The position numbers were made by a program, and so were the translations under genes. Source: a virus (lineage: Duplodnaviria; Caudoviricetes). Taken from it: a stretch of 62,669 bases of DNA. Positions 1-62,669 of this stretch are shown here, piece by piece (position 1 is the first letter of the stretch; every line of letters starts with the position of its first letter). The notes beneath the pieces were generated by a model that did not search any database, had not been told where the DNA came from, and saw nothing but the letters and a program-made list of their open reading frames with translations. The stretch is from the IMG/VR virus record IMGVR_UViG_3300023184_000123, positions 1 to 62,669 of that record; one strand, given 5' to 3'.

Positions 1-891
1 CACATTCCAGGCACCGACAGTCATGCCAGGACGCACAATGATGTTGTCTAATTCCATCATGGCTTTGAGGTTTGCTTCTACCTTACTCCACACTGTGCCA
101 GCACGTATTAGTTCAGCACGAGCTCCGATTTCGTCAATACTGGGCCATACTTCGATTTTGCCCGACTCCCATTGGCGCCAATAATCCAATACATTCTTGC
201 CACCATATGTTAACGTACTGGCATTTGTGTTATAACTGATGCGAACATCAAACCGCTTGTGTTCAACCAGCATATCAAGTATTTGCCAATGCTCGGGCAT
301 CATTAGTGGTTCACCGCCTGCAAAATATATTTTCTCCACGTGGTTTACTTGTTCTTTTAAGAAATCAAAGTTAGTCAAATCATCAACGCTGGCAATATTC
401 CAAACTTTATCTTGCTCATCTATCCACTTTAGTTTTTTGGCATCAGGCACCCATGTTGAACTGTAGCGTGGCCCACAACTGCGACATTTAAAATTACAAA
501 GATTACTGAAACGAAAATCCCAGTATTTCAACTCCATTGTGTCGCATGTGCCGTCGGGCTGGGTGATTTTTGGAATTTCTTTTAATACATCTGGAAAGTC
601 TCTAGCATGATGCACACGCCCACTTTCACCAGTTACACGTTCTTGATCAAAACATTTGTTGCAAATTGCCGGTTCAACACCATTGATCATGTCCTTACGA
701 ACAGACTTCATGTTATCGCTGTTCCAAATTTCTTCGATGGATTGCGTATTTAAATCACCAGCAAAATAATTGTGTGTACTGGTCAAACAACAGGGTATCA
801 CCATGCCGCTTGGCTCAAACGCAAGATGCATCCATGGCACAGCACATACCGTTTTTCTAAATTCGCTTATGTTTTTAATTTTGATTGGCAT
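1..891 (-). CDS. Radical SAM protein with N-terminal twitch/SPASM-like domain (3' end outside window)
   Basis: Hand translation from ATG 891: MPIKIKNISEFRKTVCAVPWMHLAFEPSGMVIPCC...CNKC...DFRFSNLCNFKCRSC (CxxxCxxC)...YFAGGEP; not in ORF track because it runs off the window. Confidence 0.85.
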   Translation of the reverse strand, partial: MPIKIKNISEFRKTVCAVPWMHLAFEPSGMVIPCCLTSTHNYFAGDLNTQSIEEIWNSDNMKSVRKDMINGVEPAICNKCFDQERVTGESGRVHHARDFPDVLKEIPKITQPDGTCDTMELKYWDFRFSNLCNFKCRSCGPRYSSTWVPDAKKLKWIDEQDKVWNIASVDDLTNFDFLKEQVNHVEKIYFAGGEPLMMPEHWQILDMLVEHKRFDVRISYNTNASTLTYGGKNVLDYWRQWESGKIEVWPSIDEIGARAELIRAGTVWSKVEANLKAMMELDNIIVRPGMTVGAWNV

Positions 892-2014
892 TGTTGTCCT
901 GTGCATATAGTATTTTACTTATGTCGCTGTGTAAGGTGTCTTGAAAATTCCTGCATCGCTCTATGAAGGTACGATGATTATGTTCGAATATGGGATACAG
1001 CTCTTTCATAACTTCATGCAGGTCTTCTCGATTTATAAAATCTAAACTGGCCTGTATCGCTAGTTCAATTCGACGTTCGTTATCAGACTCAAGATCGTAA
1101 CTTTCATCAATGTATCCGCTAAAAGTTTGATAACCCATGTCTCTAAGATATTGCAAACTGTACTGACCGTTTATTAGCACAAATGGTTGAAAATATTTTA
1201 TGGGTTTGTATGTTTTTTCGCTAAAGAATACATGACTGACAAATGTTTCACTCACAATGTGCAAATAGCTGTGATAAAACTTATCTTCAAATTTGTCTAT
1301 AATTATTGGATAGTCTAATGTATCTTGGTAATCCAAGGTGGTTGACACTCTTAAAGTCACGCAAGGATCTAAGTTTCCCCATTTTATTCTATAATTGGGA
1401 TAATATTCTGTAAATTTATCAAATGATGCTTTTCTATAATTAGATCGAATGGAATATTCTGCATTAACAAAACTTAAAAGTCCGTGTTCTCGATATGGGT
1501 ACAATGCTGTTACTACTGCAAACCTATGGGGGTGACATATCCTATTGAGAGAAATAAATTTATAAGGCCTGTGGCTATCCTTGAAAATATGTCCTCTACC
1601 TAAACTCTGTTCTTTTATGACATTACTGCTAAAACTAGATGGCTCCCAAGAATTAAAATATACTGATTTATAATGTGTAGACAATGTTGCATTACCTGTT
1701 ACAAAAATAATCTTGTTATCGTCTATCTTATTAAAAGTTTGTAAATATTTTATTATGTTATTGTATAGATTCCAGCTGTAACCTTCCCCATGATGCAACA
1801 TTGCTACTATACAATTGCCATGTTGCATCTCATGCAAGATCACATTTGGTATCCTTATATCCTGTACATGCGGAAAACCCGATGAGATACAAATGGGATA
1901 GAGGAATTTTGAGTTAGGAACTTGATTTACTATTTTAAATATTGATGACTCTAAGATTTCATTTTGAAAGTTATTAGAGTCATCAATGTACAATAATATT
2001 GGCGTTAAGTCCAT
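875..2014 (-). CDS. Hypothetical protein, paralog of 50989..52173
   Basis: 379-aa ORF; shares LNR..HR, SEKT.KPI...PF, LR.MG..F..IDxSYD motifs with 50989..52173. Confidence 0.75.
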   Translation of the reverse strand: MDLTPILLYIDDSNNFQNEILESSIFKIVNQVPNSKFLYPICISSGFPHVQDIRIPNVILHEMQHGNCIVAMLHHGEGYSWNLYNNIIKYLQTFNKIDDNKIIFVTGNATLSTHYKSVYFNSWEPSSFSSNVIKEQSLGRGHIFKDSHRPYKFISLNRICHPHRFAVVTALYPYREHGLLSFVNAEYSIRSNYRKASFDKFTEYYPNYRIKWGNLDPCVTLRVSTTLDYQDTLDYPIIIDKFEDKFYHSYLHIVSETFVSHVFFSEKTYKPIKYFQPFVLINGQYSLQYLRDMGYQTFSGYIDESYDLESDNERRIELAIQASLDFINREDLHEVMKELYPIFEHNHRTFIERCRNFQDTLHSDISKILYAQDNNANQN

Positions 2015-2850
2015 AGGCTATCTCTAGCCTTGATAAGACGAATCATCATGGCTTCGTCTTCTGCTTCATACGCTGATTCAATTTCCTGTAGCAGTGCATG
2101 AGACTTATCGCTCATGGCTTCAAGTTCGGGACTCTTCTCACCGCTGAAACGTAGCTTGCCGCCATTGGCTATTCTGCTGGCTTCACAGTACTCGGTCCAG
2201 CCACTGGCATCATATGGATCAGGCCGATTTGGATAGGTCACAGTCCACCATGTGTAAAGTTCTTTTATTTCTCGGGCACGTTCTGCTTGGCCAGTAGGCT
2301 TGCCGTGGTTGGGATCAGTTTCTTCCACACCCCAGTCCGAACCCATGGTCAATGTCATTGCCCAGTCAAGATGATCTAGGCCTGCTTGTGGCGAACGCCA
2401 TGTTCTCCAACGCCACCATCCACTGGCCCAGAATGGAGGATCGTATTTGGCTCTTGCATCTTTGTCTCCCCAAGCAATGTGACTCCATGCGGATTCTATT
2501 TCGACAAAATCCACCAACTCATTGAAAAGGCAAGGAAGGAAACGGTTGCCAACATCCTGCCACTGTCCCGGTTTGATATCTCTGGGATGAGCAGTAAGAC
2601 TATGAGTGCGACTAACCCAACGGTTATTAATATAGTACTTGATATCATATAATTTCCTTACGGGCCATGTTACAAAATCTTGGATATGTCCCAGTGCTTC
2701 TTCCGCTAACCAGTAACGAAAGTTGTGTTTCATTTGAGCGGCTGTGTTCCAGTCGTCCCATTCTTCGGCTGTGCCGGCACTGAGTTTTTTAGTGCCGCGA
2801 ATCCAGTCTGCAAAAGGAGTACAACTCCAATAGTTAGTGTGCTGTGCCAT
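2005..2850 (-). CDS. Hypothetical phage protein (Trp-rich)
   Basis: 281-aa ORF, tightly packed. Confidence 0.75.
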   Translation of the reverse strand: MAQHTNYWSCTPFADWIRGTKKLSAGTAEEWDDWNTAAQMKHNFRYWLAEEALGHIQDFVTWPVRKLYDIKYYINNRWVSRTHSLTAHPRDIKPGQWQDVGNRFLPCLFNELVDFVEIESAWSHIAWGDKDARAKYDPPFWASGWWRWRTWRSPQAGLDHLDWAMTLTMGSDWGVEETDPNHGKPTGQAERAREIKELYTWWTVTYPNRPDPYDASGWTEYCEASRIANGGKLRFSGEKSPELEAMSDKSHALLQEIESAYEAEDEAMMIRLIKARDSLWT

Positions 2851-2983
2851 CTTGTATCTTATTCATTGAATGTATGCTGTTTAACGGCGCTGTGTACACC
2901 GCAAACTGTGTTGCCTCATGCAGGTTGGAGAAATACCGTGTTGTCAAAGTACCTCCCACCATATAATACCTAACTTCCCACAT
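2834..2983 (-). CDS. Small hypothetical protein (49 aa)
   Basis: MWEVRYYMVGGTLTTRYF...; ATG overlaps the upstream stop and fills the gap. Confidence 0.5.
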   Translation of the reverse strand: MWEVRYYMVGGTLTTRYFSNLHEATQFAVYTAPLNSIHSMNKIQDGTAH

Positions 2984-3672
2984 TATTTCCTATCCCCGAA
3001 CAAGTGCAACAAGTTGATAAACAAGTTGATAAAGTCCATGTAAAGAGTTAAGGCACCTCGAATCTCCACAGCATCGTTGGTATCGTAACTGACTTCTTCT
3101 CGAATCTTTTGTGTGTCGTATGCGGTCAATCCTAGGAATATGATAATTGCTAGAGCAGAGATCACCATCTGCATTACCGTTGAACCAATAAAGATATTCA
3201 CAATACTGGCAATCACAATAGCAATTAGTCCCACAAACATGAACTTGCCTAGACTATCAAGACTCTGTTTGGTAAAATAACCATACCCACTCATTACCGC
3301 AAACAATACGGCTGCACCCATAAATGCTGACACAATTGATCCCATGGTGAACACAGCAAAGATGGTGGCAAAACTCAGTCCCATCAGTGCCGCAAAGCCA
3401 TGCAAGCATAACTGTGCCACGCCTTTACTAGGATTAGTGGCCAATACCATACTGACTCCAAAGATTGCCGCTAGCGGAGCAAATATCACAATCCACTTTA
3501 GCACACCGGTAAAAAAGAATTCCAGCAACTCCGGGCTGGTGCCCACAAAGTAACTGACCACCATGGACATAACAACAGCCAAACTCATGTGCCCATACAC
3601 ACGTGCCATTGCTGAGTTGATTTCGCTGGCAGAACGATATGACATTCCACCTGTATAAGTTGTTCCAAACAT
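2983..3672 (-). CDS. Bax inhibitor-1/YccA family membrane protein
   Basis: Multiple TM segments, LTAYDTQKI and GALTLYMDFINLF motifs; start MFGTT after AGGAGA RBS. Confidence 0.9.
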   Translation of the reverse strand: MFGTTYTGGMSYRSASEINSAMARVYGHMSLAVVMSMVVSYFVGTSPELLEFFFTGVLKWIVIFAPLAAIFGVSMVLATNPSKGVAQLCLHGFAALMGLSFATIFAVFTMGSIVSAFMGAAVLFAVMSGYGYFTKQSLDSLGKFMFVGLIAIVIASIVNIFIGSTVMQMVISALAIIIFLGLTAYDTQKIREEVSYDTNDAVEIRGALTLYMDFINLFINLLHLFGDRK

Positions 3673-3673
3673 T

Positions 3674-4042
3674 TTATTCTCCTTTAATAAATTGCGCCAA
3701 TTCAGGCGACTTCCAACCAACGGGTTTCAAAACTTTACCATCTTCACGTTTACGTACTTTGCCAGTTGCATGATCAATCTTGGCAAAGTTTGTCTGCATT
3801 ACTTCTTTCCACGCACCTTCAGCATCTGCACCCATGCTATGGACAGCACCAATAGTAACAACTAATATATCAATCAGTGCATCTAATTGCTCTACCCGAT
3901 CATCGGATAAAGTGGCTTCTAACAATTCTTGATGTTCTTCACTGATAAGTTTAACATACATTGCATACTGTAGTTCATTAAATGAGTCTACAGTTTGATC
4001 GCAAGCCCGCATAAATTTTTCTTGATCTCTAAACGGATTCAT
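3674..4042 (-). CDS. MazG-like/PRA-PH family NTP pyrophosphohydrolase
   Basis: LISEEHQEL...DALIDILVV...N.AK...DGKVLKP motifs. Confidence 0.85.
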   Translation of the reverse strand: MNPFRDQEKFMRACDQTVDSFNELQYAMYVKLISEEHQELLEATLSDDRVEQLDALIDILVVTIGAVHSMGADAEGAWKEVMQTNFAKIDHATGKVRKREDGKVLKPVGWKSPELAQFIKGE

Positions 4043-4043
4043 A

Positions 4044-4241
4044 TTAAGCCATCCTATCTACATTTTGTCCCGGGCGATTTAGTTGCCGGTTAATTTCCAT
4101 GCGTCTGGCTTCGTTGGCTTTGAGATCTTCTCGAACTCTTAGTTCTTCAACACGCTGTGCTTCGTGTCGTTTATCTAAATTATTAATTGACATCTGTCTA
4201 TACATTTCATTATTGTATTCTGTGATTCTACTAACTGTCAT
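4044..4241 (-). CDS. Hypothetical protein
   Basis: 65-aa ORF overlapping the ligase stop. Confidence 0.6.
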   Translation of the reverse strand: MTVSRITEYNNEMYRQMSINNLDKRHEAQRVEELRVREDLKANEARRMEINRQLNRPGQNVDRMA

Positions 4242-5563
4242 AATTTTTCTCCTATTTCAAAGCCCCTGAATCTGAGGAACCTGGGGAACCGCAAACTAAA
4301 CGATCCGTCTTGATTTTGTGTGACTGCGTCTGCTCGCACTTCCACAATCTGTCCAACGACTTCACTACCTGCACTCCAAAAAGTATCACGATCATTATCA
4401 CTAAAACCACTACCCACATTGACCATAATTGATTTACCGTCGTCCACGCCCTTGCAGACCAATGCCCCAAGACGTCCGACATTTCTTCCAGTGCCTTCTT
4501 CCAGCGACTTGACCTCAAGACTAACTTCGATAAACGGCTTGAGCTTGAGCCAAGCAACACTTCTTTTACATTCATATTGTGCCTCTGGATCCTTAATCAT
4601 AATACCTTCATAACCACCTGCAACTGCTTTTTGATTAATTTCTTTAAAACGTACTTGGCCGGCTTCCGTATCTAAATCAACAAGTTCGTGCCCCACAACT
4701 GTCACGTTAGGTAACAGGTCTTTATATGTTTTATGCCAATAATAAATCATATCACTTCGAGCAGCTTGATCTTTATTCCAAAAACCTTTTTCAAAATCCT
4801 CTAAGGGTAACACATCAAACAAATTAAGAACAGCATCACCTGCTGCTACATTGTCTTTACGATGAACTTGTTTCATTAAGTCTTGAAAACTGCTGCTCAT
4901 AATCTCGCCGTCTAGTACAACATCTATATTTTTGTCAGTGCCGTGTGTTTTCACCACATTACTGAGTTGTTCTACAATGTGTGGGAAATTAGCAAGCTCT
5001 TTGCCATTGCGACTAAACATATCCACACGACCGTCACTACGTACAATAGTGATAACCCTAACGCCATCCAGTTTAACTTCGATAAGTTTCTTCCCTGCCA
5101 CTTTAGATTCATGATTTGCACTATCATGAGCAAGCTGACAACCAAAAACAGGAATAGCATAATCAGCATATTTCTTCTCCACCACTTTGTTGATTGTTTT
5201 TTCACTAACACCGCAACGCAGATCTTTGATCAGTATGCGTCGATACCATCCATTCCATTCTGCCTTGGTGGCAGATGCCATCATCTTAGCAACAGTGTCA
5301 CGGGCAAGGTTGCCGGTGAGTTCACGATTAACAAAACCAGTAATAATGAGACTAAAACTATCCCAATCCAAGCCATCACCATCTTCATCTTTTTTCTCCG
5401 GTATTTGTTTAAGTCCAAATGTTATCATAGGGTCTAATGCAAGTCGGCAACCCGCAAAGAATTCGTTATCGCCTTCTTGGGCAATAACTTCAATAATGGC
5501 TTCTTTGTTTAAACGACTTGGATGGCACTCCAAGTCCCAAATGTGGCTAGCGCAACGACTCAT
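4238..5563 (-). CDS. ATP-dependent DNA ligase
   Basis: KLDGVR (motif I), LDGEI, EGIMIK, WLKLK, SLRFPRF. Confidence 0.95.
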   Translation of the reverse strand: MSRCASHIWDLECHPSRLNKEAIIEVIAQEGDNEFFAGCRLALDPMITFGLKQIPEKKDEDGDGLDWDSFSLIITGFVNRELTGNLARDTVAKMMASATKAEWNGWYRRILIKDLRCGVSEKTINKVVEKKYADYAIPVFGCQLAHDSANHESKVAGKKLIEVKLDGVRVITIVRSDGRVDMFSRNGKELANFPHIVEQLSNVVKTHGTDKNIDVVLDGEIMSSSFQDLMKQVHRKDNVAAGDAVLNLFDVLPLEDFEKGFWNKDQAARSDMIYYWHKTYKDLLPNVTVVGHELVDLDTEAGQVRFKEINQKAVAGGYEGIMIKDPEAQYECKRSVAWLKLKPFIEVSLEVKSLEEGTGRNVGRLGALVCKGVDDGKSIMVNVGSGFSDNDRDTFWSAGSEVVGQIVEVRADAVTQNQDGSFSLRFPRFLRFRGFEIGEKL

Positions 5564-5595
5564 TTCAACTCCGTTAATTAACTGTTTATGTATGT

Positions 5596-5624
5596 ATTAT
5601 ACAGTGTAATTATCAGTATGTCAA
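5596..5624 (-). promoter_or_regulatory. sigma70 promoter
   Basis: TTGACA-17-TATAAT upstream of the ligase. Confidence 0.8.
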
Positions 5625-6341
5625 GTGTGTTGATGTCTTAAATGGCTTACCTACTTCAGCATATTCCAATTGTTTCATAATTTTGTGTTTCATTTGGCAA
5701 ACTTTTGGATGAGCATGATCGTACTCAAATGCTTTCATAAAGCGCCCCCAACCATTTGGTCTAGCACGTTTTGGAACACGACTGTCCAAATACGTGCTGA
5801 TAGCTGTGGTGTCAAAACCAAATTTATCAATCAGTTCCTGTGCTAGATTAAAAGAATGGGCTCCCATTTCGTCTCGGTGTCCATAGTACTCTTGCTCTCT
5901 GCGATCCTTGGCATAGTATGCAGTGCTTTCGTATCCAGGAATATCTTTGAAATTTCTAGCACGATATTGACGAGTATGAATGATTTCGTGAAGCACAGTG
6001 TCTGCAAAAACTGTGCAAATTCGACTCCATCTGTACTCACTGGTTTTCATAGTCAATGCATCGGGCGGACAGGCCAGTTGTATTTCAATAAATCTTTTAT
6101 TTCCTGCATTATCCAAATAGCTGTGGTAAACGCCGCCAATCCAAATTTCACCTTTGCGTACAGGTGCAAATCGACTGGTTGTTACCTTTACAGGTAACAG
6201 TGTTTTGATGTGCTTGCTCACAAGGCTGGTGAACTGACCAATGGTGAGACGTTTATCCACAATTTCGGGTTTGAGATTGTGGAGCATTGAATACAGCATA
6301 TCTCGATCCAACAAAGACCAGTTAAACGCCTTACGGGCCAC
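5613..6341 (-). CDS. Hypothetical protein with HExxH motif, paralog of 13698..14366
   Basis: TVLHEIIHTRQ...DEMGAHS. Confidence 0.7.
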   Translation of the reverse strand: MARKAFNWSLLDRDMLYSMLHNLKPEIVDKRLTIGQFTSLVSKHIKTLLPVKVTTSRFAPVRKGEIWIGGVYHSYLDNAGNKRFIEIQLACPPDALTMKTSEYRWSRICTVFADTVLHEIIHTRQYRARNFKDIPGYESTAYYAKDRREQEYYGHRDEMGAHSFNLAQELIDKFGFDTTAISTYLDSRVPKRARPNGWGRFMKAFEYDHAHPKVCQMKHKIMKQLEYAEVGKPFKTSTHLTY

Positions 6342-6400
6342 GGCACACTCCTATACATACGTATTTATAGTGTACTAGGGCTTTCAGTTATATGCGCATT

Positions 6401-7021
6401 TTATGGGCGTTTTTCAATGACCTTATCAGCCAAGCCGTAAGCAACCGCTTCTGCGGCACTCAAAAACGTATCAAATTTCATAGCTTCGTACAGCTGAGCA
6501 TATGTTTTTCCAGCAGTATTATGCTTGACATACAATTCGGTTAGGCGTTCGTTGATACGTTTGGATTCTTCAAAACCACGTCTTGCGTCTTCAAACTCCA
6601 GTTCCTGTACATGCACTGTGCCACGTGTGCCCGGAGTACCAGAACTAACACGGTGGATCATGGTGCGTGATTCAGGCAACACAAACCGCTTGCCAGCCGC
6701 ACCCGCTTGTGACAAGAAACTGCCCATGCTGCATGCTTGACCCATGACATAGGTTGCTACATCTGGTCGAATAAACTGCATGGTATCGTAGATAGCTAGT
6801 CCTGCTGTAACACTACCACCTGGGCTATTGATAAACAAATTGATGTCTTCATTTCCTTGACTTTCCAAAAACAGCAACTGGGCAACCAACAAACTTGACG
6901 TGTGTTCGTTAACATCAGTGTCCAACATGATCACACGGTCTTTGAGCAAACGACTATAAATGTCATAAGCTCGTTCACCCTTGGGCTCACTTTCAATAAC
7001 CATTGGTACCAAATTTGGCAT
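6401..7021 (-). CDS. clpP: ATP-dependent Clp protease proteolytic subunit
   Basis: [25 protein letters not shown] (catalytic Ser), [12 protein letters not shown]. Confidence 0.95.
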
Positions 7022-7022
7022 T

Positions 7023-7448
7023 TTATTCCTTATGTCCTAGTAGTTTTATCATTGTGCGTACATGAACGCGATCTTTTTCTTTTTCATCTTCAGGTAACTC
7101 GTCATAAGGTACATGCTGTGCCGCATTGTAATCGGCCATAGGATTACGTTCCATCCACTTGATATGAATATACTCTGAGGCCTTTTCAATATCACGAGGA
7201 AATTTTTTCACAGCATGTTCCGCAGCCTGCCCAGCCGCAAGATTTTCTTTTTGCCAATCTGGATGTAGTTTGTTAAAAGGTACATTAATGTCACCTTCAG
7301 TGCCGTCGCTATTTTTCTTAATACGGGGCTTAGTTCCACTTGGATCAAAATTCCTACGCCATTCCTCGTGAGCCATGCTAGCAAATTGTTGTACAGCATT
7401 CTCTGCTAGCATAGCAGTTTCGACAATATTAATAAACTCTTTGATCAT
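7023..7448 (-). CDS. Hypothetical protein with RyR-repeat-like motifs
   Basis: AHEEW...VPFNKL / IHIKW...[15 protein letters not shown]. Confidence 0.6.
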
Positions 7449-8017
7449 TGCTTGTCCAGCTCTTTGAATGCTTCAGATGAACGTGTGTTTTCGTTTTGTT
7501 CACGAACATTTCGTTCCTTGGCTCGACGCAGCACGTTTGCATCACCGGTGGGCAGTGCCACCAGCACAAATGCTGTGTACTTGTTGCCTGAACGAACCAC
7601 AACTGGATTCTCGTCTACGTTCTTGGCACCGTATGTTTCAACCCCAGTCACATCCACAGCATTACAACTGGTCTTGGTGGCCTTTTCAATTCTGCTGGAC
7701 TGTGTTGAGCCAGTTTCAAATTGCTTGGTGTTTGAACTCACTGTGCCGCCTGCACTGTAACAGATCTCTGTCAAGGCATTGGTACGAGCCAAATGCACAG
7801 CCATGTTGTAGCTTTCAGAAGTACCTTCTGCAGCTGCAAAAACAGCACTGTCGCTGGTGGGCAACTTGCCCATGAAACTTGGACGGCGCTTCAATGCCTG
7901 GTCAATGGATTTTTCTTTATACTCGCGTTCGTTTTCCACACGCTTTTGATAAACATCAGTTGTGCCGCATGCTGTCAAAAGAGCAACAATGGGTAAAAGT
8001 GTTAGAATTTTTTTCAT
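7445..8017 (-). CDS. Putative lipoprotein
   Basis: Signal peptide with LTAC lipobox. Confidence 0.75.
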   Translation of the reverse strand: MKKILTLLPIVALLTACGTTDVYQKRVENEREYKEKSIDQALKRRPSFMGKLPTSDSAVFAAAEGTSESYNMAVHLARTNALTEICYSAGGTVSSNTKQFETGSTQSSRIEKATKTSCNAVDVTGVETYGAKNVDENPVVVRSGNKYTAFVLVALPTGDANVLRRAKERNVREQNENTRSSEAFKELDKQ

Positions 8018-8018
8018 C

Positions 8019-8147
8019 TCAGTTTCCTACTTTCTTAATATATTGACCTGCTTTGTTTAAATCCTGTCCCGCACCTTCTACAGCACCACCAATGGTGCCG
8101 CATGCGGTTAGGGTCATAACTACCAAACTCAAAATTATCATTTTCAT
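8019..8147 (-). CDS. Entericidin-like small lipoprotein (42 aa)
   Basis: MKMIILSLVVMTLTACGTIGGAVEGAGQDLNKAGQYIKKVGN; lipobox and GxGxD pattern. Confidence 0.7.
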   Translation of the reverse strand: MKMIILSLVVMTLTACGTIGGAVEGAGQDLNKAGQYIKKVGN

Positions 8148-8272
8148 TTTGCCATCTCCTGACTGTGTGTTTTAACTGTGTCTATGCCGTTGTCCAACAT
8201 TCTAGCAATACCGGAAAATCCAACAGTTGCCAAAATTAGTCCAAAGACAGTGCCTAAAATAAATGCCTTCAT
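8144..8272 (-). CDS. Small membrane protein (42 aa)
   Basis: MKAFILGTVFGLILATVGFSGIARMLDNG...; downstream of promoter at 8308. Confidence 0.65.
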   Translation of the reverse strand: MKAFILGTVFGLILATVGFSGIARMLDNGIDTVKTHSQEMAK

Positions 8273-8307
8273 AAAGTTGCCTTTCTATGTGTGTTAAACA
8301 TGTTAGT

Positions 8308-8336
8308 ATTATAGCGCATCAACTGTCCAGTGTCAA
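8308..8336 (-). promoter_or_regulatory. sigma70 promoter
   Basis: TTGACA-17-TATAAT. Confidence 0.8.
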
Positions 8337-8352
8337 CAACGAATTTCACCAA

Positions 8353-8766
8353 TTAACTGGTATGATACTTGCAATTAACATTGGATTCACTTTTGAAAGT
8401 TCCACCAATATCCAAAAGAAGATTCTTCCTAGCACGTTCTCTTGCATAGTAGCAAAGACTGTCTTGCTGTTCTAGCCCAACTTCAGATTCTGTCAATTTG
8501 TAAGTTTTGCCATCGATATCAATTTCAAATTCCACAGTACACAAGTTCCTAGGGCCGTCCTTGCCTTTGACTTTGATTAGATTTTTAATTGGACTCACCG
8601 TGTGTTCAGTAACCAAATTGCTTGTGGTATTCACTTTGCAGCCATCCGGACCTTCGGGTATTGCCGCAACTTCCACAATAACTTCTTTGATTTGAACAAT
8701 CACCTGTGGAGGTGCTTGATCACATGCCGACAACAGTAAGGCCAAACATATAATTGAATACCGCAT
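8353..8766 (-). CDS. Putative lipoprotein
   Basis: LSAC lipobox. Confidence 0.7.
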   Translation of the reverse strand: MRYSIICLALLLSACDQAPPQVIVQIKEVIVEVAAIPEGPDGCKVNTTSNLVTEHTVSPIKNLIKVKGKDGPRNLCTVEFEIDIDGKTYKLTESEVGLEQQDSLCYYARERARKNLLLDIGGTFKSESNVNCKYHTS

Positions 8767-8808
8767 ATCAACTTTCTATCAAGTTACAATAGTGTTAGTA
8801 TACTTGAA

Positions 8809-9234
8809 TTATTTGTATTTGTCATCCAGTGTGACACTCGAAAGAGCAGCAATGGTTTGGAACTTTTCCCAAGCCAATTTGGCAGTGGGATTGGCCTCCA
8901 ATTCACTATTGGGCAACACTGCTTCCAACCAAATTTCAGGCCGGCGTTGCGGTCGAGCACCAAATTTACGAGGTTGATGCATCTTGCCATCTTCGTACAG
9001 CATACAGCTCACACTGCGGAATTTGTCCTCATCGTCTTTGCTGTGGAAATCATAATTGCTCCATTCGGGATTACTCAGTCCTCCTAGGCAGTAACCCGTC
9101 CAAATTCCTGTCCACTGCACATCATCCCGTGGATCAAAATCTGTACGAGTGATCAATACCAACACATCATCCATGCTCACACGGCCTTCCACAATGTCCA
9201 ATACACAACGGCTGTAGCTTAGTCCAATTTTCAT
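8809..9234 (-). CDS. Hypothetical phage protein
   Basis: 141-aa ORF with AAGGA RBS. Confidence 0.7.
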   Translation of the reverse strand: MKIGLSYSRCVLDIVEGRVSMDDVLVLITRTDFDPRDDVQWTGIWTGYCLGGLSNPEWSNYDFHSKDDEDKFRSVSCMLYEDGKMHQPRKFGARPQRRPEIWLEAVLPNSELEANPTAKLAWEKFQTIAALSSVTLDDKYK

Positions 9235-9244
9235 TTGTTATCCT

Positions 9245-10072
9245 TTATGACCATGAGCCGGCTCTTTTCGAACCAGCTAACATTGTATTAAAATCCACCA
9301 TGCAAAGATTTTCCTTTGCAAAATTCAAATCGTTATAATTATCTAAAGTGATAATTTCTTTATGGAATCCTACATTGATCAAATCTAGTTGTTTGTCTTT
9401 TTCAATTGATTCAATTACTGCTTTTGCTAGAATTTCATGATTGATTTTACAGAGGTGATTGAATCTACATTCCATTCCCTTCCATAGGTCTCTCATGACT
9501 TCTGTAACATTAAATGTTTTTTTCAATTCAAGTGCTTGCGCATCTTCTGTTAAACAGCCATGTGCTATGTTAAGATGTGGCCACTCTTGTGCGTTTATAC
9601 TGTTGATAAATGCTGGTATAATTATGGGTTTACGCAGGTCCAGCTCTAAACAACGATAACTTATTTCACCCAATCGATGGCGTTGAAGACGAAGGGCTTG
9701 CGCATCTCGCCAGATTTTACTTGCAAAATTTTGACCAGCATCCCATATACTCCTGTCGGGTACAAATTTTCGCCATGCTTCATATCTATAATTAGAAAGA
9801 TTACTAAGGTACGGCGCATTTTCAAAATACCAAAATCTGTGTTCACTGGTGAGCACAAAAACCAGTTGGTCGTGTTTGGTGAGATTTCCAGATTTGATCT
9901 GTTTATCAAACATGTCCATTTGCCAATCTTGGCAACAGCCCTCTATGCTGTTATTCAAAACAGAGTCAACTTGAAAATAGTTTCCTACCTGTACTGGCCA
10001 GAGATCAAATTGGCTAGTGGGATGTGGGAAAGCAAAGCTGTCGCCAATAACGATTAAATTACGCATGGTCAT
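9245..10072 (-). CDS. SGNH/GDSL-like protein
   Basis: N-terminal IGDSF, C-terminal RFNHL...H. Confidence 0.6.
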   Translation of the reverse strand: MTMRNLIVIGDSFAFPHPTSQFDLWPVQVGNYFQVDSVLNNSIEGCCQDWQMDMFDKQIKSGNLTKHDQLVFVLTSEHRFWYFENAPYLSNLSNYRYEAWRKFVPDRSIWDAGQNFASKIWRDAQALRLQRHRLGEISYRCLELDLRKPIIIPAFINSINAQEWPHLNIAHGCLTEDAQALELKKTFNVTEVMRDLWKGMECRFNHLCKINHEILAKAVIESIEKDKQLDLINVGFHKEIITLDNYNDLNFAKENLCMVDFNTMLAGSKRAGSWS

Positions 10073-10480
10073 TTATGAAATTACTGTTTCAGGTTTATGA
10101 GTTTTAAAAACATTTTGTCCGCAACGCCTAACAGCGTCTGCCAGCACCTGCGGCGATTCTTCTGCAATTTCTTCCAATTCAGTTTGAGTCATTTCACTTT
10201 CGAATGCCCATATCTCAGGAAACCTCTGTGGGTTGGCCCGTGCCCTTAATACAGCATGTCTAGGTATAGGTAAGTCAATCTTCTCGTCTCCCTTTAGCAC
10301 AGCCCAGAACTTTTTCTTGTCATATTCAGTTACATTAAAGATCCATTCAAAACCCACTGTATCAAAATAACACATGTATGCATTCATATTAACCTCTTGA
10401 TGCTGTTTGACTACGGGTAATAGTGGGACCGCTGCTTTCAAAGTCCATGCCAGCACCACGTCCTTCGTAACACCGGCCAT
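10073..10480 (-). CDS. Hypothetical protein (true start probably near 10389)
   Basis: ORF track; packing suggests MNMNAY start. Confidence 0.6.
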   Translation of the reverse strand: MAGVTKDVVLAWTLKAAVPLLPVVKQHQEVNMNAYMCYFDTVGFEWIFNVTEYDKKKFWAVLKGDEKIDLPIPRHAVLRARANPQRFPEIWAFESEMTQTELEEIAEESPQVLADAVRRCGQNVFKTHKPETVIS

Positions 10481-10628
10481 TCCATTTCATGCTGATCTTA
10501 ACGGCCTTGTTCACAATTACATTGAGCAGGACCTTGTCTTCAAAGTCCTGCACAACAGCTTCAGTCATCTTGGCAGATTTTGCCATTTTGATTTGACACG
10601 TATCACTGTGCCTCAGTACTGTTGCCAC
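10389..10628 (-). CDS. Hypothetical protein
   Basis: 79-aa ORF in operon. Confidence 0.6.
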   Translation of the reverse strand: MATVLRHSDTCQIKMAKSAKMTEAVVQDFEDKVLLNVIVNKAVKISMKWNGRCYEGRGAGMDFESSGPTITRSQTASRG

Positions 10629-10788
10629 TTGCGGCCTCCAATTCTAAAACACGATTGCGCAACCGATTGACTTCTTGTTCCAAACTAGCAATATGGTCAG
10701 CAATCTGTTGCATGAACACGCTGGTGTTTATGCCAGTTGTACGCAACAGTTCTGGTATGCTGAGCTGTGTTGAGTCTGTATCTGTCAT
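10603..10788 (-). CDS. Hypothetical coiled-coil protein
   Basis: 61-aa ORF abutting the upstream stop. Confidence 0.6.
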   Translation of the reverse strand: MTDTDSTQLSIPELLRTTGINTSVFMQQIADHIASLEQEVNRLRNRVLELEAASGNSTEAQ

Positions 10789-11637
10789 TTAAATCTCCAA
10801 TAAAATGTCGGGATTCCAACCACTTTGTTCACTGTAGCCGTCGTTTTCGTAACCACGTGGGTTGCACACCACACGAGTTTCGCCAATCACATAATCAAAC
10901 GGCTGATGCATGTGTCCATGTGTCCACAGTTTAATTTGAGGATGATCCATTATAAATTCACTTAGGTCACTGGCATATCCACCGTTCATAAGTGTTTGAC
11001 TAGCATATTGTTCACTCACACTTTTAAAACTGGGAGCATGATGTCCAACAACCACACACTTTTTGTCCTTGTGTTCTTGCACGATCAGTTTGATGTAACC
11101 CAGTGTCTTGTCATGCCTGATAGCAACATCCAGCGCACTCATGGCTGCATACTCACGTTGGTCATTACGAACAATACGAAAGTCGTTCATCATGTCTTTC
11201 ATGGCATGCATGGTGAGTGGATCACGCTTGTTCATGTTGGTCCAAAGTGTTCCACCAACAAACACAACGTCATTGATAATCTTAGTATTTTGCTCTAACA
11301 TATACACGTTGGGGTACTTGGCGCACTCGTCACGCATGTAGTCAACAGCCGCATAGAACTTGCCGTGGTAGAATTCGTGATTGCCCATGATGTAGATCAC
11401 ATGGGGAAACTGAAAACTGCAACGCTTGAAGAAGTCACGGAACCGTTGTGCTTTTTCCTGTCTGCTACTAAGCATTTCAAGCATGGCTGCAGTTCTGACA
11501 TTTTGCTCTGGAAAGTCGTGCAGATCTTGAGCAATACAAATATCGCCACCTAGGATCAGTACATCGTAGTTCTGATCATTCTTAATGTTAATGTCACTAA
11601 ACTCCAAGTGGAGGTCACTGACTAATTTGATTTTCAT
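10789..11637 (-). CDS. Calcineurin-like metallophosphoesterase
   Basis: SDLH, GD, GNHE, HH, HGHMH motifs. Confidence 0.9.
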   Translation of the reverse strand: MKIKLVSDLHLEFSDINIKNDQNYDVLILGGDICIAQDLHDFPEQNVRTAAMLEMLSSRQEKAQRFRDFFKRCSFQFPHVIYIMGNHEFYHGKFYAAVDYMRDECAKYPNVYMLEQNTKIINDVVFVGGTLWTNMNKRDPLTMHAMKDMMNDFRIVRNDQREYAAMSALDVAIRHDKTLGYIKLIVQEHKDKKCVVVGHHAPSFKSVSEQYASQTLMNGGYASDLSEFIMDHPQIKLWTHGHMHQPFDYVIGETRVVCNPRGYENDGYSEQSGWNPDILLEI

Positions 11638-12204
11638 TTAAATCTCGTCGTAGTTTTCTTTAATAAATTTCTTTGCATCTGCTTTGGTAAGCCTGCCTGA
11701 TTCGTATTCATCAATAGCATGTTGCAACGCTTCTTCAACAAAACTGTTAAATGTCATATCACGTTCGTGAGCCAGCTTCATGTATTGTAACAGATCTTCA
11801 TCAGGAATATCAATCGGCAAGCTGACTCGTGTGTCGTAGTCTTCGCCTTCTTGAATAGCCAGACACTTTTGAAAAAAGTCGTCATCCACTTCAAGATCAA
11901 CATAGTTGACATCGTCCCATGCTTCATCTTTGCTCACATCTCGACGCTTGGCTTCTTTACGATTCTTCTTGCGGAAGTCCGGGTTGATCATACGGTATGC
12001 ACGATTATGCACATAGTCATGTGCCTGCACTTCATACACAGTTTGATCTCGAGTATCAAATGTGATTGTAAAACTGTGACCATCTTGCTCACCGTTCCAA
12101 CTGTCTAGCTGATAGACATTGTCTCCGTAACATTGCCACATGTAGTCGCTACCTTCAGTAATTCGATAGCCAACCAATTCCATCCATTCTTTCATCGTAA
12201 TCAT
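11638..12204 (-). CDS. Hypothetical phage protein
   Basis: 188-aa ORF in operon. Confidence 0.7.
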   Translation of the reverse strand: MITMKEWMELVGYRITEGSDYMWQCYGDNVYQLDSWNGEQDGHSFTITFDTRDQTVYEVQAHDYVHNRAYRMINPDFRKKNRKEAKRRDVSKDEAWDDVNYVDLEVDDDFFQKCLAIQEGEDYDTRVSLPIDIPDEDLLQYMKLAHERDMTFNSFVEEALQHAIDEYESGRLTKADAKKFIKENYDEI

Positions 12205-12785
12205 TGTTCGTTTCCTTCTTCGTTATAAACAATAGACCTTGCCTCAGCATGTGCTTCGCACAAAGTAGTAACCCATCCGCCACCAACACGTTTGCCAGTT
12301 CCGCCACATTCTTCACAGGTAACACCACTCATGCTTTCTGCCATACGAACCATGCCGTCAATGACATCATCACCGCCTGTGTAGTAGAAACGCAGTGTGC
12401 CAAATTTCTCTTTGACTTGATCCAGGGTAACTTGCGGAATTGATTCTGGAACCTGTCTAAAGTCTCCAGCAATAATTTCTGCCAATCTTTCATCTTTGTA
12501 TGCTTGACTGGTAATAGAACTATTCTGTTCAAAAAATAATTTACAATCACCTGCTTTAGCCTGTGTTGCCATTTCATTATATTCAATAGCCCAATTGCGC
12601 TGTTTTTCTTTCCAATCAATGTGATGCTGAATATTACCCATGAGCTGATCCAAAATATTGAACCAACCATCACCGCAAGTAAACCCCCAACACATACAAG
12701 TTTCCATCATGGGCAAATTACGGTTCACCATCATCTGCGGATACTTGGTACACAGTAGTTCGTCCAGTTCTTGTTTCATCACCAA
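12201..12785 (-). CDS. Hypothetical phage protein with C-terminal CxxC
   Basis: QVKEKFGTLRFY...TCEECG...TLCEAH. Confidence 0.75.
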   Translation of the reverse strand: MVMKQELDELLCTKYPQMMVNRNLPMMETCMCWGFTCGDGWFNILDQLMGNIQHHIDWKEKQRNWAIEYNEMATQAKAGDCKLFFEQNSSITSQAYKDERLAEIIAGDFRQVPESIPQVTLDQVKEKFGTLRFYYTGGDDVIDGMVRMAESMSGVTCEECGGTGKRVGGGWVTTLCEAHAEARSIVYNEEGNEQ

Positions 12786-12970
12786 TTCTCCACGCCAGAT
12801 ATTTCTGTTTTGAACACACCATCCAAACCATTAACAGAGGTATGCACAGTTAATGTAGTAACACTACCAATACCGCCACTGTTGTCTTGCAGCAACTCAA
12901 ATGAGATTGCTTCTGGAAACAGGTCCATGGTGTCTAAAATCTTAACAACTTCTTCTCTACATAGATACAT
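12779..12970 (-). CDS. Hypothetical protein
   Basis: 63-aa ORF, overlapping start/stop. Confidence 0.6.
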   Translation of the reverse strand: MYLCREEVVKILDTMDLFPEAISFELLQDNSGGIGSVTTLTVHTSVNGLDGVFKTEISGVENW

Positions 12971-13662
12971 TATTGTGCCGCTTTCACATAGTTGAGTCTA
13001 GTAACATCGTTTTGATGTTTCCAGTGTTTGGTGTGATCTTTTACTTTGGCTTTGACCAACACACATGCTCCCAAGTTAAGATTGGTCTTGTTCAACCAAG
13101 ACACCATCTTATTATCTATTATAGCAGAAATATTGTAACCTTCAAAGTTTTTTGACTTGATTGCTTCAAGTATTTCACAATCTAAATCTTTCAAATTACT
13201 GCCAATTTCTCCAAGGTAACCTTCTGACACAGTACGGGCAACTTTTTTAATTTTGTTTTGTGACTTGTCTCGAACATAAACACTGGGTAAACAGGCCACA
13301 TAACCAAACTGGTTTGTTTTTACCATGTCTCCACTGAGTATGCTGTTGATGTTGGTTTGAAATTCGTTTTCGCCTTCGATAGCTGCAAACAACAATCTCT
13401 TGAAGTATGTTTTAATTTCTTGAGCCAGTGCAACATCCTCCTCTGTGATCTTAAGTGGCATCGGAGCTTCTTTAGGATCAGCGGTCCAATTGTTTGGCAG
13501 TAGAGTACACAACATCAGCATCTTGTTAGGTTGTTTTGAACACAAGTACACGCTGTCGGATGAATAAACAGCTTCGGATTCTTTCAAGTATGCACCGTTG
13601 ACTCGTTGTGCGGAGCAAGCCATTTCTAAAACTGTTTGAGTGGAGAATTCTTTAACGTCCAT
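12970..13662 (-). CDS. Hypothetical protein, possible C-terminal OB fold
   Basis: 230-aa ORF ending KAKVKDH...TRLNYVK. Confidence 0.7.
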   Translation of the reverse strand: MDVKEFSTQTVLEMACSAQRVNGAYLKESEAVYSSDSVYLCSKQPNKMLMLCTLLPNNWTADPKEAPMPLKITEEDVALAQEIKTYFKRLLFAAIEGENEFQTNINSILSGDMVKTNQFGYVACLPSVYVRDKSQNKIKKVARTVSEGYLGEIGSNLKDLDCEILEAIKSKNFEGYNISAIIDNKMVSWLNKTNLNLGACVLVKAKVKDHTKHWKHQNDVTRLNYVKAAQ

Positions 13663-13697
13663 ATCGCTCTCTGTGTGTAGTTGCTATACTTTGTATT

Positions 13698-14366
13698 TTA
13701 CAGGAAAACGTACCTCTTGTCAATCGTTTCCAAATGATAATATACTTTTTTGGCCAGTCTTTTGGTGAGATGATTTATACCAAAATGCTCAATGTAAGAT
13801 CTAAGTTGTGGGCTTGAGTAGTTTGGGCCAGTTCGCATTTTGCTCAAAACGCTTATCTTAGCCATTCTTCGTTTGGCACGTTCAGCATCCATTGTTCTCA
13901 ACAGTTCAATTGCTATGCTGAATGAGTAAGCATCTAATTCGTCGTCGTTGGCAAGGTATCTCCAGTACGGAGCGTCACAATGTTCTTCATATTGACGATG
14001 CCCTCTTCGAATACTTTGGTATCGATGTCTAAACTCGTGTACAGTGGCATCAAATATTTCTGTAAGGAAAGCAGTTATTTGATGAGAACCCAGCGGCTCA
14101 TCTCCTTTTAAATTATGATACACAATAACTTCAATGGCAGTGTCTTGATCTCGATCATTTTCGCAATCATAATAGGCCATGACATACCATTTGTCCGAGT
14201 CTAACGTTTTATCTTTTTTACTTCGGATAGCAATGTCAAATTCATATAATTTGAATGTGTTGCGGGTGCGACTTATCAAGTTTCTAAAAGTTGCTTGAAC
14301 GGGACTTTGTTCTCGAACTCGTTTACATACATTACATACCTGTTCAAGAATCATGTTCATACTCAC
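13698..14366 (-). CDS. Hypothetical protein with HExxH motif, paralog of 5613..6341
   Basis: TVHEFRHRYQ...DELDAYS. Confidence 0.7.
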   Translation of the reverse strand: MSMNMILEQVCNVCKRVREQSPVQATFRNLISRTRNTFKLYEFDIAIRSKKDKTLDSDKWYVMAYYDCENDRDQDTAIEVIVYHNLKGDEPLGSHQITAFLTEIFDATVHEFRHRYQSIRRGHRQYEEHCDAPYWRYLANDDELDAYSFSIAIELLRTMDAERAKRRMAKISVLSKMRTGPNYSSPQLRSYIEHFGINHLTKRLAKKVYYHLETIDKRYVFL

Positions 14367-14581
14367 AACCTATAAGTTACGCGACCTTTTGTTAAGTCGT
14401 ATGGACTAATTTCTAACTTAACTTTATCACCGAGGATAATTCTTATTTTGTTTTGTTTCAACTTGCCACCCATGTAGCAAAGCAAAGTATTTGGCATGTT
14501 TTCCACTTTTACTCTAAACATGCTGCCTGGTAATACTTCTTCAACTGAACCGGTCAGTTCAATAATATCGTCTTTAGCCAT
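14363..14581 (-). CDS. infA: Translation initiation factor IF-1
   Basis: 72 aa: MAKDDIIE..G.VEEVLP...IRIILGDKV.LEISPYDLTKGRVTYR. Confidence 0.95.
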   Translation of the reverse strand: MAKDDIIELTGSVEEVLPGSMFRVKVENMPNTLLCYMGGKLKQNKIRIILGDKVKLEISPYDLTKGRVTYRL

Positions 14582-14750
14582 TGGTTATTTTTGTAAGACT
14601 CCAAGAGCCATCTCCGTTGTCGTTCCAATCAAGGGTATCTCCTTCCTTCCATCCTGCAGATTCTAAAAAGTCTTGGGGGAATGGCAGAATTAAATCTCCA
14701 CTGCCATCTTCAGCTTCTTCCACAGTTACGGTCCACTTTGTTGTATTCAT
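14574..14750 (-). CDS. AbrB/MazE-like small protein (58 aa)
   Basis: Hand translation MNTTKWTVTVEEAEDGSGDLILPFPQDFLESAGWKEGDTLDW... Confidence 0.65.
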   Translation of the reverse strand: MNTTKWTVTVEEAEDGSGDLILPFPQDFLESAGWKEGDTLDWNDNGDGSWSLTKITNG

Positions 14751-14766
14751 AATATTATTTACTCTG

Positions 14767-15303
14767 TTATCGATTATCTTCGTATGGAACTGGTCTCCAA
14801 CCCAAGCGGTTTAAATCCAATTCAATTTCTTCAGTGACAGTACCTTCGGGAACATAGTTAGTACCATCAGCACCAGTTAAGCCGTTGCCTAGTTCTGCAT
14901 TGCCAATGCCGCTACAGTACCAATCAATATAGTCGCCTGTTTCCTTCATGTCAGCAACAATACCACCAGCATGACGCCAGCTGCAACCCCAGTTTTCTTC
15001 CTTCATTTCAGGCCATAGATCTCGTCTACGCCATTCCATGTTGCACATTGCGGCATACAAGTTTTGCGCATAGTTGTCAGACTCTTTGACCTTGTTGCAA
15101 AGTTCTTTTGAGCCGCGCAGATCATACTCCATGTTGTTCTTTTGCCATTTGGGATCCACAAGGTTAGCTTCATCCTGTTTTCTGAAAGTGTTGTACATAT
15201 TAACATAATCGGGATTGGGCTCTTTGCCCTCTTCCTCGCAACGTTTGATATACCCTTCTTTTTGAAAGGTGTGCCGTTCTGGACTTGAATTTATTTTGGT
15301 CAT
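14767..15303 (-). CDS. Hypothetical phage protein
   Basis: 178-aa ORF. Confidence 0.7.
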   Translation of the reverse strand: MTKINSSPERHTFQKEGYIKRCEEEGKEPNPDYVNMYNTFRKQDEANLVDPKWQKNNMEYDLRGSKELCNKVKESDNYAQNLYAAMCNMEWRRRDLWPEMKEENWGCSWRHAGGIVADMKETGDYIDWYCSGIGNAELGNGLTGADGTNYVPEGTVTEEIELDLNRLGWRPVPYEDNR

Positions 15304-15626
15304 TTTTTATGAAAGTTACCCTGTAGGCAATGGCGTAGTTCATGTCCTAGTGTGTGAAAGTTTGCTCGGGGTGCTGTGACAATGGTACACTCAGTAAAAC
15401 TGCCGTTCCAAAAACTACATGCTTCTATGCTGTAGCCAAATGCGCCTTTGCCACGTTTAACTGATTCTGCACTACACACGCCCTGCACATCCCGTGTTTG
15501 AATAAAAGAAATCTTAATCTGATTCGATTGGTTACGAGTCATGTCAAATTGTTCGTGTGGATCTTCATAGTACGCAAATGCGTTAACGGATATCAAAATT
15601 CCCAATGCAAGTATAGCCTTTTTCAT
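15300..15626 (-). CDS. Secreted protein with HExxH motif
   Basis: Start MKKAILALG (signal peptide) after GAGG; GHELRHC; the longer ORF-track start overlaps an RNA gene. Confidence 0.7.
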   Translation of the reverse strand: MKKAILALGILISVNAFAYYEDPHEQFDMTRNQSNQIKISFIQTRDVQGVCSAESVKRGKGAFGYSIEACSFWNGSFTECTIVTAPRANFHTLGHELRHCLQGNFHKK

Positions 15627-15649
15627 GTGTGCCTCTGTGTAGTTAACAA

Positions 15650-15750
15650 TGGTGTAGACGGTAGGATTCGAACCTACAAAGCCACCACTAAGGGCAAGGC
15701 CCAGTCCCTCCCCAAAGGGAGGAGGTATACCAAATTCCACTCACGTCTAC
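15650..15750 (-). ncRNA. Atypical tRNA-like RNA (101 nt) lacking a canonical anticodon loop
   Basis: Acceptor GTAGACG/CGTCTAC-ACCA, T arm GTAGG-TTCGAAT-CCTAC, anticodon arm CCTCCC-TTTG-GGGAGG, extra arm. Confidence 0.75.
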
Positions 15751-15756
15751 CACTGT

Positions 15757-15785
15757 ATTATATACTTATTTGTAAATACTGTCAA
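15757..15785 (-). promoter_or_regulatory. sigma70 promoter for the tRNA-like RNA
   Basis: TTGACA-17-TATAAT ending 7 nt before the RNA 5' end. Confidence 0.8.
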
Positions 15786-16768
15786 TGAGCCATTCCACCA
15801 TTCCATTTGAAAAAATTGTTCGATTTGGGCAACGCACCATGTTGATTAATCGATTATTTTCCATAAGTTGGATTTTGGGAAGATTTTGTAACTACAATTG
15901 CAGCTACTGTTGGCCATATGCTAGGTCAGATGTACCAGATCACCAACCAATCGAAGTGTATAAAAACGTTGTTAACGAAATCAAACGTCAGGCCCGCAAC
16001 AATGGATTCAATCAATTTCATTGGAGTTTCAGTGGTGGTGAACCCACTGCTTACAAACACCTATTGGAGTTGACGGCACATTTGGACGATGGGCCATCTA
16101 CTGCATATCAAACTGTACACATGACCACTAATCTGAGTCCCAGTTTGGCTTGGTGGCGGCGATGGGCCGGTGCCACCGCTATGCTACAACGTAGAAGTAT
16201 AACAGCCAGCTTTCACGACGAGTTTGCCAAGGAACAAGAGTTTGGTGATAAGATTTTGCAACTGATGTATGATGGTGTTCATGTTACTATAAATCAAGTC
16301 ATGGTTCCAGAAAAGTTTCACGAGTTGTATGCCAGACTAGAACGATTTGCCGCCCGTGGTATCAATGTGACTCTCAAACCGCAAAGCGATCCCACAGCCA
16401 GTAGATTGGTAGATGGATATACCAACGAAATGATTCACACGATGCAAACTAAATTCTCGCAACAATCCGATGGTGAAGAAACTTATCAGATAGCACTGTA
16501 CGAGCAAGATGGTACTGAACATTTATTTGACCAAGCTGAGAGATTCAATGCATTTGGATTTAACAAGTTTGCAGGCTGGCAGTGCAACTCAGGATTTCAA
16601 AGTGTAATAATTAGAGGAGACCAAATAAAAAGAAGTTACAGTTGTCATGACACGCCGTTAGGCAATGTGTTAACAGGATTTAAATTGTTTGAAGATCCAC
16701 AACTTTGTTCCACTCCAAGCTGTGTTAGTTCAGCAGATAGTAAAATTCCTAAAATTCGTATAATTTAA
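15785..16768 (+). CDS. Radical SAM protein
   Basis: CNYNCSYC, SGGEP, C-terminal Cys cluster. Confidence 0.9.
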   Translation: MSHSTIPFEKIVRFGQRTMLINRLFSISWILGRFCNYNCSYCWPYARSDVPDHQPIEVYKNVVNEIKRQARNNGFNQFHWSFSGGEPTAYKHLLELTAHLDDGPSTAYQTVHMTTNLSPSLAWWRRWAGATAMLQRRSITASFHDEFAKEQEFGDKILQLMYDGVHVTINQVMVPEKFHELYARLERFAARGINVTLKPQSDPTASRLVDGYTNEMIHTMQTKFSQQSDGEETYQIALYEQDGTEHLFDQAERFNAFGFNKFAGWQCNSGFQSVIIRGDQIKRSYSCHDTPLGNVLTGFKLFEDPQLCSTPSCVSSADSKIPKIRII

Positions 16769-17381
16769 TCATTTCAAAAAGTGACTTAACAGCGATTTGC
16801 AAATTTGGATAATTGCTTGCTTTAACAATTATCTTAGTTTTTCTAAAGGATGGATAGAATTCTTTTCCAATAATTCGTATATGATGCATGCCCGGACTCA
16901 CATAGAATACTTTTCCTTGGTATTCTAAACCCCATTTATTTTTTACATTTTTTGTGATCCATTTATATGCATCAAGAAACCAGTATTCATCGTCTGTGAT
17001 TTGAGATCCTATTCCCCATTGGTGAATCGCATTAGAAGGAATATTATTTAATTCCAAATTACTACCACACCAGTCAATACTATCCACTTTATGTAATATT
17101 TCAATCTCGTCTATGTTTACTACTTCGTCTGTAATTAGCACACCATCAATCCACTCATTGTTTCCTCGTAGTGCAGTTCCAATGTACCTGTTAGTTCCTG
17201 GCTGTAATTGCCAATGAGGCGTGCTAGATATTTTCCAAATGACGATAGGTTTGATTGGCTCATTCATATAAAAATAAAACCATTTATCCAATATCCTGTG
17301 CCTAGAAAATGCACCTGCAAAATAACCAAATAGATTGCTATCTAGTAGTGGTTTAACTTTGCAATTATATTTGTGTAGCAT
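16749..17381 (-). CDS. Hypothetical protein
   Basis: 210-aa ORF. Confidence 0.6.
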   Translation of the reverse strand: MLHKYNCKVKPLLDSNLFGYFAGAFSRHRILDKWFYFYMNEPIKPIVIWKISSTPHWQLQPGTNRYIGTALRGNNEWIDGVLITDEVVNIDEIEILHKVDSIDWCGSNLELNNIPSNAIHQWGIGSQITDDEYWFLDAYKWITKNVKNKWGLEYQGKVFYVSPGMHHIRIIGKEFYPSFRKTKIIVKASNYPNLQIAVKSLFEMIKLYEF

Positions 17382-18036
17382 GATTAGTTAAAATGCGTTC
17401 TCGATGCCACTCGTCAGCCATGGGCCCAACAGAACTTTTATCAAAGCACGGCGTACCTAATGTGTAGTGCAATAATTTGGCATCAGTGTTTATTCCATAT
17501 TCGTCTGGCAACCAATTCCATTCAATGGGCAAACTGCCAATGTCGTTGTCATCCAACCAACAAAACCTGTGTATGTATTTGCCACTGGTATTTTTTATAT
17601 AAGTTTGAGTTAAGGTTAAATTTTTAGGATGACTACAATTCCAAAGTATTACACTACTCCAATTTTTACGTGGATAATCTAAATTTTTAGATCCTGTGTA
17701 TTTGGTGGGAGACTTGGTTTTATAGTCATGTTTGACTACCATAACAGCTTTACGATCATCTCTTAAACTCCATAACTTACTGATATCGTCTTTTAAGATC
17801 ATGTCGCCGTCGATATAGATTGCCCAACCTTGATTGTTGGCCAATCGGGGAACTAAAAATCTAGTGTACGTAAATGTATTACTGCCATCCAAATGATTTT
17901 CGCTGTAGCCGTTTAATAGATTCAAAGCTAATGGTGTTATAGCCACAGGTTCAGAACTATGTCTAATAATACTGTTTACACAAGTATGGTAAGCTATTGC
18001 TTCCTTTGTATCGTAACCTATAAAAATTGGTATCAT
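17365..18036 (-). CDS. GT8-like glycosyltransferase
   Basis: MIPIFIGYD start, DGD (DxD), KNWSSV, WN, LHYT.GTP. Confidence 0.8.
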   Translation of the reverse strand: MIPIFIGYDTKEAIAYHTCVNSIIRHSSEPVAITPLALNLLNGYSENHLDGSNTFTYTRFLVPRLANNQGWAIYIDGDMILKDDISKLWSLRDDRKAVMVVKHDYKTKSPTKYTGSKNLDYPRKNWSSVILWNCSHPKNLTLTQTYIKNTSGKYIHRFCWLDDNDIGSLPIEWNWLPDEYGINTDAKLLHYTLGTPCFDKSSVGPMADEWHRERILTNHATQI

Positions 18037-18087
18037 GAAATATTTATATACTACTATTACTTGGTTAAATACAATCTGACTAAAAAT

Positions 18088-18705
18088 ATGAAAATAGATA
18101 CCGAACACTTACACTACTGGATGCAGGCTATTCGTCAAAGCGAATCTCCTATGCGAACTATGGATGCGTTTTGGAGCGGACAACTTAAAAGCAAAGAATG
18201 GTTAATCGATGCACTAGAACTAGCAGTACATCCAAAAGTTGATTGTACGCTGCCCAAGCCGTTTTCTATTGATATACACGGCGGTTGGGTAGGCGTATTA
18301 GCCAGTATGTTATTTCAAAGCAGAATTCCTGTTGCCAACATTCGTAGTATTGATATTGATCTTTGTTGTGAGTCTGTTGCCACTATGATGAATAAAGGCG
18401 AAGAAATAGAAGGTAGGTTTTGTGCTGTAACATCTGATATGTGTACTATTCAAAGTAATGCAGATATTATTATCAATACTAGTTGCGAACATATTACACA
18501 AGAGAAATACAATGTATGGTTAAGCGGGATGCCAAACAATAGTTTATTTGTGTTACAAAGTAATAACTATAATATTCCCGAACATGTTCGTACAGCATCT
18601 AGTCTAGAAGAATTTAAAAATCAATGCGGGATTAATGTCAAGTGGGCAGGCGAATTGAAATTATCGCTGTATACTAGATATATGGTAATAGGTAATAACA
18701 GGTAA
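18088..18705 (+). CDS. SAM-dependent methyltransferase-like protein
   Basis: IHGGWVG motif I, SIDID, INTSCEH; start MKIDTEH. Confidence 0.7.
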   Translation: MKIDTEHLHYWMQAIRQSESPMRTMDAFWSGQLKSKEWLIDALELAVHPKVDCTLPKPFSIDIHGGWVGVLASMLFQSRIPVANIRSIDIDLCCESVATMMNKGEEIEGRFCAVTSDMCTIQSNADIIINTSCEHITQEKYNVWLSGMPNNSLFVLQSNNYNIPEHVRTASSLEEFKNQCGINVKWAGELKLSLYTRYMVIGNNR

Positions 18706-19844
18706 TGAATCAAAGTCTTTGCTCACATCCTTGGAAGGCTATGGCTGTACGACCAAATGGCCTAGTTATTCCTTGCTGTAGATTTAATCAACAAGGATTA
18801 GACACTTATATAAATTCTGGTGATAATCTGCGTAATTCTGATATTTGGAAAACAATACGTTTAGATATGTTGCAAGGTAAATTGATTAAAGGTTGCAATA
18901 AGTGTTACGAGGAAGAAAAAATTGGCATAACAAGTTTAAGACAAACTGAATCGATAGATTTTAATCCTATAGATAATCAAGCACTACCTATTGAAAATTT
19001 AGAAATAGCATTTAGTAATTTATGTAATTTATCTTGCGTACATTGTTCAAGTTTTTTTTCAACTAAATGGTATTCGATAGATGTACTAGCAGGGCGTGCA
19101 ACTAAATCTGCTATCTCAACACACTCAACTAGTTTTAAAGATTGGGATTTATCGAAGGTAACTAAGTTAAAAATTATAGGAGGTGAACCTATGATGGAAC
19201 AAGAAAAATTTATTGAACTGATGTCGTGTATAGATTTAAGCAATGTAGTATTAGAAATTAATACCAACGGTACAATACTACCCAACAACACTTTAAAGTC
19301 CTACATTGACAAATGCAAGAGAGTTTATTTTTGTGTGAGCATAGACGGGCTTAAATCAGTTAATGACTGGTATCGTTGGCCCAGCAATTTTGACAACATA
19401 GTTGCTAACATGCAAACATATAACAAATGGTGGGCAGCTGATAAATCTATTGATCCTTTGTTTCACAACATACAATTAATGATTCATCATGTATGTAATA
19501 TGTTTAGTGTAATTGAACTAGAAGAATTTATTGATTATGTAGAATCAAATTTGCCTGATTGGAGAATAAACTGGGATTGGATTTCTCATCCGCAATGGCA
19601 AACTATTGAGTCGTTGCCTGAAGAATACAAACACCAGCTGATTGAAAAATTCAAAATTGCTGCTGTTAAATATAAAGCAAATAAAAAAACTAGAGCCGCC
19701 AATCCTTACTTAGTTGCAATACACTATCTTAAAAATTCTGCACCTGTACAATGGGAACAAGTAAAACAACACATTGAAGATACTGCCAGTGAACGTAAAC
19801 TGGATTTTTTTGCTATGGTTCCTAAATTTAAAAATATTTGGTAA
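18705..19844 (+). CDS. Radical SAM/twitch domain protein
   Basis: PCC, CNKC, CNLSCVHC, GGEP. Confidence 0.9.
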   Translation: MNQSLCSHPWKAMAVRPNGLVIPCCRFNQQGLDTYINSGDNLRNSDIWKTIRLDMLQGKLIKGCNKCYEEEKIGITSLRQTESIDFNPIDNQALPIENLEIAFSNLCNLSCVHCSSFFSTKWYSIDVLAGRATKSAISTHSTSFKDWDLSKVTKLKIIGGEPMMEQEKFIELMSCIDLSNVVLEINTNGTILPNNTLKSYIDKCKRVYFCVSIDGLKSVNDWYRWPSNFDNIVANMQTYNKWWAADKSIDPLFHNIQLMIHHVCNMFSVIELEEFIDYVESNLPDWRINWDWISHPQWQTIESLPEEYKHQLIEKFKIAAVKYKANKKTRAANPYLVAIHYLKNSAPVQWEQVKQHIEDTASERKLDFFAMVPKFKNIW

Positions 19845-20534
19845 ATGAAAAAACTTGCAATATTTGGTGATAGTTATGCACGTAAAGATGCTTCTGACAT
19901 AAATGAAAAATCATGGCCTGAATTTCTAATAGGATACGATATAACTAACTTTGGAGATGCAGGAACTGATTTGTGGTTTAGTTACAATCTTTTTTTAAAA
20001 AATTATCAACAATTTGATAATATCATATTCTTAATAACATCTCCTCACAGACTTACATTGTTTAATCCAAATGTAAAAATATATCCAAATCAGAATTATA
20101 CTACTGCATCTATTAAACTAGAATCTGCCACAGGAGTAGAGAACGAACAATATAAACTTATTGTAGACTACTATAACTTGATACATAATAATGAGAAAGA
20201 AGAAAAATTACATCAACTTATGATAGACAGTGTACAACAACTTCGTACAGATGCAATAGTATATCCATGTTTTGATAATACATGGTCTAATGAAATACCA
20301 TTATATTCTATTACAAAATTTGAAGATAAATTATTAGGGTTAGATAAAGACGCTCGGAATAATTTTTACCGCAAAGGTATCCGAGATAGTAGAGCTTGCC
20401 ATATGACCGAAGCAAATAACAAAATTGTAGCTGAATTATTTCTTTCTAGGTTAAACGGAACAAAGTTGCCGCTAGGACAATTAGTTAATCCTGTTAATGA
20501 TTTAAATTATTATTATCAATCACCATGGCATTAA
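19845..20534 (+). CDS. SGNH/GDSL-like protein
   Basis: FGDSY...RACHM. Confidence 0.6.
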   Translation: MKKLAIFGDSYARKDASDINEKSWPEFLIGYDITNFGDAGTDLWFSYNLFLKNYQQFDNIIFLITSPHRLTLFNPNVKIYPNQNYTTASIKLESATGVENEQYKLIVDYYNLIHNNEKEEKLHQLMIDSVQQLRTDAIVYPCFDNTWSNEIPLYSITKFEDKLLGLDKDARNNFYRKGIRDSRACHMTEANNKIVAELFLSRLNGTKLPLGQLVNPVNDLNYYYQSPWH

Positions 20535-21307
20535 CCACTATAGGATTCTTTGGAGATAGCTTTTGTGCATTAGAAAATAATGAGCACAGTACTAAGCACG
20601 ATTACAAAACATATATAGAACAGTTAGTATCTCATTACAATGCTGAGATTTCAAATCTCGGCATGGGCGGGAGTAGTGTTTGGGATTTATATTTCAATCA
20701 ACTTTTGCCGTTAATAAAAAAGAACACAGTGCCTGACATATGTGTATTTGTGTGGACACACTCCGGTAAACTTTTTCATCGAACATCTCGTAGTTTGCAT
20801 GCGTCAGCTGCTCTAAAAGGTTTTAACAAGGAAAAGTTTGATTGGTTTGCTAAAACGTATCCAAATGAAAAATATAATTTTTTTGATAAAGATATATATG
20901 AAGCAGCTAAAGAATATTACTTATATTTGTATGATCAAGAAAAAGAAGATGTAGAACATGTGGCCCAATTACAATACATTGATAATAATGTTTTAAATTT
21001 GCTACCTGCGTCTACTAAAATTGTACACATGTGGGCGTTTGGTTCTAGTAATTTTTCTAAATCTAACGGATGGCATCCGGAAAATATTTCATATCCTCAT
21101 ACGTGGAGGCATGGCGTTGCTATACATCCGTGTTTAATGTCATTATCGATATCTAATTACCCATGGCCTGTTTATCCTATTTCAGATGAACGTCCAAACC
21201 ACCTCGAAGGTGATAAAAATAAGTTGGTATTTGAATCAATAAAGACTGCAATTGATACCAATAAAAGTATTGATATCACTCCTGAAGTCCTTAGGAGATG
21301 GACGTGA
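20525..21307 (+). CDS. SGNH/GDSL-like protein
   Basis: FGDSF...RPNHL. Confidence 0.6.
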   Translation: MALTTIGFFGDSFCALENNEHSTKHDYKTYIEQLVSHYNAEISNLGMGGSSVWDLYFNQLLPLIKKNTVPDICVFVWTHSGKLFHRTSRSLHASAALKGFNKEKFDWFAKTYPNEKYNFFDKDIYEAAKEYYLYLYDQEKEDVEHVAQLQYIDNNVLNLLPASTKIVHMWAFGSSNFSKSNGWHPENISYPHTWRHGVAIHPCLMSLSISNYPWPVYPISDERPNHLEGDKNKLVFESIKTAIDTNKSIDITPEVLRRWT

Positions 21308-22296
21308 GTATTGTTAAAGTTGAACAACAAAGTTCACCTAACAAATTATTGATTAATTATGCAATACATAACGTATGTAACTACAAATGTTGGTATTGTT
21401 TTCCAGGTTCTAATACCGGAGAACACAGATGGCCAGATCTTGATGTAGTTGCCAACAACTTTATTCAACTTTTAAAGTATTATAAAACACACCTTAATAA
21501 AAGTCAATTTGAATTAAATTTGTTGGGTGGTGAACCCACCATGTGGCCAGAGTTGGGCAATTTCATAAAAATTTTAAAATTAGAATTTGGAAAAGATATA
21601 CAGATCAGAATAACCACAAATGCATCTCGTACTATTCGATGGTGGTCTGAACACAGCCGATATTTTGATAAAGTACTTATCAGTTGTCATCCCAATGAAG
21701 CTGATGAAAATCATATAATAGCAGTAGCCGATTTGTTATATATTGCACCTGTGTATGTTGATGTAATAGTACTAATGGATCCTACTGTTTGGGATAGGGC
21801 TATCGATATAGTACAGAATTTGAAAAAAAGTAAAAAAACCTGGAGTATACAAACGTCTCAAGTTATACACAATAGTATAAAATATAACGCAGAGCAAACA
21901 ACATATCTTGAATCGTATGTAAAACGTAGACCTAATCTATTTTGGTATTGGAGTACATCAAAAAATTTTAATTACAAAAATAAATTACATTTTGATAACG
22001 GTGAAGTTATTGGTATCAAAAAAAATTATTTGCTTTTTAATAATTTAAATCACTTTAAAGGCTGGGAGTGCAATATAGGTGTAGACAATATATTAATTAA
22101 TTTTGATGGCCGACTTTCAGCTAATTGCGGAGAAAATTTATATAAACTTCCAATTAGTTATAATTTATATGATAAGAATTTTGTAAATATGTTTCATCCT
22201 AAGTTAGTTCCGACTATTTGTACCAAAGAAGGGTGTTACTGTGAACACGAAATTAACACAACAAAACAAGTTATTCCAATCAAATTAATAGGTTAA
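21298..22296 (+). CDS. Radical SAM protein
   Basis: CNYKCWYC, GGEP, C-terminal Cys cluster. Confidence 0.9.
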   Translation: MDVSIVKVEQQSSPNKLLINYAIHNVCNYKCWYCFPGSNTGEHRWPDLDVVANNFIQLLKYYKTHLNKSQFELNLLGGEPTMWPELGNFIKILKLEFGKDIQIRITTNASRTIRWWSEHSRYFDKVLISCHPNEADENHIIAVADLLYIAPVYVDVIVLMDPTVWDRAIDIVQNLKKSKKTWSIQTSQVIHNSIKYNAEQTTYLESYVKRRPNLFWYWSTSKNFNYKNKLHFDNGEVIGIKKNYLLFNNLNHFKGWECNIGVDNILINFDGRLSANCGENLYKLPISYNLYDKNFVNMFHPKLVPTICTKEGCYCEHEINTTKQVIPIKLIG

Positions 22297-22301
22297 ACAT
22301 T

Positions 22302-23402
22302 ATGTTTAAATTTAAAGATCTCAAACAAATACATCTTGAAATAACTAACAATTGCCAAGCTAGTTGTCCCATGTGTAGTCGCAACATAAGCGGCGGATTA
22401 GAAAATCCTCTGATTAAAATACAAAATTGGTCACTAGAAGATTTTAAAATTATAATGAATCAAGAAGTACTTGATCAACTTGACGGATTTTACTTTTGTG
22501 GTAACTTTGGAGATCCAATATTAAATAATGATTTAATTGATATGTGCCGTCTTGCAAGGGAAATTGCACATCCTGAGACTCATGTTTCAATACACACAAA
22601 TGGCGGAGCAAGATCCACATCTTGGTGGCGAGAGTTGGCCCATTCTTTGCCTAAAAACCATCGAGTTGTTTTTGCTTTAGATGGCCTAGCAGATACTCAT
22701 AGCCTATATAGAATTGGTACAGATTTTAATAACATAATTAAAAATGCATCGGCATTTATTGAGGAAGGTGGCATAGCCGAGTGGGCATTTATAAAATTTA
22801 AACATAACGAACATCAAGTTGATGCATGTAGAACACTTTCAAAAACACTTGGATTTTCCAGTTTCACGGTTAAGAATAGTATTAGATTTGTAGGACAAGC
22901 AAGAACTAAAGTTCTTGATAAAAATAGCAATATCACACACTATTTAGAACCAGCTTCAGATACCACTATAAAATTTATAGATAGGAAAATAATAGATTCT
23001 TTTAAAGATCTAGTGTCCACTGCCAAAATTGACTGCAAAGTTTTAAAGAGCAAAGAAGTCTATATCGATGCATATAAGAATTTATATCCATGTTGTCACA
23101 CAGCCAGTGTACCTTATATGAGAGAGCAGACAAACTTCCATGAATGGGGAGAAAATGTACACAGTATAGTACAAACCATGTTGCTACAACATCATGACAT
23201 GATTAACTATCTTGGTAATATGGATACTACCAAACGTTCTGTGAGAGAAATAATAGATTCTCCTGAGTATCAAACAGTATGGCGAGAATATTGGACAACA
23301 AAAAAGTTGTTCATGTGTGTTAGAACCTGTGGTGTTGGGCCGGGAATGGATTTTTCTAAACCAAAAGATCAATTTATTGAAACTACGAATACTTACCAAT
23401 GA
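22302..23402 (+). CDS. Radical SAM/SPASM protein
   Basis: CQASCPMC, GNFGDP, PCC, CVRTC. Confidence 0.9.
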   Translation: MFKFKDLKQIHLEITNNCQASCPMCSRNISGGLENPLIKIQNWSLEDFKIIMNQEVLDQLDGFYFCGNFGDPILNNDLIDMCRLAREIAHPETHVSIHTNGGARSTSWWRELAHSLPKNHRVVFALDGLADTHSLYRIGTDFNNIIKNASAFIEEGGIAEWAFIKFKHNEHQVDACRTLSKTLGFSSFTVKNSIRFVGQARTKVLDKNSNITHYLEPASDTTIKFIDRKIIDSFKDLVSTAKIDCKVLKSKEVYIDAYKNLYPCCHTASVPYMREQTNFHEWGENVHSIVQTMLLQHHDMINYLGNMDTTKRSVREIIDSPEYQTVWREYWTTKKLFMCVRTCGVGPGMDFSKPKDQFIETTNTYQ

Positions 23403-24784
23403 CTGATAAAATTAAAAGTTACATCAAACTGATAGAAGAAAAAACAGGTAGCCCCACTTTTTGTGCATTACCGTGGATACATTTAGCTACTCGTCCAAAC
23501 GGTGATGCCAGACTGTGTTGTGTCACCAATGCAAGCGGAGCAGCAACGGGTGACCATACTGTGGGATTAGTTAAAAAAGAAAACGGAGTGCCTGCTAATT
23601 TTGGCCGTGAAACTCCATTAGAAGCATTTAACAATCAATACATGCGTAGTGTAAGATTAACCATGTTGGAAGGCAAAATACCTGCAAGTTGCACTAAATG
23701 TTTTGAAGAAGAATCGAACGGAGTTGTAAGCAAACGCCTATGGGAAATGTATGAGTGGAATCGTGATGGTCTTGATTTCAAAAAACTCATCAGCGACACT
23801 GATGCTGCTGGTGCTGTTCCTCCAATCATTAGGTATTTGGATCTCAGACTAGGACATACTTGTAATCTTAAATGTGTTATGTGCAGCCCCCATGACAGCA
23901 GTCGTTGGTTACAAGATTACGATAAGTTGATTAAAAAAACTAAAAGTGTTCAAGTTCTAAAACAAGTAGGGTTTAACAAAGATACATTCAATAACACATG
24001 GTATGAAAAACCTGAGTTTTGGGATGATGTGTTTGAACAGATTCCTAACATAACACAATTGTATTTTGCAGGCGGCGAGCCTTTAATGATTAAAGAACAT
24101 AGAAGATTTTTAGACGAAATTATTAAACGTGGGTACGCTAAGAATATCAGCTTGCGATATAACAGCAACGGGCTGTTTGTCAACAAAGACATCATCGATG
24201 TCTGGAGTCAATTTAAGCAAGTTCGATACGCATTTAGTATCGATGCTGCTACAGAGCGTAACAATTACATACGATATCCTGCCGACTGGGATGCTATTGA
24301 ACGTAGTTTATGGCTAATGGACAATGCACCTGAAAATGTTCACTGTGCCATTGCTTGTGCGGTGCAGGTATTCAATATAAAACATATTATTGATTTCGCC
24401 AAATGGAAATTAAATATGGGTTTTAAAAAAATTAATAAGTTTAGTTTGGACGAATATGAAACAGGCGGCGGAATAATTAATCTTCATCTGTTGTATATTC
24501 CAACTTTTTTAAGTGCTAGGATATTACCGCAAAAAGACAAAGAAGAGATTGCACACGCATTTGCTGATTTTAAACAATGGTTGTGGGACAATTATAGGCA
24601 AGATGATAATTTTTGGAAGGACAATCCGTATGGATGGAAACGTTGGGAAGGTATCCTTAAATTTGTTATGGCCAACGACCAATCGCATTTATTACCAGAT
24701 TTTAAAGAATATGTTACACACTTAGATTCCATCCGTAATTTAAATGCTAAGTTGGTATTTCCTGAATTGTCGCATATTTTGTAA
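23399..24784 (+). CDS. Radical SAM/twitch domain protein
   Basis: LCC, CTKC, CNLKCVMC, FAGGEP. Confidence 0.9.
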   Translation: MTDKIKSYIKLIEEKTGSPTFCALPWIHLATRPNGDARLCCVTNASGAATGDHTVGLVKKENGVPANFGRETPLEAFNNQYMRSVRLTMLEGKIPASCTKCFEEESNGVVSKRLWEMYEWNRDGLDFKKLISDTDAAGAVPPIIRYLDLRLGHTCNLKCVMCSPHDSSRWLQDYDKLIKKTKSVQVLKQVGFNKDTFNNTWYEKPEFWDDVFEQIPNITQLYFAGGEPLMIKEHRRFLDEIIKRGYAKNISLRYNSNGLFVNKDIIDVWSQFKQVRYAFSIDAATERNNYIRYPADWDAIERSLWLMDNAPENVHCAIACAVQVFNIKHIIDFAKWKLNMGFKKINKFSLDEYETGGGIINLHLLYIPTFLSARILPQKDKEEIAHAFADFKQWLWDNYRQDDNFWKDNPYGWKRWEGILKFVMANDQSHLLPDFKEYVTHLDSIRNLNAKLVFPELSHIL

Positions 24785-25664
24785 GTGGTATATCAGCGGC
24801 ACAGGTACAGAAATTACGATCACACGTAATTGGCTCAGTTGGAACACTGAACGTGCTGTTGTATATATTGCCAAGACTTCCGCCCACACGGCAAGTGGCT
24901 CTGTGTACGTCACCGTCCCAATTTATCATTAGACTTTCTATTCCTGCATTACAGGTCCAGCCGTTATATTGATTTAGTTTTAGTTTAATTACATCATTGG
25001 CATGACGTTGTTCCATGGCCTTGTCTTTATAAAATATAATAGTATTAGGTTGCACAGTGGCCTCTTGACTCTTGAGCCATTCTAAATCAAAAGGATTATA
25101 ACGCATGTCATCAAACAAATCATGATCACCTTGTGTCCATCGTATACGCCTTAGGGTACTGGGTATTTGAGATTGCAACATCATAGCACGAACTTGTACT
25201 GCTTCATTCATGCGGTCATGATGGCACATGATCTGTGCTATGACTTTGATACTGCTCATATCTGCTATTTTCTGTACAGTGTTTACTGCACGTAACCACT
25301 CATACTCAAAGTGTATGCTAAACACATACTGATCCACTGGTAAGCTAGCATAAAATTCGTAGGGTATGGTTCCGTTGGTTGTTACACTGATCCACTGTAT
25401 ATTTTTATGTCGTGCATATTTTACTAGTTCGTCAAACTTGGGATGCACACAGGGCTCGCCTCCTGTGAAACTAAGCCGTATGGGTTTGCCCAATGATGCA
25501 AGTTGATCCACAACAGCTTTGAGTATTTCTATATCAGTATGCGGGCTGGTGTTATCGTGTATCTCACTTGGGCAATAGCTGCAATCGTAGTTACATCGTT
25601 TGCCGAGATTCCATTCAATCTTGATAGCATTAGCATGGTCCCAACGATTAGCTACTTTATACAT
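24747..25664 (-). CDS. Radical SAM protein
   Basis: CNYDCSYC, TGGEP; start MYKVAN overlapping the upstream stop. Confidence 0.9.
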   Translation of the reverse strand: MYKVANRWDHANAIKIEWNLGKRCNYDCSYCPSEIHDNTSPHTDIEILKAVVDQLASLGKPIRLSFTGGEPCVHPKFDELVKYARHKNIQWISVTTNGTIPYEFYASLPVDQYVFSIHFEYEWLRAVNTVQKIADMSSIKVIAQIMCHHDRMNEAVQVRAMMLQSQIPSTLRRIRWTQGDHDLFDDMRYNPFDLEWLKSQEATVQPNTIIFYKDKAMEQRHANDVIKLKLNQYNGWTCNAGIESLMINWDGDVHRATCRVGGSLGNIYNSTFSVPTEPITCDRNFCTCAADIPLTKYATIQEIPT

Positions 25665-26928
25665 AGTCTTTGAACTCTGGAGTAACATCAAAGAAACTTT
25701 GATTCCTTGTAACATCTAATCTGCGATTAAATTCTACACAATCATTCCACAAATGTGTCAAATCTTTTGCCAGTAAAAAGTTAATGATGCCGTCAATTTG
25801 TTTATAAGTTAGTTCTTTTAACATTGGGTGCTGTTTTACTAGATTAAACTCAGGTACACGTTCTCTTACAGCCTTTAATTTTGTAATTGCTTCTGCTTTA
25901 AGTTCACTGGGTAACACTTGTGCAGATAATACGTTTGGGTATTGTACCATATTAGTGTAAAATACAATACCTAACTTATCTAAGAAATGTTCAATCATCT
26001 TATCTAAGGTTAAAACATTACTAACTTGTACAGCAACCGCACCAACTATTCGATTGATATTGGGGATTGTTTGTATATCCCTAATGTTTTTTTCAACGAC
26101 AGAAAAATCCCCGTTGCCGCGAATATAATCGTAAACATTATAAATGCCGTCAATGCTGACGTTAACGGCAACTGATCTAAAATGAGGCCAATATTCATGT
26201 ATAGTTCTTCCTTTACTAATTCCTAATGTAGTAGCATTAGTAGCATACTTAATTTCAATATTTTTGCCGTAGGGCTTTAACATATCTAATATTCGATAAT
26301 GTTGTGGATCCATTAAAGGTTCGCCGCCTGCAAATTCAACACGACGAAAGTAAGGCAAGTTCTTTTCTAAACTTGTCCACCAATTGGGATTATCTTCAAA
26401 TTTGTCTAACAGCGGTTTACGTTCTAAATTGTGTTTATCAACTAGATCAAAAATAATCTGACCCGATCCTTTATAAAAATCTTTAATCTCTCCCCAGTCG
26501 TTCCAACTAGTGCTATCACCGGGATGACACATACGGCATTTGAGATTGCACAAGTTATTAAGTTTTAATTCCATTGTAGGAATTTCAAACGGCATAGTAA
26601 AATTGCTATCCATTTTGTTTACAGCATCAGGGTATAATGTAATTCTGGCCTCGGGGATTTTTCCAGCAATGTGGCGTTGTCTAAGACTTTCTACTCCTTG
26701 ATCTTCTAATCCAAAACAAGGACTGCATTCAGAAGGCCGATCACCTGTAAGAACTTGTTTTCGGATACGCTTTATAGTTTCTCCGTTCCATATTTCTTCC
26801 AATGTATTCTGTTGTATATCCCCAATCGGATGGCTGCGACAACATACTTGTATAGCACCATCTTCTCTAGTTGCTAGGCCAGTAAACGGATGCATGCAAA
26901 ATGTAGGAGAATTATTGTTCGGCAACAT
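25657..26928 (-). CDS. Radical SAM/twitch domain protein
   Basis: VCC, CSPC, CNLKCRMC, FAGGEP. Confidence 0.9.
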   Translation of the reverse strand: MLPNNNSPTFCMHPFTGLATREDGAIQVCCRSHPIGDIQQNTLEEIWNGETIKRIRKQVLTGDRPSECSPCFGLEDQGVESLRQRHIAGKIPEARITLYPDAVNKMDSNFTMPFEIPTMELKLNNLCNLKCRMCHPGDSTSWNDWGEIKDFYKGSGQIIFDLVDKHNLERKPLLDKFEDNPNWWTSLEKNLPYFRRVEFAGGEPLMDPQHYRILDMLKPYGKNIEIKYATNATTLGISKGRTIHEYWPHFRSVAVNVSIDGIYNVYDYIRGNGDFSVVEKNIRDIQTIPNINRIVGAVAVQVSNVLTLDKMIEHFLDKLGIVFYTNMVQYPNVLSAQVLPSELKAEAITKLKAVRERVPEFNLVKQHPMLKELTYKQIDGIINFLLAKDLTHLWNDCVEFNRRLDVTRNQSFFDVTPEFKDYV

Positions 26929-27763
26929 AACGGATTAGCGGACTTAGTCCCACTGGTTGGTTGTTGCGTAATGCAAGGTAAATGCTGGCAGTTGGAGTCA
27001 AATTAAAGTCTTTGCATACCTGATTGTAGATATTGCCGTATTTGTTCCACAAATAATCGGGCGGTAATTGACGAATAAAATATAATCCTATCATAGCAGG
27101 TGCCCGCAAATTCATGTTAAAGTCATTCATTATTGTAACACTGTCAGCAGTAGGTTGTCTAGTCCAACGTAGTCCTATCCTATTCCAACCTAGACCTAAG
27201 CCTTTACTTAAACTTATCCCTACACTTTTTATAGAAGGATAACTAAAATTAAATGCAACATCTTTACAGCATGTGATCCATGCACCATCTATATGCACAT
27301 CGATTTTTTTAATAGTTGCTTCATTTAATAATTCCAACATGTCAGCGTGTGGTGCACCAACTTGCGGAAAAGGCATTGCAATAATTAATGGCGTATTTGG
27401 AATTAATGAGCCCACATCCTTAATATAACTTAATTTTAATCGTTCGTGGTATCTATAATCTCCACGTATTGTTTGTACTGGACCTTGCATATACAAGTTA
27501 TCAATAAATTGTGTGCAACCATTAATAATATCTATGCGATTAAAAACTTCAAATCCTATCAAGTCGTTCAATTTACTCCTATGCAACCATGCTGTCATTT
27601 CAGATTTAAAATCAGTGTAGACCTTATTACTAATGTCTTTGTCTAATTTTCCAGAAAGCACTTCCTGCTGTAATTGTTCAATAAACAAATCTGATAAGGG
27701 TTGAGGTCTATCTGTTTCTAGCCACTCGGCACTGTAACTAGTTGCTCGTTTTATTCGTTCCAT
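26912..27763 (-). CDS. Possible PLP-dependent transferase-like protein
   Basis: HIDGAW and SLSKG.GL...RIG resemble fold-type I PLP motifs. Confidence 0.6.
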   Translation of the reverse strand: MERIKRATSYSAEWLETDRPQPLSDLFIEQLQQEVLSGKLDKDISNKVYTDFKSEMTAWLHRSKLNDLIGFEVFNRIDIINGCTQFIDNLYMQGPVQTIRGDYRYHERLKLSYIKDVGSLIPNTPLIIAMPFPQVGAPHADMLELLNEATIKKIDVHIDGAWITCCKDVAFNFSYPSIKSVGISLSKGLGLGWNRIGLRWTRQPTADSVTIMNDFNMNLRAPAMIGLYFIRQLPPDYLWNKYGNIYNQVCKDFNLTPTASIYLALRNNQPVGLSPLIRYVAEQ

Positions 27764-27801
27764 CTTCTATTTACACTATAAAAGTATCACATAAATATTT
27801 C

Positions 27802-28467
27802 ATGTTAAATCCCACTAATTATACAGTTGATACAAGTTTATTTCAAGAAGCCTGTGATTACTTGCCAAAGCAGGATATGAAAACAACTATTAATCAACCA
27901 ACTGGCAATTTCTTTTACGATCCATGGATTATAAAAAATGAATATAAAGGTACAGTTTGGGAGGTACTTTATAACTCGTTACCTGTCGTTAAAGGTGAAG
28001 CACGGATTATTATATTAGATCCGGGCCACTGCTATCAAGAGCACGCTGATATCGATGACAGATATCATCTAAACATTTTTGGTGACAGTAGTTATTTGAT
28101 TAATCTGGTACAAGAGATAATGTATCCGGTATCTCAAGATGGTGTCTGGTATGATATGGATGCCAGTTTTATACATACGGCAACTAATTTTGGACGTAAG
28201 GCTAGAGTGCAACTAGTTGTTCGTAAACTATTAAAGAATAATAAGTTGTCAAATCCAGTAGCAGTATCACTAGTCACAAGTATGGACAATCCTAACCATA
28301 CCAGGTTCCTATTTGATAATACGTTAAGTCCGTGGTTCAACGAAGCAAACAAGTTAGGTTTCATAAACAATTTTGCACAACACAATGTAGCAATAACATT
28401 TAACATAGAGCAGGATAAACTAGAATTTTTAAAAAGTATTTTACCAGAAGAATTTAAATTAATATGA
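27802..28467 (+). CDS. Asp/Asn beta-hydroxylase-like (2OG-Fe) protein
   Basis: HADID..RYH...HTATN....R. Confidence 0.65.
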   Translation: MLNPTNYTVDTSLFQEACDYLPKQDMKTTINQPTGNFFYDPWIIKNEYKGTVWEVLYNSLPVVKGEARIIILDPGHCYQEHADIDDRYHLNIFGDSSYLINLVQEIMYPVSQDGVWYDMDASFIHTATNFGRKARVQLVVRKLLKNNKLSNPVAVSLVTSMDNPNHTRFLFDNTLSPWFNEANKLGFINNFAQHNVAITFNIEQDKLEFLKSILPEEFKLI

Positions 28468-29078
28468 AATATCTTTACAAGATAGATTACGTTGATGGAA
28501 CACTTAATTCAACTAATTTAATATATGCTCCTTTGGTGAAAGATAATGTACTATGCATGGATTTTGCAGATAATGGTTATCACAAGAATCTACTCAGCAC
28601 AAAAATTAGGGATTATTTTTTTGAACGCGAAATTTCTAATTTAGAAAAATTTAAAGACTATGTTTGGTGCCCTAAGGTATTAGACATAAAAGGAAAAAAA
28701 ATATTTGTAGAGTTTGGAGAAGAAACTCTTAATAATATTGTTTTAGACAACACACGTGATATAGACCATGAATGTGTTAATTGGCAAGAACAAATTCGAT
28801 CAATTGTAGACGATATTAACAAACAACAATACTATAAAGTAACGCTGTACCCACATTGCTTTTTTATACTGAACGGTACTGTTAAAACAATAGACTTTTA
28901 TGGTTGTGTGGCATTTAAAGATAGAATGATGCCATTAGACATTATTAGAGAGATGATAGGTAAAGATTCTGTAGATAGGTTTAACGAAGCGATAGTGGGC
29001 AATACAATAGATTTTGAAATATTTTATAATAGATTATTAACACATCATCTGTTTAAATATTGGCCTAAGTTATTTTGA
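28464..29078 (+). CDS. Kinase-like fold protein, paralog of 30438..31139
   Basis: FERE...P, YKVTLYPHCFF...KTIDFY. Confidence 0.55.
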   Translation: MKYLYKIDYVDGTLNSTNLIYAPLVKDNVLCMDFADNGYHKNLLSTKIRDYFFEREISNLEKFKDYVWCPKVLDIKGKKIFVEFGEETLNNIVLDNTRDIDHECVNWQEQIRSIVDDINKQQYYKVTLYPHCFFILNGTVKTIDFYGCVAFKDRMMPLDIIREMIGKDSVDRFNEAIVGNTIDFEIFYNRLLTHHLFKYWPKLF

Positions 29079-29651
29079 ATACCAAACGTTAAACAAATAC
29101 ATGGGTTCAAATCCGCAATTAGCACCGCCATGCCAGGCTTTGCGATCACTCCACAAATATGTTTCTCCAGGCTTTTGATTATATAAACAAGTATCCTCTA
29201 CTATAAGTGTATGCCCGACTATTTCAGGTAAAGCCTGTATGTGGCAATGATAACGTATAGCAGACTGTCCTAATAATGTCGCTTCATTATCTGTTACATC
29301 CCAATGCCAGGGTGCAACACATCCGGGATTTATTCTGCTGACCCATGCATTTGTGTATCCGTCGAGTCCTACAAAGTCTATAAATTTATGAACTATTTCT
29401 CTATCAAAGTTTACATCAGGAATAAACATATCCCAAGTTGCATTGCCACCTTTATCAATAGTTTTATAACCTGCAGATTCCCACACACCCGCAACTTCAT
29501 TAACGCCGGGAGCCTTTTCATCATTTGCCCTGTGCCTTGGACCCACGTATGCTGGTTGTTGTGACTTGAGAGATTCTACCAATGCAGCCCAATCAACTCC
29601 TTGAAAGTTTCCATAATATTTTAACATATCAATAACTCTCCAAATGATCAA
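29070..29651 (-). CDS. 2OG-Fe(II) oxygenase-like protein
   Basis: PWHWD...WHGGAN. Confidence 0.65.
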   Translation of the reverse strand: MIIWRVIDMLKYYGNFQGVDWAALVESLKSQQPAYVGPRHRANDEKAPGVNEVAGVWESAGYKTIDKGGNATWDMFIPDVNFDREIVHKFIDFVGLDGYTNAWVSRINPGCVAPWHWDVTDNEATLLGQSAIRYHCHIQALPEIVGHTLIVEDTCLYNQKPGETYLWSDRKAWHGGANCGFEPMYLFNVWYSK

Positions 29652-30429
29652 TACCTAACTTCTTACGAAAATCTTCTGTAAACTTTCCGTCAATGCGTAG
29701 GCCATAACTTTGCTCCATAATACGTTCGCCGCCGTGCCAGTCAACATCGTTCCACCATGCTGCTCGAGTATTTAAATATACCTTGTTTTGTTTCTCTGGA
29801 TCCCATATGTAAAATGCTTTTTTTGTGTTGGGACGTATGTGTATAAATTCGTTACGATGAGGTTTAACCACATCGATTCCATTTTTAGCATCCAAGTCTC
29901 TGTGCTCAAAAGGAATACCATCTGCTTCGCAATGGAAAAATATAACACGACCAATATCTTTGAAGATAGAACCGATCATACTTTCAATCCATTTAACTAC
30001 ATTGGGAAAGTGTTCAGCTTCAGGTGTTAGTTTACGAGACGCTGTTCGATCATCCCAACTGCCTTGCTCCCAAAGAAAATAGTATAGGTAAGGATCATAC
30101 GCACCCATAGCCATTTTAATATAACGTGTAAATTTATTACGGACACGAAAATCATTAAAATCTCTGTACAAATCTATTCCGCCTTTTTTAATAGGATCAT
30201 CATCCGGCAATGCTAAAAATTCTTCTATTGCTTTATAGATAGGTTTCCAATGAGGTTGATAGCTGGCGTTTTTAAAAGTAAACCCAGGAGTCATCCATGT
30301 TCCTTCTTTGGCAAATTCTCTTGCTTCAGAAAATCCTCGAATAATTTCCGGTTGCATGTGTTCAAATGCATCCATGTCTAAGTAAGGTTCCATATCATAA
30401 TACGGACTGCCGTTTATGCCTTTGATCAT
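29629..30429 (-). CDS. 2OG-Fe(II) oxygenase-like protein
   Basis: EHRD...WHGG....RIDG. Confidence 0.6.
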   Translation of the reverse strand: MIKGINGSPYYDMEPYLDMDAFEHMQPEIIRGFSEAREFAKEGTWMTPGFTFKNASYQPHWKPIYKAIEEFLALPDDDPIKKGGIDLYRDFNDFRVRNKFTRYIKMAMGAYDPYLYYFLWEQGSWDDRTASRKLTPEAEHFPNVVKWIESMIGSIFKDIGRVIFFHCEADGIPFEHRDLDAKNGIDVVKPHRNEFIHIRPNTKKAFYIWDPEKQNKVYLNTRAAWWNDVDWHGGERIMEQSYGLRIDGKFTEDFRKKLGIDHLESY

Positions 30430-30437
30430 ATTTTCCT

Positions 30438-31139
30438 TTGATAATTAATACTATGAACTACGAATATTATTACAATAACGTTCCAGGCGATGGGCCGTCT
30501 CGTAACAATCTTATTTACACAAGTTTGATCAGTACTGATAAAAAAACATTTGTTCAGTGGTACCACAACGATGTGACTTATCACAAGAATCAAAATCAAG
30601 TTGTGGACGCAGCCAAAATGGAAGAAAAATGGTTGCGTGAAGTCAACTATCTCACACAAATGCGTAATAAGTATCCTGAATTAGTTCCAATAATTAAAAA
30701 TATCGATTTAGAAAAAAAGAAATTATTTTTAGAGATAGACGGACCTGACTTTTGGGAACGTGCTGGATGCGATACAGCAAACTATGATAGTGTGTTACCT
30801 GACTGGCAGGATCAAATGTTAGAAATTATCCGGGCACACAAATCATTAGGGTTATACAAATATAGTATGCACCCCAGCAGTTATTTTGTAGTTGGCGGCA
30901 AACTCAAAAGTATCAATTATTTTTTCACATATAGCAAAAACGAACCGCATTTTAGTATTGCTGATGTTGAAAGTCACATTTACACAACTCGTCAACAAGA
31001 GATGAAAAAACACATTGCTACATTGGGAATAGCCTGGGATAAGCCGCAACCGTTTGCAGTAATGGAACAGTTATGCTGGGCAAGTTTTAGTACAAACTAT
31101 CCTGCAGATTTTATAGAGAAAGTAAAATGTTTGAAGTGA
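30438..31139 (+). CDS. Kinase-like fold protein
   Basis: WLREV..L....P, YKYSMHPSSYF...KSINYF. Confidence 0.55.
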   Translation: MIINTMNYEYYYNNVPGDGPSRNNLIYTSLISTDKKTFVQWYHNDVTYHKNQNQVVDAAKMEEKWLREVNYLTQMRNKYPELVPIIKNIDLEKKKLFLEIDGPDFWERAGCDTANYDSVLPDWQDQMLEIIRAHKSLGLYKYSMHPSSYFVVGGKLKSINYFFTYSKNEPHFSIADVESHIYTTRQQEMKKHIATLGIAWDKPQPFAVMEQLCWASFSTNYPADFIEKVKCLK

Positions 31140-31690
31140 GAAAATGGTCTCCTGATTTGGATCTTACAGAATTTTATGCTGTTGCTAATTCAAAAGGATT
31201 TGCAAACAACGCTAGCCAAAAAATGTTGGTTGATAGTTTAGCAAAAGAAAAAGAATGGTGTGTGTGGATACTTTATCATGACAATAAAGCCATAGGTAGC
31301 GTTGGTGCTCACTCATTTCCTGAAATGGGAGATAATGCATATCGTATTGCTGCACGTACTTGTGTGTTTACAGATATGATTTCTGGTAAGTATGGTACGG
31401 GATTACGTACTATAAGTGTTATCACTCAGCATCAAAATCCCACAGCACAATTTTTAATCCCTGCTTGTATTGACTGGGCACCTACCGGATCAAATTTATA
31501 TATCACAAGTAATGAAAGCAGCGTAGGAACTCAACGCAGAGTACATCGTACATTTGGCCCAACTTTAGAAAAACTGGGCCAAATGAAACGTATAAAAGAA
31601 ATTGATTATCGGGGAACAACTCAAACTGTTTGGCAATTGTTTCCTGAAGAGTTTTTAAAAGAACTTAATAAGTATGATAGATGGTGTTAG
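31127..31690 (+). CDS. GNAT-like protein
   Basis: VWILY....IGSVGAH...YRIAART pattern. Confidence 0.5.
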   Translation: MFEVRKWSPDLDLTEFYAVANSKGFANNASQKMLVDSLAKEKEWCVWILYHDNKAIGSVGAHSFPEMGDNAYRIAARTCVFTDMISGKYGTGLRTISVITQHQNPTAQFLIPACIDWAPTGSNLYITSNESSVGTQRRVHRTFGPTLEKLGQMKRIKEIDYRGTTQTVWQLFPEEFLKELNKYDRWC

Positions 31691-32649
31691 CCGATATACC
31701 AACTTGTTCCGTTTGAATAAACTGGTACGCTGTTTGATCCACCGCTGGTGTATGCTGTGCCAAATGTTGATGCATTTGCATCGGTTACAAATGCTCTTGC
31801 ACCCACACCCGAAGTTGCTGCACTGGGAATTGCTGTGCCAGCTGCTGAGTATGTGGTTGTATTTAATAGTGGAGCATTAAACACTCCTGATGAATTAAAT
31901 GTAGCTCTACGAAGTGTAGTTCCTCCTCCAGCTACTCCCAAGGTTATTGTGGATTTGGGCAATGTTTCAGATAATACAGCTCCTGCTTCCCAAGCAGAGG
32001 AAATTATTGCTGATCCTTGATAAGCGGTACCGTTATAACCAGCAATAACAACTCCTCCCAAGTTGTCGCCAGCAACAGTTGTGGTCGGTGATGCTGTTGT
32101 TCCTTTGCTGGCTCGTATACTTACAAATAATTGTCCGTTGGCGCCGCCTGTTATTATTCCCGTGACAGTTAACGGTACAGTGTTGGAAGAACTTATTGCT
32201 AAACCTTCAATGCCAGCACTAATCTTCTGTGCAGTAATGGTGTTTGATACACCAATAGTGATATTCCCAGTGATACTAATATTGCCAGTGCCAGCAATAT
32301 TATACCCACTTAAAGTTAAGTTGCCCCCCAGTGATGGGTTGGTGTCAGCTGCAACTGATGATGTTGTGGTTGTTGTCCACGACAGACTTCCTGCGCCGTC
32401 ATTCCTTAAGAATCCCAATGCATTTGGTGGCAACGTGTTGCCGCCGCTGGCTGTGGATTGCAATGTTTGACTGATGTTATCCCAAACTAGATTATTACCC
32501 GCCAGTGCTTCGCCAATGTTTCTGCCGCCCACTGTGGCTCCATCACCCACGTATAATTTACGTGAGTTGGTAACATAGATCAACTCGCCTTCATCGGGCG
32601 TAATAGTTAATCGATCGGTGTTTGTTCCTCTTCTAATTCTAAGCGACAT
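31687..32649 (-). CDS. Virion structural/fiber-like protein
   Basis: IRRGT...P.EGEL......LYVGDG.T.GG N-terminus, LGGNL motif, G/T/S-rich. Confidence 0.75.
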   Translation of the reverse strand: MSLRIRRGTNTDRLTITPDEGELIYVTNSRKLYVGDGATVGGRNIGEALAGNNLVWDNISQTLQSTASGGNTLPPNALGFLRNDGAGSLSWTTTTTSSVAADTNPSLGGNLTLSGYNIAGTGNISITGNITIGVSNTITAQKISAGIEGLAISSSNTVPLTVTGIITGGANGQLFVSIRASKGTTASPTTTVAGDNLGGVVIAGYNGTAYQGSAIISSAWEAGAVLSETLPKSTITLGVAGGGTTLRRATFNSSGVFNAPLLNTTTYSAAGTAIPSAATSGVGARAFVTDANASTFGTAYTSGGSNSVPVYSNGTSWYIG

Positions 32650-32705
32650 GGGCTATCTCCAGTATTCTGTAGTGTATTTATTCAAATATACAGAAGCTCA
32701 AGCCA

Positions 32706-32734
32706 CAAAAATAGGGCCCGTAGGCCCTATTTTA
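32706..32734. terminator. Intrinsic (bidirectional) terminator ending the RNA-repair operon
   Basis: AAAAATAGGGCC-CGTA-GGCCCTATTTTT. Confidence 0.85.
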
Positions 32735-32745
32735 TACCACTATTA

Positions 32746-33351
32746 TCACATGGTGGGTCCGTTGCCACTTTTGAATCCAATACTGCCGCCTTCTGCTTCG
32801 ATACGTGCAACGACATCTTCAAACAAAATAGGTGCAAAATCGGGAGTTTGTTCCACACAAACACAATGGTACCTAACATCGTTTTCTTCACTGTATAAGA
32901 TATCACCTGTACGTGCGTCAACACCACGAGCCCGCTTCACACGATTTGCGTGGGTGTGTCCGTGAATGTTGGTACCAAACCGGCCCATGCTGTCACTGTG
33001 CAACGGAATATGACTTAATATCATTCCGTTCATCACATGGTAAGCCCGTAACTCACGAAAGTATTCACGATACTCATCATCACGGAAGATGTCGTGGTTG
33101 CCGCGGATTAACACTTTGTCACCGTTTAAACGAGCTAATGTCTTTAAAGCCTTACGGTTGATAACAACATCCCCCAAATGGTACACTTTGTCACTGGGCT
33201 TTACCCGCTCGTTCCACGCCTTGACCATGGCTTCGTCCATCTCATCTGGATCTGTCCATGGCCGCAATTTTGTTACCCCGTCATTTCGGGTAAACTTACA
33301 TACGCCAGTGTGACCAAAGTGTGTGTCGCTGACTAAAAATACACTAGGCAT
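32746..33351 (-). CDS. Metallophosphoesterase (possible RNA end-healing)
   Basis: SDTHFGH, HLGD, RGNHD, HGHTH; start MPSVF after GGAGG. Confidence 0.9.
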   Translation of the reverse strand: MPSVFLVSDTHFGHTGVCKFTRNDGVTKLRPWTDPDEMDEAMVKAWNERVKPSDKVYHLGDVVINRKALKTLARLNGDKVLIRGNHDIFRDDEYREYFRELRAYHVMNGMILSHIPLHSDSMGRFGTNIHGHTHANRVKRARGVDARTGDILYSEENDVRYHCVCVEQTPDFAPILFEDVVARIEAEGGSIGFKSGNGPTM

Positions 33352-33378
33352 AATGCCCTCCTTTCTTGTTAAGTATAT

Positions 33379-33407
33379 ATTATACTGCCAAAAGGAGAAG
33401 TTGTCAA
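33379..33407 (-). promoter_or_regulatory. sigma70 promoter
   Basis: TTGACA-17-TATAAT. Confidence 0.8.
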
Positions 33408-33880
33408 CCTGCGTTCCAAATCTCCTTAAAGCCTTCTTGTTCGGTGGGTTCTTCCCAGCTGGCAATCATGCTGGCAACCACATGGTCTGGAATTTCTTTC
33501 CCAGGCCGACTCATCAAACGCCGCACAAGTTCTTTATGTTCAGGTGTACGAAACACCACAGCAATATGTTCGTAGTCAGGCAGCATATGGAACTTACGAG
33601 CACGACTTTTAACTGTGGTACTGGTTTGATCCCAAATTATAGTATGACCGTGCTCACGTGCAAACACAACTTGTTCAACCATTAAGTCAATGGCTGTGGG
33701 CATGTAGTCTACAAACACTTCACTATAGGTCTTACCTTGTGCTCTTGCATAATCTTCCACAAATGCGTCTGTATTAACTATGGTCAACCCCAACGCCCAC
33801 TCTTGATTTTTAACCCATGTACTTTTACCTGATGCAGGCACGCCAATTAGTTGATAGCATTTTGGCATTTTAATCACCAC
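33404..33880 (-). CDS. Polynucleotide kinase-like P-loop protein (AAA_33)
   Basis: GVPASGKST, NTD, WDQT...R, R...R...IP. Confidence 0.85.
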   Translation of the reverse strand: MVIKMPKCYQLIGVPASGKSTWVKNQEWALGLTIVNTDAFVEDYARAQGKTYSEVFVDYMPTAIDLMVEQVVFAREHGHTIIWDQTSTTVKSRARKFHMLPDYEHIAVVFRTPEHKELVRRLMSRPGKEIPDHVVASMIASWEEPTEQEGFKEIWNAG

Positions 33881-34898
33881 CCTTTAATAAAAATTTATTA
33901 CTAATTGCCTTGAACGAACATTGTGCAGCCTTGCTTTTGAACACAACGCCTTCACGTTCACAGCCAATCATTCCCATAACTGATTTGCCTTCTGCAAATT
34001 TCAGAATACCGTCAATGCTGTTGATACCTAAAGTATCCAACAATTCAGCACCAAATGCCAGCACAGGCACATGTTTGATATCATGTTCCTCAACAAATGC
34101 CTTGCGTTCAGCAGGAGTTAGATATTTGCTGGTATCAATATCGTAGATATCAAACAAGAAAAATTCCTGTCCTTTCTGCTTGTACGGATTACCTTGGATA
34201 CCTTCTCCAATCAACTCACCTTGTAGTGCAAGATTACGATTGGCACGCCGAAGCTTCAACTCCAACTCATTGCGTATTGCAACCTTCCACAGGCTGTTGG
34301 TTTCGCTGGGCTTGAGTTCAAGATTACGGCTACACACACCAAACTCTCCGTCACGCAGGTACACAGTCATTGAGCTGCCATCCAGCTTTTCAGTAACTTC
34401 CCATGCATGTTGTTCCTTGAGCCAGTAGTCAAATTCTTCTGTTAAGTTTTGAACACGTTCTTGGTCAGTCTTTTGGATCCAACCTGGGAACATGCCTTTG
34501 ACTTCACCTGCTAACTGTGCTGGGATTGGTGCTTCGTATTTCACAATGCCAAGTAGTTCAGATACATCCATTCCCTCGTAAATTTCTCCAACCTTGTCTA
34601 GTGCAATTTGTCGCCAAAGCAAAAGTCCTTGGCTCAATTGTCCACGTAGTTTCATTGTACGTAGTCGTTCGCCTTTGACTTCATTGTACACACGAGGGAA
34701 GTTTCCTCTTGATAGAAATGGTGCTATTTCATGAGGGATCCACGAATCAATTTCACAGTACACTGCCAGATCACCAGCGGCATATTCACCCTTCTTTACC
34801 ACGCAGGTCCATCCACCCACAACTGCACATTCAATAGCATCTGCATCCGGGATAGGACGCAGTGCATCAATCTTCCTAATGGTTGCTAACTTTCTCAT
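33870..34898 (-). CDS. RNA ligase, DRB0094/Rnl2-like family
   Basis: MRKLAT start; N-terminal OB module (YCEIDSW, LRGQLSQGL), TEKLDGSS, GELIG, EGVVFK, FKAISNKFL. Confidence 0.9.
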   Translation of the reverse strand: MRKLATIRKIDALRPIPDADAIECAVVGGWTCVVKKGEYAAGDLAVYCEIDSWIPHEIAPFLSRGNFPRVYNEVKGERLRTMKLRGQLSQGLLLWRQIALDKVGEIYEGMDVSELLGIVKYEAPIPAQLAGEVKGMFPGWIQKTDQERVQNLTEEFDYWLKEQHAWEVTEKLDGSSMTVYLRDGEFGVCSRNLELKPSETNSLWKVAIRNELELKLRRANRNLALQGELIGEGIQGNPYKQKGQEFFLFDIYDIDTSKYLTPAERKAFVEEHDIKHVPVLAFGAELLDTLGINSIDGILKFAEGKSVMGMIGCEREGVVFKSKAAQCSFKAISNKFLLKGGD

Positions 34899-34899
34899 G

Positions 34900-35127
34900 T
34901 TATGTTCTCTCTTTTTTAACGCGACCAATTCGGCTCGCTTTGTTCCAATCATAGGCAATGCCATCTGGGCACAGGCCATCCTTTACTGTGTCAACGCCAA
35001 ATCTTCCAACAATTTCAAATTCACCTCCTTTGATAGAAACAAATTTATCAATCAATTTTGCATGTTCCATTGCGGAGTTCAAATCATCAAACTCTACTGC
35101 TACATTATTAAATATTACTTTGTACAT
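34900..35127 (-). CDS. Hypothetical protein, probably leaderless mRNA
   Basis: ATG lies 7 nt after the -10 box. Confidence 0.65.
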   Translation of the reverse strand: MYKVIFNNVAVEFDDLNSAMEHAKLIDKFVSIKGGEFEIVGRFGVDTVKDGLCPDGIAYDWNKASRIGRVKKERT

Positions 35128-35133
35128 GTGAGT

Positions 35134-35162
35134 ATTATACAGTCAAAAAGAAACCCAGTCAA
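35134..35162 (-). promoter_or_regulatory. sigma70 promoter of the RNA ligase/PNK operon
   Basis: TTGACT-17-TATAAT. Confidence 0.8.
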
Positions 35163-35182
35163 TCTAAGCCAACTGGGTTCAG

Positions 35183-35200
35183 TGTTGTATTTTTACAACA
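35183..35200. promoter_or_regulatory. Palindromic operator-like site
   Basis: TGTTGTA-TTTT-TACAACA; near-copies at 49397 and 49502. Confidence 0.65.
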
Positions 35201-35201
35201 G

Positions 35202-36614
35202 TCAGACGTTGTAGCGTGGAACCATCACAGTCTTAAGCATGATGCCTTCTGGAGTGAATTTATCCATGTCAGCGGCCAGCAAGCTGGTCATTATACTTGG
35301 GCTGAATCCACTCACCAAAGCCGCACCACTCTTGTCTGCTGCCACAGGCACGTTGTCTGAACTCTTTAGGTTCCAGAACACAATCTGTGGCATGCTGTAG
35401 CCAGCGGCTTCAAACTTGCGTTCGATCATGGCCATTGCACTGTCGTCATTCTTGACACATTGGTTGAACTGCATGTCACTCAAAATCAGCAACATCTTTG
35501 GCATGTCGCTGGCTGGTACAGATGCCTTGACCGCCACGTCTAGAATCTTGTTCATAGCCGCGTTTAGGTCAGTGCTCATGTCCCAATCGCTACTGGACAT
35601 TTGGCTAACCTTTTGAACAATATTACCCTTTAGAGTAACAAGTTCTGGCTTGCTAGAGAAAGTCAAGAAAGTGTCCTTGAACACACCCTTGTTCTTGTCT
35701 GCTAGGTACAAGCCCAAGCTGACGGAAACATCCATGCAAGTCACATTAGTGTTCTTTCCTGCTGGGCAAGACATAGAACCGCTAACGTCTACGATTGGCA
35801 TGATGCTGGCATCTCCAACGTAGTTAGGCAAAGCGTTCCACTGTGCCACAATGTGGTCAGTTTCTGTCTTGTCCAAACTTGAACGGTAAGAACCGATAAC
35901 ACCCTTCAACACATCATGTGGGAAGATTGCGTTGGCGTTAACCTTAACAGTCTTATCACCACTTACCAACTTGGCCACATACTCTGCAAATGCAAGTGTG
36001 TGACGGTTGAATGCCTTCTTGTATAGTCGAGACGCTACAGAAGGAACGTGACTGAAGTTGATGTTGTCCCAATCTCCTGCACACATTTGGGTTTCAACAA
36101 CTGTGGTCATACCCACCAAACTCTTACGGTATTGCTTGGGAGTCATGCCAAAGAAGGCACGAACTTCAGCCGCGATCTTGCCCTTGCGAGGACACCACTT
36201 TGCAGCCAAACCGTTCTTGGCACGTAGGGCATCGCCCAACATGGCATAAGCGGCCGACTTCAATGCTGAAGTTTGGAACACAAAGATGTCATCCCAACGA
36301 CCCACTTCTGGTATCTTCTTCAACAGTGCCAGTGCGGCATCTGGGTCAGTCTTTTCCAGGTGAACCAAAAGGTCACGGAATAGCTGACGTTCACCTGCAC
36401 CACCACGCACATCACGTGCCCATTGTGCAATGCGTAGTGCCATGTCAGAATTTTCCACATAAGCGGCGGTGAATTCGCCAGTGATGTTCTTACCACGGCT
36501 TGCACCGATCTTGTAGAACAGGTCAACACAAGCCGAAGCTGTGGACTTGCGAGCCTTCATGCCATTGGCAGTACGGGCTTCTTGATTTTGAATTGCTGTT
36601 ACAAATGCGTTCAT
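35202..36614 (-). CDS. DUF2828 / TROVE(Ro60)-like protein with C-terminal VWA domain
   Basis: RDVRGGAGER, GRWDD, AAKW.PR, DVSGSM (MIDAS), SDMQF, VFWNL, SGFS. Confidence 0.85.
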   Translation of the reverse strand: MNAFVTAIQNQEARTANGMKARKSTASACVDLFYKIGASRGKNITGEFTAAYVENSDMALRIAQWARDVRGGAGERQLFRDLLVHLEKTDPDAALALLKKIPEVGRWDDIFVFQTSALKSAAYAMLGDALRAKNGLAAKWCPRKGKIAAEVRAFFGMTPKQYRKSLVGMTTVVETQMCAGDWDNINFSHVPSVASRLYKKAFNRHTLAFAEYVAKLVSGDKTVKVNANAIFPHDVLKGVIGSYRSSLDKTETDHIVAQWNALPNYVGDASIMPIVDVSGSMSCPAGKNTNVTCMDVSVSLGLYLADKNKGVFKDTFLTFSSKPELVTLKGNIVQKVSQMSSSDWDMSTDLNAAMNKILDVAVKASVPASDMPKMLLILSDMQFNQCVKNDDSAMAMIERKFEAAGYSMPQIVFWNLKSSDNVPVAADKSGAALVSGFSPSIMTSLLAADMDKFTPEGIMLKTVMVPRYNV

Positions 36615-36629
36615 TTTATTTTACCTTTA

Positions 36630-36685
36630 CAGAATGTATTTTATTTTCGATTATAGTGAAATTTAAAGTTGCTGTTAACATTCTA
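36630..36685 (-). ncRNA. ACAGCAA-motif small RNA copy 1
   Basis: AGAATGT-TAACAGCAA...TTTCA-CTATAAT-CGAAA...ACATTCT. Confidence 0.65.
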
Positions 36686-36694
36686 AAACTTTAA

Positions 36695-36852
36695 CAGGAT
36701 CGTTGTCTACTTTTTGTTTTTATCGAGGAGACTTGTCGAAACTCCTCTATCTAATCCTATACATGCTGACAACCTTCAAAGCCCTTTCAGGCTCCAGCTG
36801 TCAGCATAAGATTAGCGTTCCATTGTAATATGTAGTTGCTGTACCGATCCTA
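36695..36852 (-). ncRNA. ACAGCAA-motif RNA copy 2 (long, multi-hairpin)
   Basis: AGGATCG-GTACAGCAA...CGATCCT with internal stems ATGCTGACA/TGTCAGCAT and GAGGAG/CTCCTC. Confidence 0.65.
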
Positions 36853-36885
36853 AAACTTCTTAGCAAGTTTCCTTGCTATGCGACT

Positions 36886-36914
36886 ATTATAGTACAAACA
36901 ACATGTGTTGTCTA
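36886..36914 (-). promoter_or_regulatory. sigma70 promoter upstream of RNAs 1-2 and the DUF2828 gene
   Basis: TAGACA-17-TATAAT. Confidence 0.7.
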
Positions 36915-36929
36915 TACATTTTGGTGAAA

Positions 36930-36982
36930 CAGGATACATTTTTCTTCATTTGGATTGAAATAAAATTGCTGTTAGTATCCTA
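36930..36982 (-). ncRNA. ACAGCAA-motif small RNA copy 3
   Basis: AGGATAC-TAACAGCAA...TTTCA-ATCCAAA-TGAAG...GTATCCT. Confidence 0.65.
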
Positions 36983-37041
36983 ATAGGGGCCACTGGTTAG
37001 TGACACATCCACCATCTAGTTAGAATGAACTAGCACATGTT

Positions 37042-37119
37042 TGGAACAACGGGAGGGATTTGAACCCCCGGTTTTCAGGATTTGCAATCCCGTGCATTGG
37101 ACCTCTCTGCCACCGTTGC
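37042..37119 (-). tRNA. tRNA-Cys(GCA)
   Basis: Cloverleaf, loop TTGCAAA, U73, CCA. Confidence 0.9.
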
Positions 37120-37869
37120 ATTAAATTTGCTCATATCAGCACAAGTGTACTTTTGGTACGAGTCTTTCAAGTTGTTGGGCATGGGAATTGTTTCAACAGG
37201 TACACCAAAACTTTTTGCCACATCCATAAAACTCATTGTGCGCCCAGTTCCCAAGTTCCACAAGCCACTAGGTGTATTATACAAGAAATCCAAGTGTGTG
37301 TCAACCAGTTTAGACACATGCACAAAGTCTCTTAGATAGTGTTCACTGCCTTCAAAAACTTGTATGCGTCCTTGTGTTTCAGCTTGGCGTTTGAATTGCA
37401 TAAACGGACTGGCTTGGTTGCCTTTGTGTTCTTCACCTTCAGGACCATACACATTAAAATAACGGAAACCTTGTACTACACTGCCGCTGGGATGATCTCG
37501 CACATAGCGTTCGAACAAGTATTTGCTCCATGCATAAGGAGTACGTGGATCCACAGGAGCATCTTCTCTAAATGTACTGGTTAACCCGTAAACACTTGCT
37601 GTACTTGCGTATTGGAAGTTAACTCCGTACGTTTTACAAGCATCATACAGCTGGCGACTGAAATCAAAGTTCTGTCGCAACACTTTATCTATATCTCTTT
37701 CAGTTGTGCTGCTGATGGCCCCAATATGTATAACCCAATCTTGTTCCATTACGCTGGGAAAATTACCGTCGCCCCAATCGTATGTACTCACAGTGTGTCC
37801 AGCAGACTCCAGTGCTGTCAGCACACGACTACCAATAAAACCTTTATGGCCTGTTAACAGTATGTTCAT
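37075..37869 (-). CDS. hldD: ADP-L-glycero-D-manno-heptose 6-epimerase-like
   Basis: TGHKGFIG, GAISSTTE, YASTASVYG, Y.WSK, RYFNVYGP, RDFVHV, YQKYTCAD. Confidence 0.85.
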   Translation of the reverse strand: MNILLTGHKGFIGSRVLTALESAGHTVSTYDWGDGNFPSVMEQDWVIHIGAISSTTERDIDKVLRQNFDFSRQLYDACKTYGVNFQYASTASVYGLTSTFREDAPVDPRTPYAWSKYLFERYVRDHPSGSVVQGFRYFNVYGPEGEEHKGNQASPFMQFKRQAETQGRIQVFEGSEHYLRDFVHVSKLVDTHLDFLYNTPSGLWNLGTGRTMSFMDVAKSFGVPVETIPMPNNLKDSYQKYTCADMSKFNATVAERSNARDCKS

Positions 37870-38225
37870 TTTTGATTGTCGCCTTTGCCCACACGATAGT
37901 TGTCTTCCACACTGTCTGCTGTGCTGACTTCGATAACTGTGCCTTCTTCAACGCATATCAACTGATGCGGCTCCAACGGTTTGTTTCGCCAAGTGTCGCC
38001 GGGTTTGAGCACAGTAGTTGTTTGATCAGCATTTGCAGTTTCAATACTGGTCACAGTGAACAAACCGTCCAACACATACCAGGTTTCGTCTTTGACAGCA
38101 TGAAAGTGCATGCTGAACTTGGCGCCCGTGTTGAACTTCATAAGTTTGCCACAGTAGTGTTCGTTGGTGGCCCAGATCAATTCGTGGCCCCAGCCTTTTG
38201 GTACTAACCCTGATAATTGTGTCAT
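37866..38225 (-). CDS. Cupin (sugar isomerase-like) protein
   Basis: KGWG.E, SMHFH..KDETWY, PHQL, EVST. Confidence 0.8.
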   Translation of the reverse strand: MTQLSGLVPKGWGHELIWATNEHYCGKLMKFNTGAKFSMHFHAVKDETWYVLDGLFTVTSIETANADQTTTVLKPGDTWRNKPLEPHQLICVEEGTVIEVSTADSVEDNYRVGKGDNQK

Positions 38226-38983
38226 CCTATTTCCTCTAGTGTTGGAGCATAAACTCCCAAATGTTGCACAGTGACCGCACTCGCTGCATTGGCGAATGTA
38301 ATGGCTTTTTTGATATCTCCAGTGTCAAGATACTGGTAAGCTAATGCAGACAAAAAGGTATCACCTGCACCAGTCACATCCACCACTTCTACACTGGGCG
38401 CAGCAACATCTATATCATGATGAACAGCACTGGCGCCTCGACTGCCTCTAGTGACAATTAATCCGGTGCATTCACTTTTAATTCTGCTGTGTTCTAATTC
38501 GTTAATCTTTACCCAGGCACCCTGCATACGTGCTAGGTCTGTTTTCTTAGTGTCGATAAAGATAGGAATACTCAATGCAATCAGCTCTTCGATTAGTTCG
38601 TAGCTGACTGTGCCTTTGTTGTAGTCACTGATTACCACAGCATCGTACACATGGGGGATTGCAGTTTCAAATGTGATAGGCGTTGATTCAACATCCGAAT
38701 CAATACGAACAATCTGTTGTCGACTACGTTCGTCAAGGAGCCTAGTTTTGACACTGGTTTCACCATGCAAATAATTAACGTCACAGCCCAAGGCTTCTAA
38801 GTTGTTGGCCACATTACCAGCCATGCCAGCACGAGTTTCTGTGCGAGTAGGAACAAACACAGGAACAGGAGCTTCGGGGCTTAGTCTATCGATGGTACCA
38901 TACTGGTACACATCAGTACAGTTATCGCCTATTAGCAATATCTTGAATTGTGTTTGTTGTTGAGTATTCACCGACTCTGTCAT
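38222..38983 (-). CDS. Heptose-7-phosphate kinase-like (HldE/RfaE domain I, PfkB)
   Basis: RLSPEAPVPV, GMAGNVA.N, SDYNKG, DVTGAGDT. Confidence 0.9.
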   Translation of the reverse strand: MTESVNTQQQTQFKILLIGDNCTDVYQYGTIDRLSPEAPVPVFVPTRTETRAGMAGNVANNLEALGCDVNYLHGETSVKTRLLDERSRQQIVRIDSDVESTPITFETAIPHVYDAVVISDYNKGTVSYELIEELIALSIPIFIDTKKTDLARMQGAWVKINELEHSRIKSECTGLIVTRGSRGASAVHHDIDVAAPSVEVVDVTGAGDTFLSALAYQYLDTGDIKKAITFANAASAVTVQHLGVYAPTLEEIG

Positions 38984-39323
38984 AAAATATCACTTGATCA
39001 ACATGTTGTTGTGCCACTATACTTTTGCCCCGCCAGTCACTGCCCTTGACCATGATGTTGGGTTTGTACAGTTTAATTAAATCCACTAACTCTTCACGTG
39101 TGTTAAAGATCTCAACATGGTCTACACATTTTAAACTGTTCAGCATGAACTGTCTATCAGTTTGAGTGTTTATGGGACGAGTAGCACCTTTGAGTTCTTT
39201 CACACGAGCGTCGGAATCTATACAAACCAAAAGATAGTCACCTTGACTTTTTGCATAGTGCAACATTTCTAAATGTCCACGATGCAAGATATCAAATGTT
39301 CCGTTTACAATTACTTTGGTCAT
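38922..39323 (-). CDS. Heptose-1-phosphate adenylyltransferase-like (HldE domain II)
   Basis: NGTFDILHRGH, KG..RPIN, KGSDW, YSTT. Confidence 0.9.
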   Translation of the reverse strand: MTKVIVNGTFDILHRGHLEMLHYAKSQGDYLLVCIDSDARVKELKGATRPINTQTDRQFMLNSLKCVDHVEIFNTREELVDLIKLYKPNIMVKGSDWRGKSIVAQQHVDQVIFYDRVGEYSTTNTIQDIANRR

Positions 39324-39329
39324 AATATT

Positions 39330-39404
39330 TGGTACCTGGACACGGTTTCGAACCGCGGACCCTTTCCGTGTAAAGGAAACGCTCTACCCCTGAGCTATCC
39401 AGGC
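39330..39404 (-). tRNA. tRNA-Val(TAC)
   Basis: Cloverleaf, loop TTTACAC, CCA. Confidence 0.95.
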
Positions 39405-39411
39405 AATGTTT

Positions 39412-39693
39412 TTATCGGTGGTACTTGGCCTTGTGATCAATATTGCGATCTCCGGGTTCGTTAAATTTGATCTTCTTCATGTAGCCAGCATCAAGTTTTC
39501 CTTCTTGGAACTCTAACAATGCAGTAACAGCTGAATGCAAGTGTTCAAATTTTTCACTGTCTCGATTCTGTCGACGAATTTCACGTGCTCTAGCAGAAGC
39601 CATGATCACAAGATTGAACCTGTTGCCACCACTCTGTTCAACACACAAATCAGTATCGAGTTCTGGACTACGACTTTGAGTTTTTTTAATCAT
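39412..39693 (-). CDS. rpoZ: RNA polymerase omega subunit-like protein
   Basis: GNRFNLVIMASARAREI...VTALLEFQEG. Confidence 0.8.
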   Translation of the reverse strand: MIKKTQSRSPELDTDLCVEQSGGNRFNLVIMASARAREIRRQNRDSEKFEHLHSAVTALLEFQEGKLDAGYMKKIKFNEPGDRNIDHKAKYHR

Positions 39694-39724
39694 AATTTAC
39701 CTTAGTACCCTTTGTTAAAATGTT

Positions 39725-39753
39725 ATTATACACAGTGTTTGTAACAAAGTCAA
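39725..39753 (-). promoter_or_regulatory. sigma70 promoter
   Basis: TTGACT-17-TATAAT. Confidence 0.75.
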
Positions 39754-39777
39754 CTTCAAAAATAGTACAAACACAAA

Positions 39778-40854
39778 CTATCCAATAATTTTTAAAACTT
39801 CTAAAAACGTATCTTTATAGGATACATTTCGTTTTTCATCCAGCATTTCCATATTTTCAATAAGTTTTTGAAATTTGCCCGGAACTTCAGGATGAGATTT
39901 TAACAAACGAGTTATAATATGATCAGTTCCAAACTTGTCTTCAATATGCTTTCTCAATTGTAACGGAGTAGCATCTATGCCCCATGTACCAAAGCATGGA
40001 CTAACTTGCAATCCAGAAAACTCATTGCTTCTGCTAGGCCATGATCTTTTTGAATGCCACGTTTCTAATTCTTTAAAATAAAAGATATTCATGGGATTAG
40101 CTGTAAACTGTATGTAAAAGCCCAGCTTGTCTTTTAATATACTATCATAGTGTAGCATGTTATGCTCTACTTTCTTCCAACTCAGTGGCCAACGTATGTA
40201 ATCAAACTGCTCATTCATTCCATCTATGCTGAATGCAAGATCGACCTGTTTAAATGTTGACCATAATTCTATTAATTCAGAATCTGGCAAAATACTACCG
40301 TTTGTGTTATAGAACACTTCTACATTTGACGGGGTAGTTACACGTTTCAAAAAATCTACATTGTGTTCACTGAGTAATGGTTCTCCACCCACAAAATCCA
40401 AACGGGTAAGTTTATCAAAGTTAGTAAAAGATATTAACTTTTGATATTGAAGCGAATAATTTTTTAATTTAGCATTAGGGTTATTTTGTTTCTGCCAAAG
40501 ACTACTAGAATGCGGCCCACAGATTGTACATGCCGCATTACATGTTAAATCGATCTGTACCGCAATGTGGTACATATCACCGTCCACTGCATCTTCTGGT
40601 ATAGAAGTTTTGGCAACTTGTCTATGACTGACTCCGTATTGGTTTTGCTCGCGTCCAAGACACTCATGGCAATTTTTTTCAGTATCGGAAAGTACATTTT
40701 TTGTAAACTGTCGTCTAACTGAAGTTAGTTGTATTTTATGTTCTATAGGCGTGGTACTTGGAGCAATCCAACAGCATGGCTGATACACAATGTTGCCATC
40801 TTTTTCAAGGAAACGAAAAGAGTTACTTAGTTTTCTACAAAATTCATTGGCCAT
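39778..40854 (-). CDS. Radical SAM/twitch domain protein
   Basis: PCC, CHEC, CNAACTIC, GGEP. Confidence 0.9.
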   Translation of the reverse strand: MANEFCRKLSNSFRFLEKDGNIVYQPCCWIAPSTTPIEHKIQLTSVRRQFTKNVLSDTEKNCHECLGREQNQYGVSHRQVAKTSIPEDAVDGDMYHIAVQIDLTCNAACTICGPHSSSLWQKQNNPNAKLKNYSLQYQKLISFTNFDKLTRLDFVGGEPLLSEHNVDFLKRVTTPSNVEVFYNTNGSILPDSELIELWSTFKQVDLAFSIDGMNEQFDYIRWPLSWKKVEHNMLHYDSILKDKLGFYIQFTANPMNIFYFKELETWHSKRSWPSRSNEFSGLQVSPCFGTWGIDATPLQLRKHIEDKFGTDHIITRLLKSHPEVPGKFQKLIENMEMLDEKRNVSYKDTFLEVLKIIG

Positions 40855-40871
40855 TTTTTGTTTCCTTGTTT

Positions 40872-40947
40872 TGGTTGCGGGACTTGGATTCGAACCACCG
40901 ACCTCTAGGTTATGAGCCTAGCCAGATACCACTTCTAACACTCTGCG
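40872..40947 (-). tRNA. tRNA-Met(CAT), initiator-like C1:A72
   Basis: Loop CTCATAA; imperfect T stem. Confidence 0.8.
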
Positions 40948-40953
40948 TCAACT

Positions 40954-41027
40954 TGGTGGAGGATAACAGAATCGAACTGTTACGAAGACCTTGCAAAGGT
41001 CCCAGGCTCCCATTACATCAATCCCCC
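40954..41027 (-). tRNA. tRNA-Ala(TGC)
   Basis: G3:U70, loop TTTGCAA. Confidence 0.9.
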
Positions 41028-41032
41028 AAACT

Positions 41033-41109
41033 TGGTCGGAGTACAAGGATTCGAACCTTGGACCCCCTGGTCCCAAACCAGGTGCGCTACCAGACTGCGC
41101 TACACTCCG
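41033..41109 (-). tRNA. tRNA-Pro(TGG)
   Basis: Cloverleaf, loop TTTGGGA. Confidence 0.95.
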
Positions 41110-41115
41110 AAAAAC

Positions 41116-41189
41116 TGGAGCGGGGTGCGAGAATCGAACTCGCGCTATCAGCTTGGAAGGCTGAAATCCTACCATTAAATGAACCCCGC
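41116..41189 (-). tRNA. tRNA-Gly(TCC)
   Basis: Loop CTTCCAA. Confidence 0.9.
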
Positions 41190-41192
41190 ACA

Positions 41193-41282
41193 CTTTATTA
41201 AAATACATTCATGGCTTTTGCTACGCTGGTGCCCTGTCCTTACTACCCATCTTATAGATAAGTTAAATGTATTTTAATAAAG
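41193..41282 (-). ncRNA. Spacer hairpin RNA with 17-bp closing stem
   Basis: CTTTATTAAAATACATT/AATGTATTTTAATAAAG. Confidence 0.55.
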
Positions 41283-41283
41283 T

Positions 41284-41487
41284 GTCCGGCCACTCACACC
41301 ACATGAGCCCCGGACTGAGCAGTTACTCTGTCCATAACATTTGTTCTTCTGGAAAGGTGCTAAACCTCACCCAATGCGTTCCCGCCACTCTTCAGCAGAG
41401 TACGGATGGTCATGGCATTGAATACCCAGCACTCTCTATGGTGACTGCCCCACCCACTTTCTTAACGGAAAAAGTGTAATCCGGGTT
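41284..41487 (-). ncRNA. Candidate large structured RNA (~200 nt)
   Basis: Nested stems CCCGGA/TCCGGG, GGGCAGT/ACTGCTC, CCATAG/TTATGG, GTGCTGG/TTAGCAC. Confidence 0.55.
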
Positions 41488-41490
41488 TCC

Positions 41491-41564
41491 TGGTGCCCCG
41501 TGACAGAATCGAACTGCCAATACCTGATTACAAAACAGGTGTTATACCACTTAACTAACAGGGC
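41491..41564 (-). tRNA. tRNA-Thr(TGT)
   Basis: Loop TTTGTAA. Confidence 0.9.
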
Positions 41565-41569
41565 CTATT

Positions 41570-42613
41570 TTAATTTATCTGTTTGATGTGTATGATATTA
41601 TTTTTCACAATAGAAATTGTGTCTCCTAAATCATAACCTTTAGTCATGTCATCAAACTGTTCTTTTTTAATGTTTATGGACTGACAACACACCACTGTGT
41701 TACATGGATAACCAATCTCTTCATACCGGTGTGCTTTGAGTCTTTGAATAAACACTCGTCTTGTTTCTGAATCGTGTATTTCCATCAGTGTGGATTCCAT
41801 CACATTGCCCAGCACAATGTCATTGTTGTCATCGTAGCAACAGGGATACAAGTCACCGTTGGGTGCAATAAAAACTTCTTTTTCCACACGCATTAACAAT
41901 GGGCAATCCAGTGTGGTTTGATCCACATTGATTCTGGCTCTGCCTGAAGTGATCAAACCACGTTCAGCCCATAAACCACTTTTACTGTGCTTGATAAAGA
42001 TGTCATCCGGCACAAATTTTCTAAGACTTTTCACAGTTTCTTCATATGTACTGAACGGAATCTTTCGCTTGTACTGATCCGGTTTGGTTTGCATAAACGC
42101 ATTCACACTTACAGTGTATTCAAACGCTGTCATCACATTAATAGAAAAATCAAATTTTGGATCATACACCGCACGTAGTTCTAAAAACTTTTTTACATTT
42201 TTAATAACGCCAGCATAGCTGATACCCTTGACAGCTTTGTAACTCTTGGCATCATGTCCATCAATATTGACCTGTATGCTACTGAGCAGCTTTTCTTCCA
42301 GCAAGGGTTTTGCTATCTTTGCTGACATTAGGCCAAAGTTGCTCAACAAGTTAAGTGCTGTGTTGGGTAACTTGGCTCGGATGTAGCGCACAATTTCCAA
42401 AAATTCAGGATGATACAATGCCTCGCCATTTTCGCTGAGATGTATCATTTTGATTGGATTTGGAAACGCAGGATCAGCTGCTTCGTCGATGATCTTCTTT
42501 ACCACATCAAACGGCATGTCAAAATTGTGTTTGGTGCCACGCGATGTGGGACACCAAATACAAGTGGCGTTACAGCGATTGGACAATGCTAGATTGATGC
42601 AATCAATTGACAT
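41570..42613 (-). CDS. Radical SAM/SPASM protein
   Basis: CNATCIWC, ENGEAL, NGDLYPCC. Confidence 0.9.
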   Translation of the reverse strand: MSIDCINLALSNRCNATCIWCPTSRGTKHNFDMPFDVVKKIIDEAADPAFPNPIKMIHLSENGEALYHPEFLEIVRYIRAKLPNTALNLLSNFGLMSAKIAKPLLEEKLLSSIQVNIDGHDAKSYKAVKGISYAGVIKNVKKFLELRAVYDPKFDFSINVMTAFEYTVSVNAFMQTKPDQYKRKIPFSTYEETVKSLRKFVPDDIFIKHSKSGLWAERGLITSGRARINVDQTTLDCPLLMRVEKEVFIAPNGDLYPCCYDDNNDIVLGNVMESTLMEIHDSETRRVFIQRLKAHRYEEIGYPCNTVVCCQSINIKKEQFDDMTKGYDLGDTISIVKNNIIHIKQIN

Positions 42614-42615
42614 GA

Positions 42616-42831
42616 TTATTCCGCGCTGACAGCACTGGTGTTGGTGACTTGATAGCCACTGGCGCCGCGTGGTGCATTCTTGTCACGACTAGGAGTTTTG
42701 ATAACAACCTCACTGCATAACTGTGCGTCGATCATGGCACGTTTCCACGCATTACGCTGTACTGGATCCACAATAGATGCTAGCAGGGTCTTTGTGGTTT
42801 TTTTCAATTTGAATGTCTTAGTGGGTTTCAT
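42616..42831 (-). CDS. Hypothetical basic protein
   Basis: 71-aa ORF with AAGG RBS. Confidence 0.65.
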   Translation of the reverse strand: MKPTKTFKLKKTTKTLLASIVDPVQRNAWKRAMIDAQLCSEVVIKTPSRDKNAPRGASGYQVTNTSAVSAE

Positions 42832-42851
42832 GTTTTACCTTTTATTAAATT

Positions 42852-42941
42852 TGGCGGAACGAAAGAGACTCGAACTCTTAAAGCGGCTTTCACCACTCGA
42901 CGGATTAGCAATCCGCTCCAATACCATTATGGGACCGTTCC
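42852..42941 (-). tRNA. tRNA-Ser(GCT)
   Basis: Loop TTGCTAA, long variable arm. Confidence 0.9.
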
Positions 42942-42946
42942 AAATC

Positions 42947-43087
42947 TTATCTTGTTATTGCACGTATTAATTTATGCCAGTAATATCTCACACCTCGCCA
43001 AGTTGGCGCAGTATCCCAATTCCAGGCAAATCCCACTTCGTTGGGAATATTGCGGTATGCTTTATCGATAACTTCTTTGGGTGTCAT
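42947..43087 (-). CDS. Small hypothetical protein
   Basis: MTPKEVIDKAY... after AAGGA RBS. Confidence 0.55.
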   Translation of the reverse strand: MTPKEVIDKAYRNIPNEVGFAWNWDTAPTWRGVRYYWHKLIRAITR

Positions 43088-43105
43088 ACTGTTTTCCTTT
43101 ACGCA

Positions 43106-43192
43106 TGGTGCGACTGGCCGGAATCGAACCGGCACGCCTGTTAGAGCGAGAGATTTTAAGTCTCTTGTGTCTACCTATTTCACCACAGTCGC
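43106..43192 (-). tRNA. tRNA-Leu(TAA)
   Basis: Loop CTTAAAA, long variable arm. Confidence 0.95.
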
Positions 43193-43212
43193 ATTATTTG
43201 TTACTTGTGCTT

Positions 43213-43241
43213 ATTATACTGCAAGTGTCACACAATGTCAA
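43213..43241 (-). promoter_or_regulatory. sigma70 promoter inside the tRNA array
   Basis: TTGACA-17-TATAAT. Confidence 0.8.
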
Positions 43242-43250
43242 CACTTATTT

Positions 43251-43324
43251 TGGCGTACCCACTAGGACTCGAACCTAGACTGACGGTTTTGGAGACCGCG
43301 ATGCTGCCATTACACTATGGATAC
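43251..43324 (-). tRNA. tRNA-Trp(CCA)
   Basis: Loop CTCCAAA. Confidence 0.9.
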
Positions 43325-43329
43325 ATTGT

Positions 43330-43419
43330 TGGCGGAAGTAGTAGGATTCGAACCCACGGACCCTTTCGAGTCTTCAGTTTTCAAGACTGCTGCCTTAAGC
43401 CATGCTCAGCCATACTTCC
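43330..43419 (-). tRNA. tRNA-Ser(TGA)
   Basis: Loop CTTGAAA, long variable arm. Confidence 0.9.
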
Positions 43420-43425
43420 TTTATT

Positions 43426-43511
43426 TGGTGGATGCGGTTGGAGTCGAACCAACAGTGCCGTGAAGCGGGAGATTTACAGTCTCCTGGGGTTACCAGTTTT
43501 CCTACACATCC
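43426..43511 (-). tRNA. tRNA-Tyr(GTA)
   Basis: Loop CTGTAAA, long variable arm. Confidence 0.9.
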
Positions 43512-43517
43512 ATATTT

Positions 43518-43593
43518 TGGCTCCCCGAGTACGGATCGAACGTACGACATCTTCGTTAACAGCGAAGCGCAACTACCTCTGTGCTATCGGGGA
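43518..43593 (-). tRNA. tRNA-Asn(GTT)
   Basis: Loop CTGTTAA. Confidence 0.9.
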
Positions 43594-43599
43594 ATTGAT

Positions 43600-43678
43600 T
43601 GGTTGCAGAGGCAGGATTCGCACCTGCGATCTCCAGCTTATGAGACTGGCGAGGACGACTGGACTCCTCTACTCTGCG
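43600..43678 (-). tRNA. tRNA-Met(CAT), initiator-like C1:A72
   Basis: Loop CTCATAA; T loop TGCGAAT. Confidence 0.8.
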
Positions 43679-43683
43679 ATAAT

Positions 43684-43760
43684 TGGTGCCCTGGGAGAGA
43701 CTCGAACTCTCAGCTTACGGCTTCTAAGACCGCTGTGTTTACCAATTTCACCACCGGGGC
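43684..43760 (-). tRNA. tRNA-Leu(TAG), short variable arm
   Basis: Loop CTTAGAA; about 5-nt variable region. Confidence 0.9.
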
Positions 43761-43764
43761 ATTA

Positions 43765-43848
43765 CATATAAAAACACACTCAAGTCCGCGGCACGGAAGG
43801 CACTATACCCGCAATGGTCTATGACCAGTCCTAATGTGTTTTTATATG
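43765..43848 (-). ncRNA. Spacer hairpin RNA with 14-bp closing stem
   Basis: CATATAAAAACACA/TGTGTTTTTATATG. Confidence 0.55.
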
Positions 43849-43922
43849 GCGTCCCTACGGGGATTCGAACCCCGGTACTCACCGTGAAAGGGTGATGTCC
43901 TAGGCCTCTAGACGATAGGGAC
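43847..43922 (-). tRNA. tRNA-Glu(TTC)
   Basis: Loop CTTTCAC. Confidence 0.95.
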
Positions 43923-43977
43923 AAACTAAATTTTATATTTTTAAAGAACGTTGCTAGTGTTTGCTAGACAAGTGTTT

Positions 43978-44006
43978 ATTATACAATCTCTACTGAGCAA
44001 TGTCAA
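43978..44006 (-). promoter_or_regulatory. sigma70 promoter inside the tRNA array
   Basis: TTGACA-17-TATAAT. Confidence 0.8.
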
Positions 44007-44026
44007 CAACTTTTTTAAAAAATATT

Positions 44027-44101
44027 TGGCCGGCCTTGAGAGGATCGAACTCCCACCGCTGGTTTCGAAGACCAGAATGATATCCATTTCACCAAAGGCC
44101 G
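44027..44101 (-). tRNA. tRNA-Arg(TCG)
   Basis: Loop CTTCGAA. Confidence 0.9.
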
Positions 44102-44108
44102 ATTTGAG

Positions 44109-44183
44109 TGGTCCGGCGTAACGGAATCGAACCGCTATTAGGGGAGTAGAAATCCCCTGTATTATCCATTATACGAACGCCAG
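44109..44183 (-). tRNA. tRNA-Arg(TCT)
   Basis: GGGGA-TTTCTAC-TCCCC. Confidence 0.9.
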
Positions 44184-44192
44184 TGAACATGT

Positions 44193-44221
44193 ATTATACT
44201 TTATTTACCGACTGATGTCAA
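44193..44221 (-). promoter_or_regulatory. sigma70 promoter
   Basis: TTGACA-17-TATAAT. Confidence 0.8.
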
Positions 44222-45674
44222 TGGTGTTGATTCCTAACTTTTTATTTTTGTAAGATTCCACTCTTGTTTTCATAATTCTGGCGTCGTTTTCTTCCTCTGC
44301 ACACCGATTGAGTCTCGCCGTTAAATCTCCATCAATGCCATTTGATGAAATATTCCAGCAGTTCAATGTAAATCCGTTTTCTTTTTCATACAATTCTTTA
44401 TACATTTTTTTTTGTAGTTCGATTGCTTGATTTATATTCATAAATTTATTTTGCCAAGGCAGTACAGTGTTACTGACGCCGCCGCGCTGGCCGCTGGGAT
44501 TCCAGTTAATATCACTATCCTCCATCACAGTGTAACCATACTTTTTGTAATCTGCACTTAACTTAGACAGTGTATCAAACTCCCCGACTGGTATTTCTAA
44601 TGCAAATGGAATAAATGATTGTCCCCTCCAGTTTTCTTTCAGCCAGGAGATTGTGTTTTCCGTTTGTTGTACAGTATCCTCTGGCAATCCAATGATAAAA
44701 CTCATAGTTCCTCGATAACGTCCTTTGCTGGTAAAGTAGTTTTTAGCATCTATCAACCCTGCTTTGATCTTTTCAGGATCCATTCCTTTACCAACAACTT
44801 TAACTGACTCTTTATTAAAACTTTCTATACCATAAAGGTGGCCAAGAAACCCTAATCTAGACAATTCTTCTTTATCTTCTTTTCTAGATATCATCAAGTC
44901 TGCTCTAACAAATCCAGTAAACCAAGGTTTGAACGACATTAGCTGTGTTGCGTCGGCAAACTTGGTTATTTTTTCTGTTCGATCATTAAACGTTTCGTCT
45001 GCCACAAGATAGTTAGTAACACCAAATCTATCGTAAGCATCCATCAGTTGTGTGTAATAATCCGCGGCATCTCTACTGTAATCGCCCTTTACACCCAGTA
45101 CAGGAAAATTACAAAACGCACATTTAAATTTACAACCTCTGGCAAACTCAATGCCCAACCACTCATCAGGACGAATGAAATCTCGGTCTTGATACTTCAC
45201 CATCAAACTTTTCATTGGAAATGAAGGATACATTTCATTTCCGTTGATTAATTTTTTATTGAATATAGAAAACTTTGGAAGTTCGCCGTTGCTAAAAAGC
45301 CATTTCAGCAAAACTAACAAAGCATTCTCACCAAACCCTTGAATGTAATAATCTATACACTTCGATTTGAATTGCGGAGCAACTCCTGATCCTGATATTA
45401 TCACAACATCAGGGTATTCAACTTTTAACCATGCTGTAAAGTCTTCTAAGATTTCACTCCATAGTGAAAACATGTGGCTGAATCCTATAAACTTTGTGTT
45501 TTTATCAATTCTTGATCTAGCTAGATCTTTAAACTCTTCCGGAGTCCAATACATAGCATAATCAATAATTTCAACGTCCCAGTTGTGTTCTCTAAGACAG
45601 TGTGCTATTCTGTATGCACCCACGGTCCTTCCTAGTTTTTCAGTAGATACATTGAATATCAAACATTTATACAT
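44205..45674 (-). CDS. B12-binding-type (class B-like) radical SAM protein
   Basis: GAYRIAH.LR, EFARGCKFKCAFC, DETFND, GIESF, FIIGLP; start MYKCLIF. Confidence 0.85.
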   Translation of the reverse strand: MYKCLIFNVSTEKLGRTVGAYRIAHCLREHNWDVEIIDYAMYWTPEEFKDLARSRIDKNTKFIGFSHMFSLWSEILEDFTAWLKVEYPDVVIISGSGVAPQFKSKCIDYYIQGFGENALLVLLKWLFSNGELPKFSIFNKKLINGNEMYPSFPMKSLMVKYQDRDFIRPDEWLGIEFARGCKFKCAFCNFPVLGVKGDYSRDAADYYTQLMDAYDRFGVTNYLVADETFNDRTEKITKFADATQLMSFKPWFTGFVRADLMISRKEDKEELSRLGFLGHLYGIESFNKESVKVVGKGMDPEKIKAGLIDAKNYFTSKGRYRGTMSFIIGLPEDTVQQTENTISWLKENWRGQSFIPFALEIPVGEFDTLSKLSADYKKYGYTVMEDSDINWNPSGQRGGVSNTVLPWQNKFMNINQAIELQKKMYKELYEKENGFTLNCWNISSNGIDGDLTARLNRCAEEENDARIMKTRVESYKNKKLGINTIDISR

Positions 45675-45690
45675 CCTATATTTACATAAA

Positions 45691-45768
45691 TGGTACCCCA
45701 CCCCTGATTCGAACAGGGAGAACTTCTCCTTTTGAGAGAGATGACTTTACCAATTTGTCCAGTGGGGC
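45691..45768 (-). tRNA. tRNA-Leu(CAA), short variable arm
   Basis: Loop CTCAAAA. Confidence 0.85.
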
Positions 45769-45946
45769 ATAAATATTTTTGTGAAAACACACGATCACAT
45801 AACATCTCAAGGATTGTATTTTCATCTTTGTTTGTACCAAGGTGTGTGTTGCGTCATGGTACAAGATGTGTACGACAACACCTACTTTGAAATGCAGTAC
45901 TTCACTGATGTCAACAAAGCATTGCGCTATATCAACAATCTCTAAA

Positions 45947-46038
45947 TGGTACCAGCGGAGGGAATCAAACCCTCTCAAGAACGCTAATCTGGCGCTAAAA
46001 GTCTTATAAGGACTCTCTGACTGTCAAGTCTCGCTGGC
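45947..46038 (-). tRNA. Atypical tRNA-Ile(TAT)
   Basis: Loop CTTATAA; 4-nt D loop; long variable arm. Confidence 0.75.
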
Positions 46039-46045
46039 ATTGTTG

Positions 46046-46120
46046 TGGTCTCCTTGGCGGGAATCGAACCCACATTTACTCTTTAGGAGAGAGTGGTTCT
46101 ATCCATTGAACTACAAGGAG
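46046..46120 (-). tRNA. tRNA-Arg(CCT)
   Basis: Loop CTCCTAA. Confidence 0.9.
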
Positions 46121-46125
46121 ATGTT

Positions 46126-46201
46126 TGGAGCGGGTGATCGGGATCGAACCGACGACAATCACGTTGGCAACGTGGCGCTCTACCAACTGAGCTACACCCG
46201 C
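46126..46201 (-). tRNA. tRNA-Gly(GCC)
   Basis: Loop TTGCCAA. Confidence 0.95.
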
Positions 46202-46211
46202 ATAAAAGATA

Positions 46212-46456
46212 TTAGTAGAAAACACTAGAGGTTTTTGGTTCACGAGAGTGCAACTTGCCTACCCGGGCTTTACAGGCCCGCCTCATTTGTCTAGCAAACA
46301 TGGAGCACCTTTACTGCCCAATCCAGAATCTTTGACTGTAAATCATTATTCTTTCAACAGCTCGCATGCAGTTTATAACTACCTTTTCTCCGCAACGTTC
46401 CGTGTTACAAATACTTGTCTTTTCAGAATGCTTGTATGCTTTGTGTTTTCTACTAA
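46212..46456 (-). ncRNA. Candidate structured RNA with 14-bp closing stem
   Basis: TTAGTAGAAAACAC/GTGTTTTCTACTAA enclosing about 217 nt. Confidence 0.5.
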
Positions 46457-46521
46457 CAACTCTATTTAATAAAATGTCAAGTTGTTTACCGCACAACCTG
46501 ACAAAGCGGGGGTCTGTTGAA

Positions 46522-46734
46522 TTTGTAAGTAGTGCTACCACATTATAAGCACCATTCACCCGAATTAACAAGCTCGAGCGGGATTCGGTAAGTCACTTAG
46601 GATACTAGTCCAGTTTGTCTCCGTTTCAGACACCACCCTTGCGAGTGGTTGGGAGTTGAACCCATCACCTTCTACTGCTTCGGTCCTTCGAAGAAACCTA
46701 GACAGAATGACATTCTCTTGCTGACACTTACAAA
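46522..46734 (-). ncRNA. Candidate large structured RNA
   Basis: TTTGTAAGT/ACTTACAAA closing stem, T-loop-like GGGTTCAACTCCC, several hairpins. Confidence 0.55.
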
Positions 46735-46737
46735 ACT

Positions 46738-46827
46738 TGGAGGAAGAAGGAGGAATTGAACCCCGGCCAGCTAATGCCAACCGCCTGTTTTCCAAACAGG
46801 TGTAGTAACCATACTACCGCATCTTCC
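46738..46827 (-). tRNA. tRNA-Ser(GGA)
   Basis: Loop TTGGAAA, long variable arm. Confidence 0.85.
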
Positions 46828-46832
46828 ATGAT

Positions 46833-46908
46833 TGGTACACCCTGTTGGAATCGAACCAACTTCCACGGTTCTTCAAACCGCCGCTATGACCACATCAGCT
46901 AAAGGTGC
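46833..46908 (-). tRNA. tRNA-Phe(GAA)
   Basis: Loop TTGAAGA. Confidence 0.9.
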
Positions 46909-46915
46909 ATATACT

Positions 46916-46989
46916 TGGTAGTTCCTGAAAGAATTGAACTTTCATCTGCGCGATGTCAACGCACTGTTCTTCCATTAAACTAAGGAACT
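46916..46989 (-). tRNA. tRNA-Val(GAC)
   Basis: Loop TTGACAT. Confidence 0.85.
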
Positions 46990-47003
46990 AAAATCTACTT
47001 AGG

Positions 47004-47074
47004 GGTGACCACTGGGAATTGAACCCAGATAAGCGGAATCACAATCCACGACTTTACCATTAAGTTATGGCCAC
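47004..47074 (-). tRNA. tRNA-His(GTG), no encoded CCA
   Basis: Loop TTGTGAT; C73; flanked by a long inverted repeat. Confidence 0.85.
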
Positions 47075-47092
47075 ACCTAAGTAGATTAAAAT

Positions 47093-47167
47093 TGGTACCG
47101 CCAAAAGGAATCAAACCTCTATTCCCACGTTCGTAGCGTAGTGTATTATTCATTATACTATGGCGAT
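47093..47167 (-). tRNA. tRNA-Arg(ACG)
   Basis: Loop CTACGAA. Confidence 0.85.
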
Positions 47168-47172
47168 ATATT

Positions 47173-47250
47173 TGGCAGAGGAAGTGGGATTCGAACCCAC
47201 GATGACGATTTCAAAGACCGTTGCCTTAGGCCGGGCTAGGCGATTCCCCA
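47173..47250 (-). tRNA. tRNA-Gln(TTG)
   Basis: Loop CTTTGAA. Confidence 0.9.
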
Positions 47251-47256
47251 ACAATT

Positions 47257-47332
47257 TGGTAGTAACGGTGGGACTCGAACCCACGATAAACACCGTATGA
47301 AGGTGGTGCATTAGCCACTATGCTACGTTACC
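47257..47332 (-). tRNA. tRNA-Met/Ile2(CAT)
   Basis: Loop TTCATAC. Confidence 0.85.
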
Positions 47333-47461
47333 ATAGAAAAACACACTCGGCTCTCCTTACAACCTTGTTCCTGTCAATTCAGGATGAAACTGGATGAACC
47401 CAGAGGCTCCCCTTGGTTGTTTGTATCTGTCAATTCAGATTGAAAGTGTGTTTATCTATGG
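47331..47461 (-). ncRNA. Spacer hairpin RNA with two identical AATTGA-loop hairpins
   Basis: CCATAGA.AAACACACT closing stem; ATCTG-AATTGA-CAGAT and TCCTG-AATTGA-CAGGA. Confidence 0.6.
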
Positions 47462-47534
47462 TAGGACCGCTGGGACTCGAACCCAGAATTGGCAGATTAA
47501 AAGTCTGCTGTGATAACCATTTCACCACGATCCC
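47459..47534 (-). tRNA. tRNA-Lys(TTT)
   Basis: Loop CTTTTAA. Confidence 0.9.
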
Positions 47535-47538
47535 ATAT

Positions 47539-47614
47539 TGGTCCCTAGCGACAGATTCGAACTGTCACCTCATCGGTTAAGAGCCGAGTACGCTACCGTT
47601 AACGCCAGCTAGGG
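47539..47614 (-). tRNA. tRNA-Lys(CTT)
   Basis: Loop CTCTTAA. Confidence 0.85.
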
Positions 47615-47930
47615 TTAGTTGTATTAAATTGATTTAATGTGCCAACCCTAGACCAATACGGGATCTAGAGCGACACTAACGTTTAGCACGTTTCATGCTA
47701 TTCTCCTTTGTTGATATTACGCTTTTGTGCTTGGCGTTCTGATTTCCAGAACACTCGTTTCCAATCTTTCAAATGCTTCCACCATTGTGGACTGCGTGTT
47801 AGAATACCTTGTTGTTTATGTGCCATAAAGTGACCCCCTGTACTGACCACAAAGATCAGTCCATGCTAGAATCTCTTTTTCATTTAGCTTCATTGATTCA
47901 ATCCAAGACATAGATGTCTCCTTTATAAAA

Positions 47931-47987
47931 CAGGATGCTTATTTTTCAATTAAAAGTTGAATTTTTGAATTTGCTGTTCGCATCCTA
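47931..47987 (-). ncRNA. ACAGCAA-motif small RNA copy 4 (Lys-type anticodon loop)
   Basis: AGGATGC-GAACAGCAA...TTCAA-CTTTTAA-TTGAA...GCATCCT. Confidence 0.7.
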
Positions 47988-47991
47988 AAAT

Positions 47992-48065
47992 TGGTGCTCT
48001 AACGTAGAATCAAACTACGATTCCTGTCATACCAAGACAGTGTTCTATCATTAAACTATAAGAGC
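47992..48065 (-). tRNA. tRNA-Thr(GGT)
   Basis: Loop TTGGTAT. Confidence 0.85.
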
Positions 48066-48071
48066 AAAAAT

Positions 48072-48147
48072 TGGTCTCTCTGCTAGGATTCGAACCTAGA
48101 CCACACGGCCCCAAACCGTGTACGCAACCTGATAACGCTTCAAAGAG
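48072..48147 (-). tRNA. tRNA-Pro(TGG)
   Basis: CACGG-TTTGGGG-CCGTG. Confidence 0.85.
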
Positions 48148-48154
48148 ATAAAAT

Positions 48155-48229
48155 TGGTGGAGGCCGAGGGAATCGAACCCTTCTAGACAAGATGCTTGCA
48201 AGGCAACTCCGTAGCCCACTACTGCCCCC
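48155..48229 (-). tRNA. tRNA-Ala(TGC), reduced D arm
   Basis: G3:U70, loop CTTGCAA, D arm GTAG-TGGG-CTAC. Confidence 0.8.
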
Positions 48230-48301
48230 AATTAAAAAACACATTCACCCGAATGGACATTGTCACCTCCGCCTGCTGTCGGAAATGTGTTTGTTGATTG
48301 G
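48228..48301 (-). ncRNA. Spacer hairpin RNA
   Basis: CCAATCAACAAACACATT/AATGTGTTTTTTAATTGG imperfect closing stem. Confidence 0.5.
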
Positions 48302-48373
48302 TACTGTCGACGGGTATCGATCCCGCTTCTCCACCTTGAAAGGGTAGCGTCCTAGCCACTAGACGACAACAGT
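48299..48373 (-). tRNA. tRNA-Glu(TTC)
   Basis: Loop CTTTCAA. Confidence 0.85.
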
Positions 48374-48381
48374 GTAAAAAA

Positions 48382-48443
48382 CAGGATAGCATTTTTGGCT
48401 TTTTTTCAAGAAAAGGTTTTTAATGTTTGCTGTTGCTATCCTA
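48382..48443 (-). ncRNA. ACAGCAA-motif small RNA copy 5 (Ser-type anticodon loop)
   Basis: AGGATAGC-AACAGCAA...CTTTT-CTTGAAA-AAAAG...GCTATCCT. Confidence 0.7.
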
Positions 48444-48447
48444 AACT

Positions 48448-48521
48448 TGGTTCCCAGAGCAAGAATCGAACTTGCGAAGACCGGTTATCAGCCGATTATT
48501 ATACCATTTAATTATCCGGGA
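48448..48521 (-). tRNA. tRNA-Ile(GAT)
   Basis: Loop CTGATAA. Confidence 0.85.
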
Positions 48522-48526
48522 AAATT

Positions 48527-48601
48527 TGGCGGCTCCAAGGAGAATCGAACTCCTATTAATGGCGTGACAAGCCACCGTACTGACCATTATACTATGAAGC
48601 C
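48527..48601 (-). tRNA. tRNA-Asp(GTC)
   Basis: Loop TTGTCAC. Confidence 0.9.
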
Positions 48602-48607
48602 AAATTT

Positions 48608-48695
48608 TGGTGGATCTTGATGGAATCGAACCACTTGCCGCCACCCCACTTGTTAATGGCTACCGGGTTACAGCCGGCAATGGGGGACAAGATCC
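48608..48695 (-). tRNA. Atypical D-armless tRNA-Tyr(GTA)-like RNA
   Basis: GGATCTTG/CAAGATCC-ACCA, GCCGG-CTGTAAC-CCGGT, no D arm, long variable arm. Confidence 0.7.
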
Positions 48696-48719
48696 ATAAC
48701 ACACTGTTTCCAATGTGTA

Positions 48720-48794
48720 TATTAAAGCATACTGATAACGCCACTATGTGTACTGCACTGTGAGCACAGCCGTCCCTTTCAGTATGCTTTAATA
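48720..48794 (-). ncRNA. Spacer hairpin RNA with 16-bp closing stem
   Basis: TATTAAAGCATACTGA/TCAGTATGCTTTAATA. Confidence 0.5.
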
Positions 48795-49082
48795 TGACAG
48801 ATTTTTCGCTCTAGAAGAAGAGTTTCATCCTTGCCACCGCCCGTTTGCTCCGTGTTTATAGTGCAGAGCCAGGACCTCGTTTCCTGTATGTTCACACTTT
48901 GCGGTCTACAACTGCTCTTGAGCAGTCTCGCGCTTTCTAACAGCTTGACTATACATCTTTGCACGTTCTGTCTTTTCCAAAATCATCTTGCGAAAATCTT
49001 GTGGAGTCAGTGTATGCTCACGTGTAAAATCAGCTTCTTGTTTCTTCTTATCTGTTTCTGTCATTTTTCGTTTTCACAAAAC

Positions 49083-49113
49083 AAAAAACCCCAGGAGTTT
49101 TAATTCCCAGGGT
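49083..49113 (-). terminator. Attenuator terminator upstream of the tRNA array
   Basis: CCCTGGGA-ATTAAAAC-TCCTGGGG-TTTTTT; 5' arm overlaps antiterminator strand GGACCCT. Confidence 0.85.
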
Positions 49114-49141
49114 CCTTGAAGTTTGCGATGTAAGTTTTAAG

Positions 49142-49288
49142 TTACACTACAGTCCTCCGGACCCTTGAAATCTCTGGTGTGCGATCATATGATAGACTTC
49201 CGCCATTAATCGATAACCAAAAACAGGCTATTACGCCTGCCAATTTGGGCATCGTATTAAACAGCTGATGTTTAAAATTTGATTGCAT
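49142..49288 (-). CDS. Leader peptide (48 aa, contains all 20 amino acids)
   Basis: MQSNFKHQLFNTMPKLAGVIACFWLSINGGSLSYDRTPEISRVRRTVV*, between promoter and terminator. Confidence 0.75.
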   Translation of the reverse strand: MQSNFKHQLFNTMPKLAGVIACFWLSINGGSLSYDRTPEISRVRRTVV

Positions 49289-49347
49289 TTAGTTTCTCGT
49301 TTATCCTTTTGTTGCCAACAAGCACCATTGCCTGCTAACTAGTCCTA

Positions 49348-49376
49348 ATTATAGTGCCTTTCAGCACACTTGTCAA
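49348..49376 (-). promoter_or_regulatory. sigma70 promoter of the leader/tRNA array
   Basis: Perfect TTGACA-17-TATAAT. Confidence 0.85.
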
Positions 49377-49396
49377 CAACTTTTGAAATCTTTCTT

Positions 49397-49414
49397 TGTT
49401 GTATTTTCACAACA
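49397..49414. promoter_or_regulatory. Palindromic operator-like site
   Basis: TGTTGTA-TTTT-CACAACA, same offset from -35 as the 35183 copy. Confidence 0.6.
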
Positions 49415-49520
49415 CTGTCCGATGCCTTGTTTGCTGACTTGTTTGCTGACTTGTTTCTATTGTATATCTATTTAGTCTCCTTGTCAAGACCCATATGATA
49501 ATGTGGCGTTTTTACAACAT

Positions 49521-50381
49521 TTATTTTAGTCCCAGTTCTTTACGAATTTTTGTGGCACTGATGTCTGTAACGGCGTCATCAAATGTTTCCTCGCCATGAG
49601 TATATCCCACGCCACGGCCCCAACCAATGTGAACAATGTTGGGAACAACTTGTATTTCGTATTGCCCTTGATATATGGGATCTAAATCACGCCGGATAAA
49701 ACTTTTGACCTTTGCCACTTCAAATGGGTTTGATCCTTGCCACCCTTGCACATCACGCACTTGAATAACCACTTGTCCAGTTTTAGCTATCAGTCTTTCA
49801 AACAACGCACGATGTCCGTCATGCCACGGTTGCCAACGTCCCAACATTTGTACTGTTTCTCGTTGCCAATCAAATACAGGACGTCTACGATCAGCTAATA
49901 TATGCTCACCAATAAACTCAGCCCATTTTTCGCAATTTTGTTCTGTAACACGGAAATCATATTGTTCAGGGGGAATAAATGCTTTGTTGGTATCTTCGTA
50001 ACGGCCTTGTTTGATAGTGTCTACCCAGACGGTCCAGTCTGCTTTGAAGTTGTTGCGCATTTCAACCAACGGTGCAACAAAGTCACAAATTACAAATTCA
50101 CCTGTACACTCCACAGCAAACTGAAACATACGTAAACTTTGACGAATACGTCCTGCGTTTGAAAAATCCCAATCGTTGTGCTTTTTACGAACATCATCCG
50201 CATTGAACCAATCAACTCCTACCCGCATAAAACCAGGACCTGGTATACCTTCATAGGTCAGCACACGCTGAGGATTAATTTTCATCAAATCCCCGTTGGT
50301 TTCGAGATATTTTTTAAGTGCTTGAGCAAGGTATGTTTTACCTGCACCCGGCAATCCCATGATTAAAATACGTTTTGTCAT
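49521..50381 (-). CDS. Adenylylsulfate kinase-like domain fused to a nucleotidyltransferase-like domain
   Basis: GLPGAGKT, NADDVR, DFVAP; C-terminal GRWQPWHDGH and ISATKIR. Confidence 0.85.
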   Translation of the reverse strand: MTKRILIMGLPGAGKTYLAQALKKYLETNGDLMKINPQRVLTYEGIPGPGFMRVGVDWFNADDVRKKHNDWDFSNAGRIRQSLRMFQFAVECTGEFVICDFVAPLVEMRNNFKADWTVWVDTIKQGRYEDTNKAFIPPEQYDFRVTEQNCEKWAEFIGEHILADRRRPVFDWQRETVQMLGRWQPWHDGHRALFERLIAKTGQVVIQVRDVQGWQGSNPFEVAKVKSFIRRDLDPIYQGQYEIQVVPNIVHIGWGRGVGYTHGEETFDDAVTDISATKIRKELGLK

Positions 50382-50390
50382 AATTTTCCT

Positions 50391-51065
50391 TTAAAATTTA
50401 TAATCAAATCTGTCAATGTCTTCTTTGAACACAGCTGCTACTATGTCTTTGGTTTGTTTGTTGTAAAACTTTTTATAACTGGGGAGTTTTTTAGGTAAAT
50501 CCAATGGAGTTTTTGTGCAAAAATAATCTTGTAATGTTTGAAAATCTTCTGCTATAGTATTATCTTTTAAGATATAATTCACAGTTTTTGATTCACCATC
50601 TTGCACATAATCAAACCATTTGCACATGGGTGTTGCCAGTGTAAACCAAAATTTATCAGTTGGTTGCATTGTGGGCAAACTATCAATAAACTCGTCAAAG
50701 CTATCCAATTGCAATAATTTCAAATACGAATCATTGCTTATTTCTTTCATCTTACAAAGCTGTGTGTACGCATAACGCATACGTGCCCACGGATTAACTA
50801 CTATACTGATTGTCTTTATTCCCGGGTATATATCATCTACCTGTTCCAACTTCCAAAATTCAGTTTCAATTTCTGTATCTCGTATGTATCTAAACTTTGA
50901 TGAGGAATTATTAGCAAACCAAAATTTAACACAGGTACCATAAAACACAAATGGTGGGAACATTGTGGTAAAAAAAGAATCGTCAGTTTTATAAGTCAAG
51001 TTCATGAAAGGCGTCCGTGGTACGTTGTGTGTAAAAATTGTACAATCTAACTTTGGCAAAGTCAA
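50391..51065 (-). CDS. Sulfotransferase family 2-like protein
   Basis: Degenerate HNVPRT, VVNPWAR, Y..FY......V...FKEDIDRFDY.F. Confidence 0.6.
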   Translation of the reverse strand: MTLPKLDCTIFTHNVPRTPFMNLTYKTDDSFFTTMFPPFVFYGTCVKFWFANNSSSKFRYIRDTEIETEFWKLEQVDDIYPGIKTISIVVNPWARMRYAYTQLCKMKEISNDSYLKLLQLDSFDEFIDSLPTMQPTDKFWFTLATPMCKWFDYVQDGESKTVNYILKDNTIAEDFQTLQDYFCTKTPLDLPKKLPSYKKFYNKQTKDIVAAVFKEDIDRFDYKF

Positions 51066-52173
51066 TGTTTTTGATAAATCTATGCTCGTGTTGTTTCCAT
51101 AATGCTTTGACTTTGGCGTTGTCCGTTAGTAATTCCATATTGGACACCACAGCTTGATGTATTCTGTCAATGGGATTTTCAACAGTGTCGTAACTGTGAT
51201 CTATGATATCGTCAAACATGTCCATGCCCATGCCGCGTAAAAACGCCACAACACCTGGACTGGAAATCAATACAGGAAAAGATTTTCCGTAGATGCTGTT
51301 CAGCGTTTTTTCTGTTAGATTGAAACAGCGTTCGGTGCAGGATGTTTCTGTAATAATTTCCACAAATGTTTCTCGATAGTAGTGTATCAAACTATTTTTA
51401 AAGTTATTGCCGTTGGCACTGTTGGGGTAATTGCCATTTGTTTCTCTATCTGCTGGCAATGCAATTTCTGTATTTTTTAAAAGGTTAAATCCGTTACATA
51501 GCACAGTTTTTATAGTTGCTTGTTCGGCAGTAAATTCCCATTGTACGTACTCTAATAAATCTGACATGTTGTCTTTGAACATGCAACTGATCAAGCCCGA
51601 GTTGTTTATATCCAATCCATACAATAAGGAAGCAAGCACGGCTCTATGGCTTCTCAATCCTCTATTGAGGCTAAGGTAAGTGTAAGGGCTATCGAAATTT
51701 TTAGTATCCAAGGGTTCTAGTTTTTCATATTCTGCCTTGTGGTTGGTAAGATCACCGCCCCATGGTATAATCTTAACACTGGGATTAGTTATGTAGTAAT
51801 CCAAATTTTCTAGACTTGTAAAAATAATAAAATGTTTGTCTGGGTAATAGTCAAACATATCATCCCAATATGCTACCAAATCAGGTTTTTCATCCTTCCA
51901 AGGATTAAAATCCGTAGAAGTCAAATGATCTTTGATCCCTAGAATTACTAATTCATTCTTTATGTTATTCATTAATACATTTCTGTATAATGCTTCGTCT
52001 TCGTAAAAGTAAATTTTTAAACTATCTATAAGACCTGATATCCTTACATGTTTTGGATCTACACAAGCTGACCACATGTAAAATGCATCTTTTGGTTGTT
52101 TAACAGTTCTCATAAGATTAGTGAATAATCTAAGAGTATACGTATCTCCAGATGGGCGTTTCAATACATGCAT
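50989..52173 (-). CDS. Hypothetical protein, paralog of 875..2014
   Basis: LNR..R.HR, TEKT, LRGMG.D.F.DIIDHSYD. Confidence 0.7.
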   Translation of the reverse strand: MHVLKRPSGDTYTLRLFTNLMRTVKQPKDAFYMWSACVDPKHVRISGLIDSLKIYFYEDEALYRNVLMNNIKNELVILGIKDHLTSTDFNPWKDEKPDLVAYWDDMFDYYPDKHFIIFTSLENLDYYITNPSVKIIPWGGDLTNHKAEYEKLEPLDTKNFDSPYTYLSLNRGLRSHRAVLASLLYGLDINNSGLISCMFKDNMSDLLEYVQWEFTAEQATIKTVLCNGFNLLKNTEIALPADRETNGNYPNSANGNNFKNSLIHYYRETFVEIITETSCTERCFNLTEKTLNSIYGKSFPVLISSPGVVAFLRGMGMDMFDDIIDHSYDTVENPIDRIHQAVVSNMELLTDNAKVKALWKQHEHRFIKNIDFAKVRLYNFYTQRTTDAFHELDL

Positions 52174-52922
52174 TATCTTTCAAAGCCCATGTCACTGTAA
52201 AATTTAAGGTCTTGAGATTTTAATGCATTTGATATTATTTGTCGATCTGCCTTTGAAATATTTTTAGAAAATAATTTAAACCAACTTTTGTCTTTTGAAG
52301 ATACTATATTGTGTATTGGTACTAATTTATCGTTTTCAAAAAATTGTTTAGTACCATAAGTGGTAATTGCGTATGCATCTATTTCGCCTGACATCAGTGC
52401 CAACATTCCTTGAGATCCACCTTTGTATGCCACATCCAAACACCTCAGTGTTTTTTCGCACACTGTTTGCTGTGCCTGATGGCTGTAAGTTCCAACGCCG
52501 CCGTGTCCAAAAACAATTTCTCTTGTGTTGGATAAATCTGCTAGTTCTCTAATACTTTTAATACCAGATTTTTTAGAAACAAATAGCGTGTTTGTAAAAT
52601 AACCTGCATTGTACACTTCATCCAACGTTGGATATACATCATGTTTGATTATTTCTGGAGTTGACATTATCAGTGTGGGTTTATCGCTGTGAAGTACATA
52701 ATTATAACTAATAACATGGGCAGCACCTGCTTTATTAAGCACAATAAATTTTAAAGCTGTGTCCTTTTCTAATTTTTCAACTAGCTTACGTGTAACTGTG
52801 TCATTAGGTCCGCCTGCGGCTGCTGTTACCACAAACTCAATCGCTGGTTGAGCACTGACATTAAAAGTCAATACTAAACTTGCTAGTAGGATTAACATTT
52901 TCATGGTAATATTTAGTTTCAT
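52173..52922 (-). CDS. Bug/TctC-like solute-binding protein
   Basis: Signal peptide, AAGGPND...R, NKAGA, GHGGVG..SH, YKGG...L.SGEID. Confidence 0.85.
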   Translation of the reverse strand: MKLNITMKMLILLASLVLTFNVSAQPAIEFVVTAAAGGPNDTVTRKLVEKLEKDTALKFIVLNKAGAAHVISYNYVLHSDKPTLIMSTPEIIKHDVYPTLDEVYNAGYFTNTLFVSKKSGIKSIRELADLSNTREIVFGHGGVGTYSHQAQQTVCEKTLRCLDVAYKGGSQGMLALMSGEIDAYAITTYGTKQFFENDKLVPIHNIVSSKDKSWFKLFSKNISKADRQIISNALKSQDLKFYSDMGFER

Positions 52923-52954
52923 AAACTACTCACTTAATATTATTCCAAATAAGA

Positions 52955-54178
52955 CTAGAGTATATACTTTCTAGATTTTATAATTTTATATCTAGTGGGC
53001 AATTTATCAATATCAGTTATGATGTTTTTATGAACAAAATCTACAGTTTGTGAGAACACGCTTTGCTGCAACAGATTCATTTTTTTATAAATCTGTATTC
53101 TTTTTACCATATAAGTTGGCTGAAAAAATCTACTGTCTATAAGTTTATGCGTATTTAAAACAACATCTTTGTATCTACCTATCTCTGTGGTATCAAAATT
53201 TTTAAAAAAGTAATCATTATGAGAGTGGCTTGTGACTGAAACATAAACCCCGGATGGCTTTTTTTCATAGAATAAGTTTTTTACATATGTAACATCTTCT
53301 GAATATATAATATCATTTATTAAATTCAAATATACTGGACTATGTAGGTCACGTTGTGCAATAATTTTTTTAATTTCTTCAGATCTTAAACATGCTTCTT
53401 TTATTAACTGACATTGCTTTACTATTAATAAAGGAACATCTGGAGTCCAATAAAAATATTCAAAAGAAAAATTATCGTCTGCTGAAGTCAGTTTATTTTG
53501 ATTTAATTTAGGCCGTTGGTTCATTTGTGCCACACTATCAGAAAAAGAACAATAAAAATTATTATTTTCAATAGAGAGGGGCGGCTTATCAATGCCAACT
53601 ATGAAAGCTATTTTTTTATTTTTTGTATACAAAGAGTTCCAAAATTTATCATGAGCGATGGTTGACGATATGTACATATAGCTTGGGGATAACCAATTGG
53701 ATGTATTAAGATCTATATCTAACTTATTTTCTAAGAAAGTTTTAGTAGAATCCATAATGTTGATGATACGAACTTTGGTTTTTGAATCTTTTAAATATTT
53801 TTTTAAATACGGTATTGCCGCTAACTTTGTCTCGTTCCAAAAATGTGGTTGATTTTTATCGTCTTCCGGGTTAAACATTACAATTTCATCTAATCGTATA
53901 TTGTTTTTGATAAATGTTTGTAGTATATTTGTACTGTCGGCTCCGCCGCTGTAAGACAGTGCTAAATGATCGTATTTTTCTCTTAACTGGATAGCCCGTT
54001 TTTTATACAAATCCGAGACAGTCTCAGTGACCGGAACCTTCCAATCTATTTGTGAAAAAACTTCATCATAAAAACTCCATTCAACTGTAGTAGTTTTATC
54101 GCAAGTACTTGCGTATATAAGAGCATCTACTTTACTATCAAATGCCAAGTTCTTGACATAATAAATACCATTTTGCAT
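52955..54178 (-). CDS. PP-loop (adenine nucleotide alpha hydrolase-like) protein
   Basis: YSGGADS, GIDKP, EYFYWTPD.P...KQ. Confidence 0.75.
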   Translation of the reverse strand: MQNGIYYVKNLAFDSKVDALIYASTCDKTTTVEWSFYDEVFSQIDWKVPVTETVSDLYKKRAIQLREKYDHLALSYSGGADSTNILQTFIKNNIRLDEIVMFNPEDDKNQPHFWNETKLAAIPYLKKYLKDSKTKVRIINIMDSTKTFLENKLDIDLNTSNWLSPSYMYISSTIAHDKFWNSLYTKNKKIAFIVGIDKPPLSIENNNFYCSFSDSVAQMNQRPKLNQNKLTSADDNFSFEYFYWTPDVPLLIVKQCQLIKEACLRSEEIKKIIAQRDLHSPVYLNLINDIIYSEDVTYVKNLFYEKKPSGVYVSVTSHSHNDYFFKNFDTTEIGRYKDVVLNTHKLIDSRFFQPTYMVKRIQIYKKMNLLQQSVFSQTVDFVHKNIITDIDKLPTRYKIIKSRKYIL

Positions 54179-54183
54179 GTGTT

Positions 54184-55086
54184 TTATTTTACTACCATTA
54201 AAGAGTTGTATTTTAATAAGTGATTTTGTATGTTTTCAATTTTCAATGTGTTGATAATTTTATAATTAACTTTATTAAACATTGCTTGTACTTCTGGAGT
54301 AGTTAGAACATTATTAATACGGTTGTTCATTTCGATTAAATCTTCCTGAGAGTAGTTTTTTAGAGATGACATACCTAGGAAATTTGCTACACCAATAGCC
54401 TCAGGGTATTCAGTATTTAAATTTGGGCCAACAGCATTAGCAGAAGATGTATCTACATTGATGTGGCCTAGCATTCTTAATTTTCCTGATTCTGCTAATC
54501 CAAGTAGTGGACTAATGCCTCCAACAAACAAATCTAGTTCGCCGGAATTTAGTGATGCGGCTGCATCACCAGGTTGTTTATATTGTACCCATGTAACAGG
54601 AGTATTTCCAATAATCTTACTAGCAATACTTTTAGATCCAAGTCCTTCAAATCCAACCATGATAGGTTTATTAGTTGTGCTAGAATTAAGTAGACTTTTT
54701 AATGTTTTGTGCGGATTGGTATTTCCTGTAATATAGTAAATACCAGTAAAACTCATAATGTTAATTAATTTTATTTCTTGATAAACATGGTGGAAAGTCT
54801 CTGGAACGTTAACTTTGTATAAAACTGCATCTGTAGCTCCGGTTCCACAAATCATTACAAAATCTTTTTCGTGTATGGCTTCCTGTAGTGCAATAAGGCC
54901 ACCGGCGCCAGCTTTTGGGATCACAACTGCTGATGCATTGTAAATTCTATTATATGCTTCTACGATGCTCAAACATACAGGTGTAACACCACTGTAAGAA
55001 ACATATACCTTTATCTTTGTTGGAATCTCTGCATTAGCAAATACACTAGCTAACATAAACATACAAGCTATCAATATTTTTTTCAC
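54184..55086 (-). CDS. Bug/TctC-like solute-binding protein
   Basis: Signal peptide, KAGAGG.IA, VQYK...L.SGELD, ESGKLRML. Confidence 0.75.
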   Translation of the reverse strand: MKKILIACMFMLASVFANAEIPTKIKVYVSYSGVTPVCLSIVEAYNRIYNASAVVIPKAGAGGLIALQEAIHEKDFVMICGTGATDAVLYKVNVPETFHHVYQEIKLINIMSFTGIYYITGNTNPHKTLKSLLNSSTTNKPIMVGFEGLGSKSIASKIIGNTPVTWVQYKQPGDAAASLNSGELDLFVGGISPLLGLAESGKLRMLGHINVDTSSANAVGPNLNTEYPEAIGVANFLGMSSLKNYSQEDLIEMNNRINNVLTTPEVQAMFNKVNYKIINTLKIENIQNHLLKYNSLMVVK

Positions 55087-55150
55087 TTTATCACCCTTAT
55101 TAAAATATGAAATATTTAGCGAGTAGTTTATTCTTGTTAAAATTTTCTAA

Positions 55151-56044
55151 TCAAAGAAGACTAATTAGTTGTTGTTTGTTGTACAATGAAGTATTGTGTG
55201 ATATATTGATGCTATTGATATATATATTTTGAAATTCTAATAATTCTTGAACAGCACACTGTTTTGGAATAATATTGTTGCCTTCAAATCCGTTTCGTTT
55301 GGGTCTTATTGCAATTTCTGGCCATAATTTTTTGTACAAAAAATGTTTTATTTGATCGTAGTCTACATCAACTTTTGAATTTACTAAATTTTGTATTCTT
55401 GGCAGTAGTGCATGTGATACTAAAACTTCCGGAGAATATTCGTACCAATCTGCAATCATAGTTCTGTTAATACTGGAACAATATATACTTTGTCCGTGCC
55501 AACTTTCTTCGAGATGAAACTGCCAGTTACCGTTGTTAAATTTCCACGAAGGAACGCCTTCGCCCATCAGCGGAATATTGTCTAAGTATTCTATCATTTT
55601 CATGTGTGGCAGTGTGCCGGCCCTCTGGAAATAGCCAATTTTCCAAATATCGTATGCATCCGTTTCAAAAAACTTTGCCAGATCAAAATCAATGACTGTG
55701 GGAGTAACATTTAATTCTTCACATATACGCAAAGCATGTCGAACATCGTGGCAATTGTAATCTTTTTCATATTTGAAAATAAAAACGTTAATGGGTATTT
55801 TTAATTCAACATGACAGCGTAATACAATTTCACTGTCAATACCACCGGAAAACAGCAAATCAAACGGCTCGTTAAAACTGTCTCGTATTACCCTAGTATT
55901 TTCTAACAACTCTTGTTTGTGAGATTTTAAAGGACGAAGGATTGTTTTGTTAATCTGGAATTCAAACTTGGACTGTGGTGTGGTCTTGCTTCCAAATTTG
56001 ACACCATCGTAAGTCCATGCAAGCCAGTTGTCCTTATAGAACAT
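55151..56044 (-). CDS. PP-loop protein
   Basis: FSGGIDSE, K..GFE. Confidence 0.7.
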   Translation of the reverse strand: MFYKDNWLAWTYDGVKFGSKTTPQSKFEFQINKTILRPLKSHKQELLENTRVIRDSFNEPFDLLFSGGIDSEIVLRCHVELKIPINVFIFKYEKDYNCHDVRHALRICEELNVTPTVIDFDLAKFFETDAYDIWKIGYFQRAGTLPHMKMIEYLDNIPLMGEGVPSWKFNNGNWQFHLEESWHGQSIYCSSINRTMIADWYEYSPEVLVSHALLPRIQNLVNSKVDVDYDQIKHFLYKKLWPEIAIRPKRNGFEGNNIIPKQCAVQELLEFQNIYINSINISHNTSLYNKQQLISLL

Positions 56045-56046
56045 CG

Positions 56047-56367
56047 TTAAGAAATTGTTTTGCTGGCTGTTATATTATTGGCGGTGTTGTGAGCAACTAT
56101 TTTAACCTGCTCTTCCACCGATCGTGCATCATTCCGAAATGTATCATAATCTGCTTGTGAGGTATATGACACAACATGTGTTCTAGACAGCATATCAGAC
56201 GCTGATGTCCAACCATAAACGGTACGGTGACGGATATCGTTGTATTTTTGTATATAATCAACGAAATCTTTTGAGGCTCTGAACCAGGCAACATCTAGCG
56301 TTGGTCTAGTTTCGGTATATGTTATGGTTACTGTTGACATAATGTTCTCCAATGCTGTATTTAGCAT
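56047..56367 (-). CDS. Hypothetical protein (start probably 56340)
   Basis: GGAG RBS before MSTVTI. Confidence 0.6.
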   Translation of the reverse strand: MLNTALENIMSTVTITYTETRPTLDVAWFRASKDFVDYIQKYNDIRHRTVYGWTSASDMLSRTHVVSYTSQADYDTFRNDARSVEEQVKIVAHNTANNITASKTIS

Positions 56368-56373
56368 AAATTT

Positions 56374-57507
56374 TTACAGCTTGTAGAGTCTAGACCTATG
56401 TCCTTTTAACCCTGTGCTAATATCTCCGTCAGTACAATTAGTAGAGTTTATATTTTTACGCAAATAATCAATAGCCTCTCGGTAGTTAAATTTTTGCAAT
56501 TCGCTAGCAATATCCCAAAACCACTGATCTTTCTTCCTAGGGCCGCCGCCAGTTAATATGCCTTTTGATACTTGAAAAGGAACTTCAGGAGAAGATGGAT
56601 AAATTATAGGATGAAGCACAGCCCTAAGTTCTCCTATATGCGTGTTAATATCACATACTAGTGTTCGTATTCTAAGATCCAACTCGCAATGTTGTTTAAC
56701 TTGTTGTGCTTGTTTCACAGCAATTTCCGGCATATCTGGAGTCCAATAAAAGAATTCAGTATAGTATGCTTTGTCAGATATTTCTCGTTTTGTTAAATCT
56801 ATTGGAGGAGCATGCAATGCTGTGACGTCTAAAAAATACGAATAGTAATCTTGCCCGTCGTACATGAGTAAAGGTTTATCAGTGCCAATAAGTTGGGCTA
56901 TACGTTTTCCTGTATCGCATAATTTTAAAATATGTTTATCTGTAAAGGCTGAGTGCTGTCTAGCTAAAGGATTCAGGGCCAGTGTAACACCAAATGGATG
57001 TTGTTCAAACCAGTCGTCGTGATTAAACAGTTCTATCAATCCTTGTGACGTATCTTGGTATCTAATAACAGTGTTAGGATGTATTGAATTTGTTAACTCA
57101 TTGAGAATAGGCACAGCAGAGTAGGGGATTTCGCTGTACACATTAGCATCGGAGGTGTCTTCAGTATTGAATGTGTGTTTGACTGGCTCTGGACTTTGCA
57201 TCACAATCTCATCTACAAAAATATCATTGTTAACAAATGCTCTTAACATGTTTGAACTATCAGCACCGCCGCTGAAATATAGTGCGAGATAATCATAATT
57301 ATTTCTAAGTTGTTGAGCTCTTTTTTTGTACAATTCATCCAAACTTTCAGGAACTGGGACGCTCCAGTCAATTGCACCGTATACCGTGTCATTGAATATC
57401 CACTCTAATGGCTGTTTAGTTTTAGTGTGTTCAATCAGGGCCAATGTTTTGTGATGAAATTTCTTCCATCCAACCTGATAGTAGCCTAGTCTATCTATAT
57501 TTGTCAT
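56374..57507 (-). CDS. PP-loop protein, paralog of 52955..54178
   Basis: FSGGADS, GTDKP, EFFYWTPD.P...KQ. Confidence 0.75.
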   Translation of the reverse strand: MTNIDRLGYYQVGWKKFHHKTLALIEHTKTKQPLEWIFNDTVYGAIDWSVPVPESLDELYKKRAQQLRNNYDYLALYFSGGADSSNMLRAFVNNDIFVDEIVMQSPEPVKHTFNTEDTSDANVYSEIPYSAVPILNELTNSIHPNTVIRYQDTSQGLIELFNHDDWFEQHPFGVTLALNPLARQHSAFTDKHILKLCDTGKRIAQLIGTDKPLLMYDGQDYYSYFLDVTALHAPPIDLTKREISDKAYYTEFFYWTPDMPEIAVKQAQQVKQHCELDLRIRTLVCDINTHIGELRAVLHPIIYPSSPEVPFQVSKGILTGGGPRKKDQWFWDIASELQKFNYREAIDYLRKNINSTNCTDGDISTGLKGHRSRLYKL

Positions 57508-58066
57508 ATTCTTGTTCTATCACTGTTTTTATTTCATCGTAATTGATTGGAGGCATTATTTTTACTATACCCGTACTATCTAAATTCATAGTGGTAATCA
57601 GATTTTCGTAAGTAAAGGTTTCGTCAAAATTGATATCCGAGCTATTAAATACTCTATCGTTGTTAATGACGGATTGTATTGTGTAATTAATAAGATTCAT
57701 ATCTATGTCCACGGTGTATTCTACTCCTCTTGCATACCGGTCGTTAGAATTCCAAATCCGTGTAGAATGTGCGATGTATTGACTAACAATGTGATCTATT
57801 TTATTTGCTCTTGTGAGTTTAATTTTATAACAATCTGTTTTGAGAATTGTTTGGTATACTTCGTTATTTACAAGTTGATGAGCTATAATTTTTAGTACAT
57901 AATCAGTGCTTCCAGCGGCGAGCCATCTTTCAAAAGCTTCAAATTCTTCTACACTCTTGTTAGGCTCTGACCAAATTTTTATCCCATGCATATTTCCAAG
58001 ATACCAGGCAAATGCAGTTGATCCAGATCGAGTACTTGCCACTATCACTATAGGTCTTTTGTTCAT
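57491..58066 (-). CDS. Sulfotransferase-like protein
   Basis: STRSGST (PSB-like), SEP, L.R......SQYIA, YENL. Confidence 0.65.
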   Translation of the reverse strand: MNKRPIVIVASTRSGSTAFAWYLGNMHGIKIWSEPNKSVEEFEAFERWLAAGSTDYVLKIIAHQLVNNEVYQTILKTDCYKIKLTRANKIDHIVSQYIAHSTRIWNSNDRYARGVEYTVDIDMNLINYTIQSVINNDRVFNSSDINFDETFTYENLITTMNLDSTGIVKIMPPINYDEIKTVIEQEYDKYR

Positions 58067-58139
58067 ACTTTATATATGCTTGCAAATTTCAGCCACAAAA
58101 AAGCTACCAACGTAGCCTTTCTTGTTATTCCAAATTAGA

Positions 58140-58697
58140 TTAAAATGAGCGTGAGTAGAACAAGCTGTGACCATCTTGACGTGAATCACCAGTGATTCGG
58201 TCATAACGGAATCCAACTGAATCCTTGTTGTTGACAGCATATGTTACACCAACACGAACTGTGTCAGTTGTGTATTTGTTAACATTGGTATTTTCCAGGG
58301 CTGTGCGATAACGATAGCCAACTCTAGCTGTTAAGCTAGGGCTCAGTGGCACAGTGACACCGGGCTCAACAGAGTAGTATGTGAAACTACCGGCAGTGCT
58401 ATACCTTTGTCCAAGACCGATCCTGGTGTATCCTTTAACCGAACTGAATAATGGCACAGTAGCAGTGCCGCCAATTTCTAATCGTGTGCTGACTGAATTT
58501 GTGTTGTCAGTTTGACTAGATGAAAATTGAGTATGAACATCAAATGTATTGTTGACACGTTCTCTTAATGTGAAGCTAGCACTCATTTGATCGTTGCCGC
58601 CTATGGTGTTGCCGTTTGTGCCTTCCACTGTGACTGAACCTGCTGATACCATGCCACTGATTGCTAGTGCAACTAAACCTGTTAAAATTTTCTTCAT
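58140..58697 (-). CDS. Outer-membrane beta-barrel protein
   Basis: Signal peptide, alternating beta pattern, C-terminal YSRSF. Confidence 0.8.
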   Translation of the reverse strand: MKKILTGLVALAISGMVSAGSVTVEGTNGNTIGGNDQMSASFTLRERVNNTFDVHTQFSSSQTDNTNSVSTRLEIGGTATVPLFSSVKGYTRIGLGQRYSTAGSFTYYSVEPGVTVPLSPSLTARVGYRYRTALENTNVNKYTTDTVRVGVTYAVNNKDSVGFRYDRITGDSRQDGHSLFYSRSF

Positions 58698-58785
58698 TTA
58701 CTTCTCCTTTGTTTGAATGACTTGATGTCACTGAGCTTTATATATGTTTTTTCATCGGATAGTTCAGAATATTTAATCCAATATA

Positions 58786-59976
58786 TCAAACAGTTAAACT
58801 ATGGGTCTTTTTAAAAATATAAATGCCTTCGCTTTTGTAGCTGTTCTGTAGTTTGTTGTTGCCCACGCCCGGCCTCACATTCAACAGCATGTCCACAGTT
58901 TCTTGGTATTCAAACCCCAGTTTCTTGCTGAGTTGTATCCAAGTGTCTACAATTTTGGTGGGCTCTTTACCAACTTTGTAGTCTGCAATATTCACAGCAT
59001 AGATAGCATCATCTGCTAGACCAGTGTGTAACATACGTAATGTTGGTTCCACATACAATTCAAACCAAGCTTCTCTATTGGAATAGCGATTCATGCATTG
59101 AGTTGGCTCGTCGCAATATATTTCCAAATTGAAATAAGGTGGACTTGAAAATGCCGCATCATATTTGCCAGATTCAGGATCAAAATCTTCACTGCCTGAG
59201 TGATGCATCTCGAACCCAGTGCCTATCACATCAGTAATTAACTTGCCCAGTGCTGATAATCCATTATAAGTTTTTGTGTTTGGATCAATGCCAGTGTAAT
59301 GATATCGCATACCACTGGTCATTGCTCCCAGCATGCGGCCGCCGTATCCTGAACTAAAGTCTAATACATTGCCAAACATATTGGGACATATGTATTCCCA
59401 TACGGCTGTGGCGTTCAAGGGTTTGAAGTTTTGTATGGTGCCGCCACTTACCAACTCAAGAGCCCGTCTAACGTTGATTGGTAATGCAGTCTTTTCGCCT
59501 TCGTCCCTGTGTTTATAACATAGATTAATTGCTCGTCGTAATTTCCTATCGTCGTGGAAACGACTTTCCAAACTCACAGTTTTACTTCCTGCGGTAGTTG
59601 CTTCCTGCATATTGGGGAACCAAAATCTTGAAAGTCCCAATCCTGCAGTGTTACCAACAGGTATAGTTTTGTTTTTTACTGTGGGACTTTTGCCTCTTAA
59701 ATTTAAAATTTCATCTCTGCATCCATCTAAACTATAATAGGTTATTGGAAGTATATCAATACTACGATAGATATCAAATACAGAGTCTTCGATTGCCAGT
59801 TTTCCAGCATCAGTTTCATTGGTCCACAGTTCTTTGTTTAATTTAGACAAATCTGGGTACACTGATTCGTACCCAGTAGATGTGGGTTCTACTGATGTAT
59901 AATCCCACTCCTTACAAAGATGACCAAAATAATTAGTTATCAGATTGTCCATTAGAGCCTTTGCGCCAATCTTCAC
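58786..59976 (-). CDS. Amino (N4-C/N6-A) DNA methyltransferase-like protein
   Basis: LDFSSGYGGR (motif I), GIDPN, FSSPPYF (motif IV). Confidence 0.8.
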   Translation of the reverse strand: MKIGAKALMDNLITNYFGHLCKEWDYTSVEPTSTGYESVYPDLSKLNKELWTNETDAGKLAIEDSVFDIYRSIDILPITYYSLDGCRDEILNLRGKSPTVKNKTIPVGNTAGLGLSRFWFPNMQEATTAGSKTVSLESRFHDDRKLRRAINLCYKHRDEGEKTALPINVRRALELVSGGTIQNFKPLNATAVWEYICPNMFGNVLDFSSGYGGRMLGAMTSGMRYHYTGIDPNTKTYNGLSALGKLITDVIGTGFEMHHSGSEDFDPESGKYDAAFSSPPYFNLEIYCDEPTQCMNRYSNREAWFELYVEPTLRMLHTGLADDAIYAVNIADYKVGKEPTKIVDTWIQLSKKLGFEYQETVDMLLNVRPGVGNNKLQNSYKSEGIYIFKKTHSLTV

Positions 59977-60409
59977 TAATGATAGTCTTGTCCGAGTTGC
60001 AATTCAAACACATGGATCGAATATTTTCCTCAGAGTCGTCACCACCGTCTGCTTGTCTAATTTGATGGTCGCCAATGATACGATTGCGACACAGCCTATT
60101 AAACAACACAGGACTAGTTGTTTCTAGTGTAGGATATTTTAGTCTAACCTGTTCAGACACATCTACCCCGCACTCGTCACAAATCCATTTGCGATGTAAA
60201 GTGTGCAGTCTGTTTATCTTACCAGGTCCGCCGTATTCAACCAGTTTAAGACTGTGTTCTCTACACAGTAGATCACTGCCAGGCCCCTCAAACATGGACA
60301 GAGGATTTTTACACCCGTCCATGCAACAGATTCGATTTTGTCGAATCTGTTCTTTGAGGATACCTTGACCTTTTAACTTGTCTTTACTAGGGTCACGTAG
60401 TGTAGTCAT
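59933..60409 (-). CDS. HNH endonuclease-like protein
   Basis: CDECG...DHQIRQADGG....N....CLNCN. Confidence 0.75.
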   Translation of the reverse strand: MTTLRDPSKDKLKGQGILKEQIRQNRICCMDGCKNPLSMFEGPGSDLLCREHSLKLVEYGGPGKINRLHTLHRKWICDECGVDVSEQVRLKYPTLETTSPVLFNRLCRNRIIGDHQIRQADGGDDSEENIRSMCLNCNSDKTIISEDWRKGSNGQSDN

Positions 60410-60410
60410 T

Positions 60411-61574
60411 TTACCACAAGTCTGCTTTGTTAACAACAGTAAAACCATTGTTAGGTACAAACTTGGGAGTCTTCAACTTGGTGCTCTTTTTAAGTTGAGC
60501 AATCAAGAATGGAATACCTGTACGCATCTCTGTTGTAAACCCACGCACAATGATGTCTCCGTTTGAATCAACATCCATGCTGCCGGTGTTAGCGGAACGA
60601 TACCAATTTTTGTATGCTGTTTGCACCTTGTCCCAAAACGGGCTTGACGGACTAAAGTCTGCACCAAAATTTTGTTTGGTAAAGTTAACAAACTCCAACA
60701 AGTATGCATCGTCCACCACAACATCTTGCTCGTAGCAAAGATTGAAATACTCGTACAACTGTCTAGCTTCCTTGGGTTCTACAGGACGCTGTTCATTTAA
60801 GAAACTCCAGTAACGTGCGAACATACGAGTAACTTCTGGATGCTTGCGAGTCTTCAAACTCTTGCTCATTAGCGTGTCAGCCAACAAGGTAAATGCACCA
60901 GGCTGGTCGTCATCACCTAATTTGCTGTGCGTGGCAAACAGGCCTGCGGCCGCAAGATAATCGTTCTTGAGTGCTGTATCGGTCCACTCTGTATCAGTGG
61001 CGCCGTCAACTTTGGCACCATTGACCATTTGGCAATAGATATCAATAAAGTCTAGTTCTTGTTTGGCATCGCCGTTCAACAAAATAAAGTTACGACGGAT
61101 TTCTAATTTGTGTTTGACATTGTAAACAACAACTGGAATCATTGCCTTTGCTGTTTGCTCGCCAAATACTTTGGTAAGGATAATGTAGAGTGCAATAGCA
61201 GTGTGCTGCCCGTCCCAGGCAATATAATAACCAGGTTTGTTTTCATCTTCATACACTTGAATAGCCATAGTCATTGTGCTACGGAAGTTCTGCAGAATAT
61301 TTAGAATATGTCGCATATTCAAACTACGTTGCATAGTAGTATCAATTAGGATTTTATCCATTGCAACTTGAATTGCTTCACACAATTGCAAATCCACAAA
61401 CTTTTGCCATTCTGTGTGCCTCCGTTTGAATTCGTCCACTACTGCTACCAACATGGGAGCAAACATAGGTGCAAATTTCAATGCTTCATTTAGTCGTTGC
61501 TGTAACGATATGAAGTTGGAGGTGCTGTTGAGATATCGCCCGTTGACAATTTGAGCGTGAGTTAGTGCTGTCAT
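60411..61574 (-). CDS. ParB/Srx-like (DGQH motif) protein
   Basis: MQRSL, WDGQHT, F..LN. Confidence 0.65.
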   Translation of the reverse strand: MTALTHAQIVNGRYLNSTSNFISLQQRLNEALKFAPMFAPMLVAVVDEFKRRHTEWQKFVDLQLCEAIQVAMDKILIDTTMQRSLNMRHILNILQNFRSTMTMAIQVYEDENKPGYYIAWDGQHTAIALYIILTKVFGEQTAKAMIPVVVYNVKHKLEIRRNFILLNGDAKQELDFIDIYCQMVNGAKVDGATDTEWTDTALKNDYLAAAGLFATHSKLGDDDQPGAFTLLADTLMSKSLKTRKHPEVTRMFARYWSFLNEQRPVEPKEARQLYEYFNLCYEQDVVVDDAYLLEFVNFTKQNFGADFSPSSPFWDKVQTAYKNWYRSANTGSMDVDSNGDIIVRGFTTEMRTGIPFLIAQLKKSTKLKTPKFVPNNGFTVVNKADLW

Positions 61575-61664
61575 TTTAGTTTAGTTTCCTTTTTTGCGGG
61601 CATCTTGCCCATTTGTTCGGTCTTACACGACCATATGCACAACGGAACTGTTGCGCATCTAGTA

Positions 61665-61693
61665 ATTATATGTTCTATTGGCGCAACAGTCAA
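61665..61693 (-). promoter_or_regulatory. sigma70 promoter
   Basis: TTGACT-17-TATAAT. Confidence 0.75.
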
Positions 61694-61716
61694 CTAAAAA
61701 TGTCATTAATTTACTC

Positions 61717-61744
61717 AAAAGAAAAGCACCCGAAGGTGCTTTCT
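61717..61744 (-). terminator. Intrinsic terminator after tmRNA
   Basis: GAAAGCACC-TTCG-GGTGCTTTTCTTTT. Confidence 0.85.
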
Positions 61745-62152
61745 AGTTATTGGTTTACAAGGTGACTAACCCCGGAGTTGCGGTTTCTTAGGCCGCCATT
61801 TCCAATTCTGCTTCATTAGCAGCTGCCAATGTCACAGGAACTTGGAAATACTCGAATGTAGATGTTTTTGCATTTACGTTTATTTGCTTGATTTACAGTC
61901 ATCGCCTACTGAGTTGCCGTCTCTATTATCTCACCCTGTCGAAACCATGGCAGGCCCATCATAAGGAAACTTTTCGCCAGTAAGTGGTAAAGTCCGGAGT
62001 AATAACATATTCCCAGCCTGGACGAATATGTTCTGGGTGTATACTTTCTTTACCGTTACTATGTTTGAAAAATTTCATAAACTTCCTTATGGTGGACCTG
62101 GCGGGAGTCGAACCCGCGTCCAGAATGCCTTCACTTTGAAGGGATTACAACT
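61745..62152 (-). ncRNA. ssrA: Circularly permuted (two-piece) tmRNA
   Basis: Acceptor piece first (GACGCGGGTTCGACTCCCGCCAGGTCCACCA, ends 62090), then coding piece from 61957 (GGGCCTG...GGTTTCGAC) with G3:U70; tag AKTSTFEYFQVPVTLAAANEAELEMAA* at 61871..61788. Confidence 0.9.
61959..62078 (-). CDS. 39-aa ORF inside the tmRNA intervening segment
   Basis: AAGGA RBS; MKFFKHSNGKESIHPEHIRPGWEYVITPDFTTYWRKVSL*. Confidence 0.55.
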   Translation of the reverse strand: MKFFKHSNGKESIHPEHIRPGWEYVITPDFTTYWRKVSL

Positions 62153-62162
62153 ATTCTTTTAG

Positions 62163-62228
62163 TCAACGTTTCTTTTTGGTAGCACGGCGGGCCGCACGTT
62201 CCATTGGTGTTCTTTTCTTCTGTGCCAT
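62163..62228 (-). CDS. 21-aa very basic peptide
   Basis: GGAGAG RBS; MAQKKRTPMERAARRATKKKR*. Confidence 0.5.
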   Translation of the reverse strand: MAQKKRTPMERAARRATKKKR

Positions 62229-62250
62229 GTTGCTCTCCGTATTATCTCAA

Positions 62251-62454
62251 TTACTTGGGTTGAATATTTGCTGCCTGCAAGCCTTTTTGACCTTGTACCA
62301 CATCAAAACTAACTGCCTGATTCTCTTGCAAGACTTTGAATCCTGATGTTTGAATCGCTGTGTAGTGAGCGAAGAGATCCTCGCCACCGCCGTCTGGAGT
62401 AATAAACCCAAAACCTTTGGTTTCATTAAACCATTTTACTTTACCTGTTGCCAT
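62251..62454 (-). CDS. cspA: Cold-shock protein
   Basis: GKVKWFN..KGFGFI, DLFAHY, QGQKG.QAANI. Confidence 0.95.
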
Positions 62455-62561
62455 TTACTTAATTTCCTATTAAAACACTATTATAGTGCCATGTATTTAG
62501 TATAGCAAGTGGTTTGAATTAAAAAAACTTATAAATATACTATTACTCCGGGAGCAAATCG

Positions 62562-62669
62562 ATGTCATTAATCGACTCAGTATTGAATTTAGTCACAAAA
62601 CAACCAAAAGATCCAGACGCACCTAAGCCTCCAGTGGGATCACGCTCAGAGCGTGAAGCAAAAATCAAA
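62562..62669 (+). CDS. Hypothetical protein (5' part only)
   Basis: GGAG RBS, TATAAATA upstream; MSLIDSVLNLVTKQPKDPDAPKPPVGSRSEREAKIK. Confidence 0.6.
   Translation, partial: MSLIDSVLNLVTKQPKDPDAPKPPVGSRSEREAKIK

Follow-up and report, generated by a model that had tools for sequence, protein, structure and literature searches.

Occurrence of five related elements in a giant phage genome

The locus raises the question of why five short, similar stretches of DNA in a giant lake phage record lie partly ahead of a DUF2828 gene and partly between tRNA genes, and what they encode. We analysed the whole 62,669-nt record (the window), in which an earlier note had listed five copies sharing one pattern. 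Scanning it with TAGRATNNNNACAGCAA recovered these copies, with 0 forward and 5 reverse matches compared with 0/0 for the backwards control, so that all of the elements lie on the minus strand (Table 1). They have a common architecture, in which an 8-bp covarying closing stem is followed by ACAGCAA, a variable insert and a 3' CUG(U); the stems were as previously given, and their two variable pairs change between copies while complementarity is kept. In a scan of the 62.7 kb, our covariance model recovered A, C, D and E at 61-73.5 bits and B partially at 20.6 bits, and nothing further convincing was found. The positions described earlier were also recovered, as A, B and C lie 16-370 nt upstream of the DUF2828 gene, which itself sits within a 36-tRNA array, and D and E lie 2-8 nt from tRNAs, with D starting about 4 nt past tRNA-Thr(GGU) and E flanked by tRNA-Ile(GAU) and tRNA-Glu(UUC).

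Table 1. Features of the window; each copy is taken to start at the U of the terminal U.G pair and to end at the G of CUG, and bit scores are from our own covariance model.
Feature	Positions	Strand	Description
RNA-repair gene block	32746..34979	-	
Metallophosphoesterase	32746-33465	-	Pfam; downstream of DUF2828 gene
AAA_33 kinase	33404-33880	-	Pfam; downstream of DUF2828 gene
RNA ligase	33870-34979	-	Pfam; downstream of DUF2828 gene
DUF2828/DUF7788 protein	35202..36614	-	470 aa; Pfam PF11443 + PF25043; predicted Ro60/TROVE-like; candidate partner
Copy A	36685..36630	-	56 nt; stem UAGAAUGU/ACAUUCUG, ACAGCAA, weak hairpin; 68.4 bits
Promoter-like TTAACA-17-TATAAT	36678..36650	-	11/12 consensus matches; inside copy A
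Copy B	36852..36695	-	158 nt; handle UAGGAUCG ... CGAUCCUG enclosing a 130-nt strongly structured insert, an unclassified module
Promoter-like TAGACA-17-TATAAT	36886..36914	-	11/12 matches, consensus match only; between copies C and B
Copy C	36982..36930	-	53 nt; handle + 5-bp hairpin; z = -2.8; 61.3 bits
Copy D	47987..47931	-	57 nt; handle + hairpin UUCAA-CUUUUAA-UUGAA; 73.5 bits
Copy E	48443..48382	-	62 nt; 10-bp handle + hairpin CUUUU-CUUGAAA-AAAAG; 63.8 bits

Copy B, with a fold energy of -53.5 kcal/mol (z = -5.7), had no match in an Rfam search. In many loci, homologues of roughly 160-170 nt lie upstream of DUF2828. The stretch 36692/3..36854/8 is covered by RNA-library contigs from three studies, a weak hint, as contigs prove neither transcription nor ends.

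A large and covarying RNA family

The stem-ACAGCAA RNAs constitute a very large and apparently undescribed family. A pattern restricted to the 5' half gave 132 unique matches in viral contigs, 101 of which had an exact complementary 3' strand within 300 nt, with CUG(U) next in nearly all. The variable closing-stem pairs occurred as four pair types each, and the inner hairpin showed double changes at 5/5 pairs. The covariation score was 0.485, compared with 0.144 in shuffles, and was reached by 0/500 shuffles, which bears out the earlier view that this is a real covarying RNA family. In an independent set of sequences, CAGCAA was present in 35-37 of 37 and was preceded by A in 25/37, with U or A one position further out; the 5' end was (A/U)AG, the 3' G occurred in 35/37, and a U followed it in 31/37. 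Phages of Firmicutes, Actinobacteria, Proteobacteria and Cyanobacteria all retain the handle, and there are arrays of 3-5 different units per locus. Whereas the earlier note had named a match to a characterised Rfam family of unrelated function as evidence against its reading, Rfam held no family matching these RNAs, the only consistent hit being the sub-threshold Class I RNA model. The size of the family, the tRNA-like long forms with their two circularly permuted topologies and the resemblance to Dictyostelium Class I RNAs did not figure in that note.

Linkage to a DUF2828 protein with a predicted Ro60 fold

The AF2 model of the DUF2828 protein (pLDDT 89.7, pTM 0.88) was compared with the PDB using Foldseek, and the top 13 matches were all Ro60/TROVE proteins aligned over the full length, with E values of 2.8e-8 to 6.3e-5 and TM scores of 0.36-0.63 (at least 0.44 except for D. 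radiodurans Rsr, 2nvo). The protein is thus predicted to consist of a helical-repeat ring and a C-terminal vWA domain with a MIDAS, i.e. to have the Ro60/TROVE fold, and D276, S278 and S280 of its vWA metal site do not vary. A Pfam search at E <= 0.01 returned DUF2828 and DUF7788 only, with the TROVE model silent, and a sequence profile matched Ro60 among PDB sequences at just E = 0.35-0.54, over the vWA metal site; because of this, the link to Ro60 rests on the predicted fold. The designation of this gene as TROVE-like therefore holds at the level of predicted structure and fails at that of Pfam and sequence profiles. DUF2828 occurs in 704 of 50,697 deposited phage genomes and in thousands of metagenomic clusters, as well as in plants, fungi and amoebae.

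The proposed co-occurrence with DUF2828 proved to be specific in both position and strand. The gene was present within 3 kb in 26/58 true-element loci but in 0/22 chance-match loci. At 80 viral DUF2828 loci, a strict descriptor gave 110 matches on the strand of the gene, none on the opposite strand and none in reversed controls, and 78 of the 110 sit 0-700 nt upstream of the DUF2828 start. At 79 bacterial and MAG loci with proteins just 30-67% identical, all 39 covariance-model matches (E <= 0.1), distributed over 30 loci, were co-oriented with the gene. Neither descriptor nor model matched at 28/80 viral and 49/79 bacterial loci. Among isolated phages, the family adjoins DUF2828 in Synechococcus phage BUCT-ZZ01, Shigella phage Sf14 and Mycobacterium phage Faith1, and three members lie in tandem beside it in Listeria phage A511.

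This arrangement could also be produced by a purely cis-acting leader or operator of the DUF2828 mRNA, serving translational autoregulation or mRNA stabilisation, instead of by free small RNAs. Every match is co-oriented with the gene, 20 strict matches ('type A' elements, equivalent to copy A) end 0-50 nt ahead of its start, and copy A itself stops 15 nt before the AUG, immediately before an AAAGG ribosome-binding site. However, copies D and E are 11 kb distant, many members occupy tRNA gaps far from the gene (18 strict matches at 3-5 kb, as well as the Sf14 case), and the arrays of 3-5 units and the tRNA-embedded forms described below fit trans-acting RNAs better. We thus regard a cis-acting role as a sufficient explanation to be unlikely.

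Anticodon-like loops and tRNA-like inserts

The loop identities pointed out earlier are present in the short copies. Copy D has exactly the loop of the phage tRNA-Lys(UUU), CUUUUAA, and copy E exactly that of the phage tRNA-Ser(UGA), CUUGAAA, while the loop of copy C (AUCCAAA) agrees with the CUCCAAA of tRNA-Trp at 6/7 positions; the hairpin of copy A (loop CUAUAAU) contains one stem mismatch and is overlapped by the promoter-like sequence. The inner hairpins of the window copies have weak A-U stems, and RNAfold gives only that of copy C cleanly. Across the family, a seven-nucleotide loop with Y32, U33 and R37 capping a stem of 4 bp or more was found in 39/88 short forms, whereas 300 shuffles averaged 2.0 and never exceeded 6, although these statistics overstate the significance because related sequences are not independent. 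The expected enrichment is thus a strong excess that includes many identities, with the Lys(UUU) loop as the commonest mimic. The claim that most elements display anticodon loops applies to about half of the short forms family-wide and not to the other half.

Long relatives possess a tRNA-like domain composed of a T arm, a capped acceptor-like stem and a D arm, which is not seen in the five window copies; A, C, D and E have one hairpin each instead, and B has a module that is unclassified. A 123-nt relative (L141:4325-4447) matched the full Rfam YrlA model (RF02553) at 40.1 bits (E = 2.7e-7), the best score among relatives and below the gathering score of 69, and the YrlA model gave no match to the window copies at E <= 10. 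In line with the earlier reading, long family members score as divergent YrlA Y RNAs. In further relatives, which are otherwise normal tRNAs, the handle forms an inserted hairpin that separates the D arm from the anticodon arm, a circular permutation of the same design.

Inserts derived from tRNA parts, the abutment of D and E on tRNAs and the many tRNAs in almost all true-element loci would also be expected if the elements were stable by-products or processing punctuation of tRNA operons (tRNA remnants or RNase entry sites) with no dedicated protein partner, in which case the linkage to DUF2828 would merely reflect that both live in tRNA regions. This scenario is quite unlikely, since CAGCAA and the terminal AG/CUG-U have been kept across phages of four bacterial groups and a covarying helix would not persist in remnants. 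In addition, the handle is found immediately upstream of DUF2828 at loci with few tRNAs in the vicinity, as in Faith1, which has no annotated tRNA in the 7.3-kb stretch, and in A511, with the nearest match about 280 nt upstream. Finally, although copy A contains a promoter-like sequence and the element ends form an imperfect inverted repeat, it is extremely improbable that these are DNA-level elements (promoters within inverted repeats, miniature transposable elements or recombination sites), since the -10 element is unconserved in aligned type A relatives, the stems covary with G-U-tolerant changes and keep no single sequence, strand specificity is strict (110 vs 0; 39 vs 0), and insert lengths range from 41 to 299 nt.

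A proposed tRNA-mimicking ribonucleoprotein

The explanation that we favour, and consider probable, is that the five elements are small non-coding RNA genes whose products are Y-RNA-like partners of the Ro60-like DUF2828 protein and display tRNA or anticodon mimics. The constant handle is a terminal helix of 6-10 bp that starts with (U/A)AG and ends with CUG-U, its 5' strand continuing as single-stranded (U/A)ACAGCAA and its 3' strand being A-rich, and the adjacent ring-plus-vWA protein would bind this handle. It bears an exchangeable cargo, namely an anticodon-stem-loop look-alike in the short forms and a whole tRNA-like body or another structured module in the long forms. The RNAs are probably excised from tRNA-operon transcripts by tRNA-processing enzymes, and DUF2828 may also repress translation of its own mRNA through the copy that immediately precedes its start codon. 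The particle may present its mimics to anticodon-specific factors, either as a bait or decoy for host anticodon nucleases or as an adaptor bringing tRNA-handling enzymes to the ring; the decoy, bait or repair-guide roles raised earlier are suggested by the gene context. From the neighbouring RNA ligase, kinase and phosphatase genes and the 36-tRNA array, we infer a role in phage-host conflict over tRNA integrity; this repair context is not general, as an RNA ligase is adjacent in only 1/58 true-element loci.

If this model is correct, DUF2828 gains a function and an RNA partner, and the Ro60–Y RNA principle also covers a second protein family, which has an RNA handle of its own, a portable module that is placed on anticodon arms, on tRNA bodies in two circularly permuted topologies, and on other folds. 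The anticodon-loop minis would also offer a concrete idea of how large phages cope with anticodon-targeting host defences.

Comparison with known systems

In the tRNA repair of phage T4, Pnkp and Rnl1 counter the anticodon nuclease PrrC. The phage examined here similarly has a tRNA array next to RNA ligase, kinase and phosphatase functions; we know of no Ro-like protein or handle RNA in T4. T4 tRNA repair is also cited in PMC7824862.

The closest parallel to the arrangement of genes is that of YrlA and Ro60, in which a gene for a Ro60-fold protein is likewise preceded at short distance by a tandem of small RNAs in the same orientation (RF02553; PMC4201824; PMC12135203). Both kinds of RNA attach a tRNA-mimicking module (T arm, capped acceptor stem, D arm) to a terminal helix, and both systems are tied to RNA repair genes, Ro60 and Y RNA being described as part of an RNA-repair operon in Salmonella and some jumbo phages (PMC7790460; PMC7824862). 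However, the protein here belongs to Pfam DUF2828/DUF7788 and not TROVE, an invariant single-stranded CAGCAA and a (U/A)AG...CUG-U terminus are peculiar to the handle, many members are 50-65-nt minis bearing just an anticodon-arm look-alike, and the handle is also placed inside otherwise normal tRNAs. Thermus phage phiLo encodes Ro60 with Yrl1/2 (PMC12135203), and the phages in Table S2 of Chen et al. 2014 (PMC4201824), which are Bacillus phage G, CcrColossus and cluster C mycobacteriophages, do not overlap with those examined here.

A second likeness is to the Class I RNAs of dictyostelid social amoebae, which are described in PMC7919456 as 42-65 nt RNAs with a covarying terminal stem, a 5' (A)AG and a 3' CUGU, encoded in Dictyostelia by genes with a DUSE promoter about 60 nt upstream. 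Shared features (Kjellin et al. 2021, PMC7919456) are a length of about 55-65 nt, a 5' (A)AG and a 3' CUGU whose C pairs with the 5' G, and a short covarying terminal stem with, directly after it, a conserved motif that terminates in UACAGCAA; in both, the middle is variable and the 3' strand is rich in A. The short window copies agree in stem, ends and length (UAG...CUGU, 53-62 nt). Beside the 5' stem strand, the 11-nt Class I motif, CCUUACAGCAA in the wording of the Rfam consensus, retains CAGCAA here, while its 'CCU' part is variable. The Rfam model RF01414 is the only non-tRNA family that repeatedly matched short forms; its 6/6 matches fell exactly on family members and covered the full model at 24.1 (copy C, E = 0.042), 18.3 (copy A), 17.9, 28.1, 23.6 and 23.1 bits, all below the gathering score of 41.5. 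In contrast to Class I RNAs, the gap from stem to motif is one nucleotide shorter here, the 'CC' of the motif is often missing, and the hosts are phages and bacteria, the record being a phage contig with bacterial-type context.

The sole published direct binder of Class I RNA named in PMC7919456 is the RRM protein Rnp1A. We found that the dictyostelid Tieghemostelium lacteum encodes DUF2828. Three other proteins were reportedly pulled down with Class I RNA (Avesson 2011), and these RNAs are reported to be confined to Dictyostelia and, to our knowledge, lack a known mechanism. We tentatively raise the possibility, which we consider somewhat doubtful, that stem-ACAGCAA RNAs and Class I RNAs are one family whose handle is the docking site for DUF2828. 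Class I RNAs would then take the place of Y RNAs in an amoebal DUF2828 particle, perhaps of phage or bacterial origin, and one would expect plants, fungi and other amoebae that encode DUF2828 to have similar, so far overlooked partner RNAs for it. The comparison also supplies a candidate partner protein, which makes the old question of the role and binders of Class I RNAs testable.

The five elements and their genomic surroundings

The window, 62.7 kb long, is part of the genome of an uncultured virus and has an estimated completeness of 16%. On the minus strand there are 36 tRNA genes and one oddity in addition to a two-piece tmRNA, and all five of the small RNA elements flagged in the earlier note (copies A to E) lie on the same strand. 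The elements are real: the pattern TAGRATNNNNACAGCAA matched the window five times on the minus strand, compared with no match on the plus strand and none with a backwards control. As RNA, each copy starts with UAG(G/A)AU-NN and ends with NN-AU(C/U)CUG, giving a terminal helix of 8 bp, or 10 bp in copy E, that includes a terminal U.G pair. Between the 5' helix strand and the A-rich 3' strand are two unpaired bases, then ACAGCAA and a variable insert. We refer to the constant, covarying terminal helix and the single-stranded ACAGCAA as the handle, and to the insert as its cargo. Copies A, C, D and E are short forms of 53-62 nt, with weak inner stems; copy B is longer. The consensus folding of ten RNAs of type B (the ~160-170-nt form) recovered the handle only, with zero supported inner pairs.

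Copies A, B and C are located 16-370 nt upstream of the DUF2828/DUF7788 gene, downstream of which are RNA ligase, P-loop kinase and metallophosphoesterase genes, while copies D and E are a few nucleotides away from their flanking tRNAs. Two promoter-like sites were found near the elements, one of them inside copy A with a -10 element that is not conserved in relatives. A near-identity DNA search of the locus against deposited phages returned no match. Contigs from metatranscriptomes (four runs, three studies) span both the DUF2828 gene and the RNAs, and some start or stop within a few nucleotides of the predicted ends of copy B; these give only a weak hint of a copy B transcript and its ends, because they are contigs only, strain variants loosen the ends and DNA carry-over is possible. 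Other features of the window are listed in the table, including three radical-SAM genes amid the tRNA array, whose products may be tRNA-modifying enzymes.

Coordinates of the elements and of other features in the window and in related loci
Feature	Location	Strand	Remarks
Copy A	36685..36630	-	
Copy B	36852..36695	-	158 nt; insert folding far above shuffled sequence, z = -5.7
Copy C	36982..36930	-	
Copy D	47987..47931	-	
Copy E	48443..48382	-	
DUF2828/DUF7788 gene	35202..36614	-	470 aa
ARAGORN 'tRNA-???'	15650-15750	-	101 nt; four-base anticodon tggg; no Rfam tRNA-model match at the gathering threshold
Weak covariance-model match	16900-16929		16.9 bits, E = 0.23
Sugar-nucleotide block	37075-39323	-	epimerase, cupin, PfkB kinase, cytidylyltransferase; between DUF2828 locus and tRNA array
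Radical-SAM genes (three)	39778-45701	-	one with SPASM, one with B12-binding domain
Two-piece (permuted) tmRNA	61697-62216	-	tag peptide AAANEAELEMAA; matches two models, permuted tmRNA and betaproteobacterial tmRNA
~230-nt handle RNA	L141:4688-4919		conserved in relatives L011, L042, L052, L055; GGAUGACUACAGCAAUUU...GAUCAUCCUG
ROOL-like match, Listeria phage A511 (NC_009811.2)	L225:1507-2058		RF03087, full model, near threshold: 87.5 bits vs gathering 99.1
freshwater-1 RNA, MAG contig labelled Micavibrio sp.	L241:1007-1068		RF02979, 82.7 bits, above threshold; without ACAGCAA motif

A covarying RNA family

To define the family, viral contigs were scanned with the 5' half alone, TTAGGATNNNNACAGCAA, which gave 132 distinct matches. 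In 101 of them, AGGAT and the two variable bases had their exact complement no more than 300 nt downstream, where the chance expectation for a complementary 7-mer within 280 nt is below 2%, and CUG(U) followed the 3' strand in nearly all of these paired matches. Insert lengths clustered near 55-65, 115, 165 and 230 nt. When 42 short forms were aligned, both variable stem pairs occurred as four pair types each. The inner hairpin, which had played no part in choosing these sequences, was 78% paired, with double changes at all five pairs, and the covariation score was 0.485 versus 0.144 for shuffled alignments, a level reached by none of 500 shuffles. The covariance model built from this alignment found exactly the four short window copies (61-73.5 bits), the match elsewhere in the window being weak. 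In an independent set of 37 sequences, CAGCAA was kept in 35-37; the other invariant parts were a 5' (A/U)AG and a 3' CUG followed by U, and the helix covaried freely.

In close relatives of the window, a ~230-nt handle RNA is present between the type B unit and the type A unit, the latter ending 0-50 nt before the DUF2828 start. The window is without this unit, and a strain variant in RNA-library contigs has it beside copy B.

Cargos resembling anticodon arms and other tRNA parts

The earlier note had read the loops of the short copies as anticodon loops, and the comparison bears this out: the loop of copy D is identical to that of the phage tRNA-Lys(UUU), the loop of copy E is identical to that of the phage tRNA-Ser(UGA), and copy C is Trp-like, with 6 of its 7 loop positions as in tRNA-Trp. 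The same tendency was counted in 88 distinct short forms against 300 shuffles. A 7-nt loop closed by 4 bp or more was observed in 65 of the 88 (shuffled mean 24.7, maximum 36), such a loop with U in second and a purine in sixth position in 46 (mean 4.5, maximum 10), and one with a pyrimidine in first position as well in 39 (mean 2.0, maximum 6), although the short forms are related sequences and these shuffle statistics overstate their independence. The short forms display 19 different loops, most commonly CUUUUAA (9), CUUGUAA (4), CUUGAAA (4), CUGCUAA (3), CUGUAAA (3) and CUGCAAA (3).

Larger cargos also resemble tRNA parts. A 123-nt relative aligned to the entire Rfam YrlA model with only 40.1 bits (E = 2.7e-7), where the gathering score is 69; its modules follow the YrlA order, with the T arm first, then the capped acceptor-like stem and the D arm. 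In other relatives, a tRNA of ordinary appearance accommodates the handle, as a closed hairpin with ACAGCAA, between its D and anticodon arms; this is a circular permutation of the same design, with conserved CUUG...AAG nucleotides closing the loop. Scanning for this closed handle carries a noticeable family-wide background (46 matches on the gene's strand, 9 on the opposite strand and 16 in two reversed controls). In the window, the scan returned only short hairpins inside coding regions, which we took as chance matches.

Linkage to the DUF2828 gene

Eighty pattern loci with 3-kb flanks were divided into 58 with a true element and 22 with a chance match. DUF2828 was present in 26 of the 58 compared with none of the 22, and many tRNAs accompanied almost all of the true elements, while 19 of the 22 chance loci had none. 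In the reverse test, 80 viral loci were picked solely for encoding a relative of the DUF2828 protein (59-92% identity). The strict descriptor detected 110 elements, every one of them on the same strand as the gene, and none in reversed-sequence controls; a looser descriptor was rejected for its 66 control matches. At least one element was present in 52 of these 80 loci, and 78 of the 110 elements were 0-700 nt upstream of the DUF2828 start codon, often in arrays of three to five different units. In 79 bacterial or MAG contigs with proteins 30-67% identical, all 39 model matches (E <= 0.1), distributed over 30 loci, were co-oriented with the DUF2828 gene. One MAG contig also has a freshwater-1 RNA between its handle-RNA array and the DUF2828 gene.

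The protein is encoded by 704 of 50,697 deposited phage genomes, under labels that vary from hypothetical to 'RNA-binding protein' and 'Ro-like RNA binding protein'. Clear elements were found beside the gene in four of the six isolates examined, namely Synechococcus phage BUCT-ZZ01, Listeria phage A511 (three in tandem), Shigella phage Sf14 and mycobacteriophage Faith1; matches in Sinorhizobium phiM12 and Vibrio nt-1 were only marginal. In A511, the three handle RNAs and the DUF2828 gene are preceded, ~650 nt upstream, by a ROOL-like match.

A predicted Ro60 fold

A confident AlphaFold2 model of the window DUF2828 protein built on a 42-sequence alignment (pLDDT 89.7, pTM 0.88) replaced an unusable single-sequence model (pLDDT 42.9). 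All of the best 13 Foldseek matches in the PDB were Ro60/TROVE proteins, including Xenopus and human Ro60, Deinococcus Rsr and Thermus phage phiLo Ro60, with E values of 2.8e-8 to 6.3e-5 and full-length TM-scores of 0.36-0.63 (at least 0.44 in all except D. radiodurans Rsr, 2nvo). The residues of the vWA metal site are invariant. The Pfam TROVE model gave no match to the window protein, and a sequence profile reached Ro60 only at an E value of about 0.35. As modelled, the DUF2828 protein has the Ro60 fold, a relationship barely visible to sequence methods alone. A protein atlas search returned DUF2828 clusters from viruses and nothing else.

Resemblance to Dictyostelium Class I RNAs

No family in Rfam 15 reached threshold on any of the five copies. 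The sole recurring sub-threshold match for the short forms was the Dictyostelium Class I RNA model; in ~53 kb searched on both strands, all six of its matches fell exactly on family members, over the full model, with 17.9-28.1 bits. Class I RNAs, reported as unique to Dictyostelia, are described in PMC7919456 as ~60 nt long, starting with (A)AG and finishing with CUGU, whose C pairs with the 5' G, and having a short stem in which compensatory changes are frequent, with an 11-nt motif after it. Apart from the promoter and the first bases of the motif, the phage family has each of these features. DUF2828 is also found in plants, fungi and amoebae, and a 504-aa protein of the dictyostelid Tieghemostelium lacteum (KYR00564.1), encoded on a 1.22-Mb contig, shares 32% identity with the window protein (E = 1e-69). 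D. discoideum was absent among the 22 matches of the protein search, which used a shared-word pre-filter, so this is no evidence of absence. A link between phage handle RNAs and an orphan eukaryotic RNA class is unexpected and testable.

Comparison with Ro60-Y RNA systems

The earlier note had proposed a protein-bound scaffold presenting interchangeable anticodon loops as decoys or baits for anticodon nucleases, or as guides for repair, an interpretation that our results partly support. A single genome displays a variety of anticodon identities, which points to clients that are specific for anticodons. For host anticodon nucleases the RNAs might be a bait or decoy; about equally likely, they might be adaptors for tRNA-handling enzymes. 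Judging from their positions, the RNAs could be released by tRNA-processing enzymes, and the unit abutting the DUF2828 start codon could mediate autoregulation. The full-text literature, covering few subscription journals, yielded no description of the RNA family or of its pairing with DUF2828, and the handle appears to be previously undescribed.

In known systems (PMC4201824, PMC12135203), tandem Y RNA genes lie upstream of Ro60, and the Y RNAs join a helix for protein binding to a tRNA-like module. Salmonella Y RNAs are placed within an RNA-repair operon (PMC7790460), and a survey of jumbo phages describes TROVE proteins, with a tRNA-like partner, as platforms for repair (PMC7824862). Because the arrangement of DUF2828 and the handle RNAs copies that of known Ro60-Y RNA systems, we read the five elements as probable Y-RNA-like partners of a Ro60-like DUF2828 protein. 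What differs within this kind is the handle, the miniature anticodon-arm cargos and the two permuted topologies.

What the first reader, a model, noticed from the sequence alone, without database searches (positions are those of the whole stretch)
49083..49414. All-20-amino-acid leader peptide attenuator at the head of the tRNA array: candidate pan-tRNA depletion sensor
Seen: a perfect sigma70 promoter (49348-49376), a 48-codon ORF (49288-49142), an intrinsic terminator (49083-49113), then the tRNA array. Codons 42-48 form the 5' arm of a long hairpin (AGGGTCC/GGACCCT, GGAG/CTTC, TGTAGTGTAA/TTACATCGCA) whose 3' strand overlaps the terminator 5' arm, so the two structures are mutually exclusive. 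All 20 amino acids occur in the first 39 codons, just before the antiterminator. 36 of 48 codons are distinct, with synonymous variety (Leu CTG/TTG/TTA/CTA; Thr ACG/ACA/ACT; Ile ATA/ATT; Gln CAA/CAG; Pro CCC/CCA). Known: trp/his/pheS-type attenuators use runs of one amino acid. Inference: stalling at any starved codon, for example after host anticodon nucleases cut tRNAs, would free the antiterminator and switch on the phage tRNAs. Caveats: codon diversity alone is near the uniform-random expectation, and promoters at 44193, 43978 and 43213 can drive the distal tRNAs independently.
Basis: partly seen in the sequence, partly recalled or inferred. Interest (0 to 1): 0.93.

Follow-up and report, generated by a model that had tools for sequence, protein, structure and literature searches.

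The report
All-20-amino-acid leader attenuator before phage tRNAs
A family of uncultured giant freshwater phages places in front of its tRNA genes a tiny translated reading frame that nearly always contains all 20 amino acids and ends inside an RNA switch, which looks like a sensor that turns the viral tRNA genes on whenever translation of any codon slows down.

Summary
On the minus strand a 12/12 sigma-70 promoter, a 48-codon ORF (49288-49142), a long hairpin whose apex holds the stop codon, and an overlapping intrinsic terminator precede a small gene and then 20+ tRNA genes. I collected 109 distinct homologous elements from viral contigs by the terminator motif alone. All 109 keep an ATG ORF that ends 22-32 nt before the terminator, and 81 of 109 peptides contain all 20 amino acids. 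Controls gave 1.7-4.6%, and 2 of 67 for the neighbouring small protein. A second sample, found through the downstream gene, gave 34 of 38. Cys occurs exactly once in 87 of 106 peptides but at 24 different alignment columns, so its presence is selected and its position is not. The antiterminator and terminator covary, including joint changes of three arms. Folding with a ribosome mask switches from antiterminator to terminator 3-5 codons before the hairpin arm. Same-strand tRNA genes follow in 86 of 88 loci. The best reading is a trp-like, ribosome-dependent transcription attenuator whose leader samples every amino acid, giving demand-driven expression of phage tRNAs. Nothing has been tested at the bench, the trigger is unknown, and the Glu codon lies at the border of the sensing zone. 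Seven literature searches found no earlier description.

The parts
49459..49487 (-). Upstream promoter P2 (TTGACA-17-TACAAT, 11/12)
   Evidence: Tandem promoters about 100 nt apart recur in many homologs.
49348..49376 (-). Promoter P1 (TTGACA-17-TATAAT, 12/12)
   Evidence: A promoter of at least 10/12 lies within 250 nt upstream of the leader ATG in 104 of 105 elements.
49314..49339 (-). 5' UTR hairpin (GUUAGCAGGCA:UGCUUGUUGGC)
   Evidence: The core GCAATGGTGCT is conserved in L086. Its role was not studied.
49142..49288 (-). Leader ORF, 48 codons plus TAA, with all 20 amino acids by codon 39
   Evidence: Across the family this frame is open in 108 of 108 elements, against 8 and 0 for the other two frames.
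49222..49241 (-). Hairpin H1 inside the ORF (GGCAGGC:GCCUGUU, followed by U-run)
   Evidence: Possible RNA polymerase pause signal; not analysed across the family.
49172..49222 (-). Hairpin H2: the Trp-codon region (UUGGU..CGAU) pairs with the Asp-Arg-Thr-Pro codons (AUCG..ACCAG); candidate pause hairpin
   Evidence: -13.4 kcal/mol, z -2.47. It forms end to end in 65 of 79 distinct homologs. It explains the nucleotide-level conservation GAT-CGY-ACA-CCA-GAG.
49105..49177 (-). Antiterminator hairpin. The 5' arm is codons 38-48 plus the stop codon; the 3' arm is the terminator's 5' arm
   Evidence: There are 87 distinct interiors with median z -3.3. Covariation is shown.
49084..49117 (-). Intrinsic terminator (13-pair stem, 8-nt loop, U-run)
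   Evidence: It forms in 97 of 97 distinct sequences when the 5' arm is masked as by a ribosome at the stop codon.
48906..49064 (-). ORF2, a 52-aa two-helix protein of unknown function, first gene after the terminator
   Evidence: Present in 75 of 102 loci. AlphaFold2 pLDDT 90.9, no PDB match. No Pfam or PHROG family.
45691..48696 (-). Proximal block of the tRNA array: a tRNA-like sequence at 48696-48611, then 20 tRNAs from Asp to Leu-CAA. No 11-12/12 promoter was found between it and the leader

Best explanation
This is a ribosome-dependent (leader-peptide) transcription attenuator that gates a phage tRNA gene array.

Proposed mechanism:
1. Host sigma-70 RNA polymerase starts at P1 or P2.
2. 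The short leader ORF is translated while it is being transcribed.
3. If the ribosome runs through to the stop codon, which sits in the apex of the long hairpin, it covers the 5' arm of that hairpin. The 3' arm is then free to form the intrinsic terminator, and transcription stops before ORF2 and the tRNA genes.
4. If the ribosome lags or stalls anywhere in roughly the first 35-39 codons, or does not translate at all, the long hairpin forms first. It sequesters the terminator's 5' arm and the polymerase reads on into the tRNA genes.

The leader carries at least one codon for every one of the 20 amino acids, mostly as single copies of the rare ones. A shortage of any one aminoacyl-tRNA would therefore raise tRNA gene transcription, making the element a 20-input OR gate for translation capacity. 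Because the output is tRNA genes, the variable most usefully sensed is tRNA supply rather than amino-acid supply.

Shown here:
- the anatomy;
- conservation of the ORF;
- selection for the complete amino-acid set;
- covarying alternative structures;
- linkage to tRNA genes.

Inferred:
- that the ORF is translated;
- that termination responds to ribosome position;
- the physiological trigger.
For: ORF and translation:
- All 109 distinct elements, fetched by the terminator motif only, have an ATG ORF ending 22-32 nt before the terminator.
- The frame is open in 108 of 108, against 8 and 0 of 108 for the other two frames. Stop codons are TAA 97 and TAG 12.
- In 25 of 109, by my count of the list, the -10 box ends 1-10 nt before the ATG. 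That would make a leaderless mRNA starting at or near the AUG.
- The other elements have an A-rich upstream region. This phage's genes mostly lack a Shine-Dalgarno motif anyway (41 of 68).

All-20 set against controls:
- 81 of 109 elements hold all 20, which is 79 of 106 distinct peptides.
- Other 40-55 aa ORFs in the same loci: 42 of 2481. The 48-aa windows of long ORFs: 253 of 7268.
- Exact chance: 0.3% at 35 aa to 8% at 53 aa.
- The adjacent ORF2: 2 of 67.
- Non-redundant sets (no pair at or above 50% identity, 30-33 sequences): 14-16 hold all 20, against a column-shuffle mean of 2.3-2.8 and maximum of 9; 0 of 1000 shuffles reach the observed value.
- Cys occurs exactly once in 87 of 106 and is absent in 9 (Poisson expectation 38.6), over 24 alignment columns. 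His occurs once in 85 of 106, over 14 columns.
- Independent ascertainment through an ORF2 homolog: 34 of 38 distinct leaders hold all 20. Of 25 new ones, 22 do, including a 35-mer and a 38-mer. 22 of the 46 loci do not match my terminator pattern.
- All 20 lie wholly upstream of the hairpin arm in 70 of 102.

RNA switch:
- 87 distinct hairpin interiors have median z -3.3.
- The apical helix comes in 53 sequence variants and the second helix in 26.
- On alignment A3 the antiterminator is 79.1% paired, against 72.6% in shuffles (0 of 500 reach it) and 20-45% when the partner is slid. Sixty cells change on both sides, against 29.9.
- The terminator is 99.3% paired, with 3 pairs changed on both sides.
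- In loci outside my pattern the three arms change together: GGGUUCC:GGAACCC, and GGGGUUUCAUA:UAUGAAACCCC.
- The free-RNA MFE holds the antiterminator in 85 of 97. With the 5' arm masked to stop+10 the terminator forms in 97 of 97.
- The A-site scan switches at 4-5 codons before the arm, or at 3 codons with a shorter footprint.
- The stop-to-terminator spacing of about 24-29 nt fits published data that a ribosome at a stop codon no longer blocks a terminator beyond about 27 nt (PMC4824070, passages read).

Target:
- Same-strand tRNA genes lie within 1200 nt in 86 of 88 loci with enough sequence, and none lie on the opposite strand.
- The window's tRNAs cover all 20 amino acids.

Weak hint of expression:
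- Contigs of four metatranscriptome runs from four studies cover the leader, at higher contig depth than the ORF2 region (X16 about 138 against 3 or less; X18 121 against 0-7).
- Two contigs bridge the terminator.
Against: - There is no experiment: no Ribo-seq, Term-seq or reporter.
- The metatranscriptome data are assembled contigs. The tool itself warns that they cannot rank parts of a gene and may contain DNA.
- 28 of 109 leaders lack 1-3 amino acids, most often Cys, Phe, Val or Leu. Divergent singletons lack some more often: at 60% single-linkage clustering only 16 of 32 clusters are mostly all-20.
- A second, degenerate copy in one genome has 16 amino-acid kinds.
- In my thermodynamic ribosome-mask model the full set of 20 lies inside the antitermination zone in only 7 of 101 (long footprint) or 31 of 101 (short footprint). 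Glu is outside in 70 of 101 with the long footprint.
- Single codons give less leverage than the codon runs of classical attenuators.
- Without translation the model predicts read-through, the opposite of trp. A poorly translated leader would then simply be constitutively on.
- 29 of 93 loci have a promoter-like site of at least 10/12 between the terminator and the first tRNA. The window's distal tRNAs have their own perfect promoters.
- Trp and the Asp-Arg-Thr-Pro-Glu block are conserved at nucleotide level for RNA pairing. Five or six of the 20 residues are therefore held by structure, not by a need for those residues.
- dN/dS is 0.64 against 0.48 for ORF2, so the leader is only modestly more relaxed.
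Confidence: 0.65

Rival explanations
1. The element is a general transcription-translation coupling gauge. The attenuator works as described but reads overall ribosome availability or speed, for instance host shut-off, ribosome hibernation or ppGpp effects. The complete amino-acid set would then serve only to make the reading an unbiased average, or to give negative feedback from the phage's own tRNA supply, and would not detect single depleted tRNAs.
For: - The same structural evidence applies.
- Single codons are weak sensors compared with codon runs.
- Untranslated RNA is predicted to read through.
- Leaders avoid the codons that match the phage's GUN anticodons exactly: GAT 0.99, CAT 0.92 and TAT 0.94, against 0.59-0.63 in long ORFs. 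This suggests tuning of decoding speed.
Against: A pure coupling gauge needs no particular composition. Yet presence is selected without position: Cys once in 87 of 106 over 24 columns, and the column-shuffle test. That selection implies each amino acid matters individually.
Confidence: 0.17
2. The ORF is an ordinary small phage protein gene with its own terminator. The hairpin only stabilises the 3' end. The tRNA genes are expressed from leaky termination or from other promoters.
For: - The peptide family has conserved positions: His near residue 7, Trp in the middle, and Asp-Arg-Thr-Pro-Glu.
- dN/dS is below 1.
- 29 of 93 loci have promoter-like sites downstream of the terminator.
Against: - The conserved residues are conserved at synonymous sites too: GAT 69 of 69, and every one of the 53 Thr codons at that position is ACA. 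They pair with each other in RNA.
- Nothing about an ordinary protein explains all 20 residues in 35-53 aa with a wandering Cys and His. The real small protein next door has all 20 in 2 of 67.
- The stop codon position inside the hairpin and the three-arm covariation are not needed for a plain terminator.
- There is no Pfam or PHROG family.
Confidence: 0.08
3. The ORF is a nascent-peptide arrest leader of the TnaC/SecM kind. The conserved Trp and the Asp-Arg-Thr-Pro motif would stall the ribosome in response to a small molecule, and so control termination.
For: A Trp lies about 11 residues before an Asp-Arg-Thr-Pro motif close to the ORF end. This is reminiscent of TnaC, which I recall from memory and did not test.
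Against: - The motif is fixed at nucleotide level and pairs with the Trp-codon region.
- When the conserved Trp is lost, a Trp appears elsewhere.
- A stall at the motif would cover the arm and favour termination, not relief.
- It does not explain the all-20 set.
Confidence: 0.04
4. The ORF is a precursor peptide for the many radical-SAM enzymes encoded nearby (a RiPP), or the transcript is a non-coding small RNA and the ORF is incidental.
For: - The window has nine radical-SAM ORFs, three of them inside the tRNA array.
- The 271-nt transcript folds with z -5.77.
- The leader is abundant in RNA-library contigs.
Against: - The RiPP idea needs conserved core residues, but the single Cys sits in 24 different columns.
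- The small-RNA idea is contradicted by the frame being open in 108 of 108, against 8 and 0 of 108 for the other frames, and by in-frame indels throughout.
- No Rfam family reaches its threshold.
Confidence: 0.03

Closest known systems
trp / his / leu / pheA leader-peptide attenuators of enterobacteria (recalled from established knowledge)
   Same: All share a promoter-proximal short ORF and an intrinsic terminator before the regulated genes. All have an antiterminator whose 5' arm is covered by a ribosome that reaches the leader stop codon. All have an upstream hairpin that could pause the polymerase. The read-out is aminoacyl-tRNA supply through ribosome position.
   Different: The known ones have runs of one amino acid; this one has one or a few codons of each of the 20. 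The target here is tRNA genes in a virus, not a biosynthetic operon. No 1:2 pairing sequesters the antiterminator arm, so untranslated RNA is predicted to read through rather than terminate.
Multivalent attenuators (thr: Thr+Ile; ilvGMEDA/ilvBN: Leu, Val, Ile) (recalled)
   Same: One leader senses more than one amino acid.
   Different: They sense two or three related amino acids in runs, not the whole set.
pheST (pheM leader) attenuation and other controls of translation-apparatus genes (recalled)
   Same: Attenuation controls a component of the translation machinery in response to tRNA charging.
   Different: It uses a single amino acid (Phe), the target is a synthetase rather than tRNA genes, and it is cellular rather than viral.
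pyrBI / pyrE coupling attenuators (recalled; mentioned in PMC4824070, passages seen)
   Same: Termination depends on how closely the ribosome follows the polymerase.
   Different: There the ribosome physically blocks the terminator hairpin and the signal is nucleotide supply. Here the stop codon lies 24-29 nt before the terminator, and the ribosome blocks an antiterminator.
T-box riboswitches
   Same: They use antiterminator/terminator competition that reports tRNA charging and regulates translation-related genes.
   Different: A T-box binds one uncharged tRNA directly and needs no translation. No T-box or other Rfam family matched here.
Phage tRNA genes as counter-defence to tRNA-cleaving immunity (PARIS AriB, Schlafen-like nucleases, PrrC)
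   Same: This is the biological setting in which demand-driven tRNA expression would pay. Listings and abstract starts of PMC11464382, PMC12409363 and PMC13056530 say that viral tRNAs rescue infection from tRNA-cleaving systems.
   Different: Those papers, as far as the listings show, concern the tRNAs themselves and not any regulation of their transcription.

Membership tests
Leader-peptide (ribosome-mediated) transcription attenuators | Short ORF directly downstream of the promoter and upstream of the regulated genes | tested here: met
   The ORF is present in 109 of 109 elements. A promoter lies within 250 nt in 104 of 105.
Leader-peptide (ribosome-mediated) transcription attenuators | Intrinsic terminator between the leader and the regulated genes | tested here: met
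   Part of the terminator sequence was fixed by my search pattern. Loci found without the pattern also have one.
Leader-peptide (ribosome-mediated) transcription attenuators | Mutually exclusive antiterminator that shares a strand with the terminator and overlaps the end of the ORF | tested here: met
   (in silico folding and covariation only).
Leader-peptide (ribosome-mediated) transcription attenuators | Regulatory codons: a run or cluster of codons for the amino acid that is sensed | tested here: not met
   There are no runs. In the window His, Cys, Trp, Tyr, Asp and Glu are each single codons. Across the family Cys, His and Trp average 1.0-1.2 per peptide.
Leader-peptide (ribosome-mediated) transcription attenuators | Upstream 1:2 hairpin that pauses the polymerase and, without translation, lets the terminator form | tested here: inconclusive
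   Hairpin H2 exists in 65 of 79, but it does not sequester the antiterminator arm. Free RNA folds into the antiterminator in 85 of 97. Pausing cannot be tested here.
Leader-peptide (ribosome-mediated) transcription attenuators | Read-through responds to charged-tRNA supply | not testable with these tools
   This needs reporter or in vitro assays.
T-box riboswitch | Specifier loop and T-box sequence, matched by the Rfam model | tested here: not met
   cmscan of 48500-49700 at E up to 10 found no T-box. Only tRNA passed a gathering score.
Nascent-peptide arrest leaders (TnaC/SecM type) | Peptide motif conserved at amino-acid level irrespective of codon choice | tested here: not met
   Synonymous sites are fixed: GAT 69 of 69, all 53 Thr codons are ACA, and GAG 54 against GAA 3. 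The motif pairs with the Trp-codon region.
RiPP precursor peptide | Conserved core residues (for example Cys) at fixed positions next to the maturase | tested here: not met
   The single Cys lies in 24 different alignment columns.

The most novel reading that the evidence does not exclude
A virus carries a 20-channel translation-supply sensor. The leader is a near-minimal peptide, as short as 35 residues, that contains every amino acid. A shortage of any single aminoacyl-tRNA, for example after a host tRNA-cleaving defence fires or as host tRNAs decay late in infection, makes the ribosome lag, forms the antiterminator and switches on the phage's own complete tRNA set. Rising tRNA supply then shuts it off again. 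That would be demand-driven, self-limiting tRNA homeostasis encoded by a phage. It would also be the first attenuator whose selected property is the completeness of the amino-acid set rather than enrichment for one residue.
Probability: 0.5. Interest if true: 0.93.

Novelty: new variant of a known kind. Interest (0 to 1): 0.88.

Why it matters
- How phages regulate their tRNA genes is essentially unknown, while tRNA-targeting immunity and rescue by viral tRNAs are an active field (listings).
- A leader selected to contain all 20 amino acids would be a new design principle for attenuation: completeness of the set instead of runs of one residue.
- It would show that a virus monitors the whole decoding capacity of its host cell.
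- The element is small (about 230-300 nt). It uses consensus sigma-70 promoters and an intrinsic terminator, so it should work in E. coli extracts.
- The idea can therefore be tested directly with 20 drop-out reactions.
- If it works, the element could serve as a compact reporter of tRNA or amino-acid limitation.

Tried and rejected
- Anchoring on the neighbouring 286-aa kinase-like gene gave 596 relatives, but none of the 80 kept loci carries the leader or an adjacent tRNA array. The array's position varies between relatives, so this anchor was dropped.
- blastn of 48600-49600 against GenBank phages found nothing. tblastn of ORF2 found nothing. The kinase-like gene has only relatives of 39% identity or less among cultured phages.
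- Ralstonia phage RsoM2USA has 42 tRNA matches to the Rfam model, 40 of them over its cut-off. I screened the DNA around and upstream of its tRNA clusters, held as eleven overlapping stretches (L294-L304), for ORFs of 30-80 aa with at least 19 amino-acid kinds, and saw no leader-like unit. The screen was crude and terminators were not examined.
- Rfam gave no family for the leader.
- The terminator pattern in bacterial genomes gave 87 stretches, of which only one carries the full element: L274, a 6.2-kb contig binned as Polynucleobacter. That is a weak host hint or a binning error. The rest look like chance matches.
- ORF2 has no Pfam or PHROG family. Its ESM Atlas hits score 0.80 or less and carry no family. 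There is no PDB fold match.
I used a single ORF2 protein instead.
- dN/dS did not discriminate much.
- Codon use against the phage's anticodons gave no sign that leaders prefer codons matching phage tRNAs exactly; the bias runs the other way for His, Tyr and Asp.
- Metatranscriptome contigs: parts of the stretch without cover are not evidence of anything.
- Literature: searches found no description of an all-20 leader or of attenuation of phage tRNA arrays. I saw only listings and abstract starts, plus passages of PMC4824070. Subscription journals and supplements are not covered.
It was not used.
Full report
**What is in the window.** The window is a 62.7-kb fragment of an IMG/VR virus record, estimated 16% complete. 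Relatives are 340-345 kb, so this is a jumbo phage. Reading the minus strand from 49487 to 48601 gives the following parts:

- Two sigma-70 promoters: 49487-49459 (11/12) and 49376-49348 (12/12).
- A 5' hairpin at 49339-49314.
- A 48-codon ORF at 49288-49142.
- A long hairpin at 49177-49105 whose apical stem contains the TAA stop codon.
- An intrinsic terminator at 49117-49084 that shares the strand GGACCCU with the long hairpin.
- A 52-aa ORF at 49064-48906.
- About 200 nt, then a tRNA-like sequence.
- 36 tRNA genes covering all 20 amino acids.

The ORF has 36 distinct codons of 48, and the twentieth amino acid (Glu, GAG) arrives at codon 39. The 271-nt transcript is unusually structured, z -5.77.

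**Finding relatives.** The neighbouring kinase-like gene has hundreds of relatives, but none of the 80 kept loci has the tRNA array beside it. Searching two complete relatives with the DNA itself found the unit again, each time as promoter, a 43-aa ORF, hairpin, terminator and a homolog of the small gene.

From the four copies then in hand (the window, L086 and these two relatives) I wrote a pattern for the terminator only. With the loci fetched earlier these make 109 distinct elements. The pattern says nothing about the ORF, so the ORF's properties are not built in by the search.

**The ORF is real.**

- All 109 elements have an ATG-initiated ORF. Most are 43-53 codons. It ends 22-32 nt before the terminator motif.
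- Over the same span the other two frames are open in 8 and 0 of 108.
- Peptides differ by many in-frame insertions and deletions.
- Stop codons are TAA 97 and TAG 12.
- In 25 of 109, by my count of the list, the -10 hexamer ends 1-10 nt before the ATG. The transcript would then begin at or next to the AUG, which is a leaderless mRNA.
- In the rest the 5' UTR is 40-66 nt, with an A-rich stretch before the ATG. This phage's own long ORFs mostly lack a Shine-Dalgarno word too (41 of 68).

**The complete amino-acid set is selected.** Observed counts against four controls:

| Set | All 20 amino acids |
|---|---|
| Leader elements | 81 of 109 |
| Distinct leader peptides | 79 of 106 |
| Other 40-55 aa ORFs in the same loci | 42 of 2481 |
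| 48-aa windows of long ORFs | 253 of 7268 |
| Exact probability, phage amino-acid composition | 0.3% (35 aa), 4.6% (48 aa), 8.1% (53 aa) |
| Adjacent small protein ORF2 (mean 53 aa) | 2 of 67 |

The remaining leaders have 19 kinds (17 elements), 18 (7) or 17 (3). One more was truncated by my choice of ATG.

The family is homologous, so descent matters. I tested that in three ways.

1. In sets thinned so that no two peptides are 50% identical (30-33 sequences), 14-16 hold all 20. When residues are shuffled within alignment columns, which keeps every conserved position, the mean is 2.3-2.8 and the maximum 9. None of 1000 shuffles reaches the observed value.
2. The rare residues behave as "exactly one, anywhere". 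Cys occurs once in 87 of 106 and is absent in 9, where a Poisson model expects 38.6. The single Cys occupies 24 different alignment columns. His occurs once in 85 of 106, over 14 columns. Where the conserved Trp is lost, a Trp appears elsewhere.
3. An independent sample was drawn through a homolog of the downstream gene. It gave 46 loci, 22 of which do not match my terminator pattern. They hold 38 distinct leaders, and 34 of those have all 20. Of 25 leaders not seen before, 22 have all 20, including peptides of 35 and 38 residues.

Against this, single-linkage clusters at 60% identity are mostly all-20 in only 16 of 32. A degenerate second copy in one genome has 16 kinds.

**The RNA switch.**

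- The hairpin between GGGUCC and GGACCC has 87 distinct interiors. Median z is -3.3, and 95% are below -1.64.
- Its apical helix comes in 53 complementary sequence variants and its second helix in 26.
- On a 35-sequence alignment the antiterminator is 79.1% paired. Shuffles give 72.6% (0 of 500 reach the observed value) and slid partners 20-45%. It has twice the expected number of double changes.
- The terminator is 99.3% paired, with compensatory changes at three pairs. Part of it was fixed by my pattern.
- In loci found without the pattern, the 5' arm, the shared strand and the terminator's 3' arm change together: GGGUUCC:GGAACCC, and GGGGUUUCAUA:UAUGAAACCCC. Joint change of three arms is expected if the competition itself is selected.
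- The stop codon always lies 9-28 nt (mostly 21-28) into the hairpin.
- Median energies are -23.1 kcal/mol for the hairpin and -15.6 for the terminator.
- Free RNA folds into the antiterminator in 85 of 97 distinct sequences. With the 5' arm masked as under a ribosome at the stop codon, the terminator forms in 97 of 97.

**Scanning a ribosome footprint along the ORF.** The antiterminator is predicted while the A site is at least 5-6 codons before the arm. The terminator is predicted from 4 codons before the arm to the stop codon. With a shorter 3' boundary the switch moves to 3 codons.

The stop-to-terminator spacing is about 24-29 nt. Published measurements show that a ribosome at a stop codon stops interfering with a terminator beyond roughly 27 nt (PMC4824070, passages read).

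**A second hairpin inside the ORF.** The Trp-codon region pairs with the Asp-Arg-Thr-Pro codons (65 of 79; window -13.4 kcal/mol). This explains why those residues are conserved at synonymous sites. The hairpin sits where a pause hairpin would synchronise ribosome and polymerase. That role is inferred by analogy with trp and was not tested.

**What is controlled.**

- Same-strand tRNA genes start within 1200 nt in 86 of 88 loci with enough downstream sequence, and none lie on the other strand.
- tRNAs lie upstream as well in only 18 of 90 loci, so the unit usually heads the array.
- ORF2 intervenes in 75 of 102. It is a confidently predicted two-helix protein with no known relative.
- A promoter of at least 10/12 precedes the leader in 104 of 105. 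One lies between the terminator and the first tRNA in 29 of 93, or 15 of 93 at 11/12 or better.
- In the window no strong promoter lies between the leader and the first 20 tRNAs. Three perfect promoters drive distal tRNAs.

**Expression.** Four metatranscriptome runs from four studies hold the leader. Contig depth over the leader exceeds that over ORF2:

| Run | Leader depth | ORF2-region depth |
|---|---|---|
| X16 | about 138 | 3 or less |
| X18 | 121 | 0-7 |
| X15 | 8-12 | 5.5 |
| X17 | 10-17 | 5 |

Two contigs bridge the terminator. These are assembled contigs from libraries that may contain DNA, so this is a hint only.

**Mechanism and its weak points.** The anatomy matches a trp-type attenuator, with three differences:

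- single codons of all 20 amino acids instead of runs;
- tRNA genes as the target;
- predicted read-through when the leader is not translated.

The output suggests that tRNA supply, rather than amino-acid supply, is the useful signal. An RNA ligase and further RNA-related genes next to the array fit a phage that defends its tRNA pool. That link is circumstantial.

Weak points:

- There is no experiment.
- Glu and sometimes Asp lie at or beyond the predicted edge of the sensing zone. The full set is "sensed" in only 7-31 of 101 under my two footprint models, and at least 19 kinds in about half.
- A quarter of the leaders lack a residue.
- Some loci have extra promoters.

**Known or new.**

- Rfam has no model for the element.
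- No cultured phage in the GenBank collection carries it.
- RsoM2USA shows no analog in a crude screen.
- Only one of 87 pattern matches in bacterial genomes carries it.
- Seven full-text searches found no description. I saw listings and abstract starts only.

I file it as a new variant of leader-peptide attenuation. It meets three structural criteria of that class and fails the "run of regulatory codons" criterion.

**Verdict.** Confidence is 0.65 that this is a translation-dependent attenuator reading the supply of every aminoacyl-tRNA to gate phage tRNA genes. Interest is 0.88.

Noticed in passing
window 61697-62182 (-): ARAGORN calls a permuted (two-piece) tmRNA gene with tag peptide AAANEAELEMAA in this phage fragment.
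   Followed up: no
window 48611-48696 (-): A tRNA-like sequence between ORF2 and tRNA-Asp that ARAGORN missed. The Rfam tRNA-Sec model scores 25.2 bits, below its cut-off of 47. By my reading of the alignment the anticodon loop shows GUA with a long variable arm, so it may be a second tRNA-Tyr.
   Followed up: no
window 15650-15750 (-) and 45947-46038 (-): ARAGORN reports a 101-nt 'tRNA-???' with a four-base anticodon (tggg) and a 92-nt tRNA-Ile (tat). Both are unusual in length.
   Followed up: no
window 15785-26928, 39778-40854, 41570-42613, 44205-45701: There are nine radical-SAM ORFs in 62 kb. Six are in one block. Three lie between tRNA genes, one with a SPASM domain and one with a B12-binding domain. 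Their substrates are unknown.
   Followed up: partly
window 33870-34979 (-) and 35202-36614 (-): An RNA ligase (PF09414 plus the PHA02142 OB domain) and a DUF2828/DUF7788 protein lie just downstream of the tRNA array. This may be a tRNA-repair context.
   Followed up: partly
window 31687-32649 (-): This protein has an N-terminal Mtd_N domain (major tropism determinant). It could hint at a diversity-generating retroelement target; not examined.
   Followed up: no
leader ORFs of 101 elements (window 49288-49167 and homologs): Leaders use GAT 0.99, CAT 0.92 and TAT 0.94, against 0.63, 0.59 and 0.61 in the phages' long ORFs. They avoid NNT in four-codon boxes. They therefore avoid the codons that match the phage's GUN anticodons exactly. 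This may tune decoding speed; it is unexplained.
   Followed up: partly
L085 1330-1560 (second site in the 340-kb relative G003): A degenerate second copy lies before another tRNA sub-cluster. It has a -10 box abutting the ATG, a 35-aa ORF with only 16 amino-acid kinds, a weakened arm (GGAUCC) and a similar terminator.
   Followed up: partly
L274 (6.2-kb contig binned in a Polynucleobacter MAG): This is the only one of 87 bacterial-genome pattern matches that carries a complete element (48-aa leader, all 20). It is either a mis-binned phage contig or a weak hint at the host.
   Followed up: partly
window about 49425-49450 (-): A direct repeat of a 12-base unit, two copies, lies between the two promoters. 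I saw it by eye.
   Followed up: no
window 37075-39323 (-): Sugar-nucleotide genes (epimerase/dehydratase, cupin, PfkB kinase, cytidylyltransferase) are interleaved with the distal tRNA genes.
   Followed up: no
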